Assembly: GCA_021650895.1 (NCBI GenBank)
Contig: CP091278.1
Coordinates: 431,659-463,658 of the forward strand
DNA: 32,000 bases
Direction: 5' to 3'
Source of the DNA: Candidatus Jettenia sp.
GTDB taxonomy: Bacteria; Planctomycetota; Brocadiia; Brocadiales; Brocadiaceae
In this document: positions 1 to 32,000 of the stretch, piece after piece
How the letters are laid out: each line of letters begins with the position of its first letter
Position numbering within the stretch: the stretch's first letter is position 1
Translations under genes and position numbers: made by a program
The notes under the pieces: model-generated
What the model saw: only the letters and a program-made list of their open reading frames with translations
Database searches by the model: none
What the model was told of the DNA's origin: nothing

Positions 1-26
1 GAGTTCCAACTGAGTGTTTCATAAAA

Positions 27-458
27 CTATTTTTGAGATTTATTTTGTCTCTTTGATTCAATTAATTTGGAAAAATACTCTAATGTATCCAGATCCATTT
101 GTGCCATATAATCCATAAAATGTGCCATTACTGAATGAGGAGAAAGTTCAGAAGCCCCCTCCATAACCTTTTTAGATACAAATTCAAAAAACTGCTCTTT
201 GTCATAAATTGGTGTATAAAAATAGGTCTTTCTCACTTTTTTCCTTTTTAGAAATCCCTTATTAACGAGCCGGTTTGTAACAGTAATTACGGCAGAGTAA
301 GAAATATTCTTGTTAACGGAGAAAGCTTTTAGTATATCCCTTATGCTGGACTCTCCACAGTTCCACAAAGCTTCCATTATATCCTTCTCCAATGGACCCA
401 ATACCTGATTTATTCCTTCCTTGAAAGGATTGAAATGAAATTTTAGTTGTTTGCTCAT
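27..458 (-). CDS. BlaI/MecI/CopY-family (penicillinase-repressor type) winged-helix transcriptional repressor, 143 aa
   Basis: Full ORF from the track. The N-terminal half (LGPLEKDIMEALWNCGESSIRDILKAF...SYSAVITVTNRLVNKGFLKRKKVRKTYFYTP) has the wHTH layout and length typical of this family, followed by a helical C-terminal tail. Another ORF starts 4 nt downstream (ATG at 22..20, MKHSVGT..., runs off the window), which is where an M56/BlaR1-type sensor partner usually sits. Family call is by motif recall, not by search. Confidence 0.55.
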   Translation of the reverse strand: MSKQLKFHFNPFKEGINQVLGPLEKDIMEALWNCGESSIRDILKAFSVNKNISYSAVITVTNRLVNKGFLKRKKVRKTYFYTPIYDKEQFFEFVSKKVMEGASELSPHSVMAHFMDYMAQMDLDTLEYFSKLIESKRQNKSQK

Positions 459-516
459 GCTTGGTTCTTTTCAGTAATAGATAAAACAGTTATTATAAAT
501 ATGTATCAAGATTATT

Positions 517-539
517 ATATTCTACACAGCGTAGAATAT
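517..539. promoter_or_regulatory. Candidate operator: perfect 9-bp inverted repeat ATATTCTAC-N5-GTAGAATAT
   Basis: Read directly: 517-525 ATATTCTAC and 531-539 GTAGAATAT. It lies in the 216-bp AT-rich divergent region between the repressor gene (start 458) and the cpsB-like gene (start 675). Several TGTA/TACA tetramers nearby resemble the half-site core used by BlaI/MecI/CopY proteins. Confidence 0.3.
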
Positions 540-674
540 TCAAGGAGAATGTATAAAATTTTTGTATTCTGTGTAAATTAAAAAATTTTATAAATTTTCC
601 TGTACTTCTCTTATAAAATTTACTAATTTTATAGTTAACATTGCTTCTTTTGGATTTATATAACTTGTTTTTCA

Positions 675-1400
675 ATGATAGATATTCATACACATATACT
701 GCCGATGATAGATGATGGTCCTGCAACAATACAAGAATCGATAGAAATGTGTAGGATTGCGGTAAATGACGGAATAAAAAAGATAATAGCTACACCTCAT
801 GTGCAAAGTAAGGTGGATAACGAGGACACAATATTTGAGAAAATAGATATATTAAATAAAGTACTGAAGCAAGAGGGTTTGGACCTGGTAATATTTCCAG
901 GGGCTGAGTTACATTTGAACGACCAACTATTACATGCCGATGTTTTAAAAGAAAGTCGTATGCTTACCTTAAATGGTAATAAGAAATACATTCTTTTAGA
1001 ATTTTCGTTTCAGTGGGTGCCTCCAGAAGCAGAACAGGTTATTTTTGCATTGAAGGCGATGGGATTTACCCCAATTTTACCTCATCTTGAGAGAAATTTC
1101 AGAGTTCAAAACAACCCTGGTATTCTGATACGTTTTGTGGAGTCAGGCGCTATTTTACAAGTAACAGCACAAAGTATTGTAGGGAATTTTGGTAGGGCTT
1201 CGAAGAAATGTGTATTGTGGATGTTAAGGAATAGTCTCGTGCATGTAATTGCTTCTGATGCCCATTCTCCCATTGGAAGACCTCCGGTACTTTCTCATGC
1301 CTTAAAGGTTGTATCTGCCATGCTCGGTGAATATTCAGCCAGAAAGATGGTGCTGGACCATCCAAAAATGATATTAGAAGGCATACCATTTGTTAGTTAA
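675..1400 (+). CDS. CpsB/YwqE-type PHP-family protein-tyrosine phosphatase (capsule/EPS regulation), 241 aa
   Basis: N-terminus MIDIHTHILPMIDDGP, then IATPH, and a later SDAHS motif. These are the metal-binding His/Asp blocks of the CpsB/CapC PHP phosphatase family, and the length is typical. Confidence 0.75.
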   Translation: MIDIHTHILPMIDDGPATIQESIEMCRIAVNDGIKKIIATPHVQSKVDNEDTIFEKIDILNKVLKQEGLDLVIFPGAELHLNDQLLHADVLKESRMLTLNGNKKYILLEFSFQWVPPEAEQVIFALKAMGFTPILPHLERNFRVQNNPGILIRFVESGAILQVTAQSIVGNFGRASKKCVLWMLRNSLVHVIASDAHSPIGRPPVLSHALKVVSAMLGEYSARKMVLDHPKMILEGIPFVS

Positions 1401-1525
1401 TCCTCATAAAGTCAAAGGCAGTTATTCAAGGTATCATCGTCTTCATCCTTACTGTATTCGGTATCTACAGAGGAGGGCCGATCTTTACTTTCTGTGAGAC
1501 AATTTTTAAGAAAAGAGGAGGATAA

Positions 1526-2461
1526 GTGAAAATACTTGTAACTGGAGGAGCTGGTTTTATTGCATCTCATTTAGTAGATAAATTGATTGCGGAAGGGCAC
1601 CATGTAGTTGTTATTGATAACCTTTCTGCCGGGCGGAGGGAGAACATTCATACGAATGCGATATTTTATAAAATAGATATTTGTGATGCTGTAGCGCTGG
1701 AAGAAGTGTTTAAGCAGGAGAGGCCAGAGATTGTCAATCATCATGCTGCTCATGTTAACGTACGCAAATCAGTAGAGATGCCAGTTTATGATGCGAACAT
1801 TAACATTCTTGGTTCCTTGAATCTTTGTGAATTATCTAAGAAATATAAGATTAAGAAATTTATCTATGTCTCAACAGGAGGAGCTGTTTACGGAGAACCC
1901 AAGGATTTACCCGTCAAAGAAACCTGCCCTGTTGAACCACTTTCTCAGTATGGTGTAAGTAAGCATACGGTAGAGCATTATTTGTCTATTTTTCATAAAC
2001 TATACAATTTGAATTTTACCATTTTAAGATATCCGAATGTATATGGTCCAAGGCAATCTCCGCATGGTGAGGCAGGAGTGGTTGCAATCTTTAGCGAGCT
2101 GATACTCCAGAATACACGTCCTACCATTTTTGGCGATGGTTCTAAGACAAGAGATTACGTTTACGTAGATGATATTATCAGGGCAAATCTCATTGTCTTA
2201 AATAATGTAGGAAATGGCGAGATTTATAATCTGGGATGGGGGAAGGAAATTTCCGACTTAGAAGTATTTCAGGCAGTTAGAAGGGCGTTAAAATCAGATA
2301 TTGAGCCTATTTTTAGTGAAAAAAGGCCCGGAGAAATTGATCATATCAGTCTAGATAGTTCAAAAGCATTAAAAGAGTTAAACTGGAGACCAGAAGCCAC
2401 CTTTGATGAAGGTGTTGCCTTAGCAACACAATATTATCAACGCTTACAAAAGACTCGTTAG
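1526..2461 (+). CDS. NAD-dependent epimerase/dehydratase (extended SDR, GalE/UDP-sugar 4-epimerase-like), 311 aa
   Basis: GTG start preceded by GAGGAGG. Rossmann motif VTGGAGFIASHL and catalytic YGVSK (YxxxK). Overall layout fits NDP-sugar epimerases. Substrate cannot be assigned from sequence. Confidence 0.8.
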   Translation: MKILVTGGAGFIASHLVDKLIAEGHHVVVIDNLSAGRRENIHTNAIFYKIDICDAVALEEVFKQERPEIVNHHAAHVNVRKSVEMPVYDANINILGSLNLCELSKKYKIKKFIYVSTGGAVYGEPKDLPVKETCPVEPLSQYGVSKHTVEHYLSIFHKLYNLNFTILRYPNVYGPRQSPHGEAGVVAIFSELILQNTRPTIFGDGSKTRDYVYVDDIIRANLIVLNNVGNGEIYNLGWGKEISDLEVFQAVRRALKSDIEPIFSEKRPGEIDHISLDSSKALKELNWRPEATFDEGVALATQYYQRLQKTR

Positions 2462-2570
2462 GGCAAAAGAGCGAGGTATGAGGTATAAGGTCTAATCTGC
2501 AATAAGAAGGTCCCCCTTAATTTCTAAGGAGGAACCAATCTTAAGGCAAGGGATTAAGATAAAAGAGTAA

Positions 2571-2966
2571 TTATCGTTTTGTCCACTGGAAGCTCTTTCG
2601 TGCTCCCTTTTGGCCGTATTTTTTCCGTTCTTTCATCCTGCTATCTCTGGTTAAAAAACCTTCATTACGTAAATTATCTACAAGAGAAGAATCTGATTTC
2701 GATAAAGCGCGTGCAATACCAAGGGATATAGCGCCAGCCTGACCTGTTATACCTCCTCCCTGGACATTTATCAATACATCGAATTCTCCTAACCTATTCG
2801 TGGTTTTTAAAGGAGACATAACGATACCTCTTTCCCGTTCTATAGGAAAGTACGTATCTAAATCCAGATTATTTACCATAATCTTTCCATCTCCTTTTTT
2901 CAATCGTACCCTTGCAATAGAGGTTTTACGTCTTCCTGTGCCCCAAATATATTGTTTTTCAGCCAT
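2571..2966 (-). CDS. rpsI: 30S ribosomal protein S9
   Basis: 131 aa, [14 protein letters not shown] near the N-terminus and C-terminal ...[23 protein letters not shown] lies 5 nt upstream of the ATG. Immediately downstream of rplM, as in most bacteria. Confidence 0.97.
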
Positions 2967-2977
2967 TTTATCTCCTT

Positions 2978-3412
2978 CTAATTACGAATAATCAACTCTT
3001 TTGGTTGTTGTGCCTGGTGTGGGTGCTCGGTACCTGCATAAATTTTTAGTTTTCTTAACATTGCTTTCCCCAATCTTGATCTGGGTAACATTCTTTTTAC
3101 TGAACGGTTAAATACTTTTTCAGGCGCTGTTTCCAGGGTTTTTCCAACCATCCGCTTTCTTAAACCACTTTGGAAACCAGTTACATAATAGTGAATTTTC
3201 TCATCCATCTTTTTCCCGGTAAGTTTTACCTTGCTGGCATTGGTAATAATAACAAAATCTCCCACATCAACATGGGGGGTATATTCAGGCTTATGTTTAC
3301 CCTGAAGAACTCTTGATACTGTGGTTAACATCCTGCCCAAGACCTTATCCTCAGCATCGACTATATACCAATTCCTTTTTACATTCTCTTTTTTAGCCAT
3401 AAAAGTATTCAT
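2978..3412 (-). CDS. rplM: 50S ribosomal protein L13
   Basis: [27 protein letters not shown] is close to the canonical L13 N-terminus. I place the start at the second ATG (3412): GAAGGA abuts the first ATG at 3421 but is 9 nt from the second. Confidence 0.95.
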
Positions 3413-3440
3413 TGTATACATTCCTTCAACTGTTAAAATT

Positions 3441-3473
3441 AAAAAGCGCCTTACATTAAGGATAAGGCGCTTT
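3441..3473 (-). terminator. Rho-independent terminator of the Cys-rich mini-gene
   Basis: On the minus strand: AAAGCGCCTTA-tccttaatg-TAAGGCGCTTT followed by TTTTTAATTTT. An 11-bp stem and 9-nt loop, about 40 nt after the stop at 3515. Confidence 0.7.
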
Positions 3474-3514
3474 CAAGTTATAAAGCTAATACTAGTTATC
3501 AATAAAAAATTTTG

Positions 3515-3691
3515 TTATCTTTTGCAATTACAACTTCCACCAGATTTTCCAACACAATGACTACAGGGGCAACCCTCCGGACATTGGCAAGAACCGGCAA
3601 TTACAGATTTAACAAGCATCGGTACATTCGTTAACCCAATCCCAAATATAAGCGCACCAAACAGTATTAATGAAATCCGTAACGTTTTCAT
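3515..3691 (-). CDS. Unannotated 58-aa Cys-rich mini-protein with N-terminal hydrophobic signal/anchor (MKTLRISLILFGALIFGIGLTNVPMLVKSVIAGSCQCPEGCPCSHCVGKSGGSCNCKR)
   Basis: Hand-translated codon by codon; below the 60-aa cut-off of the ORF track. ATG at 3691, AAGGAG 9 nt upstream, TAA at 3517..3515. It has a sigma70-like promoter upstream and a terminator downstream. There are 7 Cys and 1 His in the last 25 residues, arranged CxC...CxC..C.......CxC. Confidence 0.6.
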   Translation of the reverse strand: MKTLRISLILFGALIFGIGLTNVPMLVKSVIAGSCQCPEGCPCSHCVGKSGGSCNCKR

Positions 3692-3778
3692 TAATCATAT
3701 CTCCTTTTTAGAAATGATCGTATGTCAAGCAACCAAGCTACGATGTAATAACAAAAGGTCTCTGATAAAACTCACAAA

Positions 3779-3807
3779 TTTATATCAGAATGTATCCCAT
3801 TTGTCAA
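3779..3807 (-). promoter_or_regulatory. sigma70-like promoter for the Cys-rich mini-gene (TTGACA-17 nt-TATAAA)
   Basis: Minus-strand reading: TTGACA (3807..3802), a 17-nt spacer, then TATAAA (3784..3779). It lies about 90 nt upstream of the ATG at 3691. Confidence 0.5.
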
Positions 3808-3940
3808 TTATATTTTTATCTTCTTGTTAGATTAAATTTTGGTTGACATGCTTATGGGTTATTATTACCATTAGCTAGTCAAGATTTTTATAGTGATAAT
3901 CTAGCTTATATTTTTCTCTTTTTCTACGATAAATCTATAC

Positions 3941-4414
3941 ATGGCACAAGACATCTTAGCTGATTTAAGTACTTTGAATTTGAATACACCGATAGTGGAT
4001 ATTGAGGGTATTCGGACTATTATACCACATCGTTATGAAATGGAACAACTTAACGGTATTCTGAAATTCGATATGGAGCAGGGTATCATTGTAGGGTATA
4101 AAGATATTTCAAATAATGAATTTTGGGTACGCGGGCATATTCCTGGCAGGCCCCTCATGCCGGGGGTAATTATGTTGGAAGCAGCTGCGCAGTTATGCAC
4201 CTATTATTACAAACAAGCGACAAAGGACGATAGATTCCTTGGTTTTGGTGGTATAGATAAAGTCAAGTTTCGGGGAAAGGTCATTCCTGGTGATAGACTT
4301 ATTCTGATTGCAAAAAATAAGGAACTCCGCTCGCGAAGGGCTATCTTTGATACACAGGGAGTGGTAGACGGAAAGCTCGTTTTTGAGGGCATTATTATTG
4401 GTATGGTTGTTTAA
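3941..4414 (+). CDS. FabZ/FabA-like hot-dog-fold 3-hydroxyacyl-ACP dehydratase (orphan second copy), 157 aa
   Basis: IIPHRYEMEQL...FWVRGHIPGRPLMPGVIMLEAAAQL matches the FabZ signature (PHRxPF..., GHFPxxPxMPGV, EAxAQ) with the catalytic His and Glu present. It diverges from the canonical FabZ at 13975. Confidence 0.75.
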   Translation: MAQDILADLSTLNLNTPIVDIEGIRTIIPHRYEMEQLNGILKFDMEQGIIVGYKDISNNEFWVRGHIPGRPLMPGVIMLEAAAQLCTYYYKQATKDDRFLGFGGIDKVKFRGKVIPGDRLILIAKNKELRSRRAIFDTQGVVDGKLVFEGIIIGMVV

Positions 4415-5144
4415 GATGACGGAAAGGCTTAAGATAGCTGAAAGGTAATTTTAAGATCTTTGATTCTAAAAGATCTTTGATATGCCTGATACAATAATCA
4501 GGTTTTATGTGTTTTTCCCGCTCTTTCAAATACGCCTTATAATGTCTCCCATGTTCAAACATTATCGTAAGCATACCGAAGAATTTAGCGGCACATAATT
4601 CATCATCAATTTTATCTCCAACACAGACAATTTCTTCAGGTTTTAAATTATACTGTTGTATTATATCATAAAAACAATCCTTTTTTGCCCGGTTATAGTT
4701 CCTATCCGCAATAAATATATCATCAAAATAGGTATTGAGGCTCAGGATATCAATCTTTTCTCTTTGTATTTGTATCTCTCCCGAGGTAACAAGGATTAAT
4801 TTATAGCCCTGTGCCTTTAATTGTGTTAAGGTATTTATCACATCCGGGAAAAGGGTAATGTCTGCAATATCCACATGAATAAATTCTTCTAAGAGTTCCT
4901 GTGTGTATCGATTCGGGAGATTGTAAAGTGCTACAATTTTTTCGTAGATATTTATTCTTGTTCCGTACTTCTCCTCAATCTCGGATTGGAGAAGATATGC
5001 CTCTTCTTCGGTGCAATTGATTAATTTGGCAATCGTCTTTGCGACTTGTCTTCTACCCCGGTCTACTATCGTACCACTGCAGTCATAAAGGGTATCATCT
5101 AAATCAAGAATTATAGCCTTAATGTTTTTGAGATTTTTAATCAT
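4395..5144 (-). CDS. HAD-superfamily hydrolase (phosphatase-like), 249 aa
   Basis: Motif I ILDLDDTLYD, motif II-like LVTSG, motif IV GDKIDDE. The start is 2 nt after the stop of the upstream phosphorylase gene. The 3' end overlaps the convergent fabZ-like gene by 20 nt. Confidence 0.75.
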   Translation of the reverse strand: MIKNLKNIKAIILDLDDTLYDCSGTIVDRGRRQVAKTIAKLINCTEEEAYLLQSEIEEKYGTRINIYEKIVALYNLPNRYTQELLEEFIHVDIADITLFPDVINTLTQLKAQGYKLILVTSGEIQIQREKIDILSLNTYFDDIFIADRNYNRAKKDCFYDIIQQYNLKPEEIVCVGDKIDDELCAAKFFGMLTIMFEHGRHYKAYLKEREKHIKPDYCIRHIKDLLESKILKLPFSYLKPFRHLKQPYQ

Positions 5145-5146
5145 GT

Positions 5147-6844
5147 TTAGCTGAGATACGCCTCTGTTACGTACCGCCGCATCATGCGATGACTATTGAA
5201 ATAATAGGCAATTTTACCAATAGAATTTTTCATAACCTTTATCCACTGATCTTGATCGTGATAGTACATAGGGATAATAATATTTTCCAATTTGTTGTAG
5301 AGATCTTCAGCATCTGTTTTATCATTGACTATGGTAAGTGAGGATTCCGTGGGCTTTGGTCCGATAGACCAGCCAGTAATTCCCTCAATATGTCCCTCAA
5401 TCCACCATCCATCCAGAATGCTAAAGTTAATTACACCGTTGTGAGATGCCTTCATGCCGCTTGTGCCAGATGCCTCTCGTGGGCGTTGCGGTGTATTTAG
5501 CCAGACATCGACTCCGGATATTAACTTTAAAGCCATCTTAATATTATAATCCTTTAAAAAAATGATCTTGATCTTATCATTATTTATTTTTACAAGGTCA
5601 TTGATCTTTTTTATAATATCCTTGCCGGGACCATCCTTAGGATGCGCCTTTCCAGCATAGATAACTTGTAATCTTCCTTTCCCACAAATATGTAAGAGCT
5701 GTTCCATGTCTAAGAATAATAAATCAGCCCGCTTATAAGAAGTGAATCTTCTTGCAAATCCAATCGTTAAAACATTGGGATCTAATTCTATACTCGTGGC
5801 CTCTTTTACATACTCAATGAGGTCTTTCTTCGCAGAAAGGTGTGTCTGCCACAATTCTGAATCAGGAATAGTTTCTGCCCGGACAAATAATTCTGGCTCA
5901 TTGGCCCAGCCGGGGATATATTTATCATACAATTGTTTAAAACTTTGGCATGTCCATGTAAACGAATGAACTCCATTGGTAATTGCATAAATCTCATAGC
6001 CAGGGAAAAGATTCTTTGATACTTCACCATGCTTTTTTGCCACACCATTAACATATTCACTTAAGTTTAACGCAAGGAGTGTCATATCGAGGTACTTTTC
6101 ACCCCCGAGTTTTTTCAACTGCTCCAACGGGACAATATCACCAAGGATTTTTTTTACAAGATCGTAAGAGAATCGGTCATGGCCAGCCTCAATAGGGGTA
6201 TGGGTTGTAAAGACACACAGATCTTTTACGGCATCAAAATCCCAAACCCATTGCTCATGCCATACACTCTCAACATCTCTTTTGTTCTTTAAGAGAAGTT
6301 CTAGTGTTAGTAAGCTGGCATGTCCTTCATTCATATGATATTTTTTAATATGGTACCCAAGGGCACGAAGCATTCGTACACCGCCAATACCAAGTACAAC
6401 CTCCTGTTTGAGCCGATAACTATCATCACCACCATACAGAACAGCCGTTATCTCACGATCTTCGCTGGTATTCTCTTCAACATCAGTATCGAGATACAGG
6501 ACATCTACTTCACCTCCGGTAATGCTTTTTATTTTATAGCTCCAGGCTTGAATAAAGACCTTACGTCCCTCAATAAAAACCATAACCTTCTTTGATAAAC
6601 GTATCATAAATTTGGACGGATCCCAATGTATAGGAGACTCGATCTGTCTTCCGCTGGAATCAATATCCTGGCGAAAATAACCCTTTTTTGAGATAAGGGT
6701 AACAGCGACAAGTGGTATCTTAAGATCTGCGCATGATTTTATCGTATCTCCTGCAAGAACACCAAGACCACCACTATAGGTTGGTATATCATTGGAGAGG
6801 CCGATCTCCATTGAAAAATAGGCAATTTTTGTTTCGTTATTCAT
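5147..6844 (-). CDS. glgP: Alpha-glucan phosphorylase (GT35, short bacterial/archaeal-type glycogen/maltodextrin phosphorylase), 565 aa
   Basis: N-terminal AYFSMEIGL...YSGGLGVLAGD, and the PLP-lysine region EASGTSGMKA. Confidence 0.85.
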   Translation of the reverse strand: MNNETKIAYFSMEIGLSNDIPTYSGGLGVLAGDTIKSCADLKIPLVAVTLISKKGYFRQDIDSSGRQIESPIHWDPSKFMIRLSKKVMVFIEGRKVFIQAWSYKIKSITGGEVDVLYLDTDVEENTSEDREITAVLYGGDDSYRLKQEVVLGIGGVRMLRALGYHIKKYHMNEGHASLLTLELLLKNKRDVESVWHEQWVWDFDAVKDLCVFTTHTPIEAGHDRFSYDLVKKILGDIVPLEQLKKLGGEKYLDMTLLALNLSEYVNGVAKKHGEVSKNLFPGYEIYAITNGVHSFTWTCQSFKQLYDKYIPGWANEPELFVRAETIPDSELWQTHLSAKKDLIEYVKEATSIELDPNVLTIGFARRFTSYKRADLLFLDMEQLLHICGKGRLQVIYAGKAHPKDGPGKDIIKKINDLVKINNDKIKIIFLKDYNIKMALKLISGVDVWLNTPQRPREASGTSGMKASHNGVINFSILDGWWIEGHIEGITGWSIGPKPTESSLTIVNDKTDAEDLYNKLENIIIPMYYHDQDQWIKVMKNSIGKIAYYFNSHRMMRRYVTEAYLS

Positions 6845-6858
6845 TTTTCATAACATAT

Positions 6859-8292
6859 TTATAGATGTATAGATTGATCAATAGCTGCATGGGCAGCCTC
6901 AAGAATAGCCTCTGAAAGGGTAGGGTGGGGGAATATCGTATTTGATAATTCAGTGATTGTTCCTTCAAGAACAGTAGTCAGCGACATACCCCACATGAAT
7001 TCACCGACATTTGGGCCTAGTGCATGTGTCCCTAATATCTCACCATATTTTTCATCAGTAATAATCTTTATGATCCCGTCTCCATATTCCCCTTCGATAA
7101 TGGCTTTGCTATTTGCAATAAGTGGAAATTTACCAACTTTTATTTTGTATCCTTTACTTTCTGCCTCTTCCTGAGTAAATCCTATACTAGCTACCTGTGG
7201 AGAGCAATACGTTACTCTTGGTATATTTTGATACGGTAGTGCGGTAGTTTTTTTCTCTGCAATGTGAGAAACAGCATGTAATCCTTGTTTTGATGCCTTA
7301 TGAGCAAGAAGTGGCGGACCTGTAATATCTCCGATTGCAAAGAGCCCTTTTTTGCTGGTTTCCATGGTCTCGTTAATCTGAAGATACTTCCCTTGGAAAT
7401 CCAATGACAAATTTTCAATCCCCAGATCTTGTAACGCAGGTGTTCTACCTAACGCGAGGAGTAGACAATCTGCCTCCAGATAATCTCTCTTTTCTCCTGG
7501 AGTAGGGGGGGGAGAGGTGCTGTTTTTCCTTTCTATCTTTACACGAACACCTTGTCGAACCTCGACTGTTTCTAAGGAGGTATCCGTTAAGGTTTCTATT
7601 CCTCTTTTGGTAAAAACTTTCCTTAAAATAGTACTTATCTCTTTATCTTCGCCAGGGAGGATCGTATCCATACGCTCGATGATTGTTACCTTAGTTCCAA
7701 GGATGTTAAATAGGTAAGCATATTCTACACCAACGGCGCCTCCACCTGCAATAATCATGGATTTAGGAATTTCTTCCAAGAGCAATATATCATCGCTGGT
7801 AAATACAAATTTGCCATCATGAGGAATTTCTTTTGGTATGAAAGGTGTTGATCCCGTAGCAAGAATAATATTCTTCGCAGTTATTGTATCAATGTCTGTT
7901 TCATTTTTTTCAATCAATATCTCGTGTAAAGATGTGAGCCGCCCTTTACCTTTAATAACGTTCACACCATTCTTCTTGAGGAGGAACTGTACCCCCTGGA
8001 ATAACCGTTTAACTACCGATTCTTTACGCCGGTGAAATTGTGGGTAATTAATACCTAATCTATCAGCGATAATTCCATATTCAGTTGCTTTCGTAAATTT
8101 ACTGTAAAGGTCTGCGGAATGGAGAAGTGCTTTTGTTGGGATACACCCCTGGTGCAAGCAAACACCACCAACCTTATCCTTCTCAATAAGAGCTGTTTTT
8201 AATCCTAACTGAGCAGCTTTAATAGCAGCTACATAGCCGCCTGGTCCTCCACCGATAATCACAAGGTCATACGTAAATCTTTTTTCGGACAA
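6859..8292 (-). CDS. lpd: Dihydrolipoyl dehydrogenase (E3 component)
   Basis: GGGPGGYVAAIKAAQLG FAD motif, redox disulfide GGVCLHQGCIPTK, second Rossmann GGGAVGVEYA, C-terminal HPTLSE. TTG start at 8292. Confidence 0.9.
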   Translation of the reverse strand: MSEKRFTYDLVIIGGGPGGYVAAIKAAQLGLKTALIEKDKVGGVCLHQGCIPTKALLHSADLYSKFTKATEYGIIADRLGINYPQFHRRKESVVKRLFQGVQFLLKKNGVNVIKGKGRLTSLHEILIEKNETDIDTITAKNIILATGSTPFIPKEIPHDGKFVFTSDDILLLEEIPKSMIIAGGGAVGVEYAYLFNILGTKVTIIERMDTILPGEDKEISTILRKVFTKRGIETLTDTSLETVEVRQGVRVKIERKNSTSPPPTPGEKRDYLEADCLLLALGRTPALQDLGIENLSLDFQGKYLQINETMETSKKGLFAIGDITGPPLLAHKASKQGLHAVSHIAEKKTTALPYQNIPRVTYCSPQVASIGFTQEEAESKGYKIKVGKFPLIANSKAIIEGEYGDGIIKIITDEKYGEILGTHALGPNVGEFMWGMSLTTVLEGTITELSNTIFPHPTLSEAILEAAHAAIDQSIHL

Positions 8293-8421
8293 TTATCCTT
8301 CCTTTTTCCATGTAAATAATATAACAAATATAAGTGCAACAGCAACAATTACGATTGTTTTTGGACTAATATCCGGAATAACTGATTTTTCCATAGATAA
8401 AGATAGCAATTTACCGATCAT
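8293..8421 (-). CDS. Possible 42-aa single-pass membrane peptide (MIGKLLSLSMEKSVIPDISPKTIVIVAVALIFVILFTWKKEG) coupled to lpd
   Basis: Hand-translated. GGAGGT lies 9 nt upstream of the ATG at 8421. Its TAA (8295..8293) directly abuts the TTG start of lpd (8292). One clear hydrophobic helix. No family recognised. Confidence 0.4.
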   Translation of the reverse strand: MIGKLLSLSMEKSVIPDISPKTIVIVAVALIFVILFTWKKEG

Positions 8422-8517
8422 GATAGTATAACCTCCTTTTTCGGATTAAAGATTTACGAAATATTTTTTGTTTAGATACCCGTTACATACAGAAATCATA
8501 GATTCTCATTAATTATA

Positions 8518-8552
8518 AAGGCACATCAAAGATGTTGAGATTGATGTGCCTT
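8518..8552 (-). terminator. Hairpin terminator-like element after the radical SAM gene (end of the six-gene operon)
   Basis: AAGGCACATCAA-N11-TTGATGTGCCTT, a perfect 12-bp stem, about 27 nt after the stop at 8579. It is followed on the minus strand by TATAATTAAT, which is T/A-rich but not a clean U-tract. Confidence 0.5.
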
Positions 8553-8578
8553 GTAAATCAAGTTGAATAATCGCTTCG

Positions 8579-10039
8579 TTATGTGGTAACAGTTTCCATG
8601 ACAGAGTTTGAAACAGGTACTGTACCTGATTTGTAGCAGTCCTTATAATAATCACCTGAATCATATAATTCTTTCAAGTTCTGCAATACCTGCTCAAATA
8701 CTTGCTTCCAATCTGAGCCTACTCTAAATGCAAACATAGAATTTCGTGGATTTTTCGTTGTCTTAATAGAATTTCTGAAGCGTGTTCTTAAATTATCACC
8801 TGCATAAATATGATCATAAACATATTGCATACCATCGATAAAGTTTTCTAATGTCATATCTACAAAACGATGAACTACATGAGCAGTATCATAATATTGC
8901 CAATCCTCTGGATAATTCTTTCTGAAAATTCTTTTTTCCGAATCCAATCGTGCATAAAGCTGTGTTTTTGGGAAGGGGCAGTTAATACCGAAGGTAAGAA
9001 TATCAATATTATTTTCCAATATAAACTCGGTCATTCTTTTAAAGGAATCTTTATCATCTCCATCAGCCCCAAATACTACCGATCCCCAGACAACTAACCC
9101 TGCATTATGAATCTTCTGAATGCAGTCAAAATAACTATCAGTTCCCAGTTTAAGATTTACCCGTTTATTCATCTTTTGTAATACCGCTTCGTTGGTAGAT
9201 TCTATACCAATAAGCATGCCAAAATTACCACTTTTTGCCATATAATCCAGCGTTTCCGGGTCTTGAGAAATATTTAAGGCGGTGAATCCTAACCAATCTT
9301 TATGGATACCACGTTCGACCATACCCTTAAAGAGATCCCGTGCCCTTTCGTTTGATTTTTTACCGTGACCATAAAAATTGTCTTCTGCCAGCATTAAACC
9401 CTTATAATCTGTTGCTGCCATCTCATCGAGTACGTCTTCATAGGGTCTTTCTCTGAACTTTCTCCCCTGGAAAGTAGGCACACTACAGAAATCACAATAG
9501 TTGGGGCATCCTTTTGTTGTAACGATAGAAGAAAATTTATAGTTGTACTTTTTCTTCATCAATTCACGATTAGGATATACCTTTTTCATCAAACTTAAAG
9601 GGGGAAGCCCTCCCTGATAGGTCTTTTTCAGCTTTCCTTCTTCAAAATCTTTTATAACCTGAGGCCACACTTCTTCAGCTTCTCCTACAAAAACTGAATC
9701 AACATACTTTGCGGCCTCTTCTGGCATTACCGATGCATGTATTCCACCCATTATTACCGTCATACCCTTTTTTTTGCACGCTGTAGCAATCTTATAAGCC
9801 CTTGGAGACTGGTAGGTTACTGCTGTGATACATACAAGGTCTACGGGTTTAAAGGTAATTTCGTCTTTATCATCGATTGCCAGTTCAATATTTTCATCTA
9901 TAATATCAAATTCCCAATCACCTGGTGTAAGGGCAGCAATATAAGCAAGATTCAAAGGCATTTGGACAATTACTGTAATACTTTCTTCTCCATGCCTACC
10001 CGGTTTATGTGGATTGATCAACATCATTTTTTTACTCAT
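8579..10039 (-). CDS. B12-binding-domain radical SAM enzyme (class B radical SAM), ~486 aa
   Basis: N-terminal flavodoxin-like cobalamin-binding region followed by the radical SAM core TTKGCPNYCDFCSVP (CxxxCxxC). I prefer the ATG at 10039 (MSKKMMLINPH): GGAGG lies 8 nt upstream and it forms an ATGA overlap with the stop of the desaturase gene. Confidence 0.85.
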   Translation of the reverse strand: MSKKMMLINPHKPGRHGEESITVIVQMPLNLAYIAALTPGDWEFDIIDENIELAIDDKDEITFKPVDLVCITAVTYQSPRAYKIATACKKKGMTVIMGGIHASVMPEEAAKYVDSVFVGEAEEVWPQVIKDFEEGKLKKTYQGGLPPLSLMKKVYPNRELMKKKYNYKFSSIVTTKGCPNYCDFCSVPTFQGRKFRERPYEDVLDEMAATDYKGLMLAEDNFYGHGKKSNERARDLFKGMVERGIHKDWLGFTALNISQDPETLDYMAKSGNFGMLIGIESTNEAVLQKMNKRVNLKLGTDSYFDCIQKIHNAGLVVWGSVVFGADGDDKDSFKRMTEFILENNIDILTFGINCPFPKTQLYARLDSEKRIFRKNYPEDWQYYDTAHVVHRFVDMTLENFIDGMQYVYDHIYAGDNLRTRFRNSIKTTKNPRNSMFAFRVGSDWKQVFEQVLQNLKELYDSGDYYKDCYKSGTVPVSNSVMETVTT

Positions 10040-11499
10040 ATCATTTGCCTCCAATTCTCCATAATTAAATTAGCAACACTCCAACCCGAAGAGACCACAG
10101 CGGAAATTCCAGGGCCTGGTCTTGTCCAATGTCCAGCTAAATATAAATTGTCAACAGGCGTCTCATGTGGCAACCTATTTTCCCACATTTGATCTGCGGT
10201 AACCGCCCAACCGTAAGCGGCTCCATGGGTATTTAACGTGTAACGCTCCAGGGTTTTTGGAGTAGCCGCCTCTTTTACTTCGATATATTTTCTAATTTCA
10301 GGAAGGTATTTCTCCAATCTCTTTATCGTGTTTGCAATCATGTCTTCTTTAAAAGATTTCCAGTTTTTAACATCCTTGTATGCCTCCTCTTTCATGGAAA
10401 CAACTACTGAAATTATTTGTTTGTTTGATGGCGCAAGGGTTGGGCATATCTTTGTTGGAACTGATATATACATCCACTCGTCATCCAGATAACGACTATC
10501 TGTAGCAGTATGATAAAATCCTCTTTTTAGGCTCGTTAAATCTATGTTGCTTCCCAATCCTAGATATAAAAGAAAAAAAGAGCAACTCTCTTTCATTCCT
10601 TCAATTTTTTTAAGGAATGATACATCAATTTTATCTTTTAGTAACTCAAAAAAAGTTTGCCGAACATCAATATTTGAAACCACCAAGCCTGATACTATCT
10701 CTTTACCGTTTTGCAGTTTAACACCAATAACGGTTTTATTATTCAATAATATTTTTTCGGCTCTGGATGATAACATAACGTGTCCGCCAAAATCAATAAA
10801 TTTCTTAAAAATTGTATTAGCAAACTCTTGTGTACCGCCCACAGGGAAAAAGGCACCATCCTTGAGATAATTAATCATCATTTGACACATGGCAATCGCA
10901 GAGGCCTGAGTAGGGGGGAGTCCTATGTAACCCCATTGACCGGAAAGTACCATCTTGAGTTCTTCAGTATTAAAATAATCATGTAACATATCATGGTAGG
11001 TATGGTTTTTATATTTTTCGATAATTTGGCTTTTTTCATTATTGAATGTAGCACGATAGAGTTTTATAAAATCCTGGAAGAAATTTTTAATAGCATCTTT
11101 TTCTGAAGGGTAACGGTTTTGTAAGCGAGCAATATATTCATCCAGATCTGCGGGAATTTCAATGCTGAAGCCGGGGAATATCAGGTGATCCATAGGATCC
11201 AGAGGGTAGAAATCCATTTCAATCCCAAGTATTTTTAAACAGCGGCCGACAACACTCCACTTTCCACAACCTCCAATATGGTGAACTGCTGCATCAAAGG
11301 TAAAACCTTTTCTCTTAAAAGAAGTGCAATAGCCGCCAGGAATAGAATGCTGCTCTACCAGGAGAACCCTCTTTCCACTTTTGGCAAGAAAGGTACCACA
11401 AACTAAACCAGCAATGCCCGTACCAATAATAATTACATCATAATGAGGGTACAACAGATCATTTTTTGTGGATCGAATATAACCGGTGGAAGGCACCAT
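10036..11499 (-). CDS. FAD-dependent oxidoreductase of the phytoene desaturase (CrtI/CrtD-like) family, 487 aa
   Basis: N-terminal dinucleotide fold YDVIIIGTGIAGLVCGTFLAKSGKRVLLVEQ...PGGY, with size and C-terminal blocks typical of CrtI-family desaturases. Starts 3 nt after the stop of the KS-like gene. Confidence 0.8.
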   Translation of the reverse strand: MVPSTGYIRSTKNDLLYPHYDVIIIGTGIAGLVCGTFLAKSGKRVLLVEQHSIPGGYCTSFKRKGFTFDAAVHHIGGCGKWSVVGRCLKILGIEMDFYPLDPMDHLIFPGFSIEIPADLDEYIARLQNRYPSEKDAIKNFFQDFIKLYRATFNNEKSQIIEKYKNHTYHDMLHDYFNTEELKMVLSGQWGYIGLPPTQASAIAMCQMMINYLKDGAFFPVGGTQEFANTIFKKFIDFGGHVMLSSRAEKILLNNKTVIGVKLQNGKEIVSGLVVSNIDVRQTFFELLKDKIDVSFLKKIEGMKESCSFFLLYLGLGSNIDLTSLKRGFYHTATDSRYLDDEWMYISVPTKICPTLAPSNKQIISVVVSMKEEAYKDVKNWKSFKEDMIANTIKRLEKYLPEIRKYIEVKEAATPKTLERYTLNTHGAAYGWAVTADQMWENRLPHETPVDNLYLAGHWTRPGPGISAVVSSGWSVANLIMENWRQMI

Positions 11500-11502
11500 G
11501 AA

Positions 11503-12741
11503 TTATCTTTTGTATTTAGAGATAATGAGGGAAGAGTTATTGCCTAATCGTGAGAAGGAATTTATGAGAATGTTCTTGGCTGGTAAAGTACTTTTCTGGG
11601 TCACATAACTTAGGTCACAATTCTCGTCTCGTTCCTTATAATTAATGGTAGGTGGAATTATGTGGGTGTTAACAGACATGACTGCAGCTACTGTTTGCAA
11701 TGCACCCGAAGCATCAAAACACTCGCCTGTCATAGATTTAATGGCTGTTACAGGGAGAAGATTTGCCCGCATACCAAAAACTTCTTTAATAACCTGGGTT
11801 TCCATCGCATCGCCGTATACCCCAGAATAAGCATTAGCAGATATGTAGGAGATGTCGTGGAGCGTGAGACCGGCATCCTGAATGGCGTTTATAACAGCTC
11901 TTCTGTTACCATCTATTTGATAATCCTTACTTATAGCCATTTTCGGCTCGAATGCTGTCCCATAACCTTTGACTTCTGCATAAATGTGTGCGTTCCTTTT
12001 CAGTGCATTTTCCAGAGTCTCAAGGACGACCAGGGCTGATGCTTCACCAATAACCATTCCGTTGCGTCTCTTATCAAAAGGTGCACAAATTTCCAGGGTT
12101 CCATAGGTGCTTCCCGATAATATTTTAGAATTATGCGACCCCCAAAATATATCATGAGTCAATCCATGTACACCACCTGCTAATACAGCTTTAACACGGC
12201 CCATACGGAGGAAATCAGAGGCATAGATGACCGCATCGATACTGCTGGTAACACCATTTGAAATGGTTGTATTCAGCCCGGTTGCCTTACAGAAAATCGA
12301 TGCCCGGCTTGCTGGTGCATTTAATACCGTATTAGGAAAGTCCATAGGGTTAACATAATTCGGACCTTCACGCAATGACTGGAAATCAAAAGAGCTAATG
12401 CTGTCTATGCTGCCATAGGTAGATCCCACAACAATACCCAGCTCTTCTTCGTTGTATGTAGTATTTTCAAGATTGGCATCTTTGATGGCAAGAACCGCTG
12501 CGGATGATACAAGAAGGGATGTACGGTCAATGTGGCGAATTCCCTTTTGTCCAAGGTAAACTTTTGCATCAAAATCAGAAATTTCTCCCGCTTGCTTGCT
12601 ATTAAAGTTACTTACATCAAATAAGGTGATAGGCTTTATGCCTGATACACCGTTGGTTAAATTTTCCCAGAAAACATCTTTACCTGTTCCAATAGGCGAG
12701 AGAACCGAAACACCCGTAATAACAATCCTCGTTTTTTCCAT
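11503..12741 (-). CDS. Beta-ketoacyl synthase-like protein lacking the Cys-His-His triad (KS-beta / chain-length-factor-like partner), ~412 aa
   Basis: Thiolase-fold KS homolog that aligns along its whole length with the adjacent FabF-like protein. Its catalytic positions read Val165 (NTTISNGVTSS), Asn (YISANAYSG) and Glu (KSMTGECFDASG). The ATG at 12741 shares one base with the upstream TGA (TGATG); an alternative TTG at 12744 gives a 4-nt overlap. Confidence 0.85.
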   Translation of the reverse strand: MEKTRIVITGVSVLSPIGTGKDVFWENLTNGVSGIKPITLFDVSNFNSKQAGEISDFDAKVYLGQKGIRHIDRTSLLVSSAAVLAIKDANLENTTYNEEELGIVVGSTYGSIDSISSFDFQSLREGPNYVNPMDFPNTVLNAPASRASIFCKATGLNTTISNGVTSSIDAVIYASDFLRMGRVKAVLAGGVHGLTHDIFWGSHNSKILSGSTYGTLEICAPFDKRRNGMVIGEASALVVLETLENALKRNAHIYAEVKGYGTAFEPKMAISKDYQIDGNRRAVINAIQDAGLTLHDISYISANAYSGVYGDAMETQVIKEVFGMRANLLPVTAIKSMTGECFDASGALQTVAAVMSVNTHIIPPTINYKERDENCDLSYVTQKSTLPAKNILINSFSRLGNNSSLIISKYKR

Positions 12742-13967
12742 CAAGAGCCTCTTTTAAATTTTTTCACAACTAAACAGCTGTTGTTACCACCAAATGCATG
12801 AGCATTATTAAGCGCAATGTTTACTTCCTGTTTTCTTGCAACGTTAGGAACATAATCCAGGTCGCATTCCGGATCGGGGGTCTCATAATTAATCGTAGGG
12901 GGGATAATATCATTTTGAACAACTAAAGCGCAAGTAATTGCCTCAATTGCGCTTGCAGCTCCCATGGTATGTCCTATCATTGATTTTATTGAACTGATAG
13001 CGAGATGTTTTGGTTTATCCCCAAACACCTTTTTGATTGAAATCGTTTCTGCTTTATCGTTTGCGGGTGTGCCTGTTCCGTGAGCACTGATGTACTGAAC
13101 ATCTTCAGGTCTTAAATCTGCATTTTTTAATGCCTTTTTCATTGCAGAGACGACACCTTCCCCGTCTGGATGGGGGATGGTTATATGATATGCATCGCAA
13201 CTGAGTCCATAACCGGTTATTTCCGCATAAATAGGGGCATTCCTCTGTAATGCATGATCAAGTGATTCTAGAAGGAGCATACCAGCTCCCTCACCAACCA
13301 TCATGCCTTTTCTGTTTTTATCAAAAGGCTGACATATTTCCGGAGCAATAGCGCCTAGTCGTGCAAATCCCGTATATGCAACCTTCGAAAAAGGGTCTGA
13401 ACCACCAGCGATCATCATGTCCACCCTTCCGAATTGAATTAAATCGTATGCATATCCGATTGCATAATTGCCGGCTGCACAGGCGGTGGGAATAATAGTA
13501 TTGGGACCTTTGAATCCAAATTCGATGGCAATATTGGCAGGGATATTATTACATGGATGCATTAAAAACAGATCGGGAGCAACTTTGTCTTCGCCATCTC
13601 TATGCCTTATATAATTGACTTTTTCCAGGATTTGTATTTCTCCCGCAGTCGTACCTACAGAAACACCTATCCTTTCCAGATTAATCGCATTCAAATCGAG
13701 CTGGGCGTCATTTAAGGCCAGCTTTGCGGCTGCAATTCCGAATTGTGAACCTTTACCAATTTTTTTAAGAACACCGTTCTTTATATAGTTTGAATAATCG
13801 AAGTTCTTAACTTCACATCCTTTATGGACTTTGTATTCAGAGGTATCAATACATGATACCTTATCGACACCTGATACCCCGGCAATGAGGGAATTCCAGA
13901 AAACATCCTTTCCTGAACCGATAGGGGTAATCATTCCTACGCCTGTTATAACTACGCGTTTATTCAT
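12741..13967 (-). CDS. fabF: Beta-ketoacyl-ACP synthase II-type condensing enzyme (active KS), 408 aa
   Basis: Complete catalytic set: PTACAAG (Cys), DAYHIT, SAHGTGT (His), [14 protein letters not shown] (Lys/His), C-terminal FGGNNS. Confidence 0.9.
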
Positions 13968-13974
13968 AATTTAT

Positions 13975-14427
13975 TTATAGTAATGCACTTTTTTCAGCAA
14001 TTCCAAAAGTTAAAGTAGCCTTAGCAACTGCTTTTTCATCAACTTTTACCGTTGCCTGAATAATAGCTCCTTTCGATACGATCTTTTCTACATTGATTTC
14101 TATAAGGAGTTGATCGCCAGGGAAGACGGGTTTTGTAAATCTTGCATTGCCAATTGATGCCAGTAAAAAAACCGTATCCTTACCGCTTTGTATAGGAGGA
14201 AGGCTTTTCCTGAATAGGATAATAGAAGCCTGTGCCATTGCCTCGATAATTAAAACGCCAGGCATAATAGCAAAGTCAGGGAAATGTCCGACAAAAACTG
14301 GCTCATTGCCAGAAACATTTTTTACACAAATAATTTTTTTCCCTTCTTCAAACTCAATAACTTTATCAATAAATATAAAAGGATATTTTTGAGGGAGAAG
14401 GGATCTGATTTCCTCAAAAGATATCAT
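13975..14427 (-). CDS. fabZ: 3-hydroxyacyl-ACP dehydratase FabZ, ~150 aa
   Basis: LLPQKYPFIFIDKV...FVGHFPDFAIMPGVLIIEAMAQAS is the canonical FabZ signature. Start is ambiguous: the track ORF begins at a TTG (14436), and I prefer the ATG at 14427. Confidence 0.9.
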   Translation of the reverse strand: MISFEEIRSLLPQKYPFIFIDKVIEFEEGKKIICVKNVSGNEPVFVGHFPDFAIMPGVLIIEAMAQASIILFRKSLPPIQSGKDTVFLLASIGNARFTKPVFPGDQLLIEINVEKIVSKGAIIQATVKVDEKAVAKATLTFGIAEKSALL

Positions 14428-14503
14428 ACTGTACAAATCTTCTCTTCTTGCATCATTGCCTAATTGTCCTGTAAATTATCATACTCTGTGTGTCAGATGT
14501 ATT

Positions 14504-14773
14504 TTAAGATGAAAGTTTTCCGCTTTCAGCTAAGACAGATTTTGTTAAATCAATCGTAGCTGCCAGCGATGTAATATCAACAAGCTTTTCTTCCGGAATT
14601 TGCACCTTAAATTTCTTTTCAATAAGAGCAAGAATTTCAAGGGCTAAAAGAGAGTCAATTTCAAGATCTTTAAAGAAATTTGCATCTCTTTTAGCCCAAA
14701 TTTCTTTTTCATCCAGCTCTGTAACCTCAGCCACAATAGCGGTTACACCTTTTTCAATCTCTTCTGCGTTCAA
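14504..14773 (-). CDS. Cluster-dedicated acyl carrier protein, 89 aa (track ORF is over-extended at the 5' end)
   Basis: Phosphopantetheine site LEIDSLLALE (DSL). TTG start at 14773 with AAGGAG 7 nt upstream (14786..14781). The 21 extra N-terminal codons of the track ORF lie in what looks like the 5' UTR. Confidence 0.85.
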   Translation of the reverse strand: MNAEEIEKGVTAIVAEVTELDEKEIWAKRDANFFKDLEIDSLLALEILALIEKKFKVQIPEEKLVDITSLAATIDLTKSVLAESGKLSS

Positions 14774-14850
14774 AATTATTCTCCTTATTAATAATCTGCC
14801 TAACAAACGACATAGCATCCACTCAGCATAATCCAAAAATAAGAAAGACC

Positions 14851-14879
14851 ATCGTATCAGACATAATTTACATTGTCAA
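14851..14879 (-). promoter_or_regulatory. sigma70-like promoter of the ACP-to-radical-SAM operon (TTGACA-17 nt-TACGAT)
   Basis: Minus-strand reading: TTGACA (14879..14874), a 17-nt spacer, then TACGAT (14856..14851). It lies about 80 nt upstream of the ACP start. Confidence 0.45.
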
Positions 14880-14920
14880 TAATATTCTTTAACTCGCCTG
14901 ATTATGTATAGGAATCGAAA

Positions 14921-14999
14921 TGTAGGGCAACCATTTAGGGTTGCTATCCATGATCCCACATATTCAAATGAGGAGGTAAGGATAAAACCCTGCCCTACA
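14921..14999 (+). repeat. REP/MITE-like structured repeat, copy A (full length, module 2 degenerate)
   Basis: TGTAGGGCAACCatttagGGTTGCTATCC...AAACCCTGCCCTACA. Terminal inverted repeat TGTAGGGCA/TGCCCTACA and an internal GCAACC/GGTTGC hairpin. Confidence 0.7.
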
Positions 15000-15146
15000 T
15001 GAAACAAATTTACAACGTCTGATAATATATATTATGTTACAATTCCTGATTGTTTTTCCTGGCACCTTGATTAAATTGATTAGATTCCTGAATTTTTGCC
15101 CTTTCTAGATTATTATCACAAAAGCGGATTCGATATAATACCATAT

Positions 15147-15758
15147 TTATTTGCTTTTTCTTGAAGCCATTCTCTCCTGTTTTGATTCCTGTTTCTTCAG
15201 TTTGCTCAGTTTGCCTAATGCACGGTATATTTGTCTTTCCAACATAGTCTCGTACTCAGACAGATCTTTCAGTTTGGTTTTATCCTCAGCTATTTTCAAT
15301 GCTTTTAACTGTTTCAACTCAACATTTGTCCTCTTTCTTGTCCTGAAAAATCCTTGCTCGTACTCCTGAATACAAGAAGCGGCGTAGTCCATTATCTGAC
15401 CTTCAATCTTCAGACATCGCTTCAGTCGCCACATACTCGAAATAATACGATCTGCAATAATCGATTCAATCTCATTTGATGGTTTTAATTCTCGTGTAAG
15501 GCGATTTCTTAACTCGTCAAGATCAGCTTCGTTTTCGCCATCTATTAATATTTCTTTACTAAAGATAGACTCTGTTATACTTTTGCTTTCCTTAGATTTC
15601 AACGGGTCTGAAGATGTTTTGGTCTTAACTTCCGTATCTTTCCCGTGTATTGTTTTCGATTGATCAACTATCGTATTCATTATCTTATCGATCTTTTCTT
15701 TATTAACATTATCCGGATGCTTTTCACGTAAAACGTCGTCTTTTAGAATTGTTGACAT
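15147..15758 (-). CDS. Hypothetical lysine/glutamate-rich, probably coiled-coil protein, 203 aa
   Basis: Intact ORF with AAAGGAAAAAG upstream of the ATG. No motif I recognise. The C-terminal half (RIISSMWRLKRCLKIEGQIMDY...LKQLKALKIAEDKTKLKDLSEYETMLERQIYRALGKLSKLKK) looks helical. Bracketed by repeat copies A and B. Confidence 0.5.
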   Translation of the reverse strand: MSTILKDDVLREKHPDNVNKEKIDKIMNTIVDQSKTIHGKDTEVKTKTSSDPLKSKESKSITESIFSKEILIDGENEADLDELRNRLTRELKPSNEIESIIADRIISSMWRLKRCLKIEGQIMDYAASCIQEYEQGFFRTRKRTNVELKQLKALKIAEDKTKLKDLSEYETMLERQIYRALGKLSKLKKQESKQERMASRKSK

Positions 15759-15888
15759 AATCTTTTTCCTTTCTTATAGAGAAATTGACCATGAGGATAC
15801 TATGGGTATTTTGCCCTCTAAATTTGCACCATACTATCTCATAATCAATTCGACTATTCAATAATTATTTTATAGCTGACACTCAACT

Positions 15889-15935
15889 GGATTCCTACTC
15901 CCCGTTTCCGCGAGGACAAGCTGCGTGGGAATGAC
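15889..15935. repeat. Single copy of a different REP-like element (GGATTCC...GCGTGGGAATGACA)
   Basis: ggattcctactccccgtttccgcgaggacaagctgcgtgggaatgaca. It resembles the GTCATTCCCnnnnnnnGGGAAT type of intergenic palindromic repeat common in environmental bacteria. Only one copy occurs in the window. Confidence 0.35.
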
Positions 15936-16001
15936 ATATGGAGAATTGTGGATAAAACTAAAAAATTTGCTAAAAAAGAAGTTTTTACCGTATAATATTT
16001 C

Positions 16002-16085
16002 TGTAAGGTAACCCCTTAGGGTTGCTACCCCACGAAATTATGTATGTATTCGGGCGGGGAAGCAAGGCTAAAGCCCCGCCCTACA
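16002..16085 (+). repeat. REP/MITE-like structured repeat, copy B (full length)
   Basis: TGTAAGGTAACCccttagGGTTGCTACCCC...GCAAGGCTAAAGCCCCGCCCTACA. Same module order and orientation as copy A. Confidence 0.7.
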
Positions 16086-16106
16086 AGTTGTTGAAGATAT
16101 TAATGT

Positions 16107-16742
16107 ATGAAAATTAATGAAATATTTAAGAGTATTCAGGGGGAGACCTCTTATGCTGGTTTGCCGTGTACCTTCATACGGATAACAGGTTGTAACTTGC
16201 GCTGTCGTTATTGCGATACTACCTATGCCTATGAAGATGGAGTAGAAATGTCAATGAATTCGATTCTTGAAAGTATTCATGACTTTTCATCAAATTTGGT
16301 TTGTATAACGGGTGGCGAGCCTTTATCAAATGAAGATACACCGCTATTGATTCAAAGGCTGCTCGATAAAAATTATACGGTACTGGTAGAAACAAATGGC
16401 AGTTATGATATTCGTATGATACCGGAGAAAGCTGTAAAGATTATGGATATAAAGTGTCCTGGTAGTACTATGAGTCATACAATGCATTGGCAAAATATCG
16501 CCTATTTAACACAATCAGACGAGGTAAAATTTGTTTTAGCTTCCAGAGACGATTACGACTGGACGAAGGATGTGATACAGAAATATAATTTATCAGGAAT
16601 TGCGAAGGTATTGTTAGGAACAGTTTTTAATACAATCTCTCCACAATCCGTTGTACAATGGATTTTAGAAGACAATCTCAAGGTGAGATTTCAACTGCAG
16701 CTCCACAAGTATATATGGGAACCACACACGAGGGGTGTTTGA
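16107..16742 (+). CDS. queE: 7-carboxy-7-deazaguanine synthase (radical SAM, queuosine pathway)
   Basis: MKINEIFKSIQGETSYAGLPCTFIRITGCNLRCRYCDT is the QueE N-terminal signature with its CxxxCxxC variant. 211 aa. Confidence 0.9.
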   Translation: MKINEIFKSIQGETSYAGLPCTFIRITGCNLRCRYCDTTYAYEDGVEMSMNSILESIHDFSSNLVCITGGEPLSNEDTPLLIQRLLDKNYTVLVETNGSYDIRMIPEKAVKIMDIKCPGSTMSHTMHWQNIAYLTQSDEVKFVLASRDDYDWTKDVIQKYNLSGIAKVLLGTVFNTISPQSVVQWILEDNLKVRFQLQLHKYIWEPHTRGV

Positions 16743-16747
16743 TAGTT

Positions 16748-17419
16748 ATGAAAGATTTAGCAATTGTGCTCGTCAGCGGAGGTATGGACAGCTGCGTAAC
16801 ATCAGCTATTGCAAATACGCAGTACGAGCTTGCATTCTTACACGTTAATTATGGTCAGCGCACCGAAACAAGAGAGTTGAAGGCATTTCGCGAAATTGCG
16901 TTATACTATCGTATACCTGACGAGAGAATCCTCATCTCAGATGTTGATTATCTCAGGAAGATTGGAGGTTCAAGTTTAACCGACCCTCGCATGAACATTC
17001 AGGAGGTACAGTTACATAATAAAGAAATCCCGACTTCTTATGTTCCTTTTAGAAATACTATTTTTTTAACGATTGCTGTTTCCTGGGGGGAAATAATTGG
17101 GGCACGAAAGATATTTATTGGTGCTGTAGAGCAAGATAGCCCCGGTTATCCTGACTGTAAGCCGGTATATTATGAGATATTTAATAAGCTGATTAAGGCA
17201 GGAACAAAGCCAACAACGTTTCTTGAGGTAGAAACACCACTCATAGGGAAGAGTAAATCTGAAATTGTTACCATGGGTCTTTCTTTGATGGCGCCTCTTC
17301 ATCTCAGTTGGTCTTGTTACAAGAATACCGATAAAGCATGTGGGTTATGCCATAGTTGTTTCCTGCGCCTAAAAGCCTTTAAAGAAGCACATGCGGTAGA
17401 TCAAATTCCCTATGTTTGA
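16748..17419 (+). CDS. queC: 7-cyano-7-deazaguanine (preQ0) synthase
   Basis: True start is MKDLAIVLVSGGMDSCV (SGGxDS PP-loop) at 16748, 5 nt after the queE stop. C-terminal zinc cysteines CYKNTDKACGLCHSC. The track ORF start at 16658 is an upstream over-extension inside queE. Confidence 0.9.
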   Translation: MKDLAIVLVSGGMDSCVTSAIANTQYELAFLHVNYGQRTETRELKAFREIALYYRIPDERILISDVDYLRKIGGSSLTDPRMNIQEVQLHNKEIPTSYVPFRNTIFLTIAVSWGEIIGARKIFIGAVEQDSPGYPDCKPVYYEIFNKLIKAGTKPTTFLEVETPLIGKSKSEIVTMGLSLMAPLHLSWSCYKNTDKACGLCHSCFLRLKAFKEAHAVDQIPYV

Positions 17420-17495
17420 TGTAACACACAATGCCATAGATTGCCACTATTTTAGATGAACAACAGGCAGAGAGTTCCCTTTCATAATCATATTA

Positions 17496-18140
17496 TTATT
17501 TTTTACTTCCAAAAATATAATCTGCATCTTTTGGTGTGAGTCCCCGATATAAATCGCGAACAAACTCCTGTGCCAAAGTGAGCGCATCCTCCAGAGTATC
17601 TTCCGTGCTGGGAATAGCAAGCCGTATCATGAAGCCCACCCTGTTTTTATTAAATAATGAAAAATATAACTCTTTTATTTTCTGTTTAGTCCAATCTACA
17701 ATGCCTTTATCAATACAAATCCAATAGATTAACAAAAAGCCTTCGGTATTTTTTTGAGCATAGAGGGCATGGGTTTTTAATGTACGACCTGCCAGATGAA
17801 ATTCCTGATCATAGAGCTCTCTTACTTTAAAGCCAGCTCCATGAGAGCAGATCTTTGGGTTATGAAAATTACCTGCATTCAGGATAGAGAAAAACAAATT
17901 TTTATCATGTGCATTTACATACCTGCGTTCGAGAATCTGACTGATAAAATTATATTTTTTATCTTCTAAATTCCATTCATCTCTTATATCAATACCTTGC
18001 CAACTATTCATGGTATAGGGGATTTCCAGGCGAGAAAAAACCTCCGAACTTGTATACTTAGTCCTGGGAAATAAAAAACAATAAACGAGAGCAAATGAAA
18101 TCCATGCCAAAGCTATGTAGGGCTTAAGATGTTCATGCAT
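17496..18140 (-). CDS. epsI: EpsI-family exosortase-associated protein, 214 aa
   Basis: N-terminal TM helix, then W-G, RRY, HNPKICSHGAGF, LIYWICI and GFMIRLAIPS blocks in the order typical of EpsI (DUF3485) proteins. Sits in an exosortase gene neighbourhood. The start overlaps the upstream gene by 28 nt. Confidence 0.7.
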   Translation of the reverse strand: MHEHLKPYIALAWISFALVYCFLFPRTKYTSSEVFSRLEIPYTMNSWQGIDIRDEWNLEDKKYNFISQILERRYVNAHDKNLFFSILNAGNFHNPKICSHGAGFKVRELYDQEFHLAGRTLKTHALYAQKNTEGFLLIYWICIDKGIVDWTKQKIKELYFSLFNKNRVGFMIRLAIPSTEDTLEDALTLAQEFVRDLYRGLTPKDADYIFGSKK

Positions 18141-19636
18141 TTTTGTCTATCGATTCGTGATTGTTCTTTAAGGTTCAGAAGTCCGTCAAACTGAAACCGT
18201 GTATCTATTTTGCTTCGTAATTCCTCTTCATCCAGTGCAAAATGAGGACTAATCTCTATAAGACCAATAACATTGCCCTGAGGATCCATGGGAATAGATA
18301 TACCGGCATTACGTAACCATCTCCCGAATAAATTAACTATATCCCGTTTTGCTGTAGCTGGCGAATCATCGCCTTCTGAATTTTTTACCGGTGAGAATTC
18401 TTCTTCCCGAAGAACCTCCATAACTACCCCCTGCTTTACATATCTGAGTATATCAAAGATAAAGCTCTCAAATTTAACAGCATTATTCTTATCAGGATTT
18501 ACCATATCTCCTTTCTCATTCAGACAGGACACTTTTTTGAAGGCTACATGGTACGGAAGAGAATTTTCCATTCGGTATACTTTTTCGAGAAAGTCAATAT
18601 GGATCATATGCACCCCAATACTTCCTGCATTATATTTCAGCATACCATTCCCATTTCTAGCATGCATATCCTCCTGGCTGAGTTCACTATATTCAGCAAT
18701 ATGGAGATGCCCGTCGATATATCCTACAATGCCTACCTTTTCTTCCGCATGGCGTTTTTTAACAACCTTTAACGATATCTCTGCTTTACTTCCTGTATGG
18801 TAACCAAGAAAAACCGGATCGGCCATCTTTATGAGCACGTTATCAATCTGATGATAAAAGATCTGTCTGACACCACGCCTCCTCATATCGGCAAGAATAC
18901 CCTTCTCCCTCAAAGCAATAATAACTCCTCCATGACCATTGGGACTCATAACAATATTTGACTTTGAATTCATCAACACCTTCCCTTGCAGGTCTACTAC
19001 AGGAAGCATACCTTGGGTAAAAAAGCATACCTGTCTGGCATCTAATCCAAAGAAGTGGTGTGATTGAAAAAAATCCTGCGTTGCCTGATTATTGGTCTCG
19101 CTGGTCATGATATACCAGGGAACTGGTATACCATATCGCTGCTGAAGGGCATGGATCTTTTCTGCATGAAGCTGAAAGATGCTTTTCCCACTGATCGGTG
19201 CAATGTGAATCATCCCTTTTGGTCCATTGCCTCCCAGTCTGGATCCATCTCCACCTGCGACGGTAAGGATGGCAGTCTCTCCTTTCCGGAGAGATGACTC
19301 CCCTAGCTGTTTTGCCGCCTCTGCAAGCTCCCTTTCAAGGGTATTCGATGGGACAGAGATAACGTGAGGAGGGAGTAAACTACCCTGAATGGCGGATGCT
19401 GTTTTCTGGAGATTCTGATGAAAGAGTTTCTCGATGAGCTGAAAATCTATTGAGGCGATCTGTGCCAGGAGAAGTTCTTTTTCCCCGGGCGATATTTCAT
19501 CCCACCATTTGAAGACGTGCTGCTGCTTTGCCTCAAAGGTGTTTTTGATGTGCTTCTTATAGTTTGGATACTCTTTTTCTAGTATTTTTCTATTCAATCT
19601 TAGTTTGTAAGGTGTAAGTTTTTTCTGAAAAGACAT
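18113..19636 (-). CDS. UDPGP type 1 family UDP-sugar (UDP-GlcNAc/UDP-hexose) pyrophosphorylase, eukaryote-like UAP/USP type, 507 aa
   Basis: Nucleotide-binding loop LTVAGGDGSRLGGNGPKGM, size and downstream blocks (YIMTS, PNGHGG) resemble UAP1/UDPGP enzymes. The ATG at 19636 overlaps the exosortase 3' end by 37 nt; an in-frame TTG at 19597 (2 nt after that stop) is an alternative start. Confidence 0.7.
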   Translation of the reverse strand: MSFQKKLTPYKLRLNRKILEKEYPNYKKHIKNTFEAKQQHVFKWWDEISPGEKELLLAQIASIDFQLIEKLFHQNLQKTASAIQGSLLPPHVISVPSNTLERELAEAAKQLGESSLRKGETAILTVAGGDGSRLGGNGPKGMIHIAPISGKSIFQLHAEKIHALQQRYGIPVPWYIMTSETNNQATQDFFQSHHFFGLDARQVCFFTQGMLPVVDLQGKVLMNSKSNIVMSPNGHGGVIIALREKGILADMRRRGVRQIFYHQIDNVLIKMADPVFLGYHTGSKAEISLKVVKKRHAEEKVGIVGYIDGHLHIAEYSELSQEDMHARNGNGMLKYNAGSIGVHMIHIDFLEKVYRMENSLPYHVAFKKVSCLNEKGDMVNPDKNNAVKFESFIFDILRYVKQGVVMEVLREEEFSPVKNSEGDDSPATAKRDIVNLFGRWLRNAGISIPMDPQGNVIGLIEISPHFALDEEELRSKIDTRFQFDGLLNLKEQSRIDRQKCMNILSPT

Positions 19637-20424
19637 TCTAGGCCAATTAATCCTGATAGAATAATCATAAAGATAACAATTCCACTAAAATTATGAAAAA
19701 ATCCTTGTCCTGCCGCTTCACCAAAATAATAGGTTATGATACATAATGTTATTACGCGGATAAGATTCCCAAATAATGAAAGAGGAATAATAAAAGAGAC
19801 TAGCAAAGTTTTTTTGGGTAAACTTGCTTTGCTGAGATATACATAAACCAAAGCCAATGAGAACATAGTAATAAGGGAACGAAAACCACTGCAAGGCTGA
19901 CCCATAAACAGCTCATTACTGCCAATGGATAATAAAAGCCCTTCTCTGGTAATGGGGTAATCAAAAAGTCTTAAGATTACCTCGGTAGCAATAGTAATTC
20001 CGTAACGCATAGGTAAGGTAATGCTATCCACAATGCCGAGAGGAAGAGGAACAATAAGGATAAGATAGAAAATGGGAAAAGATAATATTCTTGTTATGCT
20101 CAATCCGTAAAGATAGCGGATTAACCCGTATAATACAGGAAGTAGTGAAAGTGTTGTAATGAATATATAATTTTGGTGCTTCCCAAAAATAAACATGAGG
20201 ATACCCATTAAAAAAATGAAAAGACCAAAAAAATTATTATCAGGTTTAATCTTTTTAAGATGTTCCCTCAGGCTTGTATGTTTACGCCACACAAGCCAAA
20301 AGAATATTGGCAGAATAAAGTAAGCATGGGTATAATCGGAAGCCATCCACTTTGATCGGTACAGTACATAGATAACGGTGGCATACAGAGATGCTGTTAG
20401 TATCCAAACAAGATAATGAACCAT
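19600..20424 (-). CDS. Exosortase (polytopic membrane transpeptidase of the PEP-CTERM system), 274 aa
   Basis: Multi-pass membrane protein with the three hallmark blocks: QPCSGFRSL (Cys), FGNLIRVITL (Arg), FFHNFSG (His). Subfamily not assignable by eye. Confidence 0.85.
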   Translation of the reverse strand: MVHYLVWILTASLYATVIYVLYRSKWMASDYTHAYFILPIFFWLVWRKHTSLREHLKKIKPDNNFFGLFIFLMGILMFIFGKHQNYIFITTLSLLPVLYGLIRYLYGLSITRILSFPIFYLILIVPLPLGIVDSITLPMRYGITIATEVILRLFDYPITREGLLLSIGSNELFMGQPCSGFRSLITMFSLALVYVYLSKASLPKKTLLVSFIIPLSLFGNLIRVITLCIITYYFGEAAGQGFFHNFSGIVIFMIILSGLIGLECLFRKNLHLTN

Positions 20425-20495
20425 AGGAAACGTATATCCGAATCAGGGTATTTAGAGGATTATATAAGCATAAGATTTTGGGTTTTTATTGTTTT

Positions 20496-20551
20496 GTTTG
20501 TAGTGGCAATTTCCATATCGGAGAAGGCAATATAAAATTACCACTACAAAC
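20496..20551 (-). other. Intercistronic stem-loop between the PEP-CTERM mini-gene and the exosortase gene
   Basis: GTTTGTAGTGG (20496..20506) pairs perfectly with CCACTACAAAC (20541..20551). After a 1x1 mismatch, 5 more A-T pairs follow (20508..20512 with 20535..20539), leaving a 22-nt loop. No U-tract follows on the minus strand. Confidence 0.55.
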
Positions 20552-20564
20552 TAGGAGCGGTTTG

Positions 20565-20783
20565 TTAAGATTGCTTATCTAAATTCTTTGAACCTTTCTT
20601 AGCCCTCCATCGGCGAAAAACTGCCAGAGTAGCTCCCCCTGCCAAAAGGAGTAAATAACTCAATGGTTCCGGAGCATTCGGAGGCACTCCATCGGTAGCA
20701 CCATGACCTGCAAAAATATTACTACTCAATAGTACACCATGTAATAAAAGTATTGAAAACCATACCATTACATTTTTTTTCAT
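20565..20783 (-). CDS. Minimal PEP-CTERM protein, 72 aa (signal peptide + ~12-residue linker + PEP-CTERM sorting signal)
   Basis: MKKNVMVWFSILLLHGVLLSSNIFA|GHGATDGVPPNA|PEPLSYLLLLAGGATLAVFRRWRAKK GSKNLDKQS. PEP is encoded at 20672..20664, followed by a TM helix and an Arg-rich cluster. GGAGG lies 8 nt upstream of the ATG. Confidence 0.8.
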   Translation of the reverse strand: MKKNVMVWFSILLLHGVLLSSNIFAGHGATDGVPPNAPEPLSYLLLLAGGATLAVFRRWRAKKGSKNLDKQS

Positions 20784-21201
20784 ATTTTATTCCTCCAAAA
20801 TCTTAAATCTGTAAGAGTCTTTCCTGCAAAATCTTTAGCGCTCATGCTTATTGTCCGCTACACCTGGAGAAACTGTGTACTCACAATATGAATAATCAAC
20901 TTTACCTAAGTACGATGTTGTCTATTTGTGTCCTGTGTTTCATCGAAAAACCAAACAACTTCTCACTTCCGCTCCTTTCTGAATTAATACGGAAAGCACG
21001 TTATAGAACATTTCTGGAGACAGACTTAAAAATATTTTTCATATCATTGTTTGTCTGCAAAAAATTGACACATATCCAACCTTCAACTATCAAAAAATAT
21101 ACCATAGATAAAAAAATAGTTTTATTGTATTTCTGACTATGAAAATAGAGGTTTTCCGGGAAGAAAAGTGATAAAAAATCATAAAACTAAGGCCCATAAC
21201 G

Positions 21202-21249
21202 CTGTAACTGTCACAATAGTGTGTTGTCACACTATTGTGACAGTTACAG
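21202..21249. repeat. Perfect 22-bp-arm palindrome with 4-nt centre (CTGTAACTGTCACAATAGTGTG-ttgt-CACACTATTGTGACAGTTACAG)
   Basis: All 22 pairs checked base by base (c21202-g21249 through g21223-c21228). It sits in a ~1-kb AT-rich stretch with no convincing genes. Confidence 0.9.
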
Positions 21250-21484
21250 TATGTGATATCAGAGAAAACATAACACGGAAAGGCTCATTGTACGAAAGTT
21301 TATGTATTTATCATAAAGCAAGCAGTTATTCGCATACCGTCAGTATTCTGAAGAGGGAAGTCAAAAAATTATTGAATATTTATTGGAATATTGACAGGTA
21401 AAGGCATGGCTTGTGCGCAATATCGGGGGTAGAAACAAATATGATCAGAAATCTTACAGAAATAACGAAAGGCAGATATATAAT

Positions 21485-21676
21485 ATGGAGAATAAAAAAG
21501 AAAAAATATCCTTATTTAATGAATTTTCAAACCTTGAAGAGGCTGAAAATAAGATAAATAAATGGATTGAAGAAGATTACAATCAACAGGGTATCTACCC
21601 TGCTTTTCAATATAAGGATTATGAAAATAAGGATTACGAGAAGTTTGAAAAAGCCAATTATAAAAGCTTAATTTGA
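21485..21676 (+). CDS. Possible 63-aa acidic small protein (MENKKEKISLFNEFSNLEEAENKINKWIEEDYNQQGIYPAFQYKDYENKDYEKFEKANYKSLI)
   Basis: Internal ATG of the 87-aa track ORF with only a weak GAAAGG upstream. It is the only plus-strand ORF here without repeat-derived sequence. Low-complexity composition; may be spurious. Confidence 0.2.
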   Translation: MENKKEKISLFNEFSNLEEAENKINKWIEEDYNQQGIYPAFQYKDYENKDYEKFEKANYKSLI

Positions 21677-21718
21677 TGCATAGGAATTCAACGTTGAGCT
21701 TTTGTATCGTTTCGTGTA

Positions 21719-21771
21719 TGTAGGGCAAACCTTCAGGTTTGCGCCTTTGCAAGGCTAAAGCCTTGTCCTAC
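21719..21771 (+). repeat. REP-like structured repeat, copy C (compact two-hairpin form)
   Basis: TGTAGGGCAAACCttcaGGTTTGCgcctttGCAAGGCTAAAGCCTTGtCCTAC, about 50 nt downstream of the stop of the methyltransferase gene at 21823. Confidence 0.75.
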
Positions 21772-21822
21772 TTGGAATCATATGCCTCATACCCGCATAA
21801 GTTATGTTGAAAAGCTATGGTA

Positions 21823-23022
21823 TTAAATAGCAAATAACAGTTTAGGATTTAAACCTAATGAATTTAGCTGTTGTTGGATTTCCTGCTTATAGAGAGGATT
21901 CATAATAATGACATTATCAGGTATATGATTTTTTAATTCTTCTGGTAAGATTATTTTTTGACCGGTTCCTGGCATATAGCATCCTTTCTTCCGAGGATTA
22001 ATATCAACAACATAGGTAATTTGATCCTTAATATTTAGTATATTTAAAAAGCTCACACTTTTGCTTCCTGCGCCCCATATAACCGTACTTTCATTATTTT
22101 GCTCAATGTGCTGCAGGGTGTTTTCCCACTCTTCTAATTTTATCCTGCATTTATAAGAAAAATCGCGGACGAGGGTTAGCAATTCTTTTATCTTATTCGA
22201 ATTCCTTGCTAATGATTTTCCAACATCTCTTGCAGGAGTTGCTTCAATACCTATAAATTGATTCCCAAAACTCTCAAATAGCTTAACCGTATCAAATTTT
22301 GAGAGATTAAATACCCTCTCAAGCGAAGTCGCTCCAAAGTAGGAACAGTGCTCATAAATTATATCCCATACTGAAAGCTCTTTGAGAATGAGTAATATGT
22401 TGGGGACTTCAAAATATAAAATGGGATTGTCTTGTCCATCGATAGTTGAACGTAGTGCGGTCAGAAATTCAAAAGGATTTGGAATATGCTCAAATACATG
22501 GCGACTACATATTAAATCTCCCTGATAATGAGAATAGTTCGCTGAATAATAATCTCTGATAAACGTTATTCGATCTGATGATTGTACAGGAGAAAGATTT
22601 CCCCGGTAGCTTGGGTCAAAACCCGTTCCGTAATTTTTTCCTATTTTACAGATTAAAGATAAAAAGTCACCTTTACCCGAACCGATTTCAATTATTTTTT
22701 TGTCATATAATTGGTAATCTTCTACAAGCCTTTTGGCGACTGATTCAGCATAATTTTGATAATATTTTGAGAAATGGAGAGAGTTATCATACTCTTCAGT
22801 ATATTCCATCAATGAAGAATCAAAGGCAATGTTGGAAATAAATCCACAATCGCTGCAACATGCCAGTTCTATATCTCCCCTGAGACAATTAAGAGCTTCT
22901 TCTTTACTTCTCCATAAAATACCAACATGAGCCGGAGCATAAGGTATTGTATAAAAAGTTGAAAATTGCGATGATAAACAAACAGGACATTTAGTTACCC
23001 TTTGTTCAGACTGTAGTGACAT
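21823..23022 (-). CDS. Zinc-ribbon + class I SAM-dependent methyltransferase with C-terminal Methyltransf_14-like domain (NDP-sugar C-methyltransferase family), paralog 1, ~399 aa
   Basis: CPVC...CSDCGF zinc ribbon, SAM motif IIEIGSGKGDFL, WDIIYEHCSYF block, C-terminal VIWGAGSKS...VVDINPRKKGCYMPGTGQKI. Start moved to the ATG at 23022 (MSLQSEQ) because the 29 upstream codons of the track ORF are translated repeat copy D. Confidence 0.75.
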   Translation of the reverse strand: MSLQSEQRVTKCPVCLSSQFSTFYTIPYAPAHVGILWRSKEEALNCLRGDIELACCSDCGFISNIAFDSSLMEYTEEYDNSLHFSKYYQNYAESVAKRLVEDYQLYDKKIIEIGSGKGDFLSLICKIGKNYGTGFDPSYRGNLSPVQSSDRITFIRDYYSANYSHYQGDLICSRHVFEHIPNPFEFLTALRSTIDGQDNPILYFEVPNILLILKELSVWDIIYEHCSYFGATSLERVFNLSKFDTVKLFESFGNQFIGIEATPARDVGKSLARNSNKIKELLTLVRDFSYKCRIKLEEWENTLQHIEQNNESTVIWGAGSKSVSFLNILNIKDQITYVVDINPRKKGCYMPGTGQKIILPEELKNHIPDNVIIMNPLYKQEIQQQLNSLGLNPKLLFAI

Positions 23023-23076
23023 TGAGAAGCAATTCCTTTCGTATGATAGATATAAATTGTATAGGAATTTCAATTC

Positions 23077-23128
23077 TGTAGGGCAAACCTTTAGGTTTGC
23101 GGAATACAAGGCTAAAGGTTTGCCCTAC
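23077..23128 (+). repeat. REP-like structured repeat, copy D
   Basis: TGTAGGGCAAACCtttaGGTTTGCggaatacaaggctaaaGGTTTGCCCTAC. The left arm (23078..23089) can pair with either the proximal GGTTTGC (23094..23100) or the distal GGTTTGCCCTAC (23117..23128). Confidence 0.75.
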
Positions 23129-23183
23129 TTCGGACACCGTTTTTTTATGAGGGAAGACAGAGACCGTAAGATTTTACATCTCT

Positions 23184-23244
23184 TTGGGTTGCTATCCTGG
23201 CGCATGTATTCTGGTGGGTCGGCAAGGCTAAAGCCTTGCCCTAC
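23184..23244 (+). repeat. REP-like structured repeat, copy E (5'-truncated, perfect module 2)
   Basis: ttGGGTTGCTATCCtggcgcatgtattctggtgggtcGGCAAGGCTAAAGCCTTGCCCTAC. Like copy D it is followed by a CACCGTTTTTT tail, so D and E form a tandem pair. Confidence 0.75.
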
Positions 23245-23287
23245 TTTCAGCACCGTTTTTTCTGATTTGAAGGTTATATACATGTCA

Positions 23288-24058
23288 TTAGCTCCAAATC
23301 TTCCATGGGGCGTTACCATTTTGCCAAAGATCTTCTAATAATCGCTTATCGCGTAACGTATCCATACATTGCCAAAAGGATACATGGCGGTATGCCGCCA
23401 GTTGTCCATCTCTCTCCAATGATTCCATAGGTTTTCTCTCCCATTGCGTAGTATCGCCATCGATGTAGTTAAGTACTTCAGGTTCCAGAACAAAGAAGCC
23501 GCCGTTTATCCATACCTCATTCTTCTCGGGTTTTTCAGAAAATTTTTTCACATAATCTCCTTCTAAATCAAGATAGCCAAAGCGTGCATTTGGCCGGACA
23601 GCAGTTAATGTGGCATACCTCTGATGAGTGTTATGAAACAGTAACAATTTACGCAAATCTACATTAGATACCCCATCTCCATAGGTTAGCATAAACGTTT
23701 CATTTCCTATATAAGGGGCAAGTCGCTTGATACGACCGCCTGTAAGTGTTGAAATTCCCGTATCAACCAAATCAATTACCCAATCAGGTTTGCCAGTGCC
23801 ATGAGCTTTTACATCTCCATTTTTTAAATTTACAGTTAAATTACTGTTCAGCGAACAATAATCCACGATGTACTTTTTAATTACCTCGCCTTTATAACCA
23901 AGGGCAATGATAAAATGATTAAAACCATAATAAGAGTAATGCATCATAATATGCCAGAGGATTGGTTGACCTCCAATCTCTACCATCGGTTTTGGTTTTA
24001 TCTCTGTCTCTTCTGCGAGTCGGGTACCTAAACCTCCGGCAAGAATGACTACCTTCAT
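23288..24058 (-). CDS. rfbF: Glucose-1-phosphate cytidylyltransferase (CDP-glucose pyrophosphorylase), 256 aa
   Basis: MKVVILAGGLGTRLAEETEIKPKPMVEIGGQPILWHIM...INGGFFVLEP...FWQCMDTLRDK...APWKIW is the canonical RfbF signature from end to end. AAGGAA upstream of the ATG. Confidence 0.88.
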   Translation of the reverse strand: MKVVILAGGLGTRLAEETEIKPKPMVEIGGQPILWHIMMHYSYYGFNHFIIALGYKGEVIKKYIVDYCSLNSNLTVNLKNGDVKAHGTGKPDWVIDLVDTGISTLTGGRIKRLAPYIGNETFMLTYGDGVSNVDLRKLLLFHNTHQRYATLTAVRPNARFGYLDLEGDYVKKFSEKPEKNEVWINGGFFVLEPEVLNYIDGDTTQWERKPMESLERDGQLAAYRHVSFWQCMDTLRDKRLLEDLWQNGNAPWKIWS

Positions 24059-24167
24059 GTTTTTATTTCCTTAAAAATACAGATACCTAATAAGACTGAG
24101 ATCGAATGCTCAGTACATTCTGTTATATCTTTTATAGAAAGAGCAGAGATTCTCTATAATTTCCTTA

Positions 24168-24196
24168 TGTAGGGCGAGGCTTTAGCCTTGCCCTGC
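24168..24196. repeat. REP-like repeat, copy F (module 2 only)
   Basis: TGTAGGGCGAGGCTTTAGCCTTGCCCTGC, a near-perfect palindrome. Confidence 0.7.
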
Positions 24197-24267
24197 GTAG
24201 TTGAAATTTCTCAACGTTTAATTAGGTTGGGTCGTAAAAGGCAAAACCCAGTGACTGTTCTTTTTAT

Positions 24268-24413
24268 CCACCCCTTTTACCCACACCTCAATCCCCTCCC
24301 GAGAGGGGGACTTTTTTATTCCCCTCCTGGGAGGGGTTAGGGGTGGGTTCATTCCCCTGTAGAGACGCAAAATCTTGCGTTTCTACTTCTTTCGTAAAAT
24401 CTTGCATCTCTAC
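24268..24413. repeat. Cluster of other short palindromic repeat classes (C/G-tract hairpins and GTAGAGACGCAA hairpin)
   Basis: CCCCTC-ccga-GAGGGG (24293..24308). CCCCTCC-tg-GGAGGGG followed by TTAGGGGTGGGT (24321..24347). GTAGAGACGCAAaatcTTGCGTtTCTAC (24359..24386) plus a half copy at 24393..24413. Confidence 0.65.
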
Positions 24414-24488
24414 AATGGAGATCAAAGATTGAATTTCCCTAACATCAAGGTAACATAGCTTTTGATAATTTTGATACTGGATCGCCGA

Positions 24489-25679
24489 TCATTCAGATTC
24501 TACCGTGATAAGCTCTGTAGCAAGACCTCTCCTCTGAAGATCGTGCTGTATTTCTTCACAGTAAATCGGATTCATTACAATAGCAATATCTGGTTTATAT
24601 TCTTGTAAAAAAACTGGGCCTACGATTTTATGTCCTGTCCCTGGCATATACATTCCATGTTTATATGGATTTATATCTACGACGAACTCAATTTCATCAG
24701 TAATATTGAGAGAAGTTAAAAACGTAACACCTTTAGATCCTGACCCCCATATAACAGCGCGTTTCCCGCTTTGCTTTATCTCCTTGAATTTATATCTCCA
24801 CCTGTCTAACTGTTTCCGATAATTTTGAGAAAAGTATAGCACGTCTTTTGATAGCTCTTCAAAATCATCTTCATCCCTGAAAAGAGTTCCATTCGTTCCG
24901 TTGCCGGGTCGGGCCTCTATCATTAAATATTGATCATTATAGTCCCTGGTAAGATTGATAACATCAAAACCACACATACGGAAGAGACGGGCGAGTGATC
25001 CCCGGCTGAAATAGGAGCAGTGCTCATAATAAATATCCCAAAACCCCAGACCTCGAAGGATAGGAATGACATCGGGGACCTGAAAAAAAACTACAGTATC
25101 TTGTTGATTCTCCAATGAACGCCGAACAGTTCGTACGAAATCGGCAGTAAGATGAATATGTTCCAAAGTCATCTTACAACAAATGAAATCACCGTGGTAG
25201 TTGGCATATTTTTCCGAGTAGAAATCTCGTATAAAGGTGATCCGGTCTCTCACTTCACTTTGATTTCGTTCACTGATATAACTCGGATCAAATCCAATGC
25301 CTCGGTTTTTACCTAATTCGCAAAGCATGGTTAAAAATTCACCTTTCCCGCACCCTATTTCGATTATATCTTTATTATGGAGATTGTGCCGGCGTATCAA
25401 TTGATTTGCCAGGTTCCGATGAAACGTGTTGAATGTAGGCGAAAACCCCTGAGTCTCTTCATATCTGGACGAATACTCATGCATACGGGGATCAAATGCG
25501 ACATTAGAAATAAACCCGCAGTTTTGACAAAACCCCAGTGCAATATCTCCTTTAGGATAATTTACCGCTATTTCCCGGCTTGGCATAAGAAGAACACTAT
25601 GAACAGGAACATTCTTCATCTCACAAAATACTGATATATCGCGCTCACCGCACGTGTAACAAATGTAGTTTGCTGGCAT
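24489..25679 (-). CDS. Zinc-ribbon + class I SAM-dependent methyltransferase (NDP-sugar C-methyltransferase family), paralog 2, ~396 aa
   Basis: CYTC...CQNCGF, IIEIGCGKGEFL, WDIYYEHCSYF, VIWGSGSKG...VVDINPYKHGMYMPGTGHKI. Collinear with paralog 1. I prefer the ATG at 25679 (MPANYIC): AAGGAG lies 11 nt upstream and overlaps the GTG used by the track. Confidence 0.75.
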   Translation of the reverse strand: MPANYICYTCGERDISVFCEMKNVPVHSVLLMPSREIAVNYPKGDIALGFCQNCGFISNVAFDPRMHEYSSRYEETQGFSPTFNTFHRNLANQLIRRHNLHNKDIIEIGCGKGEFLTMLCELGKNRGIGFDPSYISERNQSEVRDRITFIRDFYSEKYANYHGDFICCKMTLEHIHLTADFVRTVRRSLENQQDTVVFFQVPDVIPILRGLGFWDIYYEHCSYFSRGSLARLFRMCGFDVINLTRDYNDQYLMIEARPGNGTNGTLFRDEDDFEELSKDVLYFSQNYRKQLDRWRYKFKEIKQSGKRAVIWGSGSKGVTFLTSLNITDEIEFVVDINPYKHGMYMPGTGHKIVGPVFLQEYKPDIAIVMNPIYCEEIQHDLQRRGLATELITVESE

Positions 25680-25760
25680 TGTTTGCTTCACTCCTTACTT
25701 ACGAACGCTTTTTAATTGATGTCTGTAGTAAAAAAAGACCATTTTTCTTCGCGGTTATCC

Positions 25761-26585
25761 TCACATGCAGTACCGGTAAAAAATTTCCCGAGGTTGAAAA
25801 AAGCAATTCAGAAATTTTCCCTGTGATACATCATTGAGTGTAGGCCATTTCTTATCGGGAATAAGCCTTGTCATCTGTGATTTATATTCATGTAACGCAG
25901 CCCGCTTTACCTCTAAAGTGTCTCCTATATCAACAGAAGACCTAAAGTCTAAGAGTAAATGCAAATTTGCAAAAGGAATACTTCTTAATGTCCTGATGGT
26001 TTTAAGACGAAGACTCATCGGTACGGTGACCCATGGCCAATGATTCCAGAACCAGATGGGATACTCATATATCATAGTCTCCTTCTTGATCTTTCGAAGC
26101 GCTGCTGCCACAATTTTATTCGTTGCCCAATGGTCCGGAGGAGTTTCCCGGTAGTAAGGAATGAAGACCTTATCGGGCTTATGGTGAAGGAGGATATCTA
26201 TTACTTTGTCAGTCGCTATCGTCCGGTTTTCCCATAACTTTTTATCATCAAATTCAAGAAAGGTAACATTATCCTGCCCTACTCCCAGCATACGGGTTGC
26301 CTCAATCGCTTCTCTTCTCCGTATAGACTTTAATACGCTCTCTGAAATAAACTGCCGATGCGATTGAGATCCGTCAGTCATGAAAACAATATGCACATCT
26401 GCTCCTGCCCTTTTTTTCCTGATAATAGTGCCGCCGCAGCCCAACGTTTCATCGTCAGGATGCGGTGAGAAGACAACGGCAGGGCGTTTCAGCTCATGTT
26501 CATCCTGTTCAATCATAACGCTGTTCATAACATGTCTGTATAAACTGTGTATCAGTGATTTTGAGGATGTTTTACGCATGTTCAT
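25761..26585 (-). CDS. PIG-L/LmbE-family N-acetylglucosaminyl deacetylase, ~274 aa
   Basis: VVFSPHPDDETLGCGGTI and HIVFMTDGSQSH motifs. The probable start MNMRK (ATG 26585 or 26579) overlaps the GT4 gene's 3' end by 14 or 8 nt. The track ORF start at 26666 is probably an over-extension. Confidence 0.75.
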   Translation of the reverse strand: MNMRKTSSKSLIHSLYRHVMNSVMIEQDEHELKRPAVVFSPHPDDETLGCGGTIIRKKRAGADVHIVFMTDGSQSHRQFISESVLKSIRRREAIEATRMLGVGQDNVTFLEFDDKKLWENRTIATDKVIDILLHHKPDKVFIPYYRETPPDHWATNKIVAAALRKIKKETMIYEYPIWFWNHWPWVTVPMSLRLKTIRTLRSIPFANLHLLLDFRSSVDIGDTLEVKRAALHEYKSQMTRLIPDKKWPTLNDVSQGKFLNCFFQPREIFYRYCM

Positions 26586-27816
26586 CGATATTCTTATATT
26601 GGCACAATAATTTTTCAGAAATACGGTCCCAGGAGAAGAGTTCAACCGCTCGTTTACGCGCAGCACTTCCCATTGATTTTCTCATCTCTTCATTTGCCAG
26701 GAGGCGGAGAATGGCTGCAGCTAATGCAGGTGCGTCTCCAGGTTCAACTAATATACCTGTTTTATCTTCTTCTATAACTTCTGTCATACCACCAACCCGT
26801 GTTGCAACTACCGGCACCTCCGTAGCCATAGCCTCAACAAGGCTCATCCCAAAGCTCTCACTAAACGAAGGATTGACGAGCACATCCGCATTACGATAAT
26901 TGTTATGTAAATACGCTTGCTGAATATGGCCGGAAAAGGTTACCTTGCTTGCTATATCTGGACAAAGCATGGCCTTCAATTGTGAGAGATAATTTTTGTC
27001 ATAAAACCATTTTAAATTGGCCACTTTATTGTTATTGTGCAAATCAACAATAAATGACCGGGGAGTCTGGTCATGGGGGCCGACAATCTCCATCCGCACC
27101 TGCGGGCATTGTTTTACGAGTATTTGAAATGCCTCTAATAAAGTATGTAATCCTTTTTCCGGTGTTATTCTTCCAACAAACAGTAAGTGTTTCGCATCGT
27201 TATTTTTCTTCCCCGAGTCCTCCTCCGGGGCAAAGTGTTCAATATCTACGCCGTTATAAATAGTCTGACAACGGTGGGCGTATTCAGGAAAATGTCTGCG
27301 TATCTTTTCTGTGATATATTCACTGCATCCTACAATCAGGTCCGTCCGATCAAGCCTCTGTTTGATCATTGAACGGTCAAGCTCCACAAGCCAATCACAA
27401 TGCATATGCAGGATAATCTTTACTCCTGGATTGTAAGCCCGTATGACAGGAATAAATTGGGAAAAATTATGGACGTGAACAATGTCACATTTCTGTTTTC
27501 TGATATCTCTTGCCACTTTTATAACATACCCTAAATAATAGGTACGGGAGGCAAAAAGAGGACGTTTAACCGTATAGAATTGTGAAAAACGTTTTAAATA
27601 CCTGAGAAATCTATTTTCAAAAGATGTTGAAATGCGCCGATAGTATACCCCCCCGTCGAGTTCTTTTTTTTTCTGTAATTTACTGCTGTTCGCATAGACG
27701 ACAACATCACACGCCTTACTCAAACGGCGTGCGACTTCGTTAATCCAAATTGATATAGAGCCACCTTTAACAGGTGGACATTGATTCCACGGTTGACTGA
27801 CAAAGGCAATTTTCAT
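26572..27816 (-). CDS. GT4-family (GT-B fold) glycosyltransferase, 414 aa
   Basis: C-terminal retaining-GT signature NPSFSESFGMSLVEAMATEVPVVATRVGGMTEVIEEDKTGILVEPGD. AAGGAG lies 5 nt upstream of the ATG. Confidence 0.85.
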   Translation of the reverse strand: MKIAFVSQPWNQCPPVKGGSISIWINEVARRLSKACDVVVYANSSKLQKKKELDGGVYYRRISTSFENRFLRYLKRFSQFYTVKRPLFASRTYYLGYVIKVARDIRKQKCDIVHVHNFSQFIPVIRAYNPGVKIILHMHCDWLVELDRSMIKQRLDRTDLIVGCSEYITEKIRRHFPEYAHRCQTIYNGVDIEHFAPEEDSGKKNNDAKHLLFVGRITPEKGLHTLLEAFQILVKQCPQVRMEIVGPHDQTPRSFIVDLHNNNKVANLKWFYDKNYLSQLKAMLCPDIASKVTFSGHIQQAYLHNNYRNADVLVNPSFSESFGMSLVEAMATEVPVVATRVGGMTEVIEEDKTGILVEPGDAPALAAAILRLLANEEMRKSMGSAARKRAVELFSWDRISEKLLCQYKNIDEHA

Positions 27817-27883
27817 CTTTTCTCCTTTGTTTCCTCCTTATTTTTATACGAACATCTCTGAAATACTCTGGATCTTTCCACCA

Positions 27884-28762
27884 TCAACTTGCAAGCTTAA
27901 CCGGAGGTGTAGGGTATTCTGATTCCCGATAATTTCCCAATTTCCAATAATCTTCAGGTTTACCATAGTGCTTGAGAAATGCAATTGCATCTGGAGCTAC
28001 CATATCAATTACCCACTGCAGGGTATCTTTATCCCACTCCGGACGTTTATTTATCTGTCGTTGAAAGATTCGTTTCATCGGGTGCTTCATACTTTTAGGT
28101 AGCAATCCTATTGCCGATCGCAGTTGAGGAAGTTGTTTCATGGTGCGAATCATTTGTGTATTAGCAAGATTGCCGGATACATTACGCGGTTTCTCAGGGT
28201 TTGATGGTTGAAAGGTTGGGTCAACACCAAGAAACCGGAAACACTGATCGAGAACCTTATTTGGACTGGCTTTGAAATCCTCAAAGAACAAGACGAGGAT
28301 ACGGTCGTCCGAGAAATACTCGCGGTAGGCGCTGATCTGATGGAAATAGAGACTTGTATCAATATAGTAGGGAAATTGACGGAGCGCATCACAAAACCGT
28401 AGTGCAGGATTAACTCCGGCAAGGGTTGTATGGGTCCAATGAGATTCAATCCGTTCCAGGGGATGACGGACTATATAGATGAGTTTTGTATCCGGTATAT
28501 CATGGGCTATACGAATAGCGGTCTGCGGGAAAACAAGCCGCTTGGTGTATGATGCAGTACCCTCTCCGATGGCAATCTTATTATGAGCAGAAGAAAACAA
28601 CGATTCATACCATTTCCAACCCCGCTTGTAGACAGTATCTTTGCAAAAAAATTCTGGTTCTTTCGGTTTACAAATAAAGACCTCCGGATGATCTCCTAAT
28701 AACTCACAAAGACTGGTAGTTGCACTTTTCATAGCCCCAATAACAAGGAAATTCGGTTTCAT
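27884..28762 (-). CDS. PAPS-dependent sulfotransferase family protein, 292 aa
   Basis: 5'-PSB loop FLVIGAMKSATTSL and a 3'-PB-like block YIVRHPLERIESHW. Size and layout fit cytosolic carbohydrate sulfotransferases. CAGGAGA upstream of the ATG. Confidence 0.75.
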   Translation of the reverse strand: MKPNFLVIGAMKSATTSLCELLGDHPEVFICKPKEPEFFCKDTVYKRGWKWYESLFSSAHNKIAIGEGTASYTKRLVFPQTAIRIAHDIPDTKLIYIVRHPLERIESHWTHTTLAGVNPALRFCDALRQFPYYIDTSLYFHQISAYREYFSDDRILVLFFEDFKASPNKVLDQCFRFLGVDPTFQPSNPEKPRNVSGNLANTQMIRTMKQLPQLRSAIGLLPKSMKHPMKRIFQRQINKRPEWDKDTLQWVIDMVAPDAIAFLKHYGKPEDYWKLGNYRESEYPTPPVKLAS

Positions 28763-28827
28763 ACTGAGTCTCCTGTATTCCCCATAAGAATACCACTTAT
28801 GGAATTGTGTGAAGGTATACTAGTTAT

Positions 28828-30357
28828 TTATTGCACTCTTATAAGCCCATAACCAAATTTGATTTTATTATAAATACCCTTCTGTTGCAGCAGGTTGTTA
28901 TAAGCCCTCTTTATGTAATTTAATTCATTGTTTTGAAGGAATTTTACTAAATAGAGACTCAAAAAAAATACCACGATTAATAGAATCCTGAAAAGTACAT
29001 CAAAGAGCATATTTGACATTTGAAACGCCCAGGAACATCCTGTGATTACGATAAAAATAGAACATATTTTTAAAAATCTGACCTTCTCAAACGGAATGTA
29101 ATACAACCTCTGGCTTATAGAGTACGTTGCGAGCGTAATTACCAAATTAGAGGTAAACGATACAAAACCTGCCCCTATCATTCCGAATTTCGGGATAAAG
29201 ATAACATTCAAGATAATGTTTAAAGTCGCTCCGAAAGACATGATATACAAAAAATAATGGGTTTTTTTTGTTATATTTATCCCTAAAGAAAACATATAGA
29301 ACATACCATACGTAATATTTGCGCATACCAAAGGCAACACGACGATATAGGCACCCCAAAATTGCTTGCCGGCCATTAATTTAATGACAAGAGGAGTTAA
29401 AACAACCAGACCCATGCTTATCGAGCATAAAATAAACAGGAAATATGTTGTAATTATTTTGAAAGTTTGTTTCGCATGTTCCGTAGTTGCAATCTGAAAA
29501 CAATATGCGCCCCACGACATCATAAAGGGGCCGATAATTAATAACGTTACGATATTGGAAAACCTGCTTCCAATTGAATAGAGACCAAGTTCATGTGTTG
29601 TAGCAAACTTCTGGAGTAAGAATTTATCTGAAAAATGCATTATCCATGAGAAAATTCCTACAGGAATTAAGGGAAGACCAAATTTTAATAAATGTTTCAA
29701 TTTTAAAAATGAAAAGGTGTGAAAGAGAATATTTTTCGTTGAAACAAGATTTATGATAACTACAACAAGGGCGCTTATAGCATTTCCCAGTAAAATTCCT
29801 TTGACTCCTGTTTTTACTACTACAACAAAGTATACATTCAGCGCAGCCTGTAAGAAAAAACCTATCAAGGATACCGTAATGAACTTCATCGGTTGCATTC
29901 TGACTCTATACAACATAAAAGGAATTACCGACATTATTTGAAATAAGCTGGTGAATGCGATTATCTTTATAAAAGATGTCAGATGCGGGTCACTCTGGTC
30001 AAATAAAAGCTTACTAAATTGCTCTGAGAATATATGGAGAAGACCGCATATAATCATACTTGAAAATATCAGGTAATATTGAGACGTTCTTATTAATTCA
30101 GATCTTTTCAATTCCGAATTTTGTAATTCAGCCCTTGAAGCTCCATAAAACCGGGAAAAAGCCGTCCCCATTCCCTGAGAGCCTATAATGAATAAGATAT
30201 TGAGAGTAACCATTAATAATTCAAGCCGACCATAATCTGTAGGAGTAAGATACCTCGTATAAACGGGTAATAACAAAAAAACTACCATACGTTTTAAGGC
30301 ATCTCCCACTCCATAAATAATAGAGTCCTTACCTAATCGTTTTATATGATTTTTCAT
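28828..30357 (-). CDS. Wzx-like polysaccharide/oligosaccharide flippase (MOP/PST family), 509 aa
   Basis: Highly hydrophobic, roughly 12-14 predicted helices. N-terminal GKDSIIYGVGDALKRMVVFLLLPVYTRYLTP is typical of PST-family flippases. Sits in a glycan cluster. Confidence 0.75.
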   Translation of the reverse strand: MKNHIKRLGKDSIIYGVGDALKRMVVFLLLPVYTRYLTPTDYGRLELLMVTLNILFIIGSQGMGTAFSRFYGASRAELQNSELKRSELIRTSQYYLIFSSMIICGLLHIFSEQFSKLLFDQSDPHLTSFIKIIAFTSLFQIMSVIPFMLYRVRMQPMKFITVSLIGFFLQAALNVYFVVVVKTGVKGILLGNAISALVVVIINLVSTKNILFHTFSFLKLKHLLKFGLPLIPVGIFSWIMHFSDKFLLQKFATTHELGLYSIGSRFSNIVTLLIIGPFMMSWGAYCFQIATTEHAKQTFKIITTYFLFILCSISMGLVVLTPLVIKLMAGKQFWGAYIVVLPLVCANITYGMFYMFSLGINITKKTHYFLYIMSFGATLNIILNVIFIPKFGMIGAGFVSFTSNLVITLATYSISQRLYYIPFEKVRFLKICSIFIVITGCSWAFQMSNMLFDVLFRILLIVVFFLSLYLVKFLQNNELNYIKRAYNNLLQQKGIYNKIKFGYGLIRVQ

Positions 30358-30449
30358 TACCTGATAGTTATCAATTACTCGTATTGTACGCTAAGTTTAT
30401 TAGCGAATAGTTACCTCGCTAAATATTTCTGTACAGAAATTTCAATTCC

Positions 30450-30660
30450 GTTAATCCCCCCTAACCCCCCTTTAGAAAAGGGGGAAATGTGTATATGTGA
30501 TTTAGAAAAGAGGGGAATGATGGATTTTCTCATTTTCTGATCTGAAGGGAGATTTCCTTTTTTTCACTTTTTCTAAAACATTTACCATTTACCATTTCCT
30601 CCCTTTTTTTAAACATTCACCATTTCCCCCTTTTTTAAAGGGGGATTACGGGTGGCTCAT
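30450..30660. repeat. Cluster of C-tract/G-tract hairpin repeats (CCCCCTTT-N3-AAAGGGGG x2) and tandem ACCATTTCC(C/T)CCTTTTTT units
   Basis: Hairpins at 30466..30484 and 30626..30644. Imperfect direct repeats ACCATTTCCTCCCTTTTTTTAAA and ACCATTTCCCCCTTTTTTAAA at about 30590-30640. The 64-aa track ORF at 30346..30540 is translated repeat. Confidence 0.65.
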
Positions 30661-30702
30661 TATTCTTTACCGTTTCCACATTTTCGCTTAGTGCATATGA
30701 GA

Positions 30703-30759
30703 TTAAAGCCTCTCCCTACATCTTTAAAGAGGCAAGGCTAAAGCCTTGCCCTACATCTT
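30703..30759 (+). repeat. REP-like repeat, copy G (partial copy + perfect module 2 in tandem)
   Basis: TAAAGCCTCTCCCTACATCTTT followed by GGCAAGGCTAAAGCCTTGCCCTACATCTTT, ending 14 nt from the stop of the second rfbF-like gene. Confidence 0.7.
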
Positions 30760-30772
30760 TGAAGAAACGGGC

Positions 30773-31615
30773 TTACCCAAAAGCTGCTGTACCGACTGGC
30801 TCCTCAATGGGTAAAAAAAAGGTTTTTCTTGTTATTTGCGATTTCCACACTTCCCAGGGAGCCTCACCACGCGCATAAATATCATCAAGCCGCTGTTTAT
30901 CTTTAAAGGTATCCATACAAGCCCAAAATCCCTCATATTTATAGGCAAGAAGTTCTTCTTCTTGTATTAATCTATGGAAAGGTTCATGGTTTAAGTCTTC
31001 ACCTTCTTTTATATAATTGAAAATTTCCCTTCTAAAAATGAAATATCCCCCGTTAATCCAAATGCCAGATCGGGCAATTTCCTGTATTTCACTCACCATG
31101 CTATCATTTCTCATTGAGATAACGTGAAAGCTTTGCGTTGGTTTTATACAGAGAAGGCTCCCTATTGTTTTATGACGAGAAAAATTATCTATCAACTTAG
31201 GGAGTTCCAAATCCGTTAAACCGTCACTATAGTTAGCTAAAAATACCTCTTCTCCTGCCAGGTATTTCTCTACTGCCTTTAATCGCTGGCCAACATTTGA
31301 TTCTAACCCGGTATCTACAAAAGTAATTCTCCAGTCTTTAATATCATCGTTATTTAATAATTGTAGTTTTTTACCGCCTTCTGATAAGACAAAATCATTA
31401 GAAACACATTCATTATAGTTCAGGAAGTAATTCTTTATCACATCTGCCTTATAACCAAGACATAGGATAAAATCTTTATGCCCGTAGTAAGCATAATACT
31501 TCATTACATGCCATATTATGGGCCGGTATCCAACATTCACGAGAGGCTTGGGAATAGTTTCCGAATAATCTCTCAGTCTCGTTCCTAAACCGCCACAAAA
31601 TAAGACCACCTTCAT
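30773..31615 (-). CDS. RfbF-like sugar-1-phosphate cytidylyl/nucleotidyltransferase, paralog 2, 280 aa
   Basis: MKVVLFCGGLGTRLRDYSETIPKPLVNVGYRPIIWHVM...INGGYFIFRRE...FWACMDTFKDK...APWEVW is collinear with the RfbF at 23288 but clearly divergent, with a ~25-aa C-terminal tail. AAAGGAGAA upstream of the ATG. Confidence 0.8.
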   Translation of the reverse strand: MKVVLFCGGLGTRLRDYSETIPKPLVNVGYRPIIWHVMKYYAYYGHKDFILCLGYKADVIKNYFLNYNECVSNDFVLSEGGKKLQLLNNDDIKDWRITFVDTGLESNVGQRLKAVEKYLAGEEVFLANYSDGLTDLELPKLIDNFSRHKTIGSLLCIKPTQSFHVISMRNDSMVSEIQEIARSGIWINGGYFIFRREIFNYIKEGEDLNHEPFHRLIQEEELLAYKYEGFWACMDTFKDKQRLDDIYARGEAPWEVWKSQITRKTFFLPIEEPVGTAAFG

Positions 31616-31732
31616 TTGTGTTTCTCCTTTCGTATTCCATGTAGATACTAAATAACATGTTCAATTTTTCTCGTGAAAGCTACGGACAAGTTTTTTCCTT
31701 CTGAACCAATCCCTTATGAGAGATCTGCCCTT

Positions 31733-32000
31733 CTATACAATAGTGGGATAAGGTATTGGAATGATAAATTTTCCACCCCGGCGCCGGTATTCATCCTGTT
31801 GTTTTAAAATCTCTTCTGAAAAATTCCATGCAAGGAGCAAGACATAATCCGGCATTTCCTCCAGAAGCTTCGATGGTGAAAAAATAGGCAAATGATTGCC
31901 ACCCATATAACGGCCGTGTTTAAAGGTGTTCATGTCTACCACATAATCCACGACGTTTTTATCAATGCCACAATAGCTCATTAAGGTTGTTGCCTTAGCT
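31733..32000 (-). CDS. C-terminal part of a third Methyltransf_14-type (NDP-sugar C-methyltransferase family) protein, truncated by the window edge
   Basis: ...[45 protein letters not shown]...[13 protein letters not shown]...GGKFIIPIP matches the C-terminal domain of this family. The frame stays open upstream of the track's ATG to position 32000. Confidence 0.7.

What the first reader, a model, noticed from the sequence alone, without database searches (positions are those of the whole stretch)
8518..14879. Six-gene ACP / FabZ / KS / dead-KS / CrtI-like desaturase / B12-radical-SAM operon: a ladderane-type lipid cluster with unresolved chemistry
Seen directly: six co-directional genes are packed with gaps of about 70, 7, -1 (or -4), 3 and -4 nt. 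A TTGACA-17-TACGAT promoter (14879..14851) and a 12-bp hairpin (8518..8552) bound them. The content is a dedicated ACP, a FabZ, an active FabF-type KS, a KS paralog with no catalytic triad, a CrtI/CrtD-family FAD desaturase and a cobalamin-domain radical SAM enzyme. There is no ketoreductase, enoyl reductase, acyltransferase or thioesterase. This is not a housekeeping fab operon. It looks like a type II PKS or polyene-style elongation module fused to two redox/radical tailoring enzymes. As far as I recall, this same order is the anammox-specific cluster (kuste3603-3608 in Kuenenia, from memory) that comparative genomics (Rattray et al. 2009) proposed for ladderane cyclobutane lipid synthesis. 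Also from memory, heterologous expression in E. coli (Javidpour et al. 2016) did not yield ladderanes. The enzymology of C-C ring formation is therefore still undescribed, which makes this the best candidate in the window for a genuinely new biochemical system.
Basis: partly seen in the sequence, partly recalled or inferred. Interest (0 to 1): 0.9.

Follow-up and report, generated by a model that had tools for sequence, protein, structure and literature searches.

The report
Anammox "Cluster I" ladderane-candidate lipid operon
This is the Jettenia copy of a six-gene lipid operon long suspected, but never proven, to help anammox bacteria build their ladder-shaped membrane lipids; it is a known cluster, and near-copies of it also turn up in unrelated uncultured bacteria.

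Summary
Six co-directional minus-strand genes (8579-14773) have the stated spacings, a promoter whose -35 and -10 elements are conserved across Brocadiaceae, and a stable 12-bp hairpin. The window is about 97% nucleotide-identical to Candidatus Jettenia ecosi. The genes are the orthologue of Kuenenia kuste3603-3608 ("Cluster I"). Four products nearly match solved structures: amxACP, amxFabZ, amxFabF2 and the triad-less amxFabFmut. The CrtI-like flavoprotein and the B12-domain radical SAM enzyme have no characterised close relative. A 2026 review says the ring-forming enzyme is still unknown. So this is an already known candidate cluster with unresolved chemistry.

One point goes beyond the literature. 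The cluster is not exclusive to anammox bacteria. The same gene order, with the same "anammox-specific" FabZ and KS signatures, occurs in MAGs of 50-69% GC labelled Acidobacteriota, "delta proteobacterium" and Spirochaetales. In several of these it lies directly next to homologues of the second anammox cluster (kuste2803-2805 plus ECH and SDR). This suggests one ancestral pathway. It also weakens the argument that exclusivity implies ladderane synthesis.

The parts
14851..14879 (-). Sigma-70-type promoter: TTGACA, 17 nt, TACGAT, with TG before the -10 hexamer.
   Evidence: The -35 element and the key -10 positions are invariant in 8 Brocadiaceae genomes.
14504..14773 (-). amxACP, a dedicated acyl carrier protein of 89 aa. 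TTG start, with the RBS AAGGAG at 14786-14781. The DSL phosphopantetheine serine motif is present.
   Evidence: PF00550. Matches K. stuttgartiensis amxACP 7auf at E 3.8e-44 over residues 1-88, and ACP chain 9s5i_E at 4.9e-41.
13975..14436 (-). amxFabZ, a 3-hydroxyacyl-ACP dehydratase variant. The start is TTG 14436 or ATG 14427.
   Evidence: FabA-like domain and NF000582 at 154 bits. Matches K. stuttgartiensis amxFabZ 8ayd at E 1.7e-73. His/Glu catalytic pair present; Ile at S. brodae position 69, Thr at 96 and Val at 115.
12741..13967 (-). amxFabF2, an active FabF-type ketosynthase with Cys163/His296/His333.
   Evidence: Matches PDB 9s5h_B at E 3e-252.
11503..12744 (-). amxFabFmut, a ketosynthase paralogue without the catalytic triad (Val/Asn/Glu). 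It is the chain-length-factor-like partner.
   Evidence: Matches PDB 9s5h_C at E 4.1e-238. It has the same substitutions as Kuste3606 in Rattray Table 2.
10036..11499 (-). CrtI/CrtISO-family FAD flavoprotein ('PDH', the kuste3607 orthologue). GxGxxG motif at residues 25-30.
   Evidence: Amino_oxidase and NAD_binding_8 domains. TIGR02734 scores 170.8 bits, below its cut-off of 238.1. Best solved structure is CrtI 4dgk at E 2.7e-26.
8579..10039 (-). B12-binding-domain radical SAM enzyme (the kuste3608 orthologue), 486 aa from ATG 10039. CxxxCxxC motif = GCPNYCDFC.
   Evidence: PF02310 and PF04055. It is 87% identical to the K. stuttgartiensis protein and 94% to the B. sinica protein. AF2 model pLDDT 91. 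Nearest folds are AprD4, MgmA, TsrM, TokK and OxsB at 12-19% identity.
8518..8552 (-). Stem-loop with a 12-bp stem, 26 nt after the rSAM stop codon. A likely transcript-end structure.
   Evidence: dG -20.8 kcal/mol, z -4.3. The U-tract is weak (UUAUAAUUAAU) and the simple terminator scan did not call it.

Best explanation
The region is the Jettenia orthologue of the anammox 'Cluster I' operon (kuste3603-3608). It is one promoter-to-hairpin transcription unit encoding a private, ACP-tethered, type II FAS/PKS-like module plus two tailoring enzymes. Shown for near-identical orthologues by others: amxFabF2 and the triad-less amxFabFmut form a KS/chain-length-factor-like heterodimer. This heterodimer decarboxylates malonyl-amxACP and self-primes to acetoacetyl-amxACP. 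amxFabZ dehydrates short (C6 much better than C8; C10 and C12 hardly at all) 3-hydroxyacyl chains, and only when they are carried on amxACP. Inferred here: the ketoreductase is supplied in trans. The likeliest source is the SDR of the second anammox cluster (PPTase-rSAM-KS-KSmut-FadH-like-ECH-SDR-MIase), which lies directly next to Cluster I homologues in non-anammox MAGs. No enoyl reductase is present, so the chain grows as a short enoyl or polyenoyl-amxACP, as in highly reducing type II PKSs. The CrtI-like flavoprotein adjusts unsaturation by desaturation or isomerisation. The B12-domain radical SAM enzyme, probably together with its paralogue in the second cluster, carries out radical C-C chemistry on the tethered chain. 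The modified omega-end is then extended by housekeeping FAS II. In anammox bacteria the end product is most likely the ladderane fatty acids. My confidence differs by part. That this is Cluster I: about 0.97. That the cluster contributes to ladderane lipids: about 0.6. The specific polyene-then-radical-cyclisation order: about 0.3.
For: Identity: gene order and 73-99% protein identity to Jettenia, Brocadia and Kuenenia loci; 96.7% nucleotide identity to J. ecosi; near-identical solved structures for four products. The complete six-gene order is seen in 31 Brocadiales/Planctomycetota-labelled species representatives, spanning Brocadiaceae, Scalinduaceae and basal groundwater or sediment lineages. 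The anammox rSAM clade has 100/100 bootstrap support. Operon structure: tight or overlapping junctions, a conserved promoter and a stable hairpin. Biochemistry of orthologues: heterodimer formation, malonyl-amxACP decarboxylation and acetoacetyl-amxACP formation; the closest structural neighbour of amxFabF2 is the ishigamide polyene KS 6kxe; amxFabZ chain-length preference and ACP specificity. [quoted passage not shown] The link to the second cluster comes from contiguity in L042, L043, L051, L166 and L167, with best matches in the same order (rSAM 57-60%, KS 53-58%, KSmut 39-43%, ECH 42-43%, SDR 57-59%). The absence of an ER, and the presence of a FadH-like dienoyl reductase and an ECH in the partner cluster, fit conjugated-enoyl intermediates.
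Against: No experiment links any Cluster I protein to ladderanes. Expression of kuste3603-3608 in E. coli gave no new fatty acids, although all six proteins were detected. kuste3607 shows no CrtI activity. [quoted passage not shown] The heterodimer did not elongate hexanoyl-amxACP in vitro. Orthologous clusters with the same signature residues occur in non-anammox phyla, where ladderanes have never been reported. The rSAM fold is generic class B; its closest sequence or fold relatives include methyltransferases (MgmA, HpnR) and the non-cobalamin enzyme AprD4, so a cyclase role is pure inference.
Confidence: 0.6

Rival explanations
1. Cluster I makes a lipid or polyketide other than ladderanes. 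Candidates include a methyl-branched fatty acid, with the B12-rSAM acting as a C-methyltransferase on an unactivated carbon, or another tailored short acyl unit. Its association with ladderanes would then be coincidental.
For: The same six-gene order and the same FabZ and KS signatures occur in MAGs labelled Acidobacteriota, 'delta proteobacterium' and Spirochaetales, with 50-69% GC. The best sub-threshold NCBIfam hits of the rSAM include the methylases HpnR and PhpK; the nearest solved sequence relative is the glutamine C-methyltransferase 9ccb. E. coli expression produced no ladderanes. From my own knowledge: anammox bacteria also contain 10-methylhexadecanoic and other branched acids.
Against: The cluster is conserved in every anammox lineage sampled and highly expressed. 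A dedicated ACP, a KS/CLF pair and a short-chain FabZ are not needed for simple mid-chain methylation. The lipids of the non-anammox carriers are unknown, so their existence does not show a non-ladderane product.
Confidence: 0.2
2. Cluster I supplies only the linear C6-C8 part (or a short primer) of ladderane fatty acids. The ring system would be built by other enzymes and joined later (the 'type b' scheme).
For: amxFabZ and the heterodimer prefer C6-C8 substrates, which matches the length of the linear part of ladderane acids. This is the interpretation favoured by the structural papers.
Against: The linear part is at the carboxyl end and so would be made last in FAS direction. This scheme gives no role to the co-transcribed flavoprotein and rSAM. 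The earlier idea that the dead KS does the coupling is rejected by its own structural study.
Confidence: 0.15
3. It is an ordinary housekeeping fab operon, or a carotenoid or aryl-polyene pigment cluster.
For: The FabZ, FabF and CrtI-like domains match these families. Weak ApeI/ApeP-like hits fall on the FabZ.
Against: The canonical FAS II genes lie elsewhere (kustd1386-1391). amxFabZ does not act on canonical ACP. The cluster lacks KR, ER, FabD and FabH. kuste3607 fails to replace CrtI. The PDH is below the CrtI family cut-off. No aryl-polyene starter or lipid-anchoring genes are present.
Confidence: 0.03

Closest known systems
Kuenenia stuttgartiensis kuste3603-3608 ('Cluster I'; amxACP, amxFabZ, amxFabF2, amxFabFmut, PDH, B12-rSAM)
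   Same: Same six genes in the same order and on the same strand. The dead-KS substitutions are the same (Val/Asn/Tyr/Gly/Lys/Glu). The amxFabZ Ile69 signature is the same. Protein identity to Kuenenia loci is 73-93%.
   Different: The host genus differs (Jettenia). The junctions are tighter: KS and dead KS overlap here, whereas the tblastn hits for them lie roughly 100 nt apart in the Kuenenia loci. No PNPOx gene follows the rSAM, unlike in Brocadia sinica.
Second anammox lipid cluster, kuste2802-2805 (PPTase, B12-rSAM, FabF, non-canonical KS), plus FadH-like, ECH, SDR and MIase
   Same: It has a paralogous B12-rSAM (55% identical) and a KS plus triad-less KS pair (47% and 37-38%). It is present elsewhere in the Jettenia genome (L054). 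Its homologues lie contiguous with Cluster I homologues in non-anammox MAGs.
   Different: It is not in this window. It has no ACP, FabZ or CrtI-like gene. The residue at the Cys position is Phe (Rattray Table 2 for Kuste2805; also the third dead KS of the delta MAGs).
Highly reducing type II PKS KS/CLF systems (ishigamide Iga11/Iga12) and aromatic type II PKS KS/CLF (actinorhodin)
   Same: An active KS is paired with an inactive paralogue encoded next to it, together with a discrete ACP and dehydratase and no enoyl reductase. Iga11 (6kxd) is a strong sequence hit at E 6e-99, and the related entry 6kxe is the closest structural neighbour of amxFabF2.
   Different: Both KS proteins are closer in sequence to FabF than to PKS KS or CLF (375 bits against 335 and 257 bits). 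The dead KS has Val rather than the Gln typical of aromatic CLFs (the Gln is from my own knowledge). No polyketide product is known.
Class B (cobalamin-domain) radical SAM enzymes: HpnR, HpnJ, BchE, PhpK, MgmA/QCMT, TsrM, TokK, OxsB; NCBIfam TIGR04072 'rSAM_ladder_B12'
   Same: An N-terminal Rossmann B12-type domain, a CxxxCxxC radical SAM barrel and a C-terminal helical domain.
   Different: Identity to any solved member is only 12-19%. All NCBIfam scores are far below cut-off (TIGR04072 scores 89.5 against 360). Substrate and reaction are unknown.
Desulfotalea psychrophila and Geobacter FAS-like clusters with rSAM and 'phytoene dehydrogenase' genes (Rattray 2009), and antiSMASH 'ladderane' BGCs in non-Planctomycetota
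   Same: These are precedents for ladderane-like clusters outside anammox bacteria.
   Different: Those reports concern looser similarity, mainly to kuste3335-3352. The MAG clusters found here share the exact six-gene order and the amxFabZ and dead-KS signatures of Cluster I.

Membership tests
Anammox Cluster I operon (kuste3603-3608) | Six genes ACP-FabZ-KS-triad-less KS-CrtI-like-B12 rSAM, co-directional and contiguous. | tested here: met
.
Anammox Cluster I operon (kuste3603-3608) | An amxACP-type carrier protein. | tested here: met
   Matches K. stuttgartiensis amxACP 7auf at E 3.8e-44. Canonical ACPs score only about 1e-6 to 1e-8.
Anammox Cluster I operon (kuste3603-3608) | An amxFabZ with a bulky residue at position 69 (Gly in canonical FabZ) and non-basic residues at positions 96 and 115. 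| tested here: met
   Ile, Thr and Val at these positions. 8ayd matches at E 1.7e-73.
Anammox Cluster I operon (kuste3603-3608) | amxFabF2 with an intact Cys-His-His triad, followed by amxFabFmut without it. | tested here: met
   C/H/H against V/N/E. 9s5h_B matches at 3e-252 and 9s5h_C at 4e-238.
Anammox Cluster I operon (kuste3603-3608) | Orthologues of the kuste3607 flavoprotein and the kuste3608 rSAM. | tested here: met
   PDH is 73% identical and rSAM 86-87% identical to Kuenenia loci. The rSAM clade has 100/100 bootstrap support. The PDH family is sharply bounded.
Anammox Cluster I operon (kuste3603-3608) | The host is an anammox (Brocadiales) bacterium. | tested here: met
   96.7% nucleotide identity over 14.9 kb to Ca. 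Jettenia ecosi J2.
Anammox Cluster I operon (kuste3603-3608) | The cluster is exclusive to ladderane producers, as claimed in the literature. | tested here: not met
   The same order occurs in non-Brocadiales MAGs: L001 and L004, L041 (SerRS confirms Blastocatellia), L042 and L043, L047 and L167.
Anammox Cluster I operon (kuste3603-3608) | The product is a ladderane lipid or a precursor of one. | not testable with these tools
   No experimental link exists in the literature either.
NCBIfam TIGR04072 rSAM_ladder_B12 | Whole-protein score at or above the curated cut-off of 360 bits. | tested here: not met
   89.5 bits.
Phytoene desaturase family (TIGR02734 crtI_fam) | Score at or above the cut-off of 238.1 bits, and phytoene desaturase activity. 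| tested here: not met
   170.8 bits. kuste3607 did not replace CrtI in vivo (Javidpour 2016).
Canonical FabF (TIGR03150 / NF005589) | Score at or above the cut-off, and a Cys-His-His triad. | tested here: inconclusive
   The active KS scores 478.5 against 493.75 (below the equivalog cut-off) but 459.8 against 387 (passes the subfamily model), and its triad is present. The dead KS scores 317.6 and 309.4, both below cut-off, and has no triad.
Type II PKS KS/CLF pair | An obligate heterodimer of an active KS with an inactive paralogue. | not testable with these tools
   Shown for the Kuenenia and B. fulgida orthologues, about 90% identical to the window proteins by eye from the alignments (preprint; chains 9s5h_B and 9s5h_C).
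Type II PKS KS/CLF pair | Gln replaces the active-site Cys in the CLF (a feature of aromatic PKSs; from my own knowledge). | tested here: not met
   Val at that position.
Class B cobalamin-dependent radical SAM | An N-terminal B12-binding domain plus a CxxxCxxC radical SAM core. | tested here: met
   PF02310 scores 44.1 bits (cut-off 32.1) and PF04055 scores 53.2 bits. The GCPNYCDFC motif is visible in the translation. The fold matches TsrM, TokK, OxsB and MgmA.
Class B cobalamin-dependent radical SAM | The enzyme actually binds and uses cobalamin. | not testable with these tools
   The top fold match, AprD4, has the same architecture and is classed by the 2026 review as unrelated to the B12-dependent radical SAM enzymes; that it does not use cobalamin is from my own knowledge.

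The most novel reading that the evidence does not exclude
Cluster I and the kuste2802-2805 cluster are two halves of one older, laterally spread 'multi-rSAM plus KS/CLF' lipid pathway. This pathway survives as a single contiguous supercluster in uncultured bacteria labelled Acidobacteriota, 'delta proteobacterium', Thermodesulfobacteriota and Spirochaetales. If those organisms make ladderane-type or related radical-cyclised lipids, then ladderanes are not an anammox-only trait. The minimal gene set for them would then be defined by what the superclusters share.
Probability: 0.2. Interest if true: 0.85.

Novelty: already known. Interest (0 to 1): 0.4.

Why it matters
How cells build five fused cyclobutane rings is one of the best-known unsolved problems in lipid biochemistry, and this operon is the leading genetic suspect. 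Finding it in a Jettenia genome adds nothing new in itself. The comparative result does change how the evidence should be read. The argument that the cluster is 'exclusive to ladderane producers' no longer holds. The contiguity of Cluster I with the kuste2803-type cluster in other phyla points to a larger, testable gene set: KS/CLF pairs, two or three B12-rSAMs, PDH, ECH, SDR and possibly MIase. That set could guide reconstitution, and may help explain why expressing six genes alone in E. coli produced nothing.

Tried and rejected
- An exact-sequence look-up of the window rSAM found nothing. The strain is not in that index, so I identified it through the 99% protein match and 96.7% nucleotide identity to J. 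ecosi instead.
- Promoter and terminator pattern scans were no better than shuffles. I therefore relied on cross-genome conservation and folding energy.
- Rfam found no riboswitch or other RNA family in the window.
- The metagenome scan returned mostly distant (28-38% identical) B12-rSAMs and few extra orthologues.
- The 'Thermodesulfobacteriota' locus L064 (GC 40%, nested within the Scalindua paralogues) looks mis-binned, so I did not count it as non-anammox evidence.
- Tree support for equating the third rSAM of the delta MAGs with kuste2803 is weak (30/100). That link rests on best-hit identity and shared gene order.
- I rejected the housekeeping fab operon, carotenoid cluster and aryl-polyene cluster readings (see rivals).
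- I found no compositional sign of recent transfer in Jettenia: cluster GC is 38.9% against 38.1% for the window.

Full report
**Observation.** The region holds six minus-strand ORFs. After correcting two starts, the genes are:
- ACP, 14504-14773. It has a TTG start 7 nt after AAGGAG, and the 89-aa product aligns from residue 1 with K. stuttgartiensis amxACP.
- FabZ, 13975-14436.
- KS, 12741-13967.
- Second KS, 11503-12744.
- CrtI-like flavoprotein, 10036-11499.
- B12-domain radical SAM enzyme, 8579-10039. It starts at ATG; homologues begin at residue 5-8 of the longer TTG ORF.

The TTGACA-17-TACGAT element lies at 14879..14851. Pattern hits of this kind are not enriched in the region (21 found, 25 +/- 6 expected in shuffles). 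An alignment of the upstream regions of eight Brocadiaceae genomes tells a different story. TTATTGACA and the TG-n-TA-nn-AT positions are invariant while the surrounding sequence diverges. I therefore accept this as the promoter.

The 12-bp hairpin at 8552..8518 folds at -20.8 kcal/mol with z = -4.3.

Pfam and NCBIfam give the stated domain content. No KR, ER, AT or TE lies in or next to the cluster. The neighbours are a 203-aa protein without family hits upstream, and a 42-aa ORF, lpdA and an alpha-glucan phosphorylase downstream.

**Whose genome, and which cluster.**
- The rSAM is 99% identical to a protein of Candidatus Jettenia ecosi J2.
- The window is 96.7% nucleotide-identical to that contig over 14.9 kb. 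The lineage is Brocadiaceae.
- All six proteins are 95-99% identical to J. ecosi, 74-97% to Brocadia and 73-93% to Kuenenia loci, in the same order.
- The Kuenenia order kuste3603 (ACP), 3604 (FabZ), 3605 (FabF), 3606 (non-canonical FabF), 3607 (phytoene desaturase-like) and 3608 (radical SAM) is documented in Javidpour 2016 and in the 2026 preprint.

**Protein-level tests.** Four products nearly match solved structures:
- amxACP 7auf, E 3.8e-44.
- K. stuttgartiensis amxFabZ 8ayd, E 1.7e-73.
- The two ketosynthase chains of 9s5h/9s5i, E 3e-252 and 4e-238. 9s5i also carries an ACP chain. These entries fit the amxFabF heterodimer structures of the preprint, but the preprint text held here does not name the codes, so that link is inferred.

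The first KS keeps Cys163/His296/His333. The second has Val/Asn/Glu, with Tyr and Gly at positions 300 and 302, exactly as for Kuste3606. The FabZ has the published amxFabZ signatures: Ile at position 69 where canonical FabZ has Gly, and non-basic residues at 96 and 115.

The flavoprotein is below the CrtI-family cut-off (170.8 bits against 238.1). The rSAM is far below every curated family, including TIGR04072 'rSAM_ladder_B12' (89.5 against 360). A confident AlphaFold model of the rSAM (pLDDT 91.2) matches only the generic class-B architecture: AprD4, MgmA/QCMT, TsrM, TokK, OxsB and CysS at 12-19% identity. No reaction can be transferred from these.

**State of knowledge.**
- Rattray 2009 proposed these clusters.
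- Javidpour 2016 expressed kuste3603-3608 in E. coli. All six transcripts and proteins were detected, but no ladderanes or intermediates. kuste3607 did not replace CrtI.
- Dietl 2023 showed that amxFabZ prefers C6 substrates (C8 is more than ten times slower; C10 and C12 are hardly converted) and acts only on amxACP.
- The May 2026 preprint shows that amxFabF2 and amxFabFmut form a KS/CLF-like heterodimer. It decarboxylates malonyl-amxACP and forms acetoacetyl-amxACP but does not elongate hexanoyl-amxACP. The ishigamide polyene KS is the closest structural neighbour of amxFabF2.
- An August 2026 review states that the ring-forming enzyme remains unknown.

The cluster is already known and intensively studied.

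**Distribution test.** I scanned one genome per GTDB species with an rSAM profile and mapped all six window proteins onto the loci.
- The complete six-gene order is present in 31 Brocadiales/Planctomycetota-labelled species representatives. Further copies are cut by contig ends.
- In one genome, Anammoxibacter OFTM214 (L081), the rSAM orthologue stands apart from the other five genes.
- The same order also occurs in MAGs labelled Blastocatellia (L041), 'delta proteobacterium' (L042 on a 1.8-Mb contig, and L043) and Spirochaetales (L047).
- It occurs in two Acidobacteria MAGs found through the protein index (L001, L004) and in metagenome contigs L166 and L167.
- These loci have 50-69% GC, against 36-52% in the anammox loci.
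- In L041, a seryl-tRNA synthetase 3 kb upstream is about 70% identical to many Blastocatellia enzymes. That contig is genuinely acidobacterial. The other taxonomic labels are the submitters' own.
- In every such cluster the first KS keeps its triad and the second lacks it. The FabZ has Ile or Leu at position 69 and non-basic residues at 96 and 115, and the ACPs share the amxACP sequence pattern.
- In neighbour-joining trees the anammox Cluster I rSAMs are monophyletic (100/100). They group with the non-anammox six-gene-cluster rSAMs to the exclusion of the paralogues (73/100).
- The PDH family is sharply bounded: identity is at least 44%, then drops to 39% or less. It includes about a dozen 81-91% identical relatives of the delta-MAG protein, most of them from JGI metagenomes. 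No isolate is named.

The published statement that the cluster is encountered exclusively in ladderane producers therefore does not hold at the level of gene order and signature residues. Looser 'ladderane-like' clusters outside Planctomycetota had already been noted.

**A larger unit.** Jettenia carries elsewhere (L054) the second anammox cluster: PPTase, B12-rSAM, KS, triad-less KS, a FadH-like flavoenzyme, ECH, SDR and an MIase-like protein. This corresponds to kuste2802-2805 plus downstream genes.

In L042, L043 and L167 the six genes are followed directly by two more B12-rSAMs, a KS, a triad-less KS and an ECH; in L042 and L043 an SDR follows, and L167 ends at the ECH. L051, whose contig starts inside this tail, shows the same series. 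In the delta MAGs the tail's triad-less KS has Phe at the Cys position, as in Kuste2805. These tail proteins match the Jettenia second-cluster proteins best and in the same order: rSAM 57-60%, KS 53-58%, dead KS 39-43%, ECH 42-43% and SDR 57-59%. L166 shows a variant with an MIase and a ferredoxin.

Tree support for the rSAM part of this equation is weak (30/100). The link rests on identity ranking and synteny. I read this as one ancestral pathway that is split into two loci in anammox genomes.

**How it most likely works.** The steps shown for orthologues are self-priming by the KS/CLF-like heterodimer on amxACP, and short-chain dehydration by amxFabZ that is specific to amxACP.

The remaining steps are my inference:
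1. The ketoreductase comes in trans, most plausibly the SDR of the partner cluster.
2. With no enoyl reductase, the chain grows as a short enoyl or polyenoyl-amxACP, as in highly reducing type II PKSs.
3. The CrtI-like flavoprotein desaturates or isomerises the chain.
4. The B12-domain rSAMs perform radical C-C chemistry on the tethered chain.
5. The modified omega-end is then elongated by housekeeping FAS II. This places the rings at the distal end and leaves a C6-C10 linear part at the carboxyl end, as seen in ladderane acids.

Against this reading:
- Heterologous expression was negative.
- Polyunsaturated intermediates have not been detected, and labelling data are discordant.
- The non-anammox orthologues exist.
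- The rSAM could equally be a methyltransferase.

My confidence is about 0.97 that this is Cluster I, about 0.6 that it contributes to ladderanes, and about 0.3 for the specific order of steps.

**Rivals.**
- A non-ladderane product, such as methyl-branched or otherwise tailored acyl chains: 0.2.
- Synthesis of only the linear part or a primer: 0.15.
- A housekeeping fab operon or a pigment cluster: 0.03, effectively excluded by published biochemistry and the missing genes.

**Verdict.** The novelty class is 'already known'. What this analysis adds is a caution and a lead. The cluster is not exclusive to anammox bacteria. Its contiguity with the kuste2803-type cluster in other phyla suggests the gene set that should be reconstituted together.

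Noticed in passing
window 8293-8421 (-): A 42-aa ORF (MIGKLLSLSMEKSVIPDISPKTIVIVAVALIFVILFTWKKEG) with a strong RBS (AAAAGGAGG). Its stop codon abuts the TTG start of lpdA. It is 38/42 identical in Brocadia sinica, where it is a called gene. It looks like a single-pass membrane micro-protein.
   Followed up: partly
window 3941-4414 (+): A second, divergent FabZ-like gene. It scores below both FabZ cut-offs, has a weak ApeI-like hit, and has Thr rather than Gly or Ile at the tunnel position, with basic residues at 96 and 115. It is conserved at 79-99% identity in the same position relative to Cluster I across Brocadiaceae.
   Followed up: partly
window 15147-15758 (-): A 203-aa Lys/Glu-rich protein with no Pfam or NCBIfam hit, immediately upstream of the promoter. 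A 46-61% identical homologue occupies the same position in Brocadia and Loosdrechtia loci, but no hit was found in the Kuenenia or Scalindua loci.
   Followed up: partly
L005 11557-11982 versus window 8422-8578: Brocadia sinica has a PNPOx-like gene between the rSAM and the 42-aa ORF. The Jettenia window has only the hairpin there.
   Followed up: no
L081 (Anammoxibacter sp. OFTM214) 10001-11416: The Cluster I rSAM orthologue (74% identical) has none of the other five genes within 10 kb upstream. It is the only anammox locus seen where the operon is broken.
   Followed up: no
L044, L045, L046, L073; L042 11443-12993: A third B12-rSAM type, 58-60% identical to the window enzyme, was seen among the retrieved loci only in Brocadiales- or Planctomycetota-labelled MAGs (SCS1bin.38, nzgw511, CSMAG_693, Bin_313). 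There it stands alone. It groups with the rSAM that directly follows Cluster I in the delta MAGs. No Brocadiaceae or Scalinduaceae copy was retrieved.
   Followed up: partly
L064 (labelled Thermodesulfobacteriota): This contig has 40% GC, and its rSAM nests next to the Scalindua kuste2803-type paralogue. It is probably a mis-binned Scalindua contig.
   Followed up: partly
L169/L170 6208-11404: A variant cluster: ACP-FabZ-KS-KS-YjbQ-PDH, with no adjacent rSAM. ACP is 78% and KS 73% identical to the window proteins; GC is 54%.
   Followed up: no
window 14920-15000: A perfect 10-nt inverted repeat, ATGTAGGGCA / TGCCCTACAT, with 61 nt between the arms. It lies in the intergenic region upstream of the promoter.
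   Followed up: no
window 21823-23109 and 24489-25691 (-): Two clearly paralogous proteins of about 400-430 aa with an N-terminal Cys-rich motif and a methyltransferase-like core. They sit in a sugar-nucleotide, glycosyltransferase, sulfotransferase and flippase region (21.8-31.6 kb). I read this from the translations only.
   Followed up: no

What the first reader, a model, noticed from the sequence alone, without database searches (positions are those of the whole stretch)
8579..11499. ATGA-coupled CrtI-like desaturase and cobalamin radical SAM enzyme as the tailoring pair of a fatty-acyl cluster
The desaturase stop and the radical SAM start share ATGA (10039..10036), with GGAGG 8 nt upstream. 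This implies stoichiometric co-production. CrtI-family enzymes introduce conjugated double bonds into long hydrocarbon chains. Class B (B12) radical SAM enzymes catalyse methylation, ring contraction and C-C bond formation at unactivated carbons. Pairing them behind an ACP/KS/DH set suggests sequential desaturation and then radical-mediated C-C chemistry on an ACP- or lipid-bound chain. That substrate class is not known for either family. The assignment to cyclobutane/cyclohexane ring formation is inference only.
Basis: inference. Interest (0 to 1): 0.65.

Follow-up and report, generated by a model that had tools for sequence, protein, structure and literature searches.

The report
Known candidate ladderane-lipid gene pair
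The two overlapping genes are the Jettenia copies of the phytoene-dehydrogenase-like enzyme and the B12 radical SAM enzyme of the known, still unproven candidate gene cluster for ladderane lipids in anammox bacteria; the same six-gene cluster also turned up in a few non-anammox genomes.

Summary
On the minus strand a CrtI-like flavoprotein gene (11499..10036) and a B12-binding radical SAM gene (10039..8579) share ATGA, and GGAGG lies 8 nt upstream. They close a compact operon: ACP, FabZ, KS, inactive KS, PDH, rSAM.

The window is about 99% identical to Candidatus Jettenia ecosi. The operon is the ortholog of Kuenenia Kuste3603-3608, known as "Cluster I". This has been the consensus candidate for ladderane (fused cyclobutane) lipid synthesis since 2009. 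Its chemistry was still unproven in August 2026.

Neither enzyme reaches the curated score of any characterised subfamily (HpnR, HpnJ, BchE, CrtI, CrtD, CrtISO). Their neighbours are always fatty-acid genes. Kuste3607 is reported not to replace CrtI.

New here, as far as I could find:
- Colinear orthologous clusters occur in non-anammox MAGs of 50-69% G+C: Acidobacteriota, Blastocatellia, "delta proteobacterium", Myxococcales and a Planctomycetota MAG whose anammox status I did not check.
- In several of these (the "delta proteobacterium", Myxococcales and Planctomycetota MAGs) the cluster is fused to a second KS/CLF plus B12-rSAM module that matches the Kuste2802-2805 layout.

This conflicts with the published claim that the cluster is exclusive to ladderane producers.

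The parts
8579..10039 (-). B12-binding (class B) radical SAM enzyme, 486 aa. It is the ortholog of Kuste3608 and belongs to rSAM clade A.
   Evidence: PF04055 scores 53 bits and PF02310 scores 44 bits, both above cut-off. The CxxxCxxC motif at C178/C182/C185 is invariant in 48 homologues. Identity is 99% to Ca. Jettenia ecosi and 87% to K. stuttgartiensis. The AF2 model has pLDDT 89.8, and its best PDB fold matches are AprD4, MgmA, TsrM, TokK, CysS and OxsB.
10036..11499 (-). CrtI/phytoene-dehydrogenase-like FAD enzyme ('PDH'), 487 aa. It is the ortholog of Kuste3607.
   Evidence: It matches PF01593 and NAD_binding_8, with the motif GTGIAG. CrtI (4dgk) matches at E 2.7e-26 over the full length. 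It scores 170.8 on TIGR02734, below the cut-off of 238.1. The signature FDaAVHHIGg replaces the FDAGPTVIT of CrtI in all cluster-linked copies.
10036..10039 (-). ATGA, shared by the PDH stop codon and the rSAM start codon.
   Evidence: Read directly from the sequence. The same 4-nt overlap occurs in 9 of 68 related loci; most of the others have gaps of 1-16 nt.
10048..10052 (-). GGAGG Shine-Dalgarno sequence for the rSAM gene, 8 nt before the ATG. It lies inside the last PDH codons.
   Evidence: Read directly from the sequence. It is conserved in nearly all loci.
11503..12744 (-). Catalytically dead FabF homologue (amxFabFmut, CLF-like). It is the ortholog of Kuste3606.
   Evidence: It carries the ketoacyl-synt N and C domains. 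Its catalytic triad is V/N/E instead of C/H/H. The published work shows a KS/CLF-like heterodimer (bioRxiv 10.64898/2026.05.19.726425).
12741..13967 (-). Active FabF homologue (amxFabF2). It is the ortholog of Kuste3605.
   Evidence: It scores 478.5 bits on the fabF model, and its triad is C163/H296/H333.
13975..14436 (-). FabZ-type 3-hydroxyacyl-ACP dehydratase (amxFabZ). It is the ortholog of Kuste3604.
   Evidence: It matches PF07977, and it scores 154 on NF000582, above the cut-off of 113.
14504..14836 (-). Dedicated acyl carrier protein (amxACP), the ortholog of Kuste3603. The true start is probably inside this ORF.
   Evidence: It matches PF00550 at 52 bits. In Brocadia only about 93 residues are conserved.
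8518..8552 (-). Perfect 12-bp hairpin 27 nt after the rSAM stop codon. It probably marks the end of the operon, although its U-tract is weak.
   Evidence: The fold gives -20.8 kcal/mol with z = -5.9, and 0 of 200 shuffles fold as well. The simple terminator scan did not call it.

Best explanation
The pair is the Jettenia ortholog of Kuste3607/Kuste3608, the last two genes of the six-gene 'Cluster I' operon (amxACP, amxFabZ, amxFabF2, amxFabFmut, PDH, B12-rSAM) that is the consensus candidate for ladderane lipid synthesis.

Most likely mechanism (inferred, not shown). The KS/CLF-like heterodimer, amxFabZ and a borrowed ketoreductase build short enoyl or polyenoyl chains of about C4-C8 on the dedicated ACP. 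The CrtI-like flavoenzyme sets the number or geometry of the double bonds on that tethered chain, by dehydrogenation or by CrtISO-type isomerisation. The class B radical SAM enzyme uses a 5'-deoxyadenosyl radical to abstract a hydrogen and form C-C bonds, either closing a ring or joining two pieces. It works alongside related KS/CLF plus B12-rSAM modules, such as the Kuste2802-2805 type, rather than alone.

Shown here: gene identities, orthology, operon structure, conserved linkage, and the lack of membership in any characterised subfamily.

Inferred: the substrate, the order of steps, and ring formation.
For: Orthology and colinearity hold in all sampled anammox genera.

Published work on the cluster:
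- The cluster is highly expressed (PMC4790861; PMC10139942).
- amxFabZ and the KS/CLF pair prefer C6-C8 chains and the dedicated ACP.

- PDH and rSAM are adjacent, -4 to +16 nt apart, in about 68 loci across several phyla.
- Every rSAM of clade A or clade C whose neighbours were examined (L001, L004, L069, L071-L074, L084-L088 and the anammox Cluster I loci; the lone clade-A copy L066 has none) sits beside a KS with an intact triad and a partner with a lost triad.
- The anammox clade-C module also carries an OYE/2,4-dienoyl-reductase-like enzyme and an enoyl-CoA hydratase. This fits conjugated enoyl thioester intermediates.
- In the 'delta proteobacterium', Myxococcales and Planctomycetota MAGs the modules are fused into one cluster.
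- The rSAM has a class B fold and an intact CxxxCxxC motif.
- Both enzymes fall below every curated subfamily cut-off.
- Kuste3607 does not make lycopene.
Against: - There is no biochemical or genetic evidence for either enzyme. Expressing the clusters in E. coli gave no ladderanes or polyunsaturated fatty acids, and the rSAM could not be produced.
- Polyunsaturated intermediates have never been detected in anammox bacteria. The labelling pattern of the ladder part fits no proposed route.
- Most characterised class B rSAMs are methyltransferases. The best structural match, AprD4, is a radical SAM diol dehydratase rather than a methyltransferase or a C-C bond-forming enzyme and, from my own knowledge, does not use cobalamin. 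The fold therefore does not predict C-C bond formation.
- Colinear orthologous clusters occur in Acidobacteriota, Blastocatellia and 'delta proteobacterium' MAGs, and without the PDH in a Myxococcales MAG. Ladderanes have never been reported from these groups.
- The Myxococcales cluster lacks the PDH.
Confidence: 0.5

Rival explanations
1. The rSAM is a cobalamin-dependent C-methyltransferase acting on the acyl chain, and the flavoenzyme desaturates or saturates next to the new carbon. The products would be methyl-branched or cyclopropyl fatty acids. These could be end products, or they could be precursors in the 'cyclopropane to ladderane' rearrangement route.
For: - Most solved class B rSAMs that match the model are methyltransferases: MgmA, TsrM, TokK and CysS.
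- NCBIfam matches of similar, sub-threshold strength go to HpnR, PhpK and the MCR glutamine methylase.
- A cyclopropane-based route with a role for the rSAM has been proposed (PMC10139942).
- From my own knowledge, anammox bacteria and Acidobacteria are both known for mid-chain methyl-branched lipids. I did not test this here.
Against: - All methyltransferase family scores are four to eight times below their cut-offs.
- A dedicated ACP, KS/CLF pair and FabZ are more than a simple methylation should need.
Confidence: 0.2
2. Cluster I does not make the ladder at all. It makes another specialised lipid or polyene shared with some Acidobacteriota, 'delta proteobacterium'/Myxococcales and Planctomycetota genomes, or only a common precursor such as the short linear part. 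The cyclobutane chemistry would be encoded elsewhere.
For: - Colinear orthologous clusters lie on long contigs of 50-69% G+C labelled Acidobacteriota, Blastocatellia, 'delta proteobacterium' and Planctomycetota, and, without the PDH, Myxococcales.
- Their clade-A rSAMs are sister to the anammox clade, with bootstrap 100 for the Blastocatellia, 'delta proteobacterium' and Myxococcales copies and 61 for the Acidobacteriota copies.
- amxFabZ and the KS/CLF pair prefer C6-C8 chains, which the authors relate to the linear part of the lipid.
Against: - The cluster is present in every anammox genus sampled, and it is highly expressed in Kuenenia.
- Nothing is known about the lipids of the non-anammox MAGs, so they might make cyclobutane lipids too.
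- The rSAM and PDH would have no obvious role in making a plain C6-C8 chain.
Confidence: 0.2
3. The pair are ordinary carotenoid or hopanoid enzymes (a phytoene desaturase plus a hopanoid or bacteriochlorophyll-type methylase or cyclase) that happen to lie next to fatty-acid genes.
For: - Public annotations use such names: 'phytoene dehydrogenase', 'prolycopene isomerase' and 'bacteriochlorophyllide d C-12(1)-methyltransferase'.
- CrtI is the best PDB sequence match of the flavoprotein.
Against: - All curated scores are below cut-off: crtI_fam 170.8 against 238.1, CrtISO 177.9 against 586.9, HpnR 84 against 650, HpnJ 85 against 578, BchE 69 against 481.
- The neighbours are ACP, FabZ and KS genes in every locus and never carotenoid or hopanoid genes.
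- Kuste3607 does not replace crtI in a lycopene pathway.
Confidence: 0.02

Closest known systems
Kuenenia stuttgartiensis 'Cluster I', Kuste3603-3608 (Rattray 2009, PMC2649909; Dietl 2023, PMC10139942; Granatino 2026, bioRxiv 10.64898/2026.05.19.726425)
   Same: The same six genes occur in the same order. The proteins are 73-91% identical to the Kuenenia loci. The second KS has the same dead triad. The PDH-to-rSAM junction is equally tight.
   Different: Nothing essential differs; this is the Jettenia copy. In Kuenenia the PDH-to-rSAM junction is a 4-nt gap rather than an overlap.
Kuste2802-2805 module: ACP synthase, B12-rSAM, FabF, non-canonical FabB
   Same: It contains a paralogous B12-rSAM (clade C, about 55% identical) beside a KS plus dead-KS pair. 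In non-anammox genomes it is physically fused to the Cluster I genes.
   Different: It has no PDH. Instead it has an OYE/2,4-dienoyl-reductase-like protein and an enoyl-CoA hydratase. In a Brocadiaceae genome it lies about 110 kb from Cluster I. I matched it to Kuste2802-2805 by gene layout only, not by sequence.
Class B (cobalamin-dependent) radical SAM enzymes with solved structures: AprD4, MgmA, TsrM, TokK, CysS, OxsB
   Same: It has an N-terminal Rossmann B12-type domain followed by a radical SAM barrel with CxxxCxxC. The Foldseek probability is 1.0 and the TM-score is 0.60-0.70.
   Different: Sequence identity is only 14-19%. The substrates are unrelated (aminoglycoside, protein, tryptophan, carbapenem, nucleoside). 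The fold does not reveal whether this enzyme methylates, rearranges or cyclises.
CrtI phytoene desaturase (4dgk), CrtD (4rep) and the CrtISO family
   Same: The FAD/amine-oxidase fold matches over the full length at E 2.7e-26. The FAD-binding GxGxxG motif is present.
   Different: It scores below the curated family cut-offs. The FDAGPTVIT segment of CrtI is replaced by an invariant FDaAVHHIGg. The ortholog has no phytoene desaturase activity.
KS/CLF systems of highly reducing type II polyketide synthases (Iga11/Iga12), and cispentacin AmcF/AmcE
   Same: An active KS is paired with an inactive partner, together with a FabZ-like enzyme and a dedicated ACP. The heterodimer has been shown for the anammox proteins. 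There are sub-threshold NCBIfam matches to AmcF (242 against a cut-off of 325) and AmcE (104 against 140).
   Different: None of those systems contains a B12-rSAM or a CrtI-like enzyme. The AmcF and AmcE matches are below cut-off and are only a lead.
Jaw5, the radical SAM cyclopropanase that acts iteratively with a polyketide synthase (review PMC13459092)
   Same: It is the only other case cited in which a radical SAM enzyme builds small rings on a growing ketoacyl chain. It is therefore a working analogy for ring formation during elongation.
   Different: From my own knowledge, Jaw5 is HemN-like rather than class B; I did not test this. It makes cyclopropanes using the SAM methyl carbon.

Membership tests
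Class B (cobalamin-binding) radical SAM superfamily | CxxxCxxC motif that binds the [4Fe-4S] cluster | tested here: met
   C178, C182 and C185 (GCPNYCDFC) are invariant in 48 homologues. PF04055 scores 53.2, above the cut-off of 29.5.
Class B (cobalamin-binding) radical SAM superfamily | N-terminal B12-binding Rossmann domain and the overall class B fold | tested here: met
   PF02310 scores 44.2, above the cut-off of 32.1. The AF2 model (pLDDT 89.8) matches AprD4, MgmA, TsrM, TokK, CysS and OxsB with TM-scores of 0.60-0.70.
Class B (cobalamin-binding) radical SAM superfamily | Actual binding and use of cobalamin | not testable with these tools
   The best fold match, AprD4, is a radical SAM diol dehydratase rather than a methyltransferase and, from my own knowledge, lacks cobalamin despite the domain. 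Binding therefore has to be measured.
Characterised class B subfamilies (HpnR, HpnJ, BchE, PhpK, MCR Gln methylase, TIGR04072 'rSAM_ladder_B12') | Score at or above the curated NCBIfam cut-off | tested here: not met
   Scores against cut-offs: TIGR04072 89.6 against 360; HpnJ 84.6 against 577.6; HpnR 84.2 against 650; PhpK 75.3 against 600; TIGR04014 71.9 against 360; BchE 68.7 against 481.
CrtI / phytoene desaturase family | FAD-binding fold of the amine-oxidase type | tested here: met
   PF01593 scores 66.6, above the cut-off of 19.8, and NAD_binding_8 scores 55.3. CrtI (4dgk) matches at E 2.7e-26 over residues 23-482.
CrtI / phytoene desaturase family | Curated family score (TIGR02734 crtI_fam; CrtISO, CrtD and CrtO equivalogs) | tested here: not met
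   Scores against cut-offs: crtI_fam 170.8 against 238.1; carot_isom 177.9 against 586.9; CrtD 124.5 against 549.7; CrtO 134 against 1000.
CrtI / phytoene desaturase family | Phytoene desaturase activity | not testable with these tools
   From the literature: kuste3607, a 73%-identical ortholog, did not restore lycopene synthesis when it replaced crtI in E. coli (PMC4790861).
Putative ladderane 'Cluster I' (Kuste3603-3608) | Six genes in the order ACP, FabZ, FabF2, FabFmut, PDH, B12-rSAM on one strand | tested here: met
   Window ORFs. The order is colinear with about 60 anammox loci, including Kuenenia.
Putative ladderane 'Cluster I' (Kuste3603-3608) | The second FabF has lost its Cys-His-His triad | tested here: met
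   The triad is V/N/E in the window, Brocadia and Kuenenia, and V/C/E in Scalindua. This agrees with the preprint.
Putative ladderane 'Cluster I' (Kuste3603-3608) | Restricted to ladderane-producing (anammox) bacteria, as claimed in PMC10139942 | tested here: not met
   Colinear clusters occur on contigs labelled Acidobacteriota (L001, L084), Blastocatellia (L072), 'delta proteobacterium' (L073, L074), Myxococcales (L085, without PDH) and Planctomycetota (L087). Their G+C is 50-69%, against 37-48% in anammox loci. This concerns the family's definition, not the window's membership.
Putative ladderane 'Cluster I' (Kuste3603-3608) | Makes ladderanes | not testable with these tools
   The literature has no experimental link up to August 2026.

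The most novel reading that the evidence does not exclude
The PDH and B12-rSAM pair is not an anammox invention. It would be one module of a rare pathway, found in several phyla, that combines KS/CLF pairs with several paralogous B12-rSAMs (clades A, B and C). The pathway is intact as a single supercluster in some 'delta proteobacterium'/Myxococcales and Planctomycetota MAGs, with Cluster I-type copies also in Acidobacteriota and Blastocatellia, and is split into separate loci in anammox bacteria. On this reading the non-anammox carriers make ladderane-like or otherwise radical-cyclised fatty acids. Ladderane-type lipids would then not be an exclusive anammox biomarker, and the non-anammox enzymes could serve as alternative sources for reconstitution.
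Probability: 0.2. Interest if true: 0.85.

Novelty: already known. Interest (0 to 1): 0.45.

Why it matters
How cells build ladderanes is a long-standing open problem. These are chains of fused cyclobutane rings, among the most strained natural products known. This gene pair is the leading candidate for the key steps.

The finding adds nothing to what has been published since 2009. The comparison made here suggests two practical handles:
- Orthologous clusters exist outside anammox bacteria. This offers alternative enzyme sources for reconstitution, where the Kuenenia rSAM has so far failed to express. It also gives a test of whether the cluster is sufficient for ladderane synthesis.
- In those genomes Cluster I is fused to the Kuste2803-type module. 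The two sets should therefore be expressed together.

The result also cautions against treating the cluster, and perhaps ladderanes themselves, as strictly specific to anammox bacteria.

Tried and rejected
- **Rfam scan of the whole window:** no match, so no cobalamin riboswitch or other known RNA.
- **Promoter and terminator scan of 8200-15400:** counts were no higher than in shuffles. One TTGACA-17-TACGAT site at 14879..14851 lies upstream of the ACP gene, but it is not evidence by itself. The post-rSAM hairpin was missed because its U-tract is weak.
- **AF2 model of the PDH:** only pLDDT 63, from a shallow, anammox-only alignment. I therefore ran no fold search on it.
- **NCBIfam TIGR04072 'rSAM_ladder_B12':** the window rSAM, the fourth rSAM of the deltaproteobacterial supercluster and the extra rSAM upstream of the Anammoxibacter cluster all fail to reach it. 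I could not identify what that family corresponds to.
- **Search for a cultured carrier of the cluster:** every named relative is a metagenome-assembled genome.
- **antiSMASH-type 'ladderane BGC' reports in non-anammox bacteria** (PMC9902471, PMC11968836): the cenote report rests on 1-2 kb, 2-3-gene fragments with KS and ACP genes, and neither report describes this PDH-rSAM cluster. They do not anticipate the result here.
- **Carotenoid or hopanoid reading:** rejected.
- **First Biopython bootstrap run:** it timed out. I replaced it with a faster neighbour-joining bootstrap.


Full report
**1. Observation**

On the minus strand the sequence reads ...GAGAATTGGAGGCAAATGATATGAGT.... TGA at 10038..10036 ends a 487-aa ORF that starts at 11499. 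ATG at 10039..10037 starts a 486-aa ORF that ends at 8579. The two genes therefore share ATGA at 10039..10036. GGAGG lies at 10052..10048, 8 nt before the ATG.

The ORF listing offers a TTG start at 10054. All aligned homologues begin at the M(S/K)KK encoded from 10039, so ATG 10039 is the real start.

- The upstream protein is a flavoprotein. It matches PF01593 Amino_oxidase and NAD_binding_8 and carries GTGIAG.
- The downstream protein has a B12-binding domain (PF02310) and a radical SAM domain (PF04055) with GCPNYCDFC.

**2. Context in the window**

The pair closes a minus-strand operon:

| Gene | Coordinates |
|---|---|
| ACP | 14836..14504 |
| FabZ | 14436..13975 |
| FabF | 13967..12741 |
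| second FabF, triad V/N/E instead of C/H/H | 12744..11503 |
| flavoprotein (PDH) | 11499..10036 |
| rSAM | 10039..8579 |

The dead triad of the second FabF was read. All junctions after the ACP gene are tight: 7 nt, a 1- or 4-nt overlap, 3 nt, and a 4-nt overlap. The ATGA is therefore part of a generally compact operon.

A perfect 12-bp hairpin at 8552..8518 follows the rSAM stop codon (-20.8 kcal/mol, z = -5.9). No Rfam family matches anywhere in the window.

The flanking genes are unrelated housekeeping and polysaccharide genes:
- downstream of the operon: dihydrolipoyl dehydrogenase, glucan phosphorylase, a HAD hydrolase, a second FabZ and ribosomal proteins;
- upstream of the operon: QueE/QueC, an exosortase and a polysaccharide cluster.

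**3. Identity**

The rSAM is 99% identical to Candidatus Jettenia ecosi, 93-95% to Brocadia, 87% to Kuenenia stuttgartiensis and 77-82% to Scalindua. I ran tblastn with the six window proteins against 85 fetched loci. The same six genes occur in the same order in every anammox genus sampled.

This is the cluster Kuste3603-3608, called 'Cluster I' in the literature. It comprises amxACP, amxFabZ, amxFabF2, amxFabFmut, a phytoene-dehydrogenase homologue and a cobalamin-dependent radical SAM enzyme (PMC2649909; PMC10139942; bioRxiv 10.64898/2026.05.19.726425).

That is the hypothesis published for this cluster in 2009 and repeated since.

**4. State of knowledge**

- A 2026 review and a 2026 preprint both say that no enzyme has been linked experimentally to ladderane formation.
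- kuste3607 did not restore lycopene synthesis when it replaced crtI.
- Expression of the candidate clusters in E. coli produced no ladderanes.
- The rSAM could not be produced heterologously.
- amxFabZ and the amxFabF2/amxFabFmut heterodimer prefer C6-C8 chains.

**5. Family placement**

The rSAM falls below the curated NCBIfam cut-off of every family it touches:

| Family | Score | Cut-off |
|---|---|---|
| TIGR04072 | 89.6 | 360 |
| HpnJ | 84.6 | 578 |
| HpnR | 84.2 | 650 |
| BchE | 68.7 | 481 |

By sequence, only the radical SAM core matches solved structures. The best are MgmA (9ccb) at E 8e-13 and AprD4.

An AF2 model with pLDDT 89.8 matches AprD4, MgmA, TsrM, TokK, CysS and OxsB with TM-scores of 0.60-0.70. 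The protein is therefore a class B radical SAM enzyme of no characterised subfamily. The fold does not reveal whether it methylates, rearranges or cyclises.

A full phmmer scan of 1.84 billion representatives shows a discrete family. The scores run 685 bits, then 429, then 357, and then a continuum near 35-42% identity.

The flavoprotein matches CrtI (4dgk) over its full length at E 2.7e-26, and also CrtD. It is below cut-off for crtI_fam (170.8 against 238.1), CrtISO, CrtD and CrtO. All cluster-linked copies share a signature that CrtI lacks. FDaAVHHIGg stands where CrtI has FDAGPTVIT, and LDPMD, QWGYxG, RGFY, GAAYGWA and GHWTxPGPG are also conserved. The AF2 model of this protein was poor (pLDDT 63), so I did not use it.

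**6. Linkage of the pair**

In 68 loci the distance from the PDH stop codon to the rSAM start codon is -4 to +16 nt in nearly all. Nine loci have the 4-nt overlap. The Shine-Dalgarno sequence inside the last PDH codons is conserved. This supports co-transcription and probably coupled translation. It does not establish a fixed stoichiometry.

**7. Distribution outside anammox bacteria**

The genome scan and the contig look-ups found the same gene order on contigs that are not from Brocadiales:

| Loci | Record label | Contig | Cluster content |
|---|---|---|---|
| L001-L003 | Acidobacteria bacterium | up to 40 kb | six genes, colinear |
| L084 | Acidobacteriota | 381 kb | six genes, colinear |
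| L072 | Blastocatellia | 60 kb | six genes, colinear |
| L073, L074 | 'delta proteobacterium' | 1.8 Mb and 382 kb | six genes, then further modules |
| L087 | Planctomycetota | 479 kb | six genes, then further modules |
| L085 | Myxococcales | 506 kb | colinear, but without the PDH |

Identities to the window proteins are 45-74% for the ACP, 42-57% for FabZ, 54-69% for the KS, 39-47% for the PDH and 55-63% for the rSAM. The loci have 50-69% G+C, against 37-48% in anammox loci.

A neighbour-joining tree with 100 bootstraps resolves three rSAM clades:
- **Clade A** holds the Cluster I enzymes. The non-anammox copies are sister to a monophyletic anammox group. Support is 100 for the Blastocatellia, 'delta proteobacterium' and Myxococcales copies and 61 for the Acidobacteriota copies.
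- **Clade B** holds a lone paralogue of deep-branching Brocadiia and the second rSAM of the 'delta proteobacterium' and Myxococcales clusters (support 61).
- **Clade C** holds the rSAM that sits beside a KS pair (support 96).

In a Brocadiaceae genome the clade-C locus reads ACP synthase, rSAM, KS, KS, OYE/2,4-dienoyl-reductase-like, enoyl-CoA hydratase. It lies about 110 kb from that genome's Cluster I. This layout matches the published description of Kuste2802-2805. I matched it by layout only.

In L073 the modules are contiguous:
- first ACP, FabZ, KS, CLF, PDH and rSAM-A;
- then rSAM-B;
- then rSAM-C, KS and CLF;
- then an enoyl-CoA hydratase, an SDR and a fourth B12-rSAM.

L087 shows a shorter version.

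Every KS pair beside these rSAMs has one partner with C-H-H and one with the triad lost. This holds in anammox and non-anammox genomes alike.

PMC10139942 states that the cluster is found exclusively in ladderane producers. The reports of 'ladderane BGCs' in other phyla that I could read do not describe this PDH-rSAM cluster, and the cenote calls rest on 1-2 kb fragments with KS and ACP genes. I found no paper in the library that describes these colinear clusters. My search was limited to that library.

**8. Mechanism**

What is shown:
- the gene identities;
- orthology to Cluster I;
- the operon structure;
- conserved linkage of the pair;
- the recurring unit of a KS/CLF pair plus a B12-rSAM;
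- the lack of membership in any characterised subfamily.

What I infer as most likely (confidence 0.5) is the following. The KS/CLF pair, FabZ and a borrowed ketoreductase build short enoyl or polyenoyl chains on the dedicated ACP. The flavoenzyme adjusts the number or geometry of the double bonds. The rSAM abstracts a hydrogen and forms C-C bonds on the tethered chain, together with the paralogous modules.

Several observations fit work on ACP-bound intermediates better than work on finished C20 lipids: the repeated KS/CLF-rSAM adjacency, the dienoyl-reductase-like and hydratase genes in module C, and the preference for short chains.

The rivals are:
- C-methylation leading to branched or cyclopropyl chains (0.2);
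- a product that is not the ladder itself (0.2);
- ordinary carotenoid or hopanoid enzymes (0.02, contradicted).

**9. Verdict**

The interpretation re-derives a known, unproven hypothesis about a known cluster, so the novelty is 'already known'.

The problem itself remains important. The non-anammox clusters and the fusion of two of Rattray's candidate clusters are leads worth testing. The organism labels come from MAG record titles. The tree is distance-based. No lipid data exist for the non-anammox carriers.

Noticed in passing
window 14920-14929, 14991-15000, 18115, 21718, 23076, 23121, 23237, 24167, 30747: A dispersed REP-like hairpin element, roughly GTAGGGCA[AG][AG][CG]CTTTAG[GC][CT]TTGCC. 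The core ATGTAGGGCA has 9 matches at up to 1 mismatch, against 1.7 expected, and no shuffle out of 100 reached 9. Most copies fall between the long ORFs; those at 18115 and 23076 lie inside ORFs of the list. An inverted pair lies in the 310-nt region upstream of the ACP gene.
   Followed up: partly
L073 1-21434 (also L074, L085, L087): High-GC non-anammox MAGs carry a supercluster that joins the Cluster I genes to two further paralogous B12-rSAMs, a second KS/CLF pair, an enoyl-CoA hydratase, an SDR and a fourth B12-rSAM. L073 and L074 also have an upstream ACP, 3-hydroxyacyl-CoA dehydrogenase, ECH, KS and TetR block.
   Followed up: partly
L071 and L072 (same Blastocatellia contig DASRDY010000236.1): Two clade-A rSAM copies lie about 18 kb apart on one contig. 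One sits in a full Cluster I-like operon. The other follows a KS, CLF and clade-C rSAM.
   Followed up: no
L085 7751-11386: The Myxococcales cluster has ACP, FabZ, KS, CLF and then the rSAM directly, with no room for a PDH gene. The flavoenzyme is therefore not an obligatory neighbour.
   Followed up: no
window 3941-4414 (+): A second FabZ paralogue, about 30% identical to amxFabZ with a weak ApeI-like match, lies on the opposite strand a few kb downstream. A counterpart occupies the same relative position in most of the longer Brocadiaceae loci.
   Followed up: partly
window 6859-8292 (-): A dihydrolipoyl dehydrogenase gene directly follows the rSAM in nearly all Brocadiaceae-type loci (not detected in Loosdrechtia L025) but is absent from the Scalindua and deeper lineages. 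A strong hairpin separates it from the operon.
   Followed up: partly
window 10036-11499 (-), residues 68-79: The PDH signature FDaAVHHIGg stands where CrtI has FDAGPTVIT. It is conserved in anammox and non-anammox cluster copies. Its two histidines, and a cysteine in many copies, could be catalytic.
   Followed up: partly
window 15147-15758 (-): A 203-aa Lys/Glu-rich ORF just upstream of the operon has no Pfam match.
   Followed up: no
window 17496-31981: An exosortase (EpsH) and a DUF3485 gene are followed by a polysaccharide cluster. The cluster has three copies of a two-domain C-methyltransferase (21823-23109, 24489-25691, and a partial copy at 31733-31981), a sulfotransferase and a PIG-L deacetylase.
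   Followed up: no
L060 1899-2930 and L062 2229-3287: The Anammoxibacter loci carry an extra, distantly related B12-rSAM (21-24% identical; best sub-threshold match BchE, tested on the L060 copy) a few kb upstream of Cluster I.
   Followed up: partly

Follow-up and report, generated by a model that had tools for sequence, protein, structure and literature searches.

The window, a 32,000-nucleotide stretch of contig CP091278.1 from Candidatus Jettenia sp., carries six minus-strand genes that make up one operon and encode, in order, an acyl carrier protein (ACP), FabZ, a ketosynthase (KS), a KS-like partner, a CrtI-like oxidoreductase and a B12 radical-SAM enzyme (Table 1). This operon is the Candidatus Jettenia version of the anammox "Cluster I" (KustE3603-3608), whose gene order is the same in all anammox loci that are large enough for the six genes. 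The partner protein is 100% identical to a Candidatus Jettenia sp. MAG protein and 99% identical to that of J. ecosi, which identifies the host as an anammox (Brocadiales) bacterium.

Table 1. Features of the Cluster I operon in the window, with window positions and supporting evidence.
Feature	Position	Strand	Evidence or remark
amxACP (anammox-specific acyl carrier protein)	14504..14773	-	Pfam PP-binding; PDB 7auf 'Similar to acyl carrier protein', E = 2.4e-43; 9s5i_E match
Promoter-like site TTGACA-17-TACGAT, with TG	14851..14879	-	Upstream of ACP start; candidate operon promoter only
amxFabZ, 3-hydroxyacyl-ACP dehydratase variant	13975..14436	-	Pfam FabA; NCBIfam FabZ; PDB 8ayd, E = 1.7e-73; 7qv0
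Active ketosynthase (amxFabF2 / KustE3605 ortholog), 408 aa	12741..13967	-	Pfam, NCBIfam; PDB 9s5h_B, E = 3e-252
KS Cys163 codon	13479..13481	-	Residue check
KS His296 codon	13080..13082	-	Residue check
KS His333 codon	12969..12971	-	Residue check
TGATG stop/start overlap of KS and partner, 1 nt shared	12739..12743	-	Junction sequence
Catalytically dead KS-like partner (amxFabFmut / KustE3606 ortholog), 412 aa	11503..12741	-	Pfam, NCBIfam; PDB 9s5h_C, E = 4.1e-238
Partner Phe135-Pro-Asn-Thr138-Val139, helix-loop-helix motif	12325..12339	-	Residues present; invariant in anammox orthologs
Partner Val164 codon GTT, at nucleophile Cys position	12250..12252	-	Alignments, residue checks
Partner Asn303 codon AAT, at first catalytic His position	11833..11835	-	Alignments, residue checks
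Partner Lys335 ... Glu340-Cys341; Lys kept, Glu for second catalytic His	11722..11739	-	Residue checks
CrtI / phytoene-desaturase-family FAD oxidoreductase (KustE3607 ortholog)	10036..11499	-	Profile matches; syntenic in all complete anammox loci
B12-binding radical-SAM enzyme (KustE3608 ortholog)	8579..10054	-	Radical_SAM and B12-binding domains; synteny

Inspection of the start codons of the ACP gene points to the TTG at 14773 as the likely true start, with AAGGAG 7 nt upstream, yielding an 89 aa protein that contains the DSL phosphopantetheine motif. The promoter-like site further upstream is weak evidence for an operon promoter because the count of such sites in the region does not rise above shuffled expectation. 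At the other end of the operon, the radical-SAM enzyme scored 89.5 bits against TIGR04072 ('rSAM_ladder_B12'), which has a cutoff of 360; we rejected this identity, and TIGR04072 therefore describes another anammox radical-SAM enzyme.

The KS and its partner are paralogs (35% identity, E = 8e-83) that each contain both Pfam ketoacyl-synthase domains. Neither reaches the 493.75-bit cutoff of TIGR03150, the canonical FabF equivalog (KS 478.5, partner 317.6), so both are divergent FabF-family proteins, not the housekeeping FabF. The KS shares about 93% of its residues with PDB 9s5h chain B, as counted from the printed alignment, and keeps all of the catalytic and gate residues, i.e., Cys163, His296, Lys328, His333 and gate Phe392. 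This C/H/K/H/F set was invariant in 49/49 KS sequences examined.

The partner, about 88% identical to PDB 9s5h chain C by the same kind of count, has lost the triad. The initial annotation had proposed this from a manual alignment, and the peptide blocks that it quoted are all found in the translations, the partner blocks being NTTISNGVTSSIDAVIYASD / YISANAYSGVYGDAME / AIKSMTGECFDASG. Val164, Asn303 and Glu340 stand where the KS has Cys163, His296 and His333, and the fold-defining blocks IPPTINY and G-NNS are seen in both proteins. The codon at 12252..12250 is indeed GTT for valine, although its number of 165 would hold only with a TTG start at 12744; the start in orthologs and in the PDB chain is the ATG at 12741, making the residue Val164. 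An alternative register that places a Cys/His/His triad elsewhere in the partner was rejected because HMMER against B. subtilis FabF and MAFFT anchored on E. coli FabF/FabB gave the same register, in which the valine, Asn303 and Glu340 align opposite Cys163, His303 and His340 and no triad is restored. Arg398 stands in for gate Phe400.

Across the partner orthologs, the Cys position is occupied by V/I/T/E and the first His position by N/C, while Lys335 is invariant and position 340 is Glu in nearly all. Gln was never seen at the Cys position, in agreement with the earlier remark that the Gln typical of chain length factors (CLFs) is missing here. No non-chimeric partner keeps Cys or either His. 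One apparent 'partner' with both histidines (P0056) joins a partner-like N-terminus to a KS-like C-terminus on a 2.5-kb contig, and probably reflects misassembly, not an evolutionary transition. The dead-site region itself is highly conserved (AIKSMTGEC.DASG). A check of 14 residues of the tunnel, the metal site and the catalytic centre found 13 in the window proteins; the lone exception, Ile112, is one position off within a stretch that matches B. fulgida exactly. Net charges of the interface motifs, computed from sequence alone, did not reproduce the electrostatic asymmetry described for the structure.

At the junction of the two genes, the sequence reads ...TCT TGA TGG..., with the TGA at 12743..12741 and the ATG at 12741..12739, so that the overlap described in the initial annotation is real. 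This 1-nt overlap was found solely in the window and in Jettenia ecosi. In other anammox genera, spacers of 2-147 nt separate the KS and partner genes, and an AGAGG-type Shine-Dalgarno motif is present in many of them; more distant relatives have a 4-nt overlap. We thus rejected translational coupling through a stop/start overlap as a conserved trait of the pair.

The loss of the complete triad and of the gate Phe, together with the variation between lineages at the Cys position and the first His position, is what would be expected if the partner were a functionless, decaying relic of a tandem FabF duplication. The coding sequences argue strongly against such decay. The reading frame is intact in 48/48 KS-partner pairs recovered, and an alignment of 13 partner sequences, ranging from Jettenia to Scalindua, has 150/412 invariant positions. 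Over 36 pairs, the median dN/dS was 0.053 for the KS and 0.074 for the partner (maximum 0.107), and the partner's range of 0.03-0.11 is comparable with that of the active KS. The partner is therefore under strong purifying selection, and the relaxed selection that would mark a pseudogene is ruled out by dN/dS. Orthologs of both proteins are also reported to be expressed and to co-purify (10.64898/2026.05.19.726425), and we give the pseudogene explanation virtually no credence. In phylogenetic trees, the KS and partner clades mirror each other (bootstrap 200/200 and 181/200). The quantified purifying selection on the dead subunit and the co-diversification of the two subunits are additions of the present analysis.

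The observation of an active KS paired with a dead partner is correct but already known, because the chain-length-factor-like heterodimer of the anammox pair has been published. Rattray et al. 2009 (PMC2649909) listed Kuste3606 as Val163/Asn298/Lys328/Glu333/Arg392, the same Val/Asn/Lys/Glu/Arg pattern as in the window partner. In a bioRxiv preprint of May 2026, Granatino et al. (10.64898/2026.05.19.726425) reported that KustE3605 and KustE3606 co-elute and co-purify, crystallised the B. fulgida heterodimer and its C8-amxACP complex, and found malonyl-amxACP decarboxylation and acetoacetyl-ACP formation by the complex only. In the B. fulgida crystal, the partner helix-loop-helix residues Phe135/Thr138/Val139 line the KS acyl tunnel, and mutating Phe135 and Val139 shifted the chain-length preference, which was measured by crosslinking, a non-physiological reaction. 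The heterodimer yielded acetyl- and acetoacetyl-ACP in vitro, with no longer chains, and amxFabFmut from S. brodae can form homodimer crystals in which the interface motif is disordered. The main text of the preprint gives no PDB codes, and a literature search for 9S5H returned nothing relevant. Chains of the 9s5h_B and 9s5h_C types co-occur in the same two PDB entries, 9s5h and 9s5i, the latter also containing an amxACP chain, and from this chain composition we infer that these entries are the structures of the preprint.

Having established the orthology, residue pattern, synteny and purifying selection of the window pair, and with nothing in the sequence contradicting this explanation, we consider it very probable that the two proteins, the Jettenia orthologs of amxFabF2/amxFabFmut, form the obligate heterodimer of Cluster I, with a non-catalytic, tunnel-shaping partner. 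In this mechanism, only the KS would contribute an active site to the complex (Cys163/His296/His333); the partner, with Val/Asn/Glu in place of the triad, could not be acylated. Phe135, Thr138 and Val139 of the partner would form part of the KS acyl-tunnel wall, and through these tunnel residues the partner would stabilise the active KS and shift the preference for accepted chains toward short ones (C6-C8), in the manner of a polyketide chain length factor. Malonyl-amxACP would be decarboxylated and acetoacetyl-amxACP made by the complex, probably at the KS site. By analogy with its orthologs, the Jettenia pair is expected to behave identically, as a 1:1 heterodimer active only as a complex.

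The initial annotation had foreseen a KS/CLF-like heterodimer in which the partner shapes the acyl pocket instead of performing decarboxylative priming. The heterodimer finds support in the published orthologs, which are about 88-93% identical by our count, and the pocket-shaping role in the Phe135 and Val139 mutants. Decarboxylative priming, in contrast, does occur, because the orthologous heterodimer decarboxylates malonyl-amxACP and forms acetoacetyl-ACP. The suggested link to a strained-ring lipid fits insofar as Cluster I is generally held to be where ladderane fatty-acid synthesis would begin, and the product of the Jettenia pair presumably feeds ladderane synthesis; none of the Cluster I proteins has been experimentally tied to ladderane formation (10.64898/2026.05.19.726425).

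Rattray 2009 (PMC2649909) proposed another role, in which the partner joins a linear, short-chain acyl group to a ladderane unit that has been made separately. The partner would then be an independent enzyme with a different chemistry, perhaps using residues such as Cys341 next to Glu340. The conservation of the dead-site region and the invariance of Cys341 in 39 anammox partners fit this proposal, as does a tunnel of the partner itself, open to the surface and occupied by a PEG molecule in the crystal (10.64898/2026.05.19.726425). Nevertheless, the same preprint found the partner alone to be inactive and not crosslinked with alpha-bromoacyl-ACP probes, amxFabF2=ACP to be the only adduct seen in the heterodimer, and the partner tunnel to have no access to a catalytic triad. 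Cys341 is also not conserved in non-anammox partners, where C/S/L/A/P occur. Looking for an alternative partner nucleophile more generally, we considered Cys341 and Cys151, both invariant in anammox partners but not across the wider family, and rejected them; that no partner adduct was seen in the preprint (10.64898/2026.05.19.726425) also disfavours them. An independently acting partner is thus very unlikely.

The further possibility that the partner genuinely belongs to the type II PKS CLF clade, itself carrying out decarboxylative priming as proposed for the CLF Gln, would accord with the adjacent gene pair, the heterodimer and the decarboxylation of malonyl-ACP by the complex. Canonical aromatic-PKS CLFs carry Gln at the Cys position, whereas the window partner has Val at this nucleophile position. 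The partner also matched B. subtilis FabF with E = 2.6e-75 vs E = 9e-39 for the actinorhodin CLF, 1tqy_B. By these scores, it is nearer to FabF than to the solved type II PKS CLFs, and it is CLF-like in function rather than an established member of the CLF clade. We regard CLF-clade membership with priming by the partner as extremely improbable. The explanation that we favour remains the amxFabF2/amxFabFmut heterodimer with a non-catalytic partner.

Relatives of the pair also lie outside the anammox bacteria. The whole six-gene pathway is present on a 1.8-Mb contig of a deltaproteobacterial MAG with 69.5% GC, and KS-partner pairs with nearby CrtI-like genes occur in Acidobacteriota. A Scalindua-like locus (L025; 66% identity) labelled Thermodesulfobacteriota lies on an 8-kb contig with 39% GC; it is probably mis-binned and was left out of the non-anammox count. 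Given an invariant Lys335, an almost invariant Glu340 and a separate partner tunnel that opens to the surface, the dead site may be more than a relic, and the tunnel could be a second functional pocket; there, for example, the chain could be held, or presented while growing or once desaturated, to the CrtI-like and radical-SAM enzymes. Since the clusters are also found in the deltaproteobacterial MAG and Acidobacteriota, the KS/partner module might yield a modified lipid precursor of wider distribution and not be ladderane-specific. We hold this combined idea to be rather unlikely. Few natural products are as unusual as the ladderane lipids, whose biosynthesis is unsolved, and the candidate pathway begins with the KS/partner heterodimer. 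The finding in the window re-identifies a published system in one more anammox genus; its small additions also include the non-conserved stop/start overlap and the clear syntenic relatives beyond anammox bacteria, which bear on whether Cluster I is truly specific to ladderane producers.

Several known systems resemble the window pair to different degrees. The cispentacin enzyme AmcF and its associated type II PKS-like enzymes (NCBIfam NF058662, NF058663) are also FabF/FabZ-derived and make a carbocycle, but their cluster content and product differ, and the window KS, partner and FabZ gave sub-threshold scores of 242, 142 and 104 bits against AmcF/AmcE (cutoffs 325 and 140). A second anammox pair, Kuste2804/Kuste2805, consists of a FabF and a non-canonical 'FabB' adjoining a radical-SAM gene. 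Its partner also lacks the triad, with Phe/Asn/Lys/Glu, Lys328 kept and Glu at His333 (Rattray Table 2, PMC2649909), and one recovered locus (L062) has the order rSAM-KS-partner with F/N/K/E/Y. This type of pair is not present in the window; it shares 47% and 34% identity with the window proteins and belongs to another cluster and clade, and no report of its heterodimer was found in the anammox literature examined.

The actinorhodin KS/CLF (PDB 1tqy) likewise joins an active KS to an inactive paralog from an adjacent gene, in a heterodimer whose inactive member helps to form the acyl tunnel and to control chain length, features that the window pair would share judging from its orthologs. Type II PKS genes are accompanied by cyclases and aromatases, whereas the window has ACP, FabZ, a CrtI-like enzyme and a B12 radical-SAM enzyme. 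Iga11/Iga12 of the highly reducing type II PKS for ishigamide (6kxd, 6kxe) pairs a KS with a CLF-like partner and acts on reduced or polyene-type chains, and Iga11 is the closest structural homolog reported for amxFabF2 (10.64898/2026.05.19.726425). In our searches, 6kxd_A was a strong match to the window KS (E = 6e-99) and canonical FabFs scored higher than Iga11; no chain identifiable as Iga12 was found among the 60 PDB matches listed for the partner. The closest system is amxFabFhet, the amxFabF2/amxFabFmut pair (KustE3605/KustE3606, Broful02171/Broful02170), of which the window proteins are orthologs. The species differs, Jettenia not being mentioned in the preprint (10.64898/2026.05.19.726425), and the 1-nt overlap of Jettenia stands against the spacers of the other genera. 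In common are the six-gene operon, the Val/Asn/Lys/Glu/Arg and Phe135/Thr138/Val139 residues of the partner, and the catalytic and Mg-site residues of the KS.

The window holds six genes packed tightly on the minus strand (8579..14836), as delineated by ORF listing and Pfam/NCBIfam searches, and this cluster is anammox Cluster I (KustE3603-3608). The ketosynthase (KS) and its KS-like partner are paralogs (35% identity, E = 8e-83), with both Pfam ketoacyl-synthase domains found in the two proteins alike. The acyl carrier protein (ACP) probably starts at a TTG at 14773, 7 nt downstream of an AAGGAG, which would yield an 89 aa protein whose N-terminus coincides with the beginning of the crystallised amxACP alignment; the 110-aa ORF given by the ORF lister is probably too long in this region (14771..14836).

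Features of the ketosynthase gene cluster in the window
Feature	Position	Strand	Basis or location
Promoter-like TTGACA-17-TACGAT	14879..14851	-	upstream of ACP
Acyl carrier protein (ACP)	14504..14836 (ORF)	-	ORF listing, Pfam
FabZ-type dehydratase	13975..14436	-	Pfam/NCBIfam
FabF-type ketosynthase (KS), 408 aa	12741..13967	-	Pfam/NCBIfam
Second FabF-like protein (partner), 412 aa	11503..12741	-	Pfam/NCBIfam
CrtI/phytoene-desaturase-family flavoprotein	10036..11499	-	Pfam/NCBIfam
B12-binding radical-SAM enzyme	8579..10054	-	Pfam/NCBIfam

Both the literature and the PDB already contain the KS/partner system. In a protein database search the partner was 100% identical to Candidatus Jettenia sp. 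MAG proteins, and the organism-named entries among its best 120 matches were all anammox (Brocadiales) or unclassified Planctomycetota bins. The KS and the partner each matched a near-identical PDB chain (9s5h_B, E = 3e-252, and 9s5h_C, E = 4.1e-238, respectively), and the matching chains occur jointly in 9s5h and 9s5i. For the ACP the matches were 7auf and 9s5i_E, for the FabZ 8ayd and 7qv0. Entries 9s5h and 9s5i contain two KS sequences, and 9s5i has one ACP chain besides. Their codes are absent from the main text of the preprint on the orthologs (Granatino et al., bioRxiv May 2026, 10.64898/2026.05.19.726425), but their chain composition fits, and they are presumably the preprint's structures.

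The initial annotation, aligning the paralogs by eye, had claimed that the partner carries Val, Asn and Glu in place of the catalytic triad. Its peptide blocks are all found in the translations, and its manual register proved correct: HMMER, aligning the partner with B. subtilis FabF, and a MAFFT alignment including E. coli FabF and FabB agree, placing C163/H296/K328/H333/F392 of the KS and V164/N303/K335/E340/R398 of the partner at the reference positions Cys163/His303/Lys335/His340/Phe400 of E. coli FabF. No other Cys/His/His arrangement was found in the partner in either alignment. The nucleophile codon (GTT, 12252..12250) had been read correctly but numbered 165. The ORF lister reported an in-frame TTG one codon 5' of the partner's ATG; the ATG is the start favoured by the orthologs and the PDB chain, which makes this residue Val164 in ortholog numbering. 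The residue pattern is exactly that tabulated for Kuste3606 (Val163/Asn298/Lys328/Glu333/Arg392; Rattray et al. 2009, PMC2649909, Table 2), a protein that Javidpour et al. (2016, PMC4790861) named a "non-canonical FabF".

Among 115 partner orthologs, the Cys position holds V, I, T or E, and, one chimera excepted, the first His position holds N or C and the second Glu throughout, with Lys335 invariant; in a second alignment, one Brocadiales lineage has Asp instead of this Glu. The C/H/K/H/F pattern is invariant in the KS (49/49 sequences). The exception, P0056 (410 aa, from a 2.5-kb ENA contig), reads V-H-H-K-F at the five key positions, and we rejected it as a real His-keeping partner: its first ~240 residues resemble the partner and the remainder the KS, so that an assembly chimera of the paralogs is most likely. 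Lys335 and Glu340 may be a conserved Lys-Glu pair that occupies the partner's inactive site. The stretch from Lys335 to Glu340-Cys341 lies at 11722..11739 (-); Lys335, with Glu/Asp at the second His, recurs in every partner lineage examined, including non-anammox ones, and Cys341 is invariant within anammox partners only.

Loss of the triad could also mark a decaying pseudogene, for which the initial annotation had proposed looking for relaxed selection in orthologs. None was seen. Nei-Gojobori dN/dS, computed on the 36 ortholog pairs whose dS was under 1, had a median of 0.053 in the KS; in the partner the median was 0.074 and the maximum 0.107, and these low values rule decay out. The neighbour-joining trees of the two proteins mirror each other. 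On the KS side, bootstrap support was 200/200 both for the whole set of cluster KS and for the anammox clade; on the partner side it was 181/200 for the whole set and 192/200 for the anammox clade.

A KS/chain-length-factor-like heterodimer in which the partner shapes the acyl pocket, as first proposed from the sequence, is supported by the preprint. KustE3605 and KustE3606 are each inactive alone and co-purify; together they decarboxylate malonyl-amxACP and yield acetoacetyl-ACP. The B. fulgida heterodimer was crystallised (2.6 A), as was its complex with C8-amxACP (2.1 A). The only tunnel to pass a catalytic triad is the one beginning on amxFabF2 (the KS), and partner Phe135, Thr138 and Val139 line it. 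In crosslinking assays the V139G and F135G/V139G mutants altered C6/C8/C16 preference. Of the preprint's tunnel, Mg-site and catalytic residues, 13/14 checked occur in the window proteins too; only Ile112 deviates, lying one position off where the sequence is the same as in B. fulgida. The evidence best supports an obligate heterodimer with a single active site: acyl-amxACP would acylate KS Cys163, and His296 and His333 would drive both the decarboxylation of malonyl-ACP and the condensation. The partner, unable to be acylated, would contribute its helix-loop-helix motif to the tunnel wall, stabilise the active KS and bias the complex to short chains, in agreement with the amxFabZ preference for substrates up to 6-8 carbons reported there. 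Heterodimer, activity and mutant effects are shown for close orthologs, and the Jettenia pair would be expected to behave identically. The preprint stresses that experiments have linked no Cluster I protein to ladderane formation; a role of the Jettenia pair in ladderane synthesis is likewise presumed.

The initial annotation had also read translational coupling from a TGATG overlap. The overlap is present (TCT-TGA-TGG, the stop at 12743..12741 and the partner ATG at 12741..12739 sharing one base), but among the loci compared it occurs only in the two Jettenia sequences. In other anammox genera 2-147 nt separate the genes, and many of these spacers contain an AGAGG-type ribosome-binding motif; in distant relatives the genes overlap by 4 nt. 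Adjacency and gene order are conserved and coupling by overlap is not. The six-gene order is the same in all anammox loci long enough for all six genes. The KS is the 5' gene, with the dead partner 3' of it, in the window and in 48/48 recovered pairs, opposite to the preprint's 'Sequence comparison' text, which places amxFabFmut (the partner) just upstream of amxFabF2.

About 4 kb past the radical-SAM end of the cluster, on the opposite strand, lies another gene of the FabA/FabZ family (3941..4414, +), which has a weak ApeI-like match; several Jettenia, Brocadia and Kuenenia loci have a similar gene about as far away. Directly upstream of the cluster, a 203-aa lysine/glutamate-rich ORF (15147..15758, -) had no Pfam/NCBIfam match. 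The genes beyond (16107..17419, +, and 17496..31615, -) are ordinary and, taken together, resemble a region for polysaccharide biosynthesis; among them are a small radical-SAM protein beside QueC, an exosortase (EpsH) with DUF3485, a UDP-glucose pyrophosphorylase-family gene, C-methyltransferases, a glycosyltransferase, a sulfotransferase and a Polysacc_synt-family polysaccharide-biosynthesis membrane protein.

The KS/partner module is not confined to anammox bacteria. A genome-contig scan found syntenic clusters beyond them, most clearly L047, a 17-kb locus of 69.5% GC within a 1.8-Mb contig from an uncultured deltaproteobacterium. Its Cluster-I-like operon (L047:6024-15129) encodes ACP, FabZ, KS (58% identical), a partner (45%) with E/G/K/E/Y at the five key positions, a CrtI-like protein (47%) and three B12 radical-SAM enzymes; the locus has another KS/partner pair besides. 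L045 and L048 were grouped with it as Cluster-I-like loci. ACP-KS-partner also occurs in Acidobacteriota loci (L051, L053-L058, L067), and in four of these a CrtI-like gene follows at a distance of about 2-4 kb downstream. Because the non-anammox loci were retrieved by peptide patterns including NPM[DE]FPNT, Phe135/Thr138 conservation among them is partly retrieval-driven. Synteny with Desulfotalea psychrophila, which lacks ladderanes, was already reported (Rattray 2009, PMC2649909). Together with our non-anammox loci, it means that the preprint's description of Cluster I as "unique to ladderane-producing bacteria" needs qualification, a point that is not fundamentally new. In Candidatus Subterrananammoxibius californiae, L062:5133-9323 carries rSAM-KS-partner with F/N/K/E/Y at the five key positions. 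This module resembles the second anammox pair, Kuste2803-2805 (Rattray Table 2, PMC2649909), and anammox bacteria may thus have another heterodimer system of KS and dead partner.

Follow-up and report, generated by a model that had tools for sequence, protein, structure and literature searches.

We favor, as the probable explanation of an exosortase locus in Candidatus Jettenia, a three-gene core composed of a mini PEP-CTERM precursor, an exosortase (xrt) and EpsI, into which a duplicate of a housekeeping UDP-HexNAc pyrophosphorylase (UAP) gene was inserted, the duplicate likely serving an adjacent glycan cluster. The presence of a UDP-sugar enzyme in the module is a genus-level accident of gene order involving a duplicated housekeeping gene, and exosortase chemistry should not be read from it. 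Taken as a whole, the module is a modest variant on known exosortase systems.

Gene content and family assignments

Candidatus Jettenia is an anammox planctomycete. The window, by which we mean the whole 32,000-nt stretch of its DNA that was analyzed, carries the module as four ORFs on the minus strand: the mini PEP-CTERM precursor (20565-20783; 72 aa), an EpsH-type exosortase of the 8-TM family (19600-20424; 274 aa), a UAP1/AGX-type UDP-HexNAc pyrophosphorylase (18113-19636; 507 aa as the longest ORF), and EpsI (DUF3485; 17496-18140; 214 aa). Both the positions of these genes and the identities given to them in the first-pass annotation were confirmed, with HMM scores above the family cut-offs. 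All four are under purifying selection (dN/dS 0-0.37 among the three Jettenia genomes compared), with values of 0-0.18 for the mini PEP-CTERM gene.

The exosortase matched PF09721 (E 1e-55, 189 bits; cut-off 25.7) and TIGR02602 (144 bits; cut-off 105.6), and its residues C178, R223, and H244 were invariant in 26 homologs. Cys/Arg/His was proposed as a catalytic triad in published work on ArtA, as that work is cited in a preprint on C-terminal sorting (10.1101/2023.06.07.544157). EpsI, which has an N-terminal TM anchor, matched PF11984 (E 3e-15, 56.7 bits; cut-off 26.1) and TIGR02914 (44.6 bits; cut-off 42.8); a search of its profile against PDB sequences returned no match, and a single-sequence structure model, at pLDDT 46, was not used.

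XrtA, XrtB, and XrtV are named exosortase subfamilies with matching EpsI types. Unlike these, the Jettenia module lies below the curated cut-offs for both proteins. Judged by its profile scores, the exosortase is of an unnamed subfamily, falling short of XrtA (TIGR03109; 149.2 bits, cut-off 208), XrtB (TIGR03113; 185.4 bits, cut-off 275), and XrtV (NF035943; 193.7 bits, cut-off 313), and EpsI scored far under the cut-offs of the B-type (56 vs 220 bits) and V-type (40 vs 228 bits) models. The idea that this is not a general-purpose, XrtA-type enzyme was thus borne out only in part: by the NCBIfam cut-off it is not XrtA, but its relatives in Omnitrophota and other Planctomycetota, which are 50-60% identical, are surrounded by as many as six full-size PEP-CTERM proteins in an array, indicating that the exosortase family is one-to-many in other lineages.

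Origin and placement of the pyrophosphorylase gene

The pyrophosphorylase belongs to the UDPGP family (PF01704; E 2e-46, 158.8 bits), and among solved structures eukaryotic UDP-GlcNAc pyrophosphorylases come closest to it (1vm8; E 3e-90, residues 33-453), on which basis we class it as UAP1/AGX-type. With UAP1/AGX1 (PDB 1jv1, 1vm8) it shares full-length homology, the GGxGxRLG nucleotide-binding loop (here AGGDGSRLG), and the Phe-x-Phe and Lys motifs, and it is predicted to convert UTP and HexNAc-1-P to UDP-HexNAc. Unlike UAP1/AGX1, the Jettenia enzyme is bacterial, duplicated, extended by an 18-aa C-terminal tail, and has Ser in place of Asn327. The window protein matches UJS17819.1 at 100% identity and, at 93.9%, a 476-aa paralog, UJS16746.1, which we take to come from the same genome.

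The first-pass annotation described overlaps among the last three genes, and the longest ORFs do overlap by 37 nt (xrt/UAP, 19600-19636) and 28 nt (UAP/epsI, 18113-18140). The second of these overlaps stands, and arose when the ancestral UAP stop codon was lost (TAA to AAA), adding the 18-codon tail. The first depends on choosing the first ATG of the UAP ORF. The ancestral paralog starts with TTG, and the equivalent TTG in the window (19597-19595) lies 2 nt past the xrt stop codon and is colinear with the starts of all orthologs. This TTG is probably the true start, in which case the 37-nt overlap does not exist, although the genes still abut.

Jettenia genomes encode one 476-aa and one 507-aa UAP. 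The shorter occupies the ancestral context (FtsH-ACS-AsmA-UAP); UAP orthologs, at 52-69% identity, track the anammox phylogeny and are adjacent to pgi in Loosdrechtia and Scalindua. By sequence comparison, the UAP of the exosortase locus is a second, recent copy of this housekeeping gene, whose usual anammox position is beside pgi. The two copies are 96.9% identical at the DNA level over 1428 nt, their identity begins 4 nt 5' of the TTG, and over tracts longer than 700 nt the match between them is 100%, which points to gene conversion. Consistent with this process, 13 residues are species-specific and common to both paralogs. Among the 17 paralog-specific differences, 15 fall within residues 314-366, a 53-aa patch that includes the position of the AGX1 sugar-contact residue Asn327, where the window copy has Ser. 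Gene conversion would thus have kept the copy near the housekeeping sequence everywhere except in this patch, and the pair makes a clean, small case of concerted evolution from which a single patch has been protected.

We compared the locus with 75 related xrt loci from four phyla, including those of Brocadia, Nitrospirota, Omnitrophota, and other Planctomycetota. The epsI gene directly follows xrt, or is fused to it, in about 64 of the 75, whereas in Jettenia the UAP gene separates the two. This arrangement was found only in Jettenia (CY-1 and J. caeni), and UAP was within 10 kb of xrt in none of the 75 relatives, a result that the first-pass annotation had itself listed as counting against its reading, and one at odds with the earlier suggestion that the pyrophosphorylase is integral to the module. 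A syntenic UAP copy with a homologous 18-aa C-terminal extension is retained in Ca. Loosdrechtia (L086, one assembly), where the gene order is Wzx-SulfoT-GT4-PIG-L-CMT-RfbF-CMT, then UAP, then queC/queE; no peptide, xrt or epsI gene was found at that locus, which would have lost them. As UAP is absent from the 75 related loci and is a housekeeping duplicate, it carries little information on the attachment targets of exosortases, and the hint of a UDP-sugar-derived acceptor, which the first-pass annotation had drawn from it, is not supported. We propose that, in a common ancestor of Jettenia and Loosdrechtia, the duplicate landed precisely at the boundary of xrt and epsI; its stop codon has been lost, and it would be co-transcribed with the operon.

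The adjacent cluster (21823-31615, minus strand), which is Wzx-dependent, encodes by Pfam assignment two C-methyltransferases, an RfbF-like nucleotidyltransferase, a PIG-L de-N-acetylase, a GT4 glycosyltransferase, a sulfotransferase, a flippase, and another nucleotidyltransferase. The stretch from Wzx to the module-side C-methyltransferase, together with the UAP copy, is the part that is syntenic in Loosdrechtia; the distal nucleotidyltransferase lies outside it. The UDP-HexNAc is likely used by this cluster, and the most likely role of the UAP copy would be to provide an extra or specialized supply for it, rather than to take part in exosortase chemistry.

A rival reading holds that UAP is a working part of the module, making the UDP-sugar for an acceptor or for modification of the peptide, and that its position was selected for obligate co-expression. 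Such a role would fit the tight abutment of the genes, which is conserved in three Jettenia genomes, and the divergence that the 53-aa patch, part of the sugar-binding region, has kept while conversion acted elsewhere. It would also fit the presence in the adjacent cluster of a PIG-L de-N-acetylase, which could unmask a nucleophilic sugar amine, given the precedent of the T9SS sortase, in which a peptide is joined to a sugar amine (PMC7468200). We consider it quite unlikely, however, in view of (i) the lack of UAP in the 75 related loci, (ii) the same duplicate in Loosdrechtia without the other three genes, (iii) the 37-nt overlap, probably an artifact of ORF calling, and (iv) the Ser found at the Asn327 position in five of the 13 other anammox UAPs compared. 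The copy has been kept in the Jettenia operon in at least three species with its flanking genes intact. Because the insertion was retained and the paralog-specific patch includes the Asn327 position, the copy may have some specialized role that is co-expressed with the exosortase.

The duplicated UAP pair accounts for recurrent contig breaks in Jettenia assemblies, and five short-read contigs end at the xrt/UAP junction. These breaks, and the long identical tracts, would fit an assembly artifact as the source of the xrt-UAP-epsI order, an explanation to which we give practically no weight. The arrangement is present both in the 3.76 Mb CP129468.1 and in a 124-kb contig, and the 507-aa copy is also found on contigs of 3.82 and 3.97 Mb; moreover, the UAP of the locus has its own junction sequences, 18-aa extension, and private patch, the extension being common to the Loosdrechtia protein. 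Separately, a functional link between the exosortase unit and an adjacent ladderane-type lipid cluster was considered and rejected, because Loosdrechtia has the lipid cluster without xrt and the region is colinear across Brocadiaceae, unrelated genes included.

The mini PEP-CTERM peptide and its proposed processing

The mini PEP-CTERM scored above the cut-offs of both TIGR02595 (21.2 bits; cut-off 16) and PF07589 (21.6 bits; cut-off 20.7), and was the only ORF in the 32-kb window to match as PEP-CTERM. Its predicted signal peptide ends at an AXA-type site, with cleavage between NIFA and GHG, which would leave a Gly/Pro-rich mature part of 12-15 aa, GHGATDGVPPNA-PEP. The PEP motif abuts a TM helix, LSYLLLLAGGATLAVF, which is followed by an RRWRAKK basic cluster and a 9-aa hydrophilic tail. 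A strong Shine-Dalgarno sequence, GGAGGA, lies ~7 nt 5' of the ATG, as it does in the Brocadia homologs.

Members of this peptide family are 72-88 aa long with a mature part of about 13-22 aa, and homologs fell into 36 clusters (48-86 aa), those named by organism all being from Brocadiaceae. Genomes carry one to three copies, with two or three in some Brocadia. In 12 loci of anammox bacteria and related planctomycetes, the gene lies upstream of xrt; a search for a small conserved ORF 5' of xrt in Nitrospirota and Omnitrophota found none, and literature searches turned up nothing relevant on PEP-CTERM and anammox. These comparisons show that anammox Brocadiaceae have conserved the placement of the peptide gene next to xrt, and the locus was rightly described at the outset as a compact exosortase module.

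The conserved functional unit is probably a three-part sorting system made up of a Sec-exported mini-precursor, the unnamed-subfamily exosortase, and EpsI as its membrane-anchored partner. If it works as sortase, archaeosortase A, and rhombosortase do, signal peptidase would cut off the leader of the precursor, and the ~15-residue Gly/Pro-rich remainder would stay tethered to the cytoplasmic membrane via the C-terminal helix. The exosortase, through Cys178/Arg223/His244, would then cleave at the PEP motif, and the short peptide would be either released or transferred to an envelope acceptor.

Between the peptide gene and xrt is a stem-loop of ~24 bp (20496-20551, minus strand; MFE -30.3 kcal/mol, z -4.5), which is conserved in four Jettenia genomes and is not followed by a T-run. 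Hairpins that are unrelated in sequence occur 3' of the peptide gene in eight of the 12 loci (z <= -4). The Jettenia stem-loop is probably an attenuator or a transcript-stabilizing 3' hairpin, and would probably make the peptide transcript more abundant than that of the enzymes. Farther upstream, a block, TGGTATATTTTTTGATAGTT (21078-21114, minus strand), may act as a promoter or regulatory site from which the peptide-xrt transcript is controlled: it occurs in all Jettenia loci and in none of the Brocadia loci, and is 89% identical over 37 nt to positions 7781-7816 of Loosdrechtia L086, whereas the surrounding intergenic DNA has diverged. An Rfam scan of the window gave no match, indicating no known riboswitch in the upstream kilobase, and scans for consensus sigma-70 promoters and terminators gave no more matches than expected from shuffled sequence. 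A sigma-54-like TGG-N10-TTGA 5' of the peptide gene is conserved in Jettenia and Loosdrechtia, with a better match at two further loci (L005 and L006); it is missing from other Brocadia, and was rejected as a general feature.

The peptide might, alternatively, not be an anchored substrate, but rather a released peptide (for example, a signal), or a regulator or placeholder of the exosortase whose real cargo lies elsewhere. A structural surface protein would need a far longer mature part than this one, which across the family shows little conservation except for Gly-rich...PPxxxPEP, and the strong ribosome-binding site and 3' hairpin resemble those of precursor-peptide genes. Further, members of the family extend 9-25 hydrophilic residues past the basic cluster, a tail that exceeds the typical PEP-CTERM ends of neighboring full-size proteins, and in H5_AMX3 (L061) xrt and epsI are present while no peptide gene was detectable within 20 kb. 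We regard this alternative as unlikely, since no receptor or export partner is encoded nearby and the low sequence conservation disfavors a specific ligand. Highly improbable, in our estimation, is the proposal that the mini PEP-CTERM is truly dedicated, with its product joined to a HexN amine exposed by PIG-L and the diverged UAP supplying UDP-HexNAc. The acceptor would then be GlcN or another HexN in the sulfated, methylated glycan of the adjacent cluster and, if this were true, would be the first exosortase acceptor identified.

Comparison with other C-terminal sorting systems

The PEP-CTERM/exosortase (EpsH) system, along with EpsI, was defined by Haft et al. 2006 (PMC1569441). The Jettenia module resembles it in (i) the fold family of the enzyme and its conserved Cys/Arg/His, (ii) EpsI, which is separate or, in relatives, fused, (iii) the tripartite signal of the substrate, and (iv) its location beside a polysaccharide locus. 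It differs in that the substrate retains only ~15 mature residues and carries a tail past the basic cluster, and in that the window showed no regulators of the PrsK/PrsR type.

In archaeosortase A and rhombosortase systems, a lipid-type anchor replaces the C-terminal helix. Removal of that helix by a membrane-embedded enzyme would be the likeness between the exosortase and archaeosortase A/PGF-CTERM or rhombosortase/GlyGly-CTERM, which serve here as a mechanistic template for the exosortase; their signal and enzyme subfamily are not those of the Jettenia module, and rhombosortase belongs to an unrelated family. As in dedicated C-terminal sorting systems (10.1101/2023.06.07.544157), the target gene lies beside or near the enzyme gene across the clade. 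Unlike in those systems, some Brocadia have two or three mini-peptides, and orthologs in other phyla occur amid many full-size PEP-CTERM proteins. The Haft preprint (10.1101/2023.06.07.544157) gives the cleavage site and the acceptor as not known for any exosortase. With a mature peptide of just 13-22 residues, the unit found in Brocadia, in which one tiny substrate, the exosortase, and EpsI are encoded in less than 2 kb, lends itself to heterologous expression and MS.

Composition and relationships of the exosortase module

The four consecutive minus-strand genes described in the first-pass annotation were all recovered as open reading frames, and their identities were upheld by HMM scans. 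They encode (i) a 72-aa mini PEP-CTERM protein (20565-20783; TIGR02595, 21.2 bits, cut-off 16), (ii) a 274-aa exosortase, xrt (19600-20424; PF09721, E 1e-55; TIGR02602, 144 bits, cut-off 105.6), (iii) a 507-aa UDPGP-family pyrophosphorylase, UAP (18113-19636; PF01704, E 2e-46), and (iv) a 214-aa EpsI (17496-18140; PF11984, E 3e-15; TIGR02914, 44.6 bits, cut-off 42.8). Both the exosortase (95% identity to its counterpart in Jettenia sp. CY-1) and the UAP protein (100% identity to UJS17819.1, Jettenia sp.) agree with the source being Candidatus Jettenia, an anammox planctomycete of the Brocadiales. Because it aligns over nearly its full length with eukaryotic UDP-GlcNAc pyrophosphorylases (1vm8, E 3e-90; AGX1, 1jv1, E 8e-89), the module pyrophosphorylase is predicted to be a UAP1/AGX-type UDP-HexNAc enzyme.

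When the exosortase was classified against the Xrt subfamily HMMs, it fell below every named curated cut-off (XrtV, 194 vs 313; XrtB, 185 vs 275; XrtA, 149 vs 208); EpsI likewise scored below the cut-offs of the B-type and V-type EpsI models. The module is a PEP-CTERM/exosortase/EpsI system belonging to an Xrt subfamily without a name. Two features set it apart from known systems of this kind: the adjacent substrate family, detected only in anammox Brocadiaceae, is unusually small, and in Jettenia a duplicate of a housekeeping gene has been inserted, an event specific to the lineage. Exosortase homologues at 50-72% identity are numerous, occurring in Brocadia, Nitrospirota/Thermodesulfovibrionia, Omnitrophota and other Planctomycetota, and the putative catalytic residues Cys178, Arg223 and His244 are invariant among the 26 homologues compared. 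Up to six full-size PEP-CTERM proteins surround the orthologous exosortase in Omnitrophota and other Planctomycetota, so that a single substrate per enzyme is no inherent property of the family; in Nitrospirota, no PEP-CTERM protein was found within 4 kb of the ortholog.

The mini PEP-CTERM gene is the only PEP-CTERM open reading frame in the 32-kb window. Its product opens with a signal peptide bearing an AXA-type site; the short mature part that follows (GHGATDGVPPNA) ends in PEP and leads into a transmembrane helix, after which come a basic cluster and a brief hydrophilic tail. Genes for 72-88-aa homologues lie 5' of xrt in Brocadia, in further members of the Brocadiaceae and in two related Planctomycetota from groundwater, and the reading of this region as a compact exosortase module with a tiny PEP-CTERM gene stands. 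A profile search of 5.8 billion proteins returned just 36 clusters of the family, those with organism names all being from Brocadiaceae. One Brocadia genome carries two tandem copies before xrt and a third elsewhere, and several Brocadia loci have one gene between the peptide gene and xrt. In some Brocadia loci, such as L007 (6647-9770) and L003 (5977-9686), a ~200-aa secreted protein is encoded upstream of the mini-peptide gene, and a larger one of 630-715 aa, also secreted and basic at its C-terminus, between that gene and xrt.

All copies of the mini-peptide gene are preceded by a strong GGAGG ribosome-binding site, and the gene is under purifying selection (dN/dS 0-0.18). A strong hairpin of lineage-specific sequence follows it in 8 of 12 loci; that in the window (20496-20551, minus strand) has a folding energy of -30 kcal/mol (z -4.5). 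Together, the ribosome-binding site, the low dN/dS and the hairpin support a real and probably well-expressed gene.

Origin of the pyrophosphorylase copy

We compared 75 xrt loci, obtained from one scan of species-representative genomes, by searching their six-frame open reading frames with the four window proteins. The adjacency of xrt and epsI is conserved: epsI lies directly 3' of xrt in approximately 64 of the 75 loci, and the two are fused in three of these (L009, L025 and L030). The fused planctomycete frames (L009, 9908-11590; L025, 5934-7739; L030, 4651-6204) are ~560-600 aa long, and each has a mini PEP-CTERM gene upstream. None of the 75 related loci carried a UAP homologue within 10 kb of xrt. 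Such an absence in relatives had been named in the first-pass annotation as counting against its own reading, and the pyrophosphorylase as an integral part of the exosortase module is not supported. The order xrt-UAP-epsI was found only in Jettenia, in CY-1 (L076) and J. caeni (L085); in J. ecosi, the last base of the xrt stop is also the end of the contig. Four Brocadia loci (L005-L008) are otherwise colinear with the window, running from the peptide gene through xrt, epsI, a 203-aa hypothetical protein, ACP, FabZ, two ketosynthases and an amine-oxidase-like protein to a B12 radical-SAM enzyme. The H5_AMX3 locus (L061) has a Brocadia-like order from xrt on, but with queC/queE after epsI, and a search for the peptide gene there detected none. 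A transposase/integrase-like frame (L061, 9426-9857) lies directly upstream of its xrt, at the place expected for the mini-peptide gene.

The relatives of UAP track anammox phylogeny, with 64-69% identity in Brocadia and its relatives, ~60% in Kuenenia and ~52% in Scalindua; the closest are 475-493 aa long. The gene adjoins pgi in Loosdrechtia and Scalindua, and follows hslVU in Kuenenia. Cluster membership indicates two copies per Jettenia genome, of 476 and 507 aa (e.g., GAB61923.1/GAB63290.1, UJS16746.1/UJS17819.1 and WKZ17192.1/WKZ14972.1). In J. caeni, the 476-aa copy sits in the ancestral context of FtsH, ADP-forming acetyl-CoA synthetase and AsmA, as in Loosdrechtia. Alignment of this copy with its J. 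caeni paralogue over 1428 nt gives 96.9% identity, rising to 100% at nt 120-840 and nt 1080-1380, with a divergent patch of ~240 nt (~nt 840-1080; 72-87% identity) between them; identity starts 4 nt before the TTG start and fades over the last ~25 nt. In the protein, 13 positions carry species-specific residues common to both paralogues, while 17 are paralogue-specific in both species, 15 of them within residues 314-366. Such a mosaic is what an older duplication leaves behind when gene conversion has evened out the copies everywhere but in one patch. Concerted evolution is visible across window 18113-19597 (minus strand), L087 (6001-7431) and the J. caeni locus L085 (5040-6524), with identical tracts of >700 and >300 nt; the ~240-nt patch is paralogue-specific and kept between species.

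The duplication also explains why assemblies break between xrt and UAP, with four Logan contigs ending 28 nt past the xrt stop, and why many Jettenia UAP database entries are partial fragments of 57-135 aa at contig ends. Five independent short-read contigs (L001 and L077-L080) break off in the stretch equivalent to window 19572-19600, either at the stop codon of xrt or 28 nt beyond it, the place at which the duplicated UAP sequence starts.

Gene overlaps of 37 nt (xrt/UAP) and 28 nt (UAP/epsI) had been reported, and both are reproduced by the longest open reading frames, but only the second appears to be genuine. A TTG in the window at 19597-19595, which the xrt stop precedes by 2 nt, matches the start position of all UAP orthologues and of the ancestral paralogue. 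ORF calling has probably added 13 spurious codons at the N-terminus, and with them the 37-nt overlap. The 28-nt overlap is real as a stop-codon loss: the ancestral TAA is AAA in the locus copy, extending the UAP frame by 18 codons into epsI.

Ca. Loosdrechtia aerotolerans has two UAP copies, 98.9% identical to each other, one by pgi (L081) and the other at a locus syntenic with the window (L086). The latter runs from flippase, sulfotransferase, GT4, PIG-L, C-methyltransferase, RfbF-like and a second C-methyltransferase genes, through ~700 nt of non-coding DNA with one small opposite-strand frame, to UAP, queC/queE and, later, the ACP-FabZ-KS cluster; searches of this locus for the peptide gene, xrt and epsI found no trace of any of them even at E <= 10. 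On SOER01000002.1 (7081-9543), the glycan cluster, UAP duplicate and queC/queE are thus kept and the three sorting genes absent. DNA homology with the window extends from UAP start to UAP stop and includes the 18-codon extension (KEQIVIDRQEHRDIFSPA in the window, KEQSRIDRQKCMNILSPT in Loosdrechtia). The simplest history would be a single insertion of the duplicate in the common ancestor of Jettenia and Loosdrechtia, its retention in both genera, and a later loss of the sorting genes in Loosdrechtia. Under any order of events, the duplicate appears to function without an exosortase and always alongside the glycan cluster.

Proposed processing of the mini-peptide and likely role of the UAP copy

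By analogy with sortase, ArtA and rhombosortase (mechanisms summarised in 10.1101/2023.06.07.544157), the mini-precursor would be exported by Sec and its leader then removed, with the C-terminal helix retaining the peptide; the exosortase, with EpsI as its periplasm-facing partner, would cut at PEP, and a 13-22-residue peptide would be passed to an acceptor, or released.

The pyrophosphorylase had been taken as a hint that the acceptor or modification is a UDP-derived sugar. This link to the exosortase is not upheld for a housekeeping-gene duplicate that is missing from the related xrt loci and kept in Loosdrechtia at a locus without an exosortase gene, and the feature that first drew interest to the module does not carry the meaning read into it. 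Most plausibly, the copy provides more, or more specialised, UDP-HexNAc to the neighbouring glycan pathway (21823-31615, minus strand), which includes GT4 and a PIG-L de-N-acetylase, a class acting on GlcNAc-containing substrates. Asn327 of AGX1 has been described as contacting the N-acetyl arm (PMC7038226); its equivalent lies inside the protected patch, where the housekeeping copy has Asn and the locus copy Ser. Of the 13 other anammox UAP sequences in the comparison, 5 have Ser as well, and we consider it a possible lead, not evidence for altered sugar specificity.

Sequence flanking the module

Two elements lie in the AT-rich kilobase that precedes the peptide gene. A 37-nt block (21078-21114, minus strand; TGGTATATTTTTTGATAGTT), found only in Jettenia and Loosdrechtia, holds a sigma-54-like TGG-N10-TTGA spacing, and ~100 nt upstream of it lies a perfect 21-bp inverted repeat (21203-21249, minus strand) rich in TGTGACA/TGTCACA. 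Further upstream, an intergenic stretch (21474-21588) is 75% identical to Loosdrechtia and coincides with a small opposite-strand frame of relatives (63 aa in the CY-1 locus, L076; 67 aa in L086).

On the other side, queE and queC (16107-17419, plus strand) converge on epsI. Jettenia, H5_AMX3 and Loosdrechtia have the pair after epsI or after the UAP copy; Brocadia lacks it at this position. Their longest frames overlap by 85 nt, suggesting that the queC start was called too early. In all the Brocadiaceae loci examined, the place between epsI/queCE and ACP is taken by a conserved gene for a 203-aa protein with no Pfam match (15147-15758, minus strand). Beyond it lies a fatty-acid-synthase-like cluster (8579-14836, minus strand), colinear in Brocadia, H5_AMX3 and Loosdrechtia, that encodes ACP, a FabZ-like dehydratase, two ketosynthases, an amine-oxidase/desaturase-like flavoprotein and a B12-binding radical-SAM enzyme, and whose content matches the genes that have been proposed to make the ladderane lipids of anammox bacteria.
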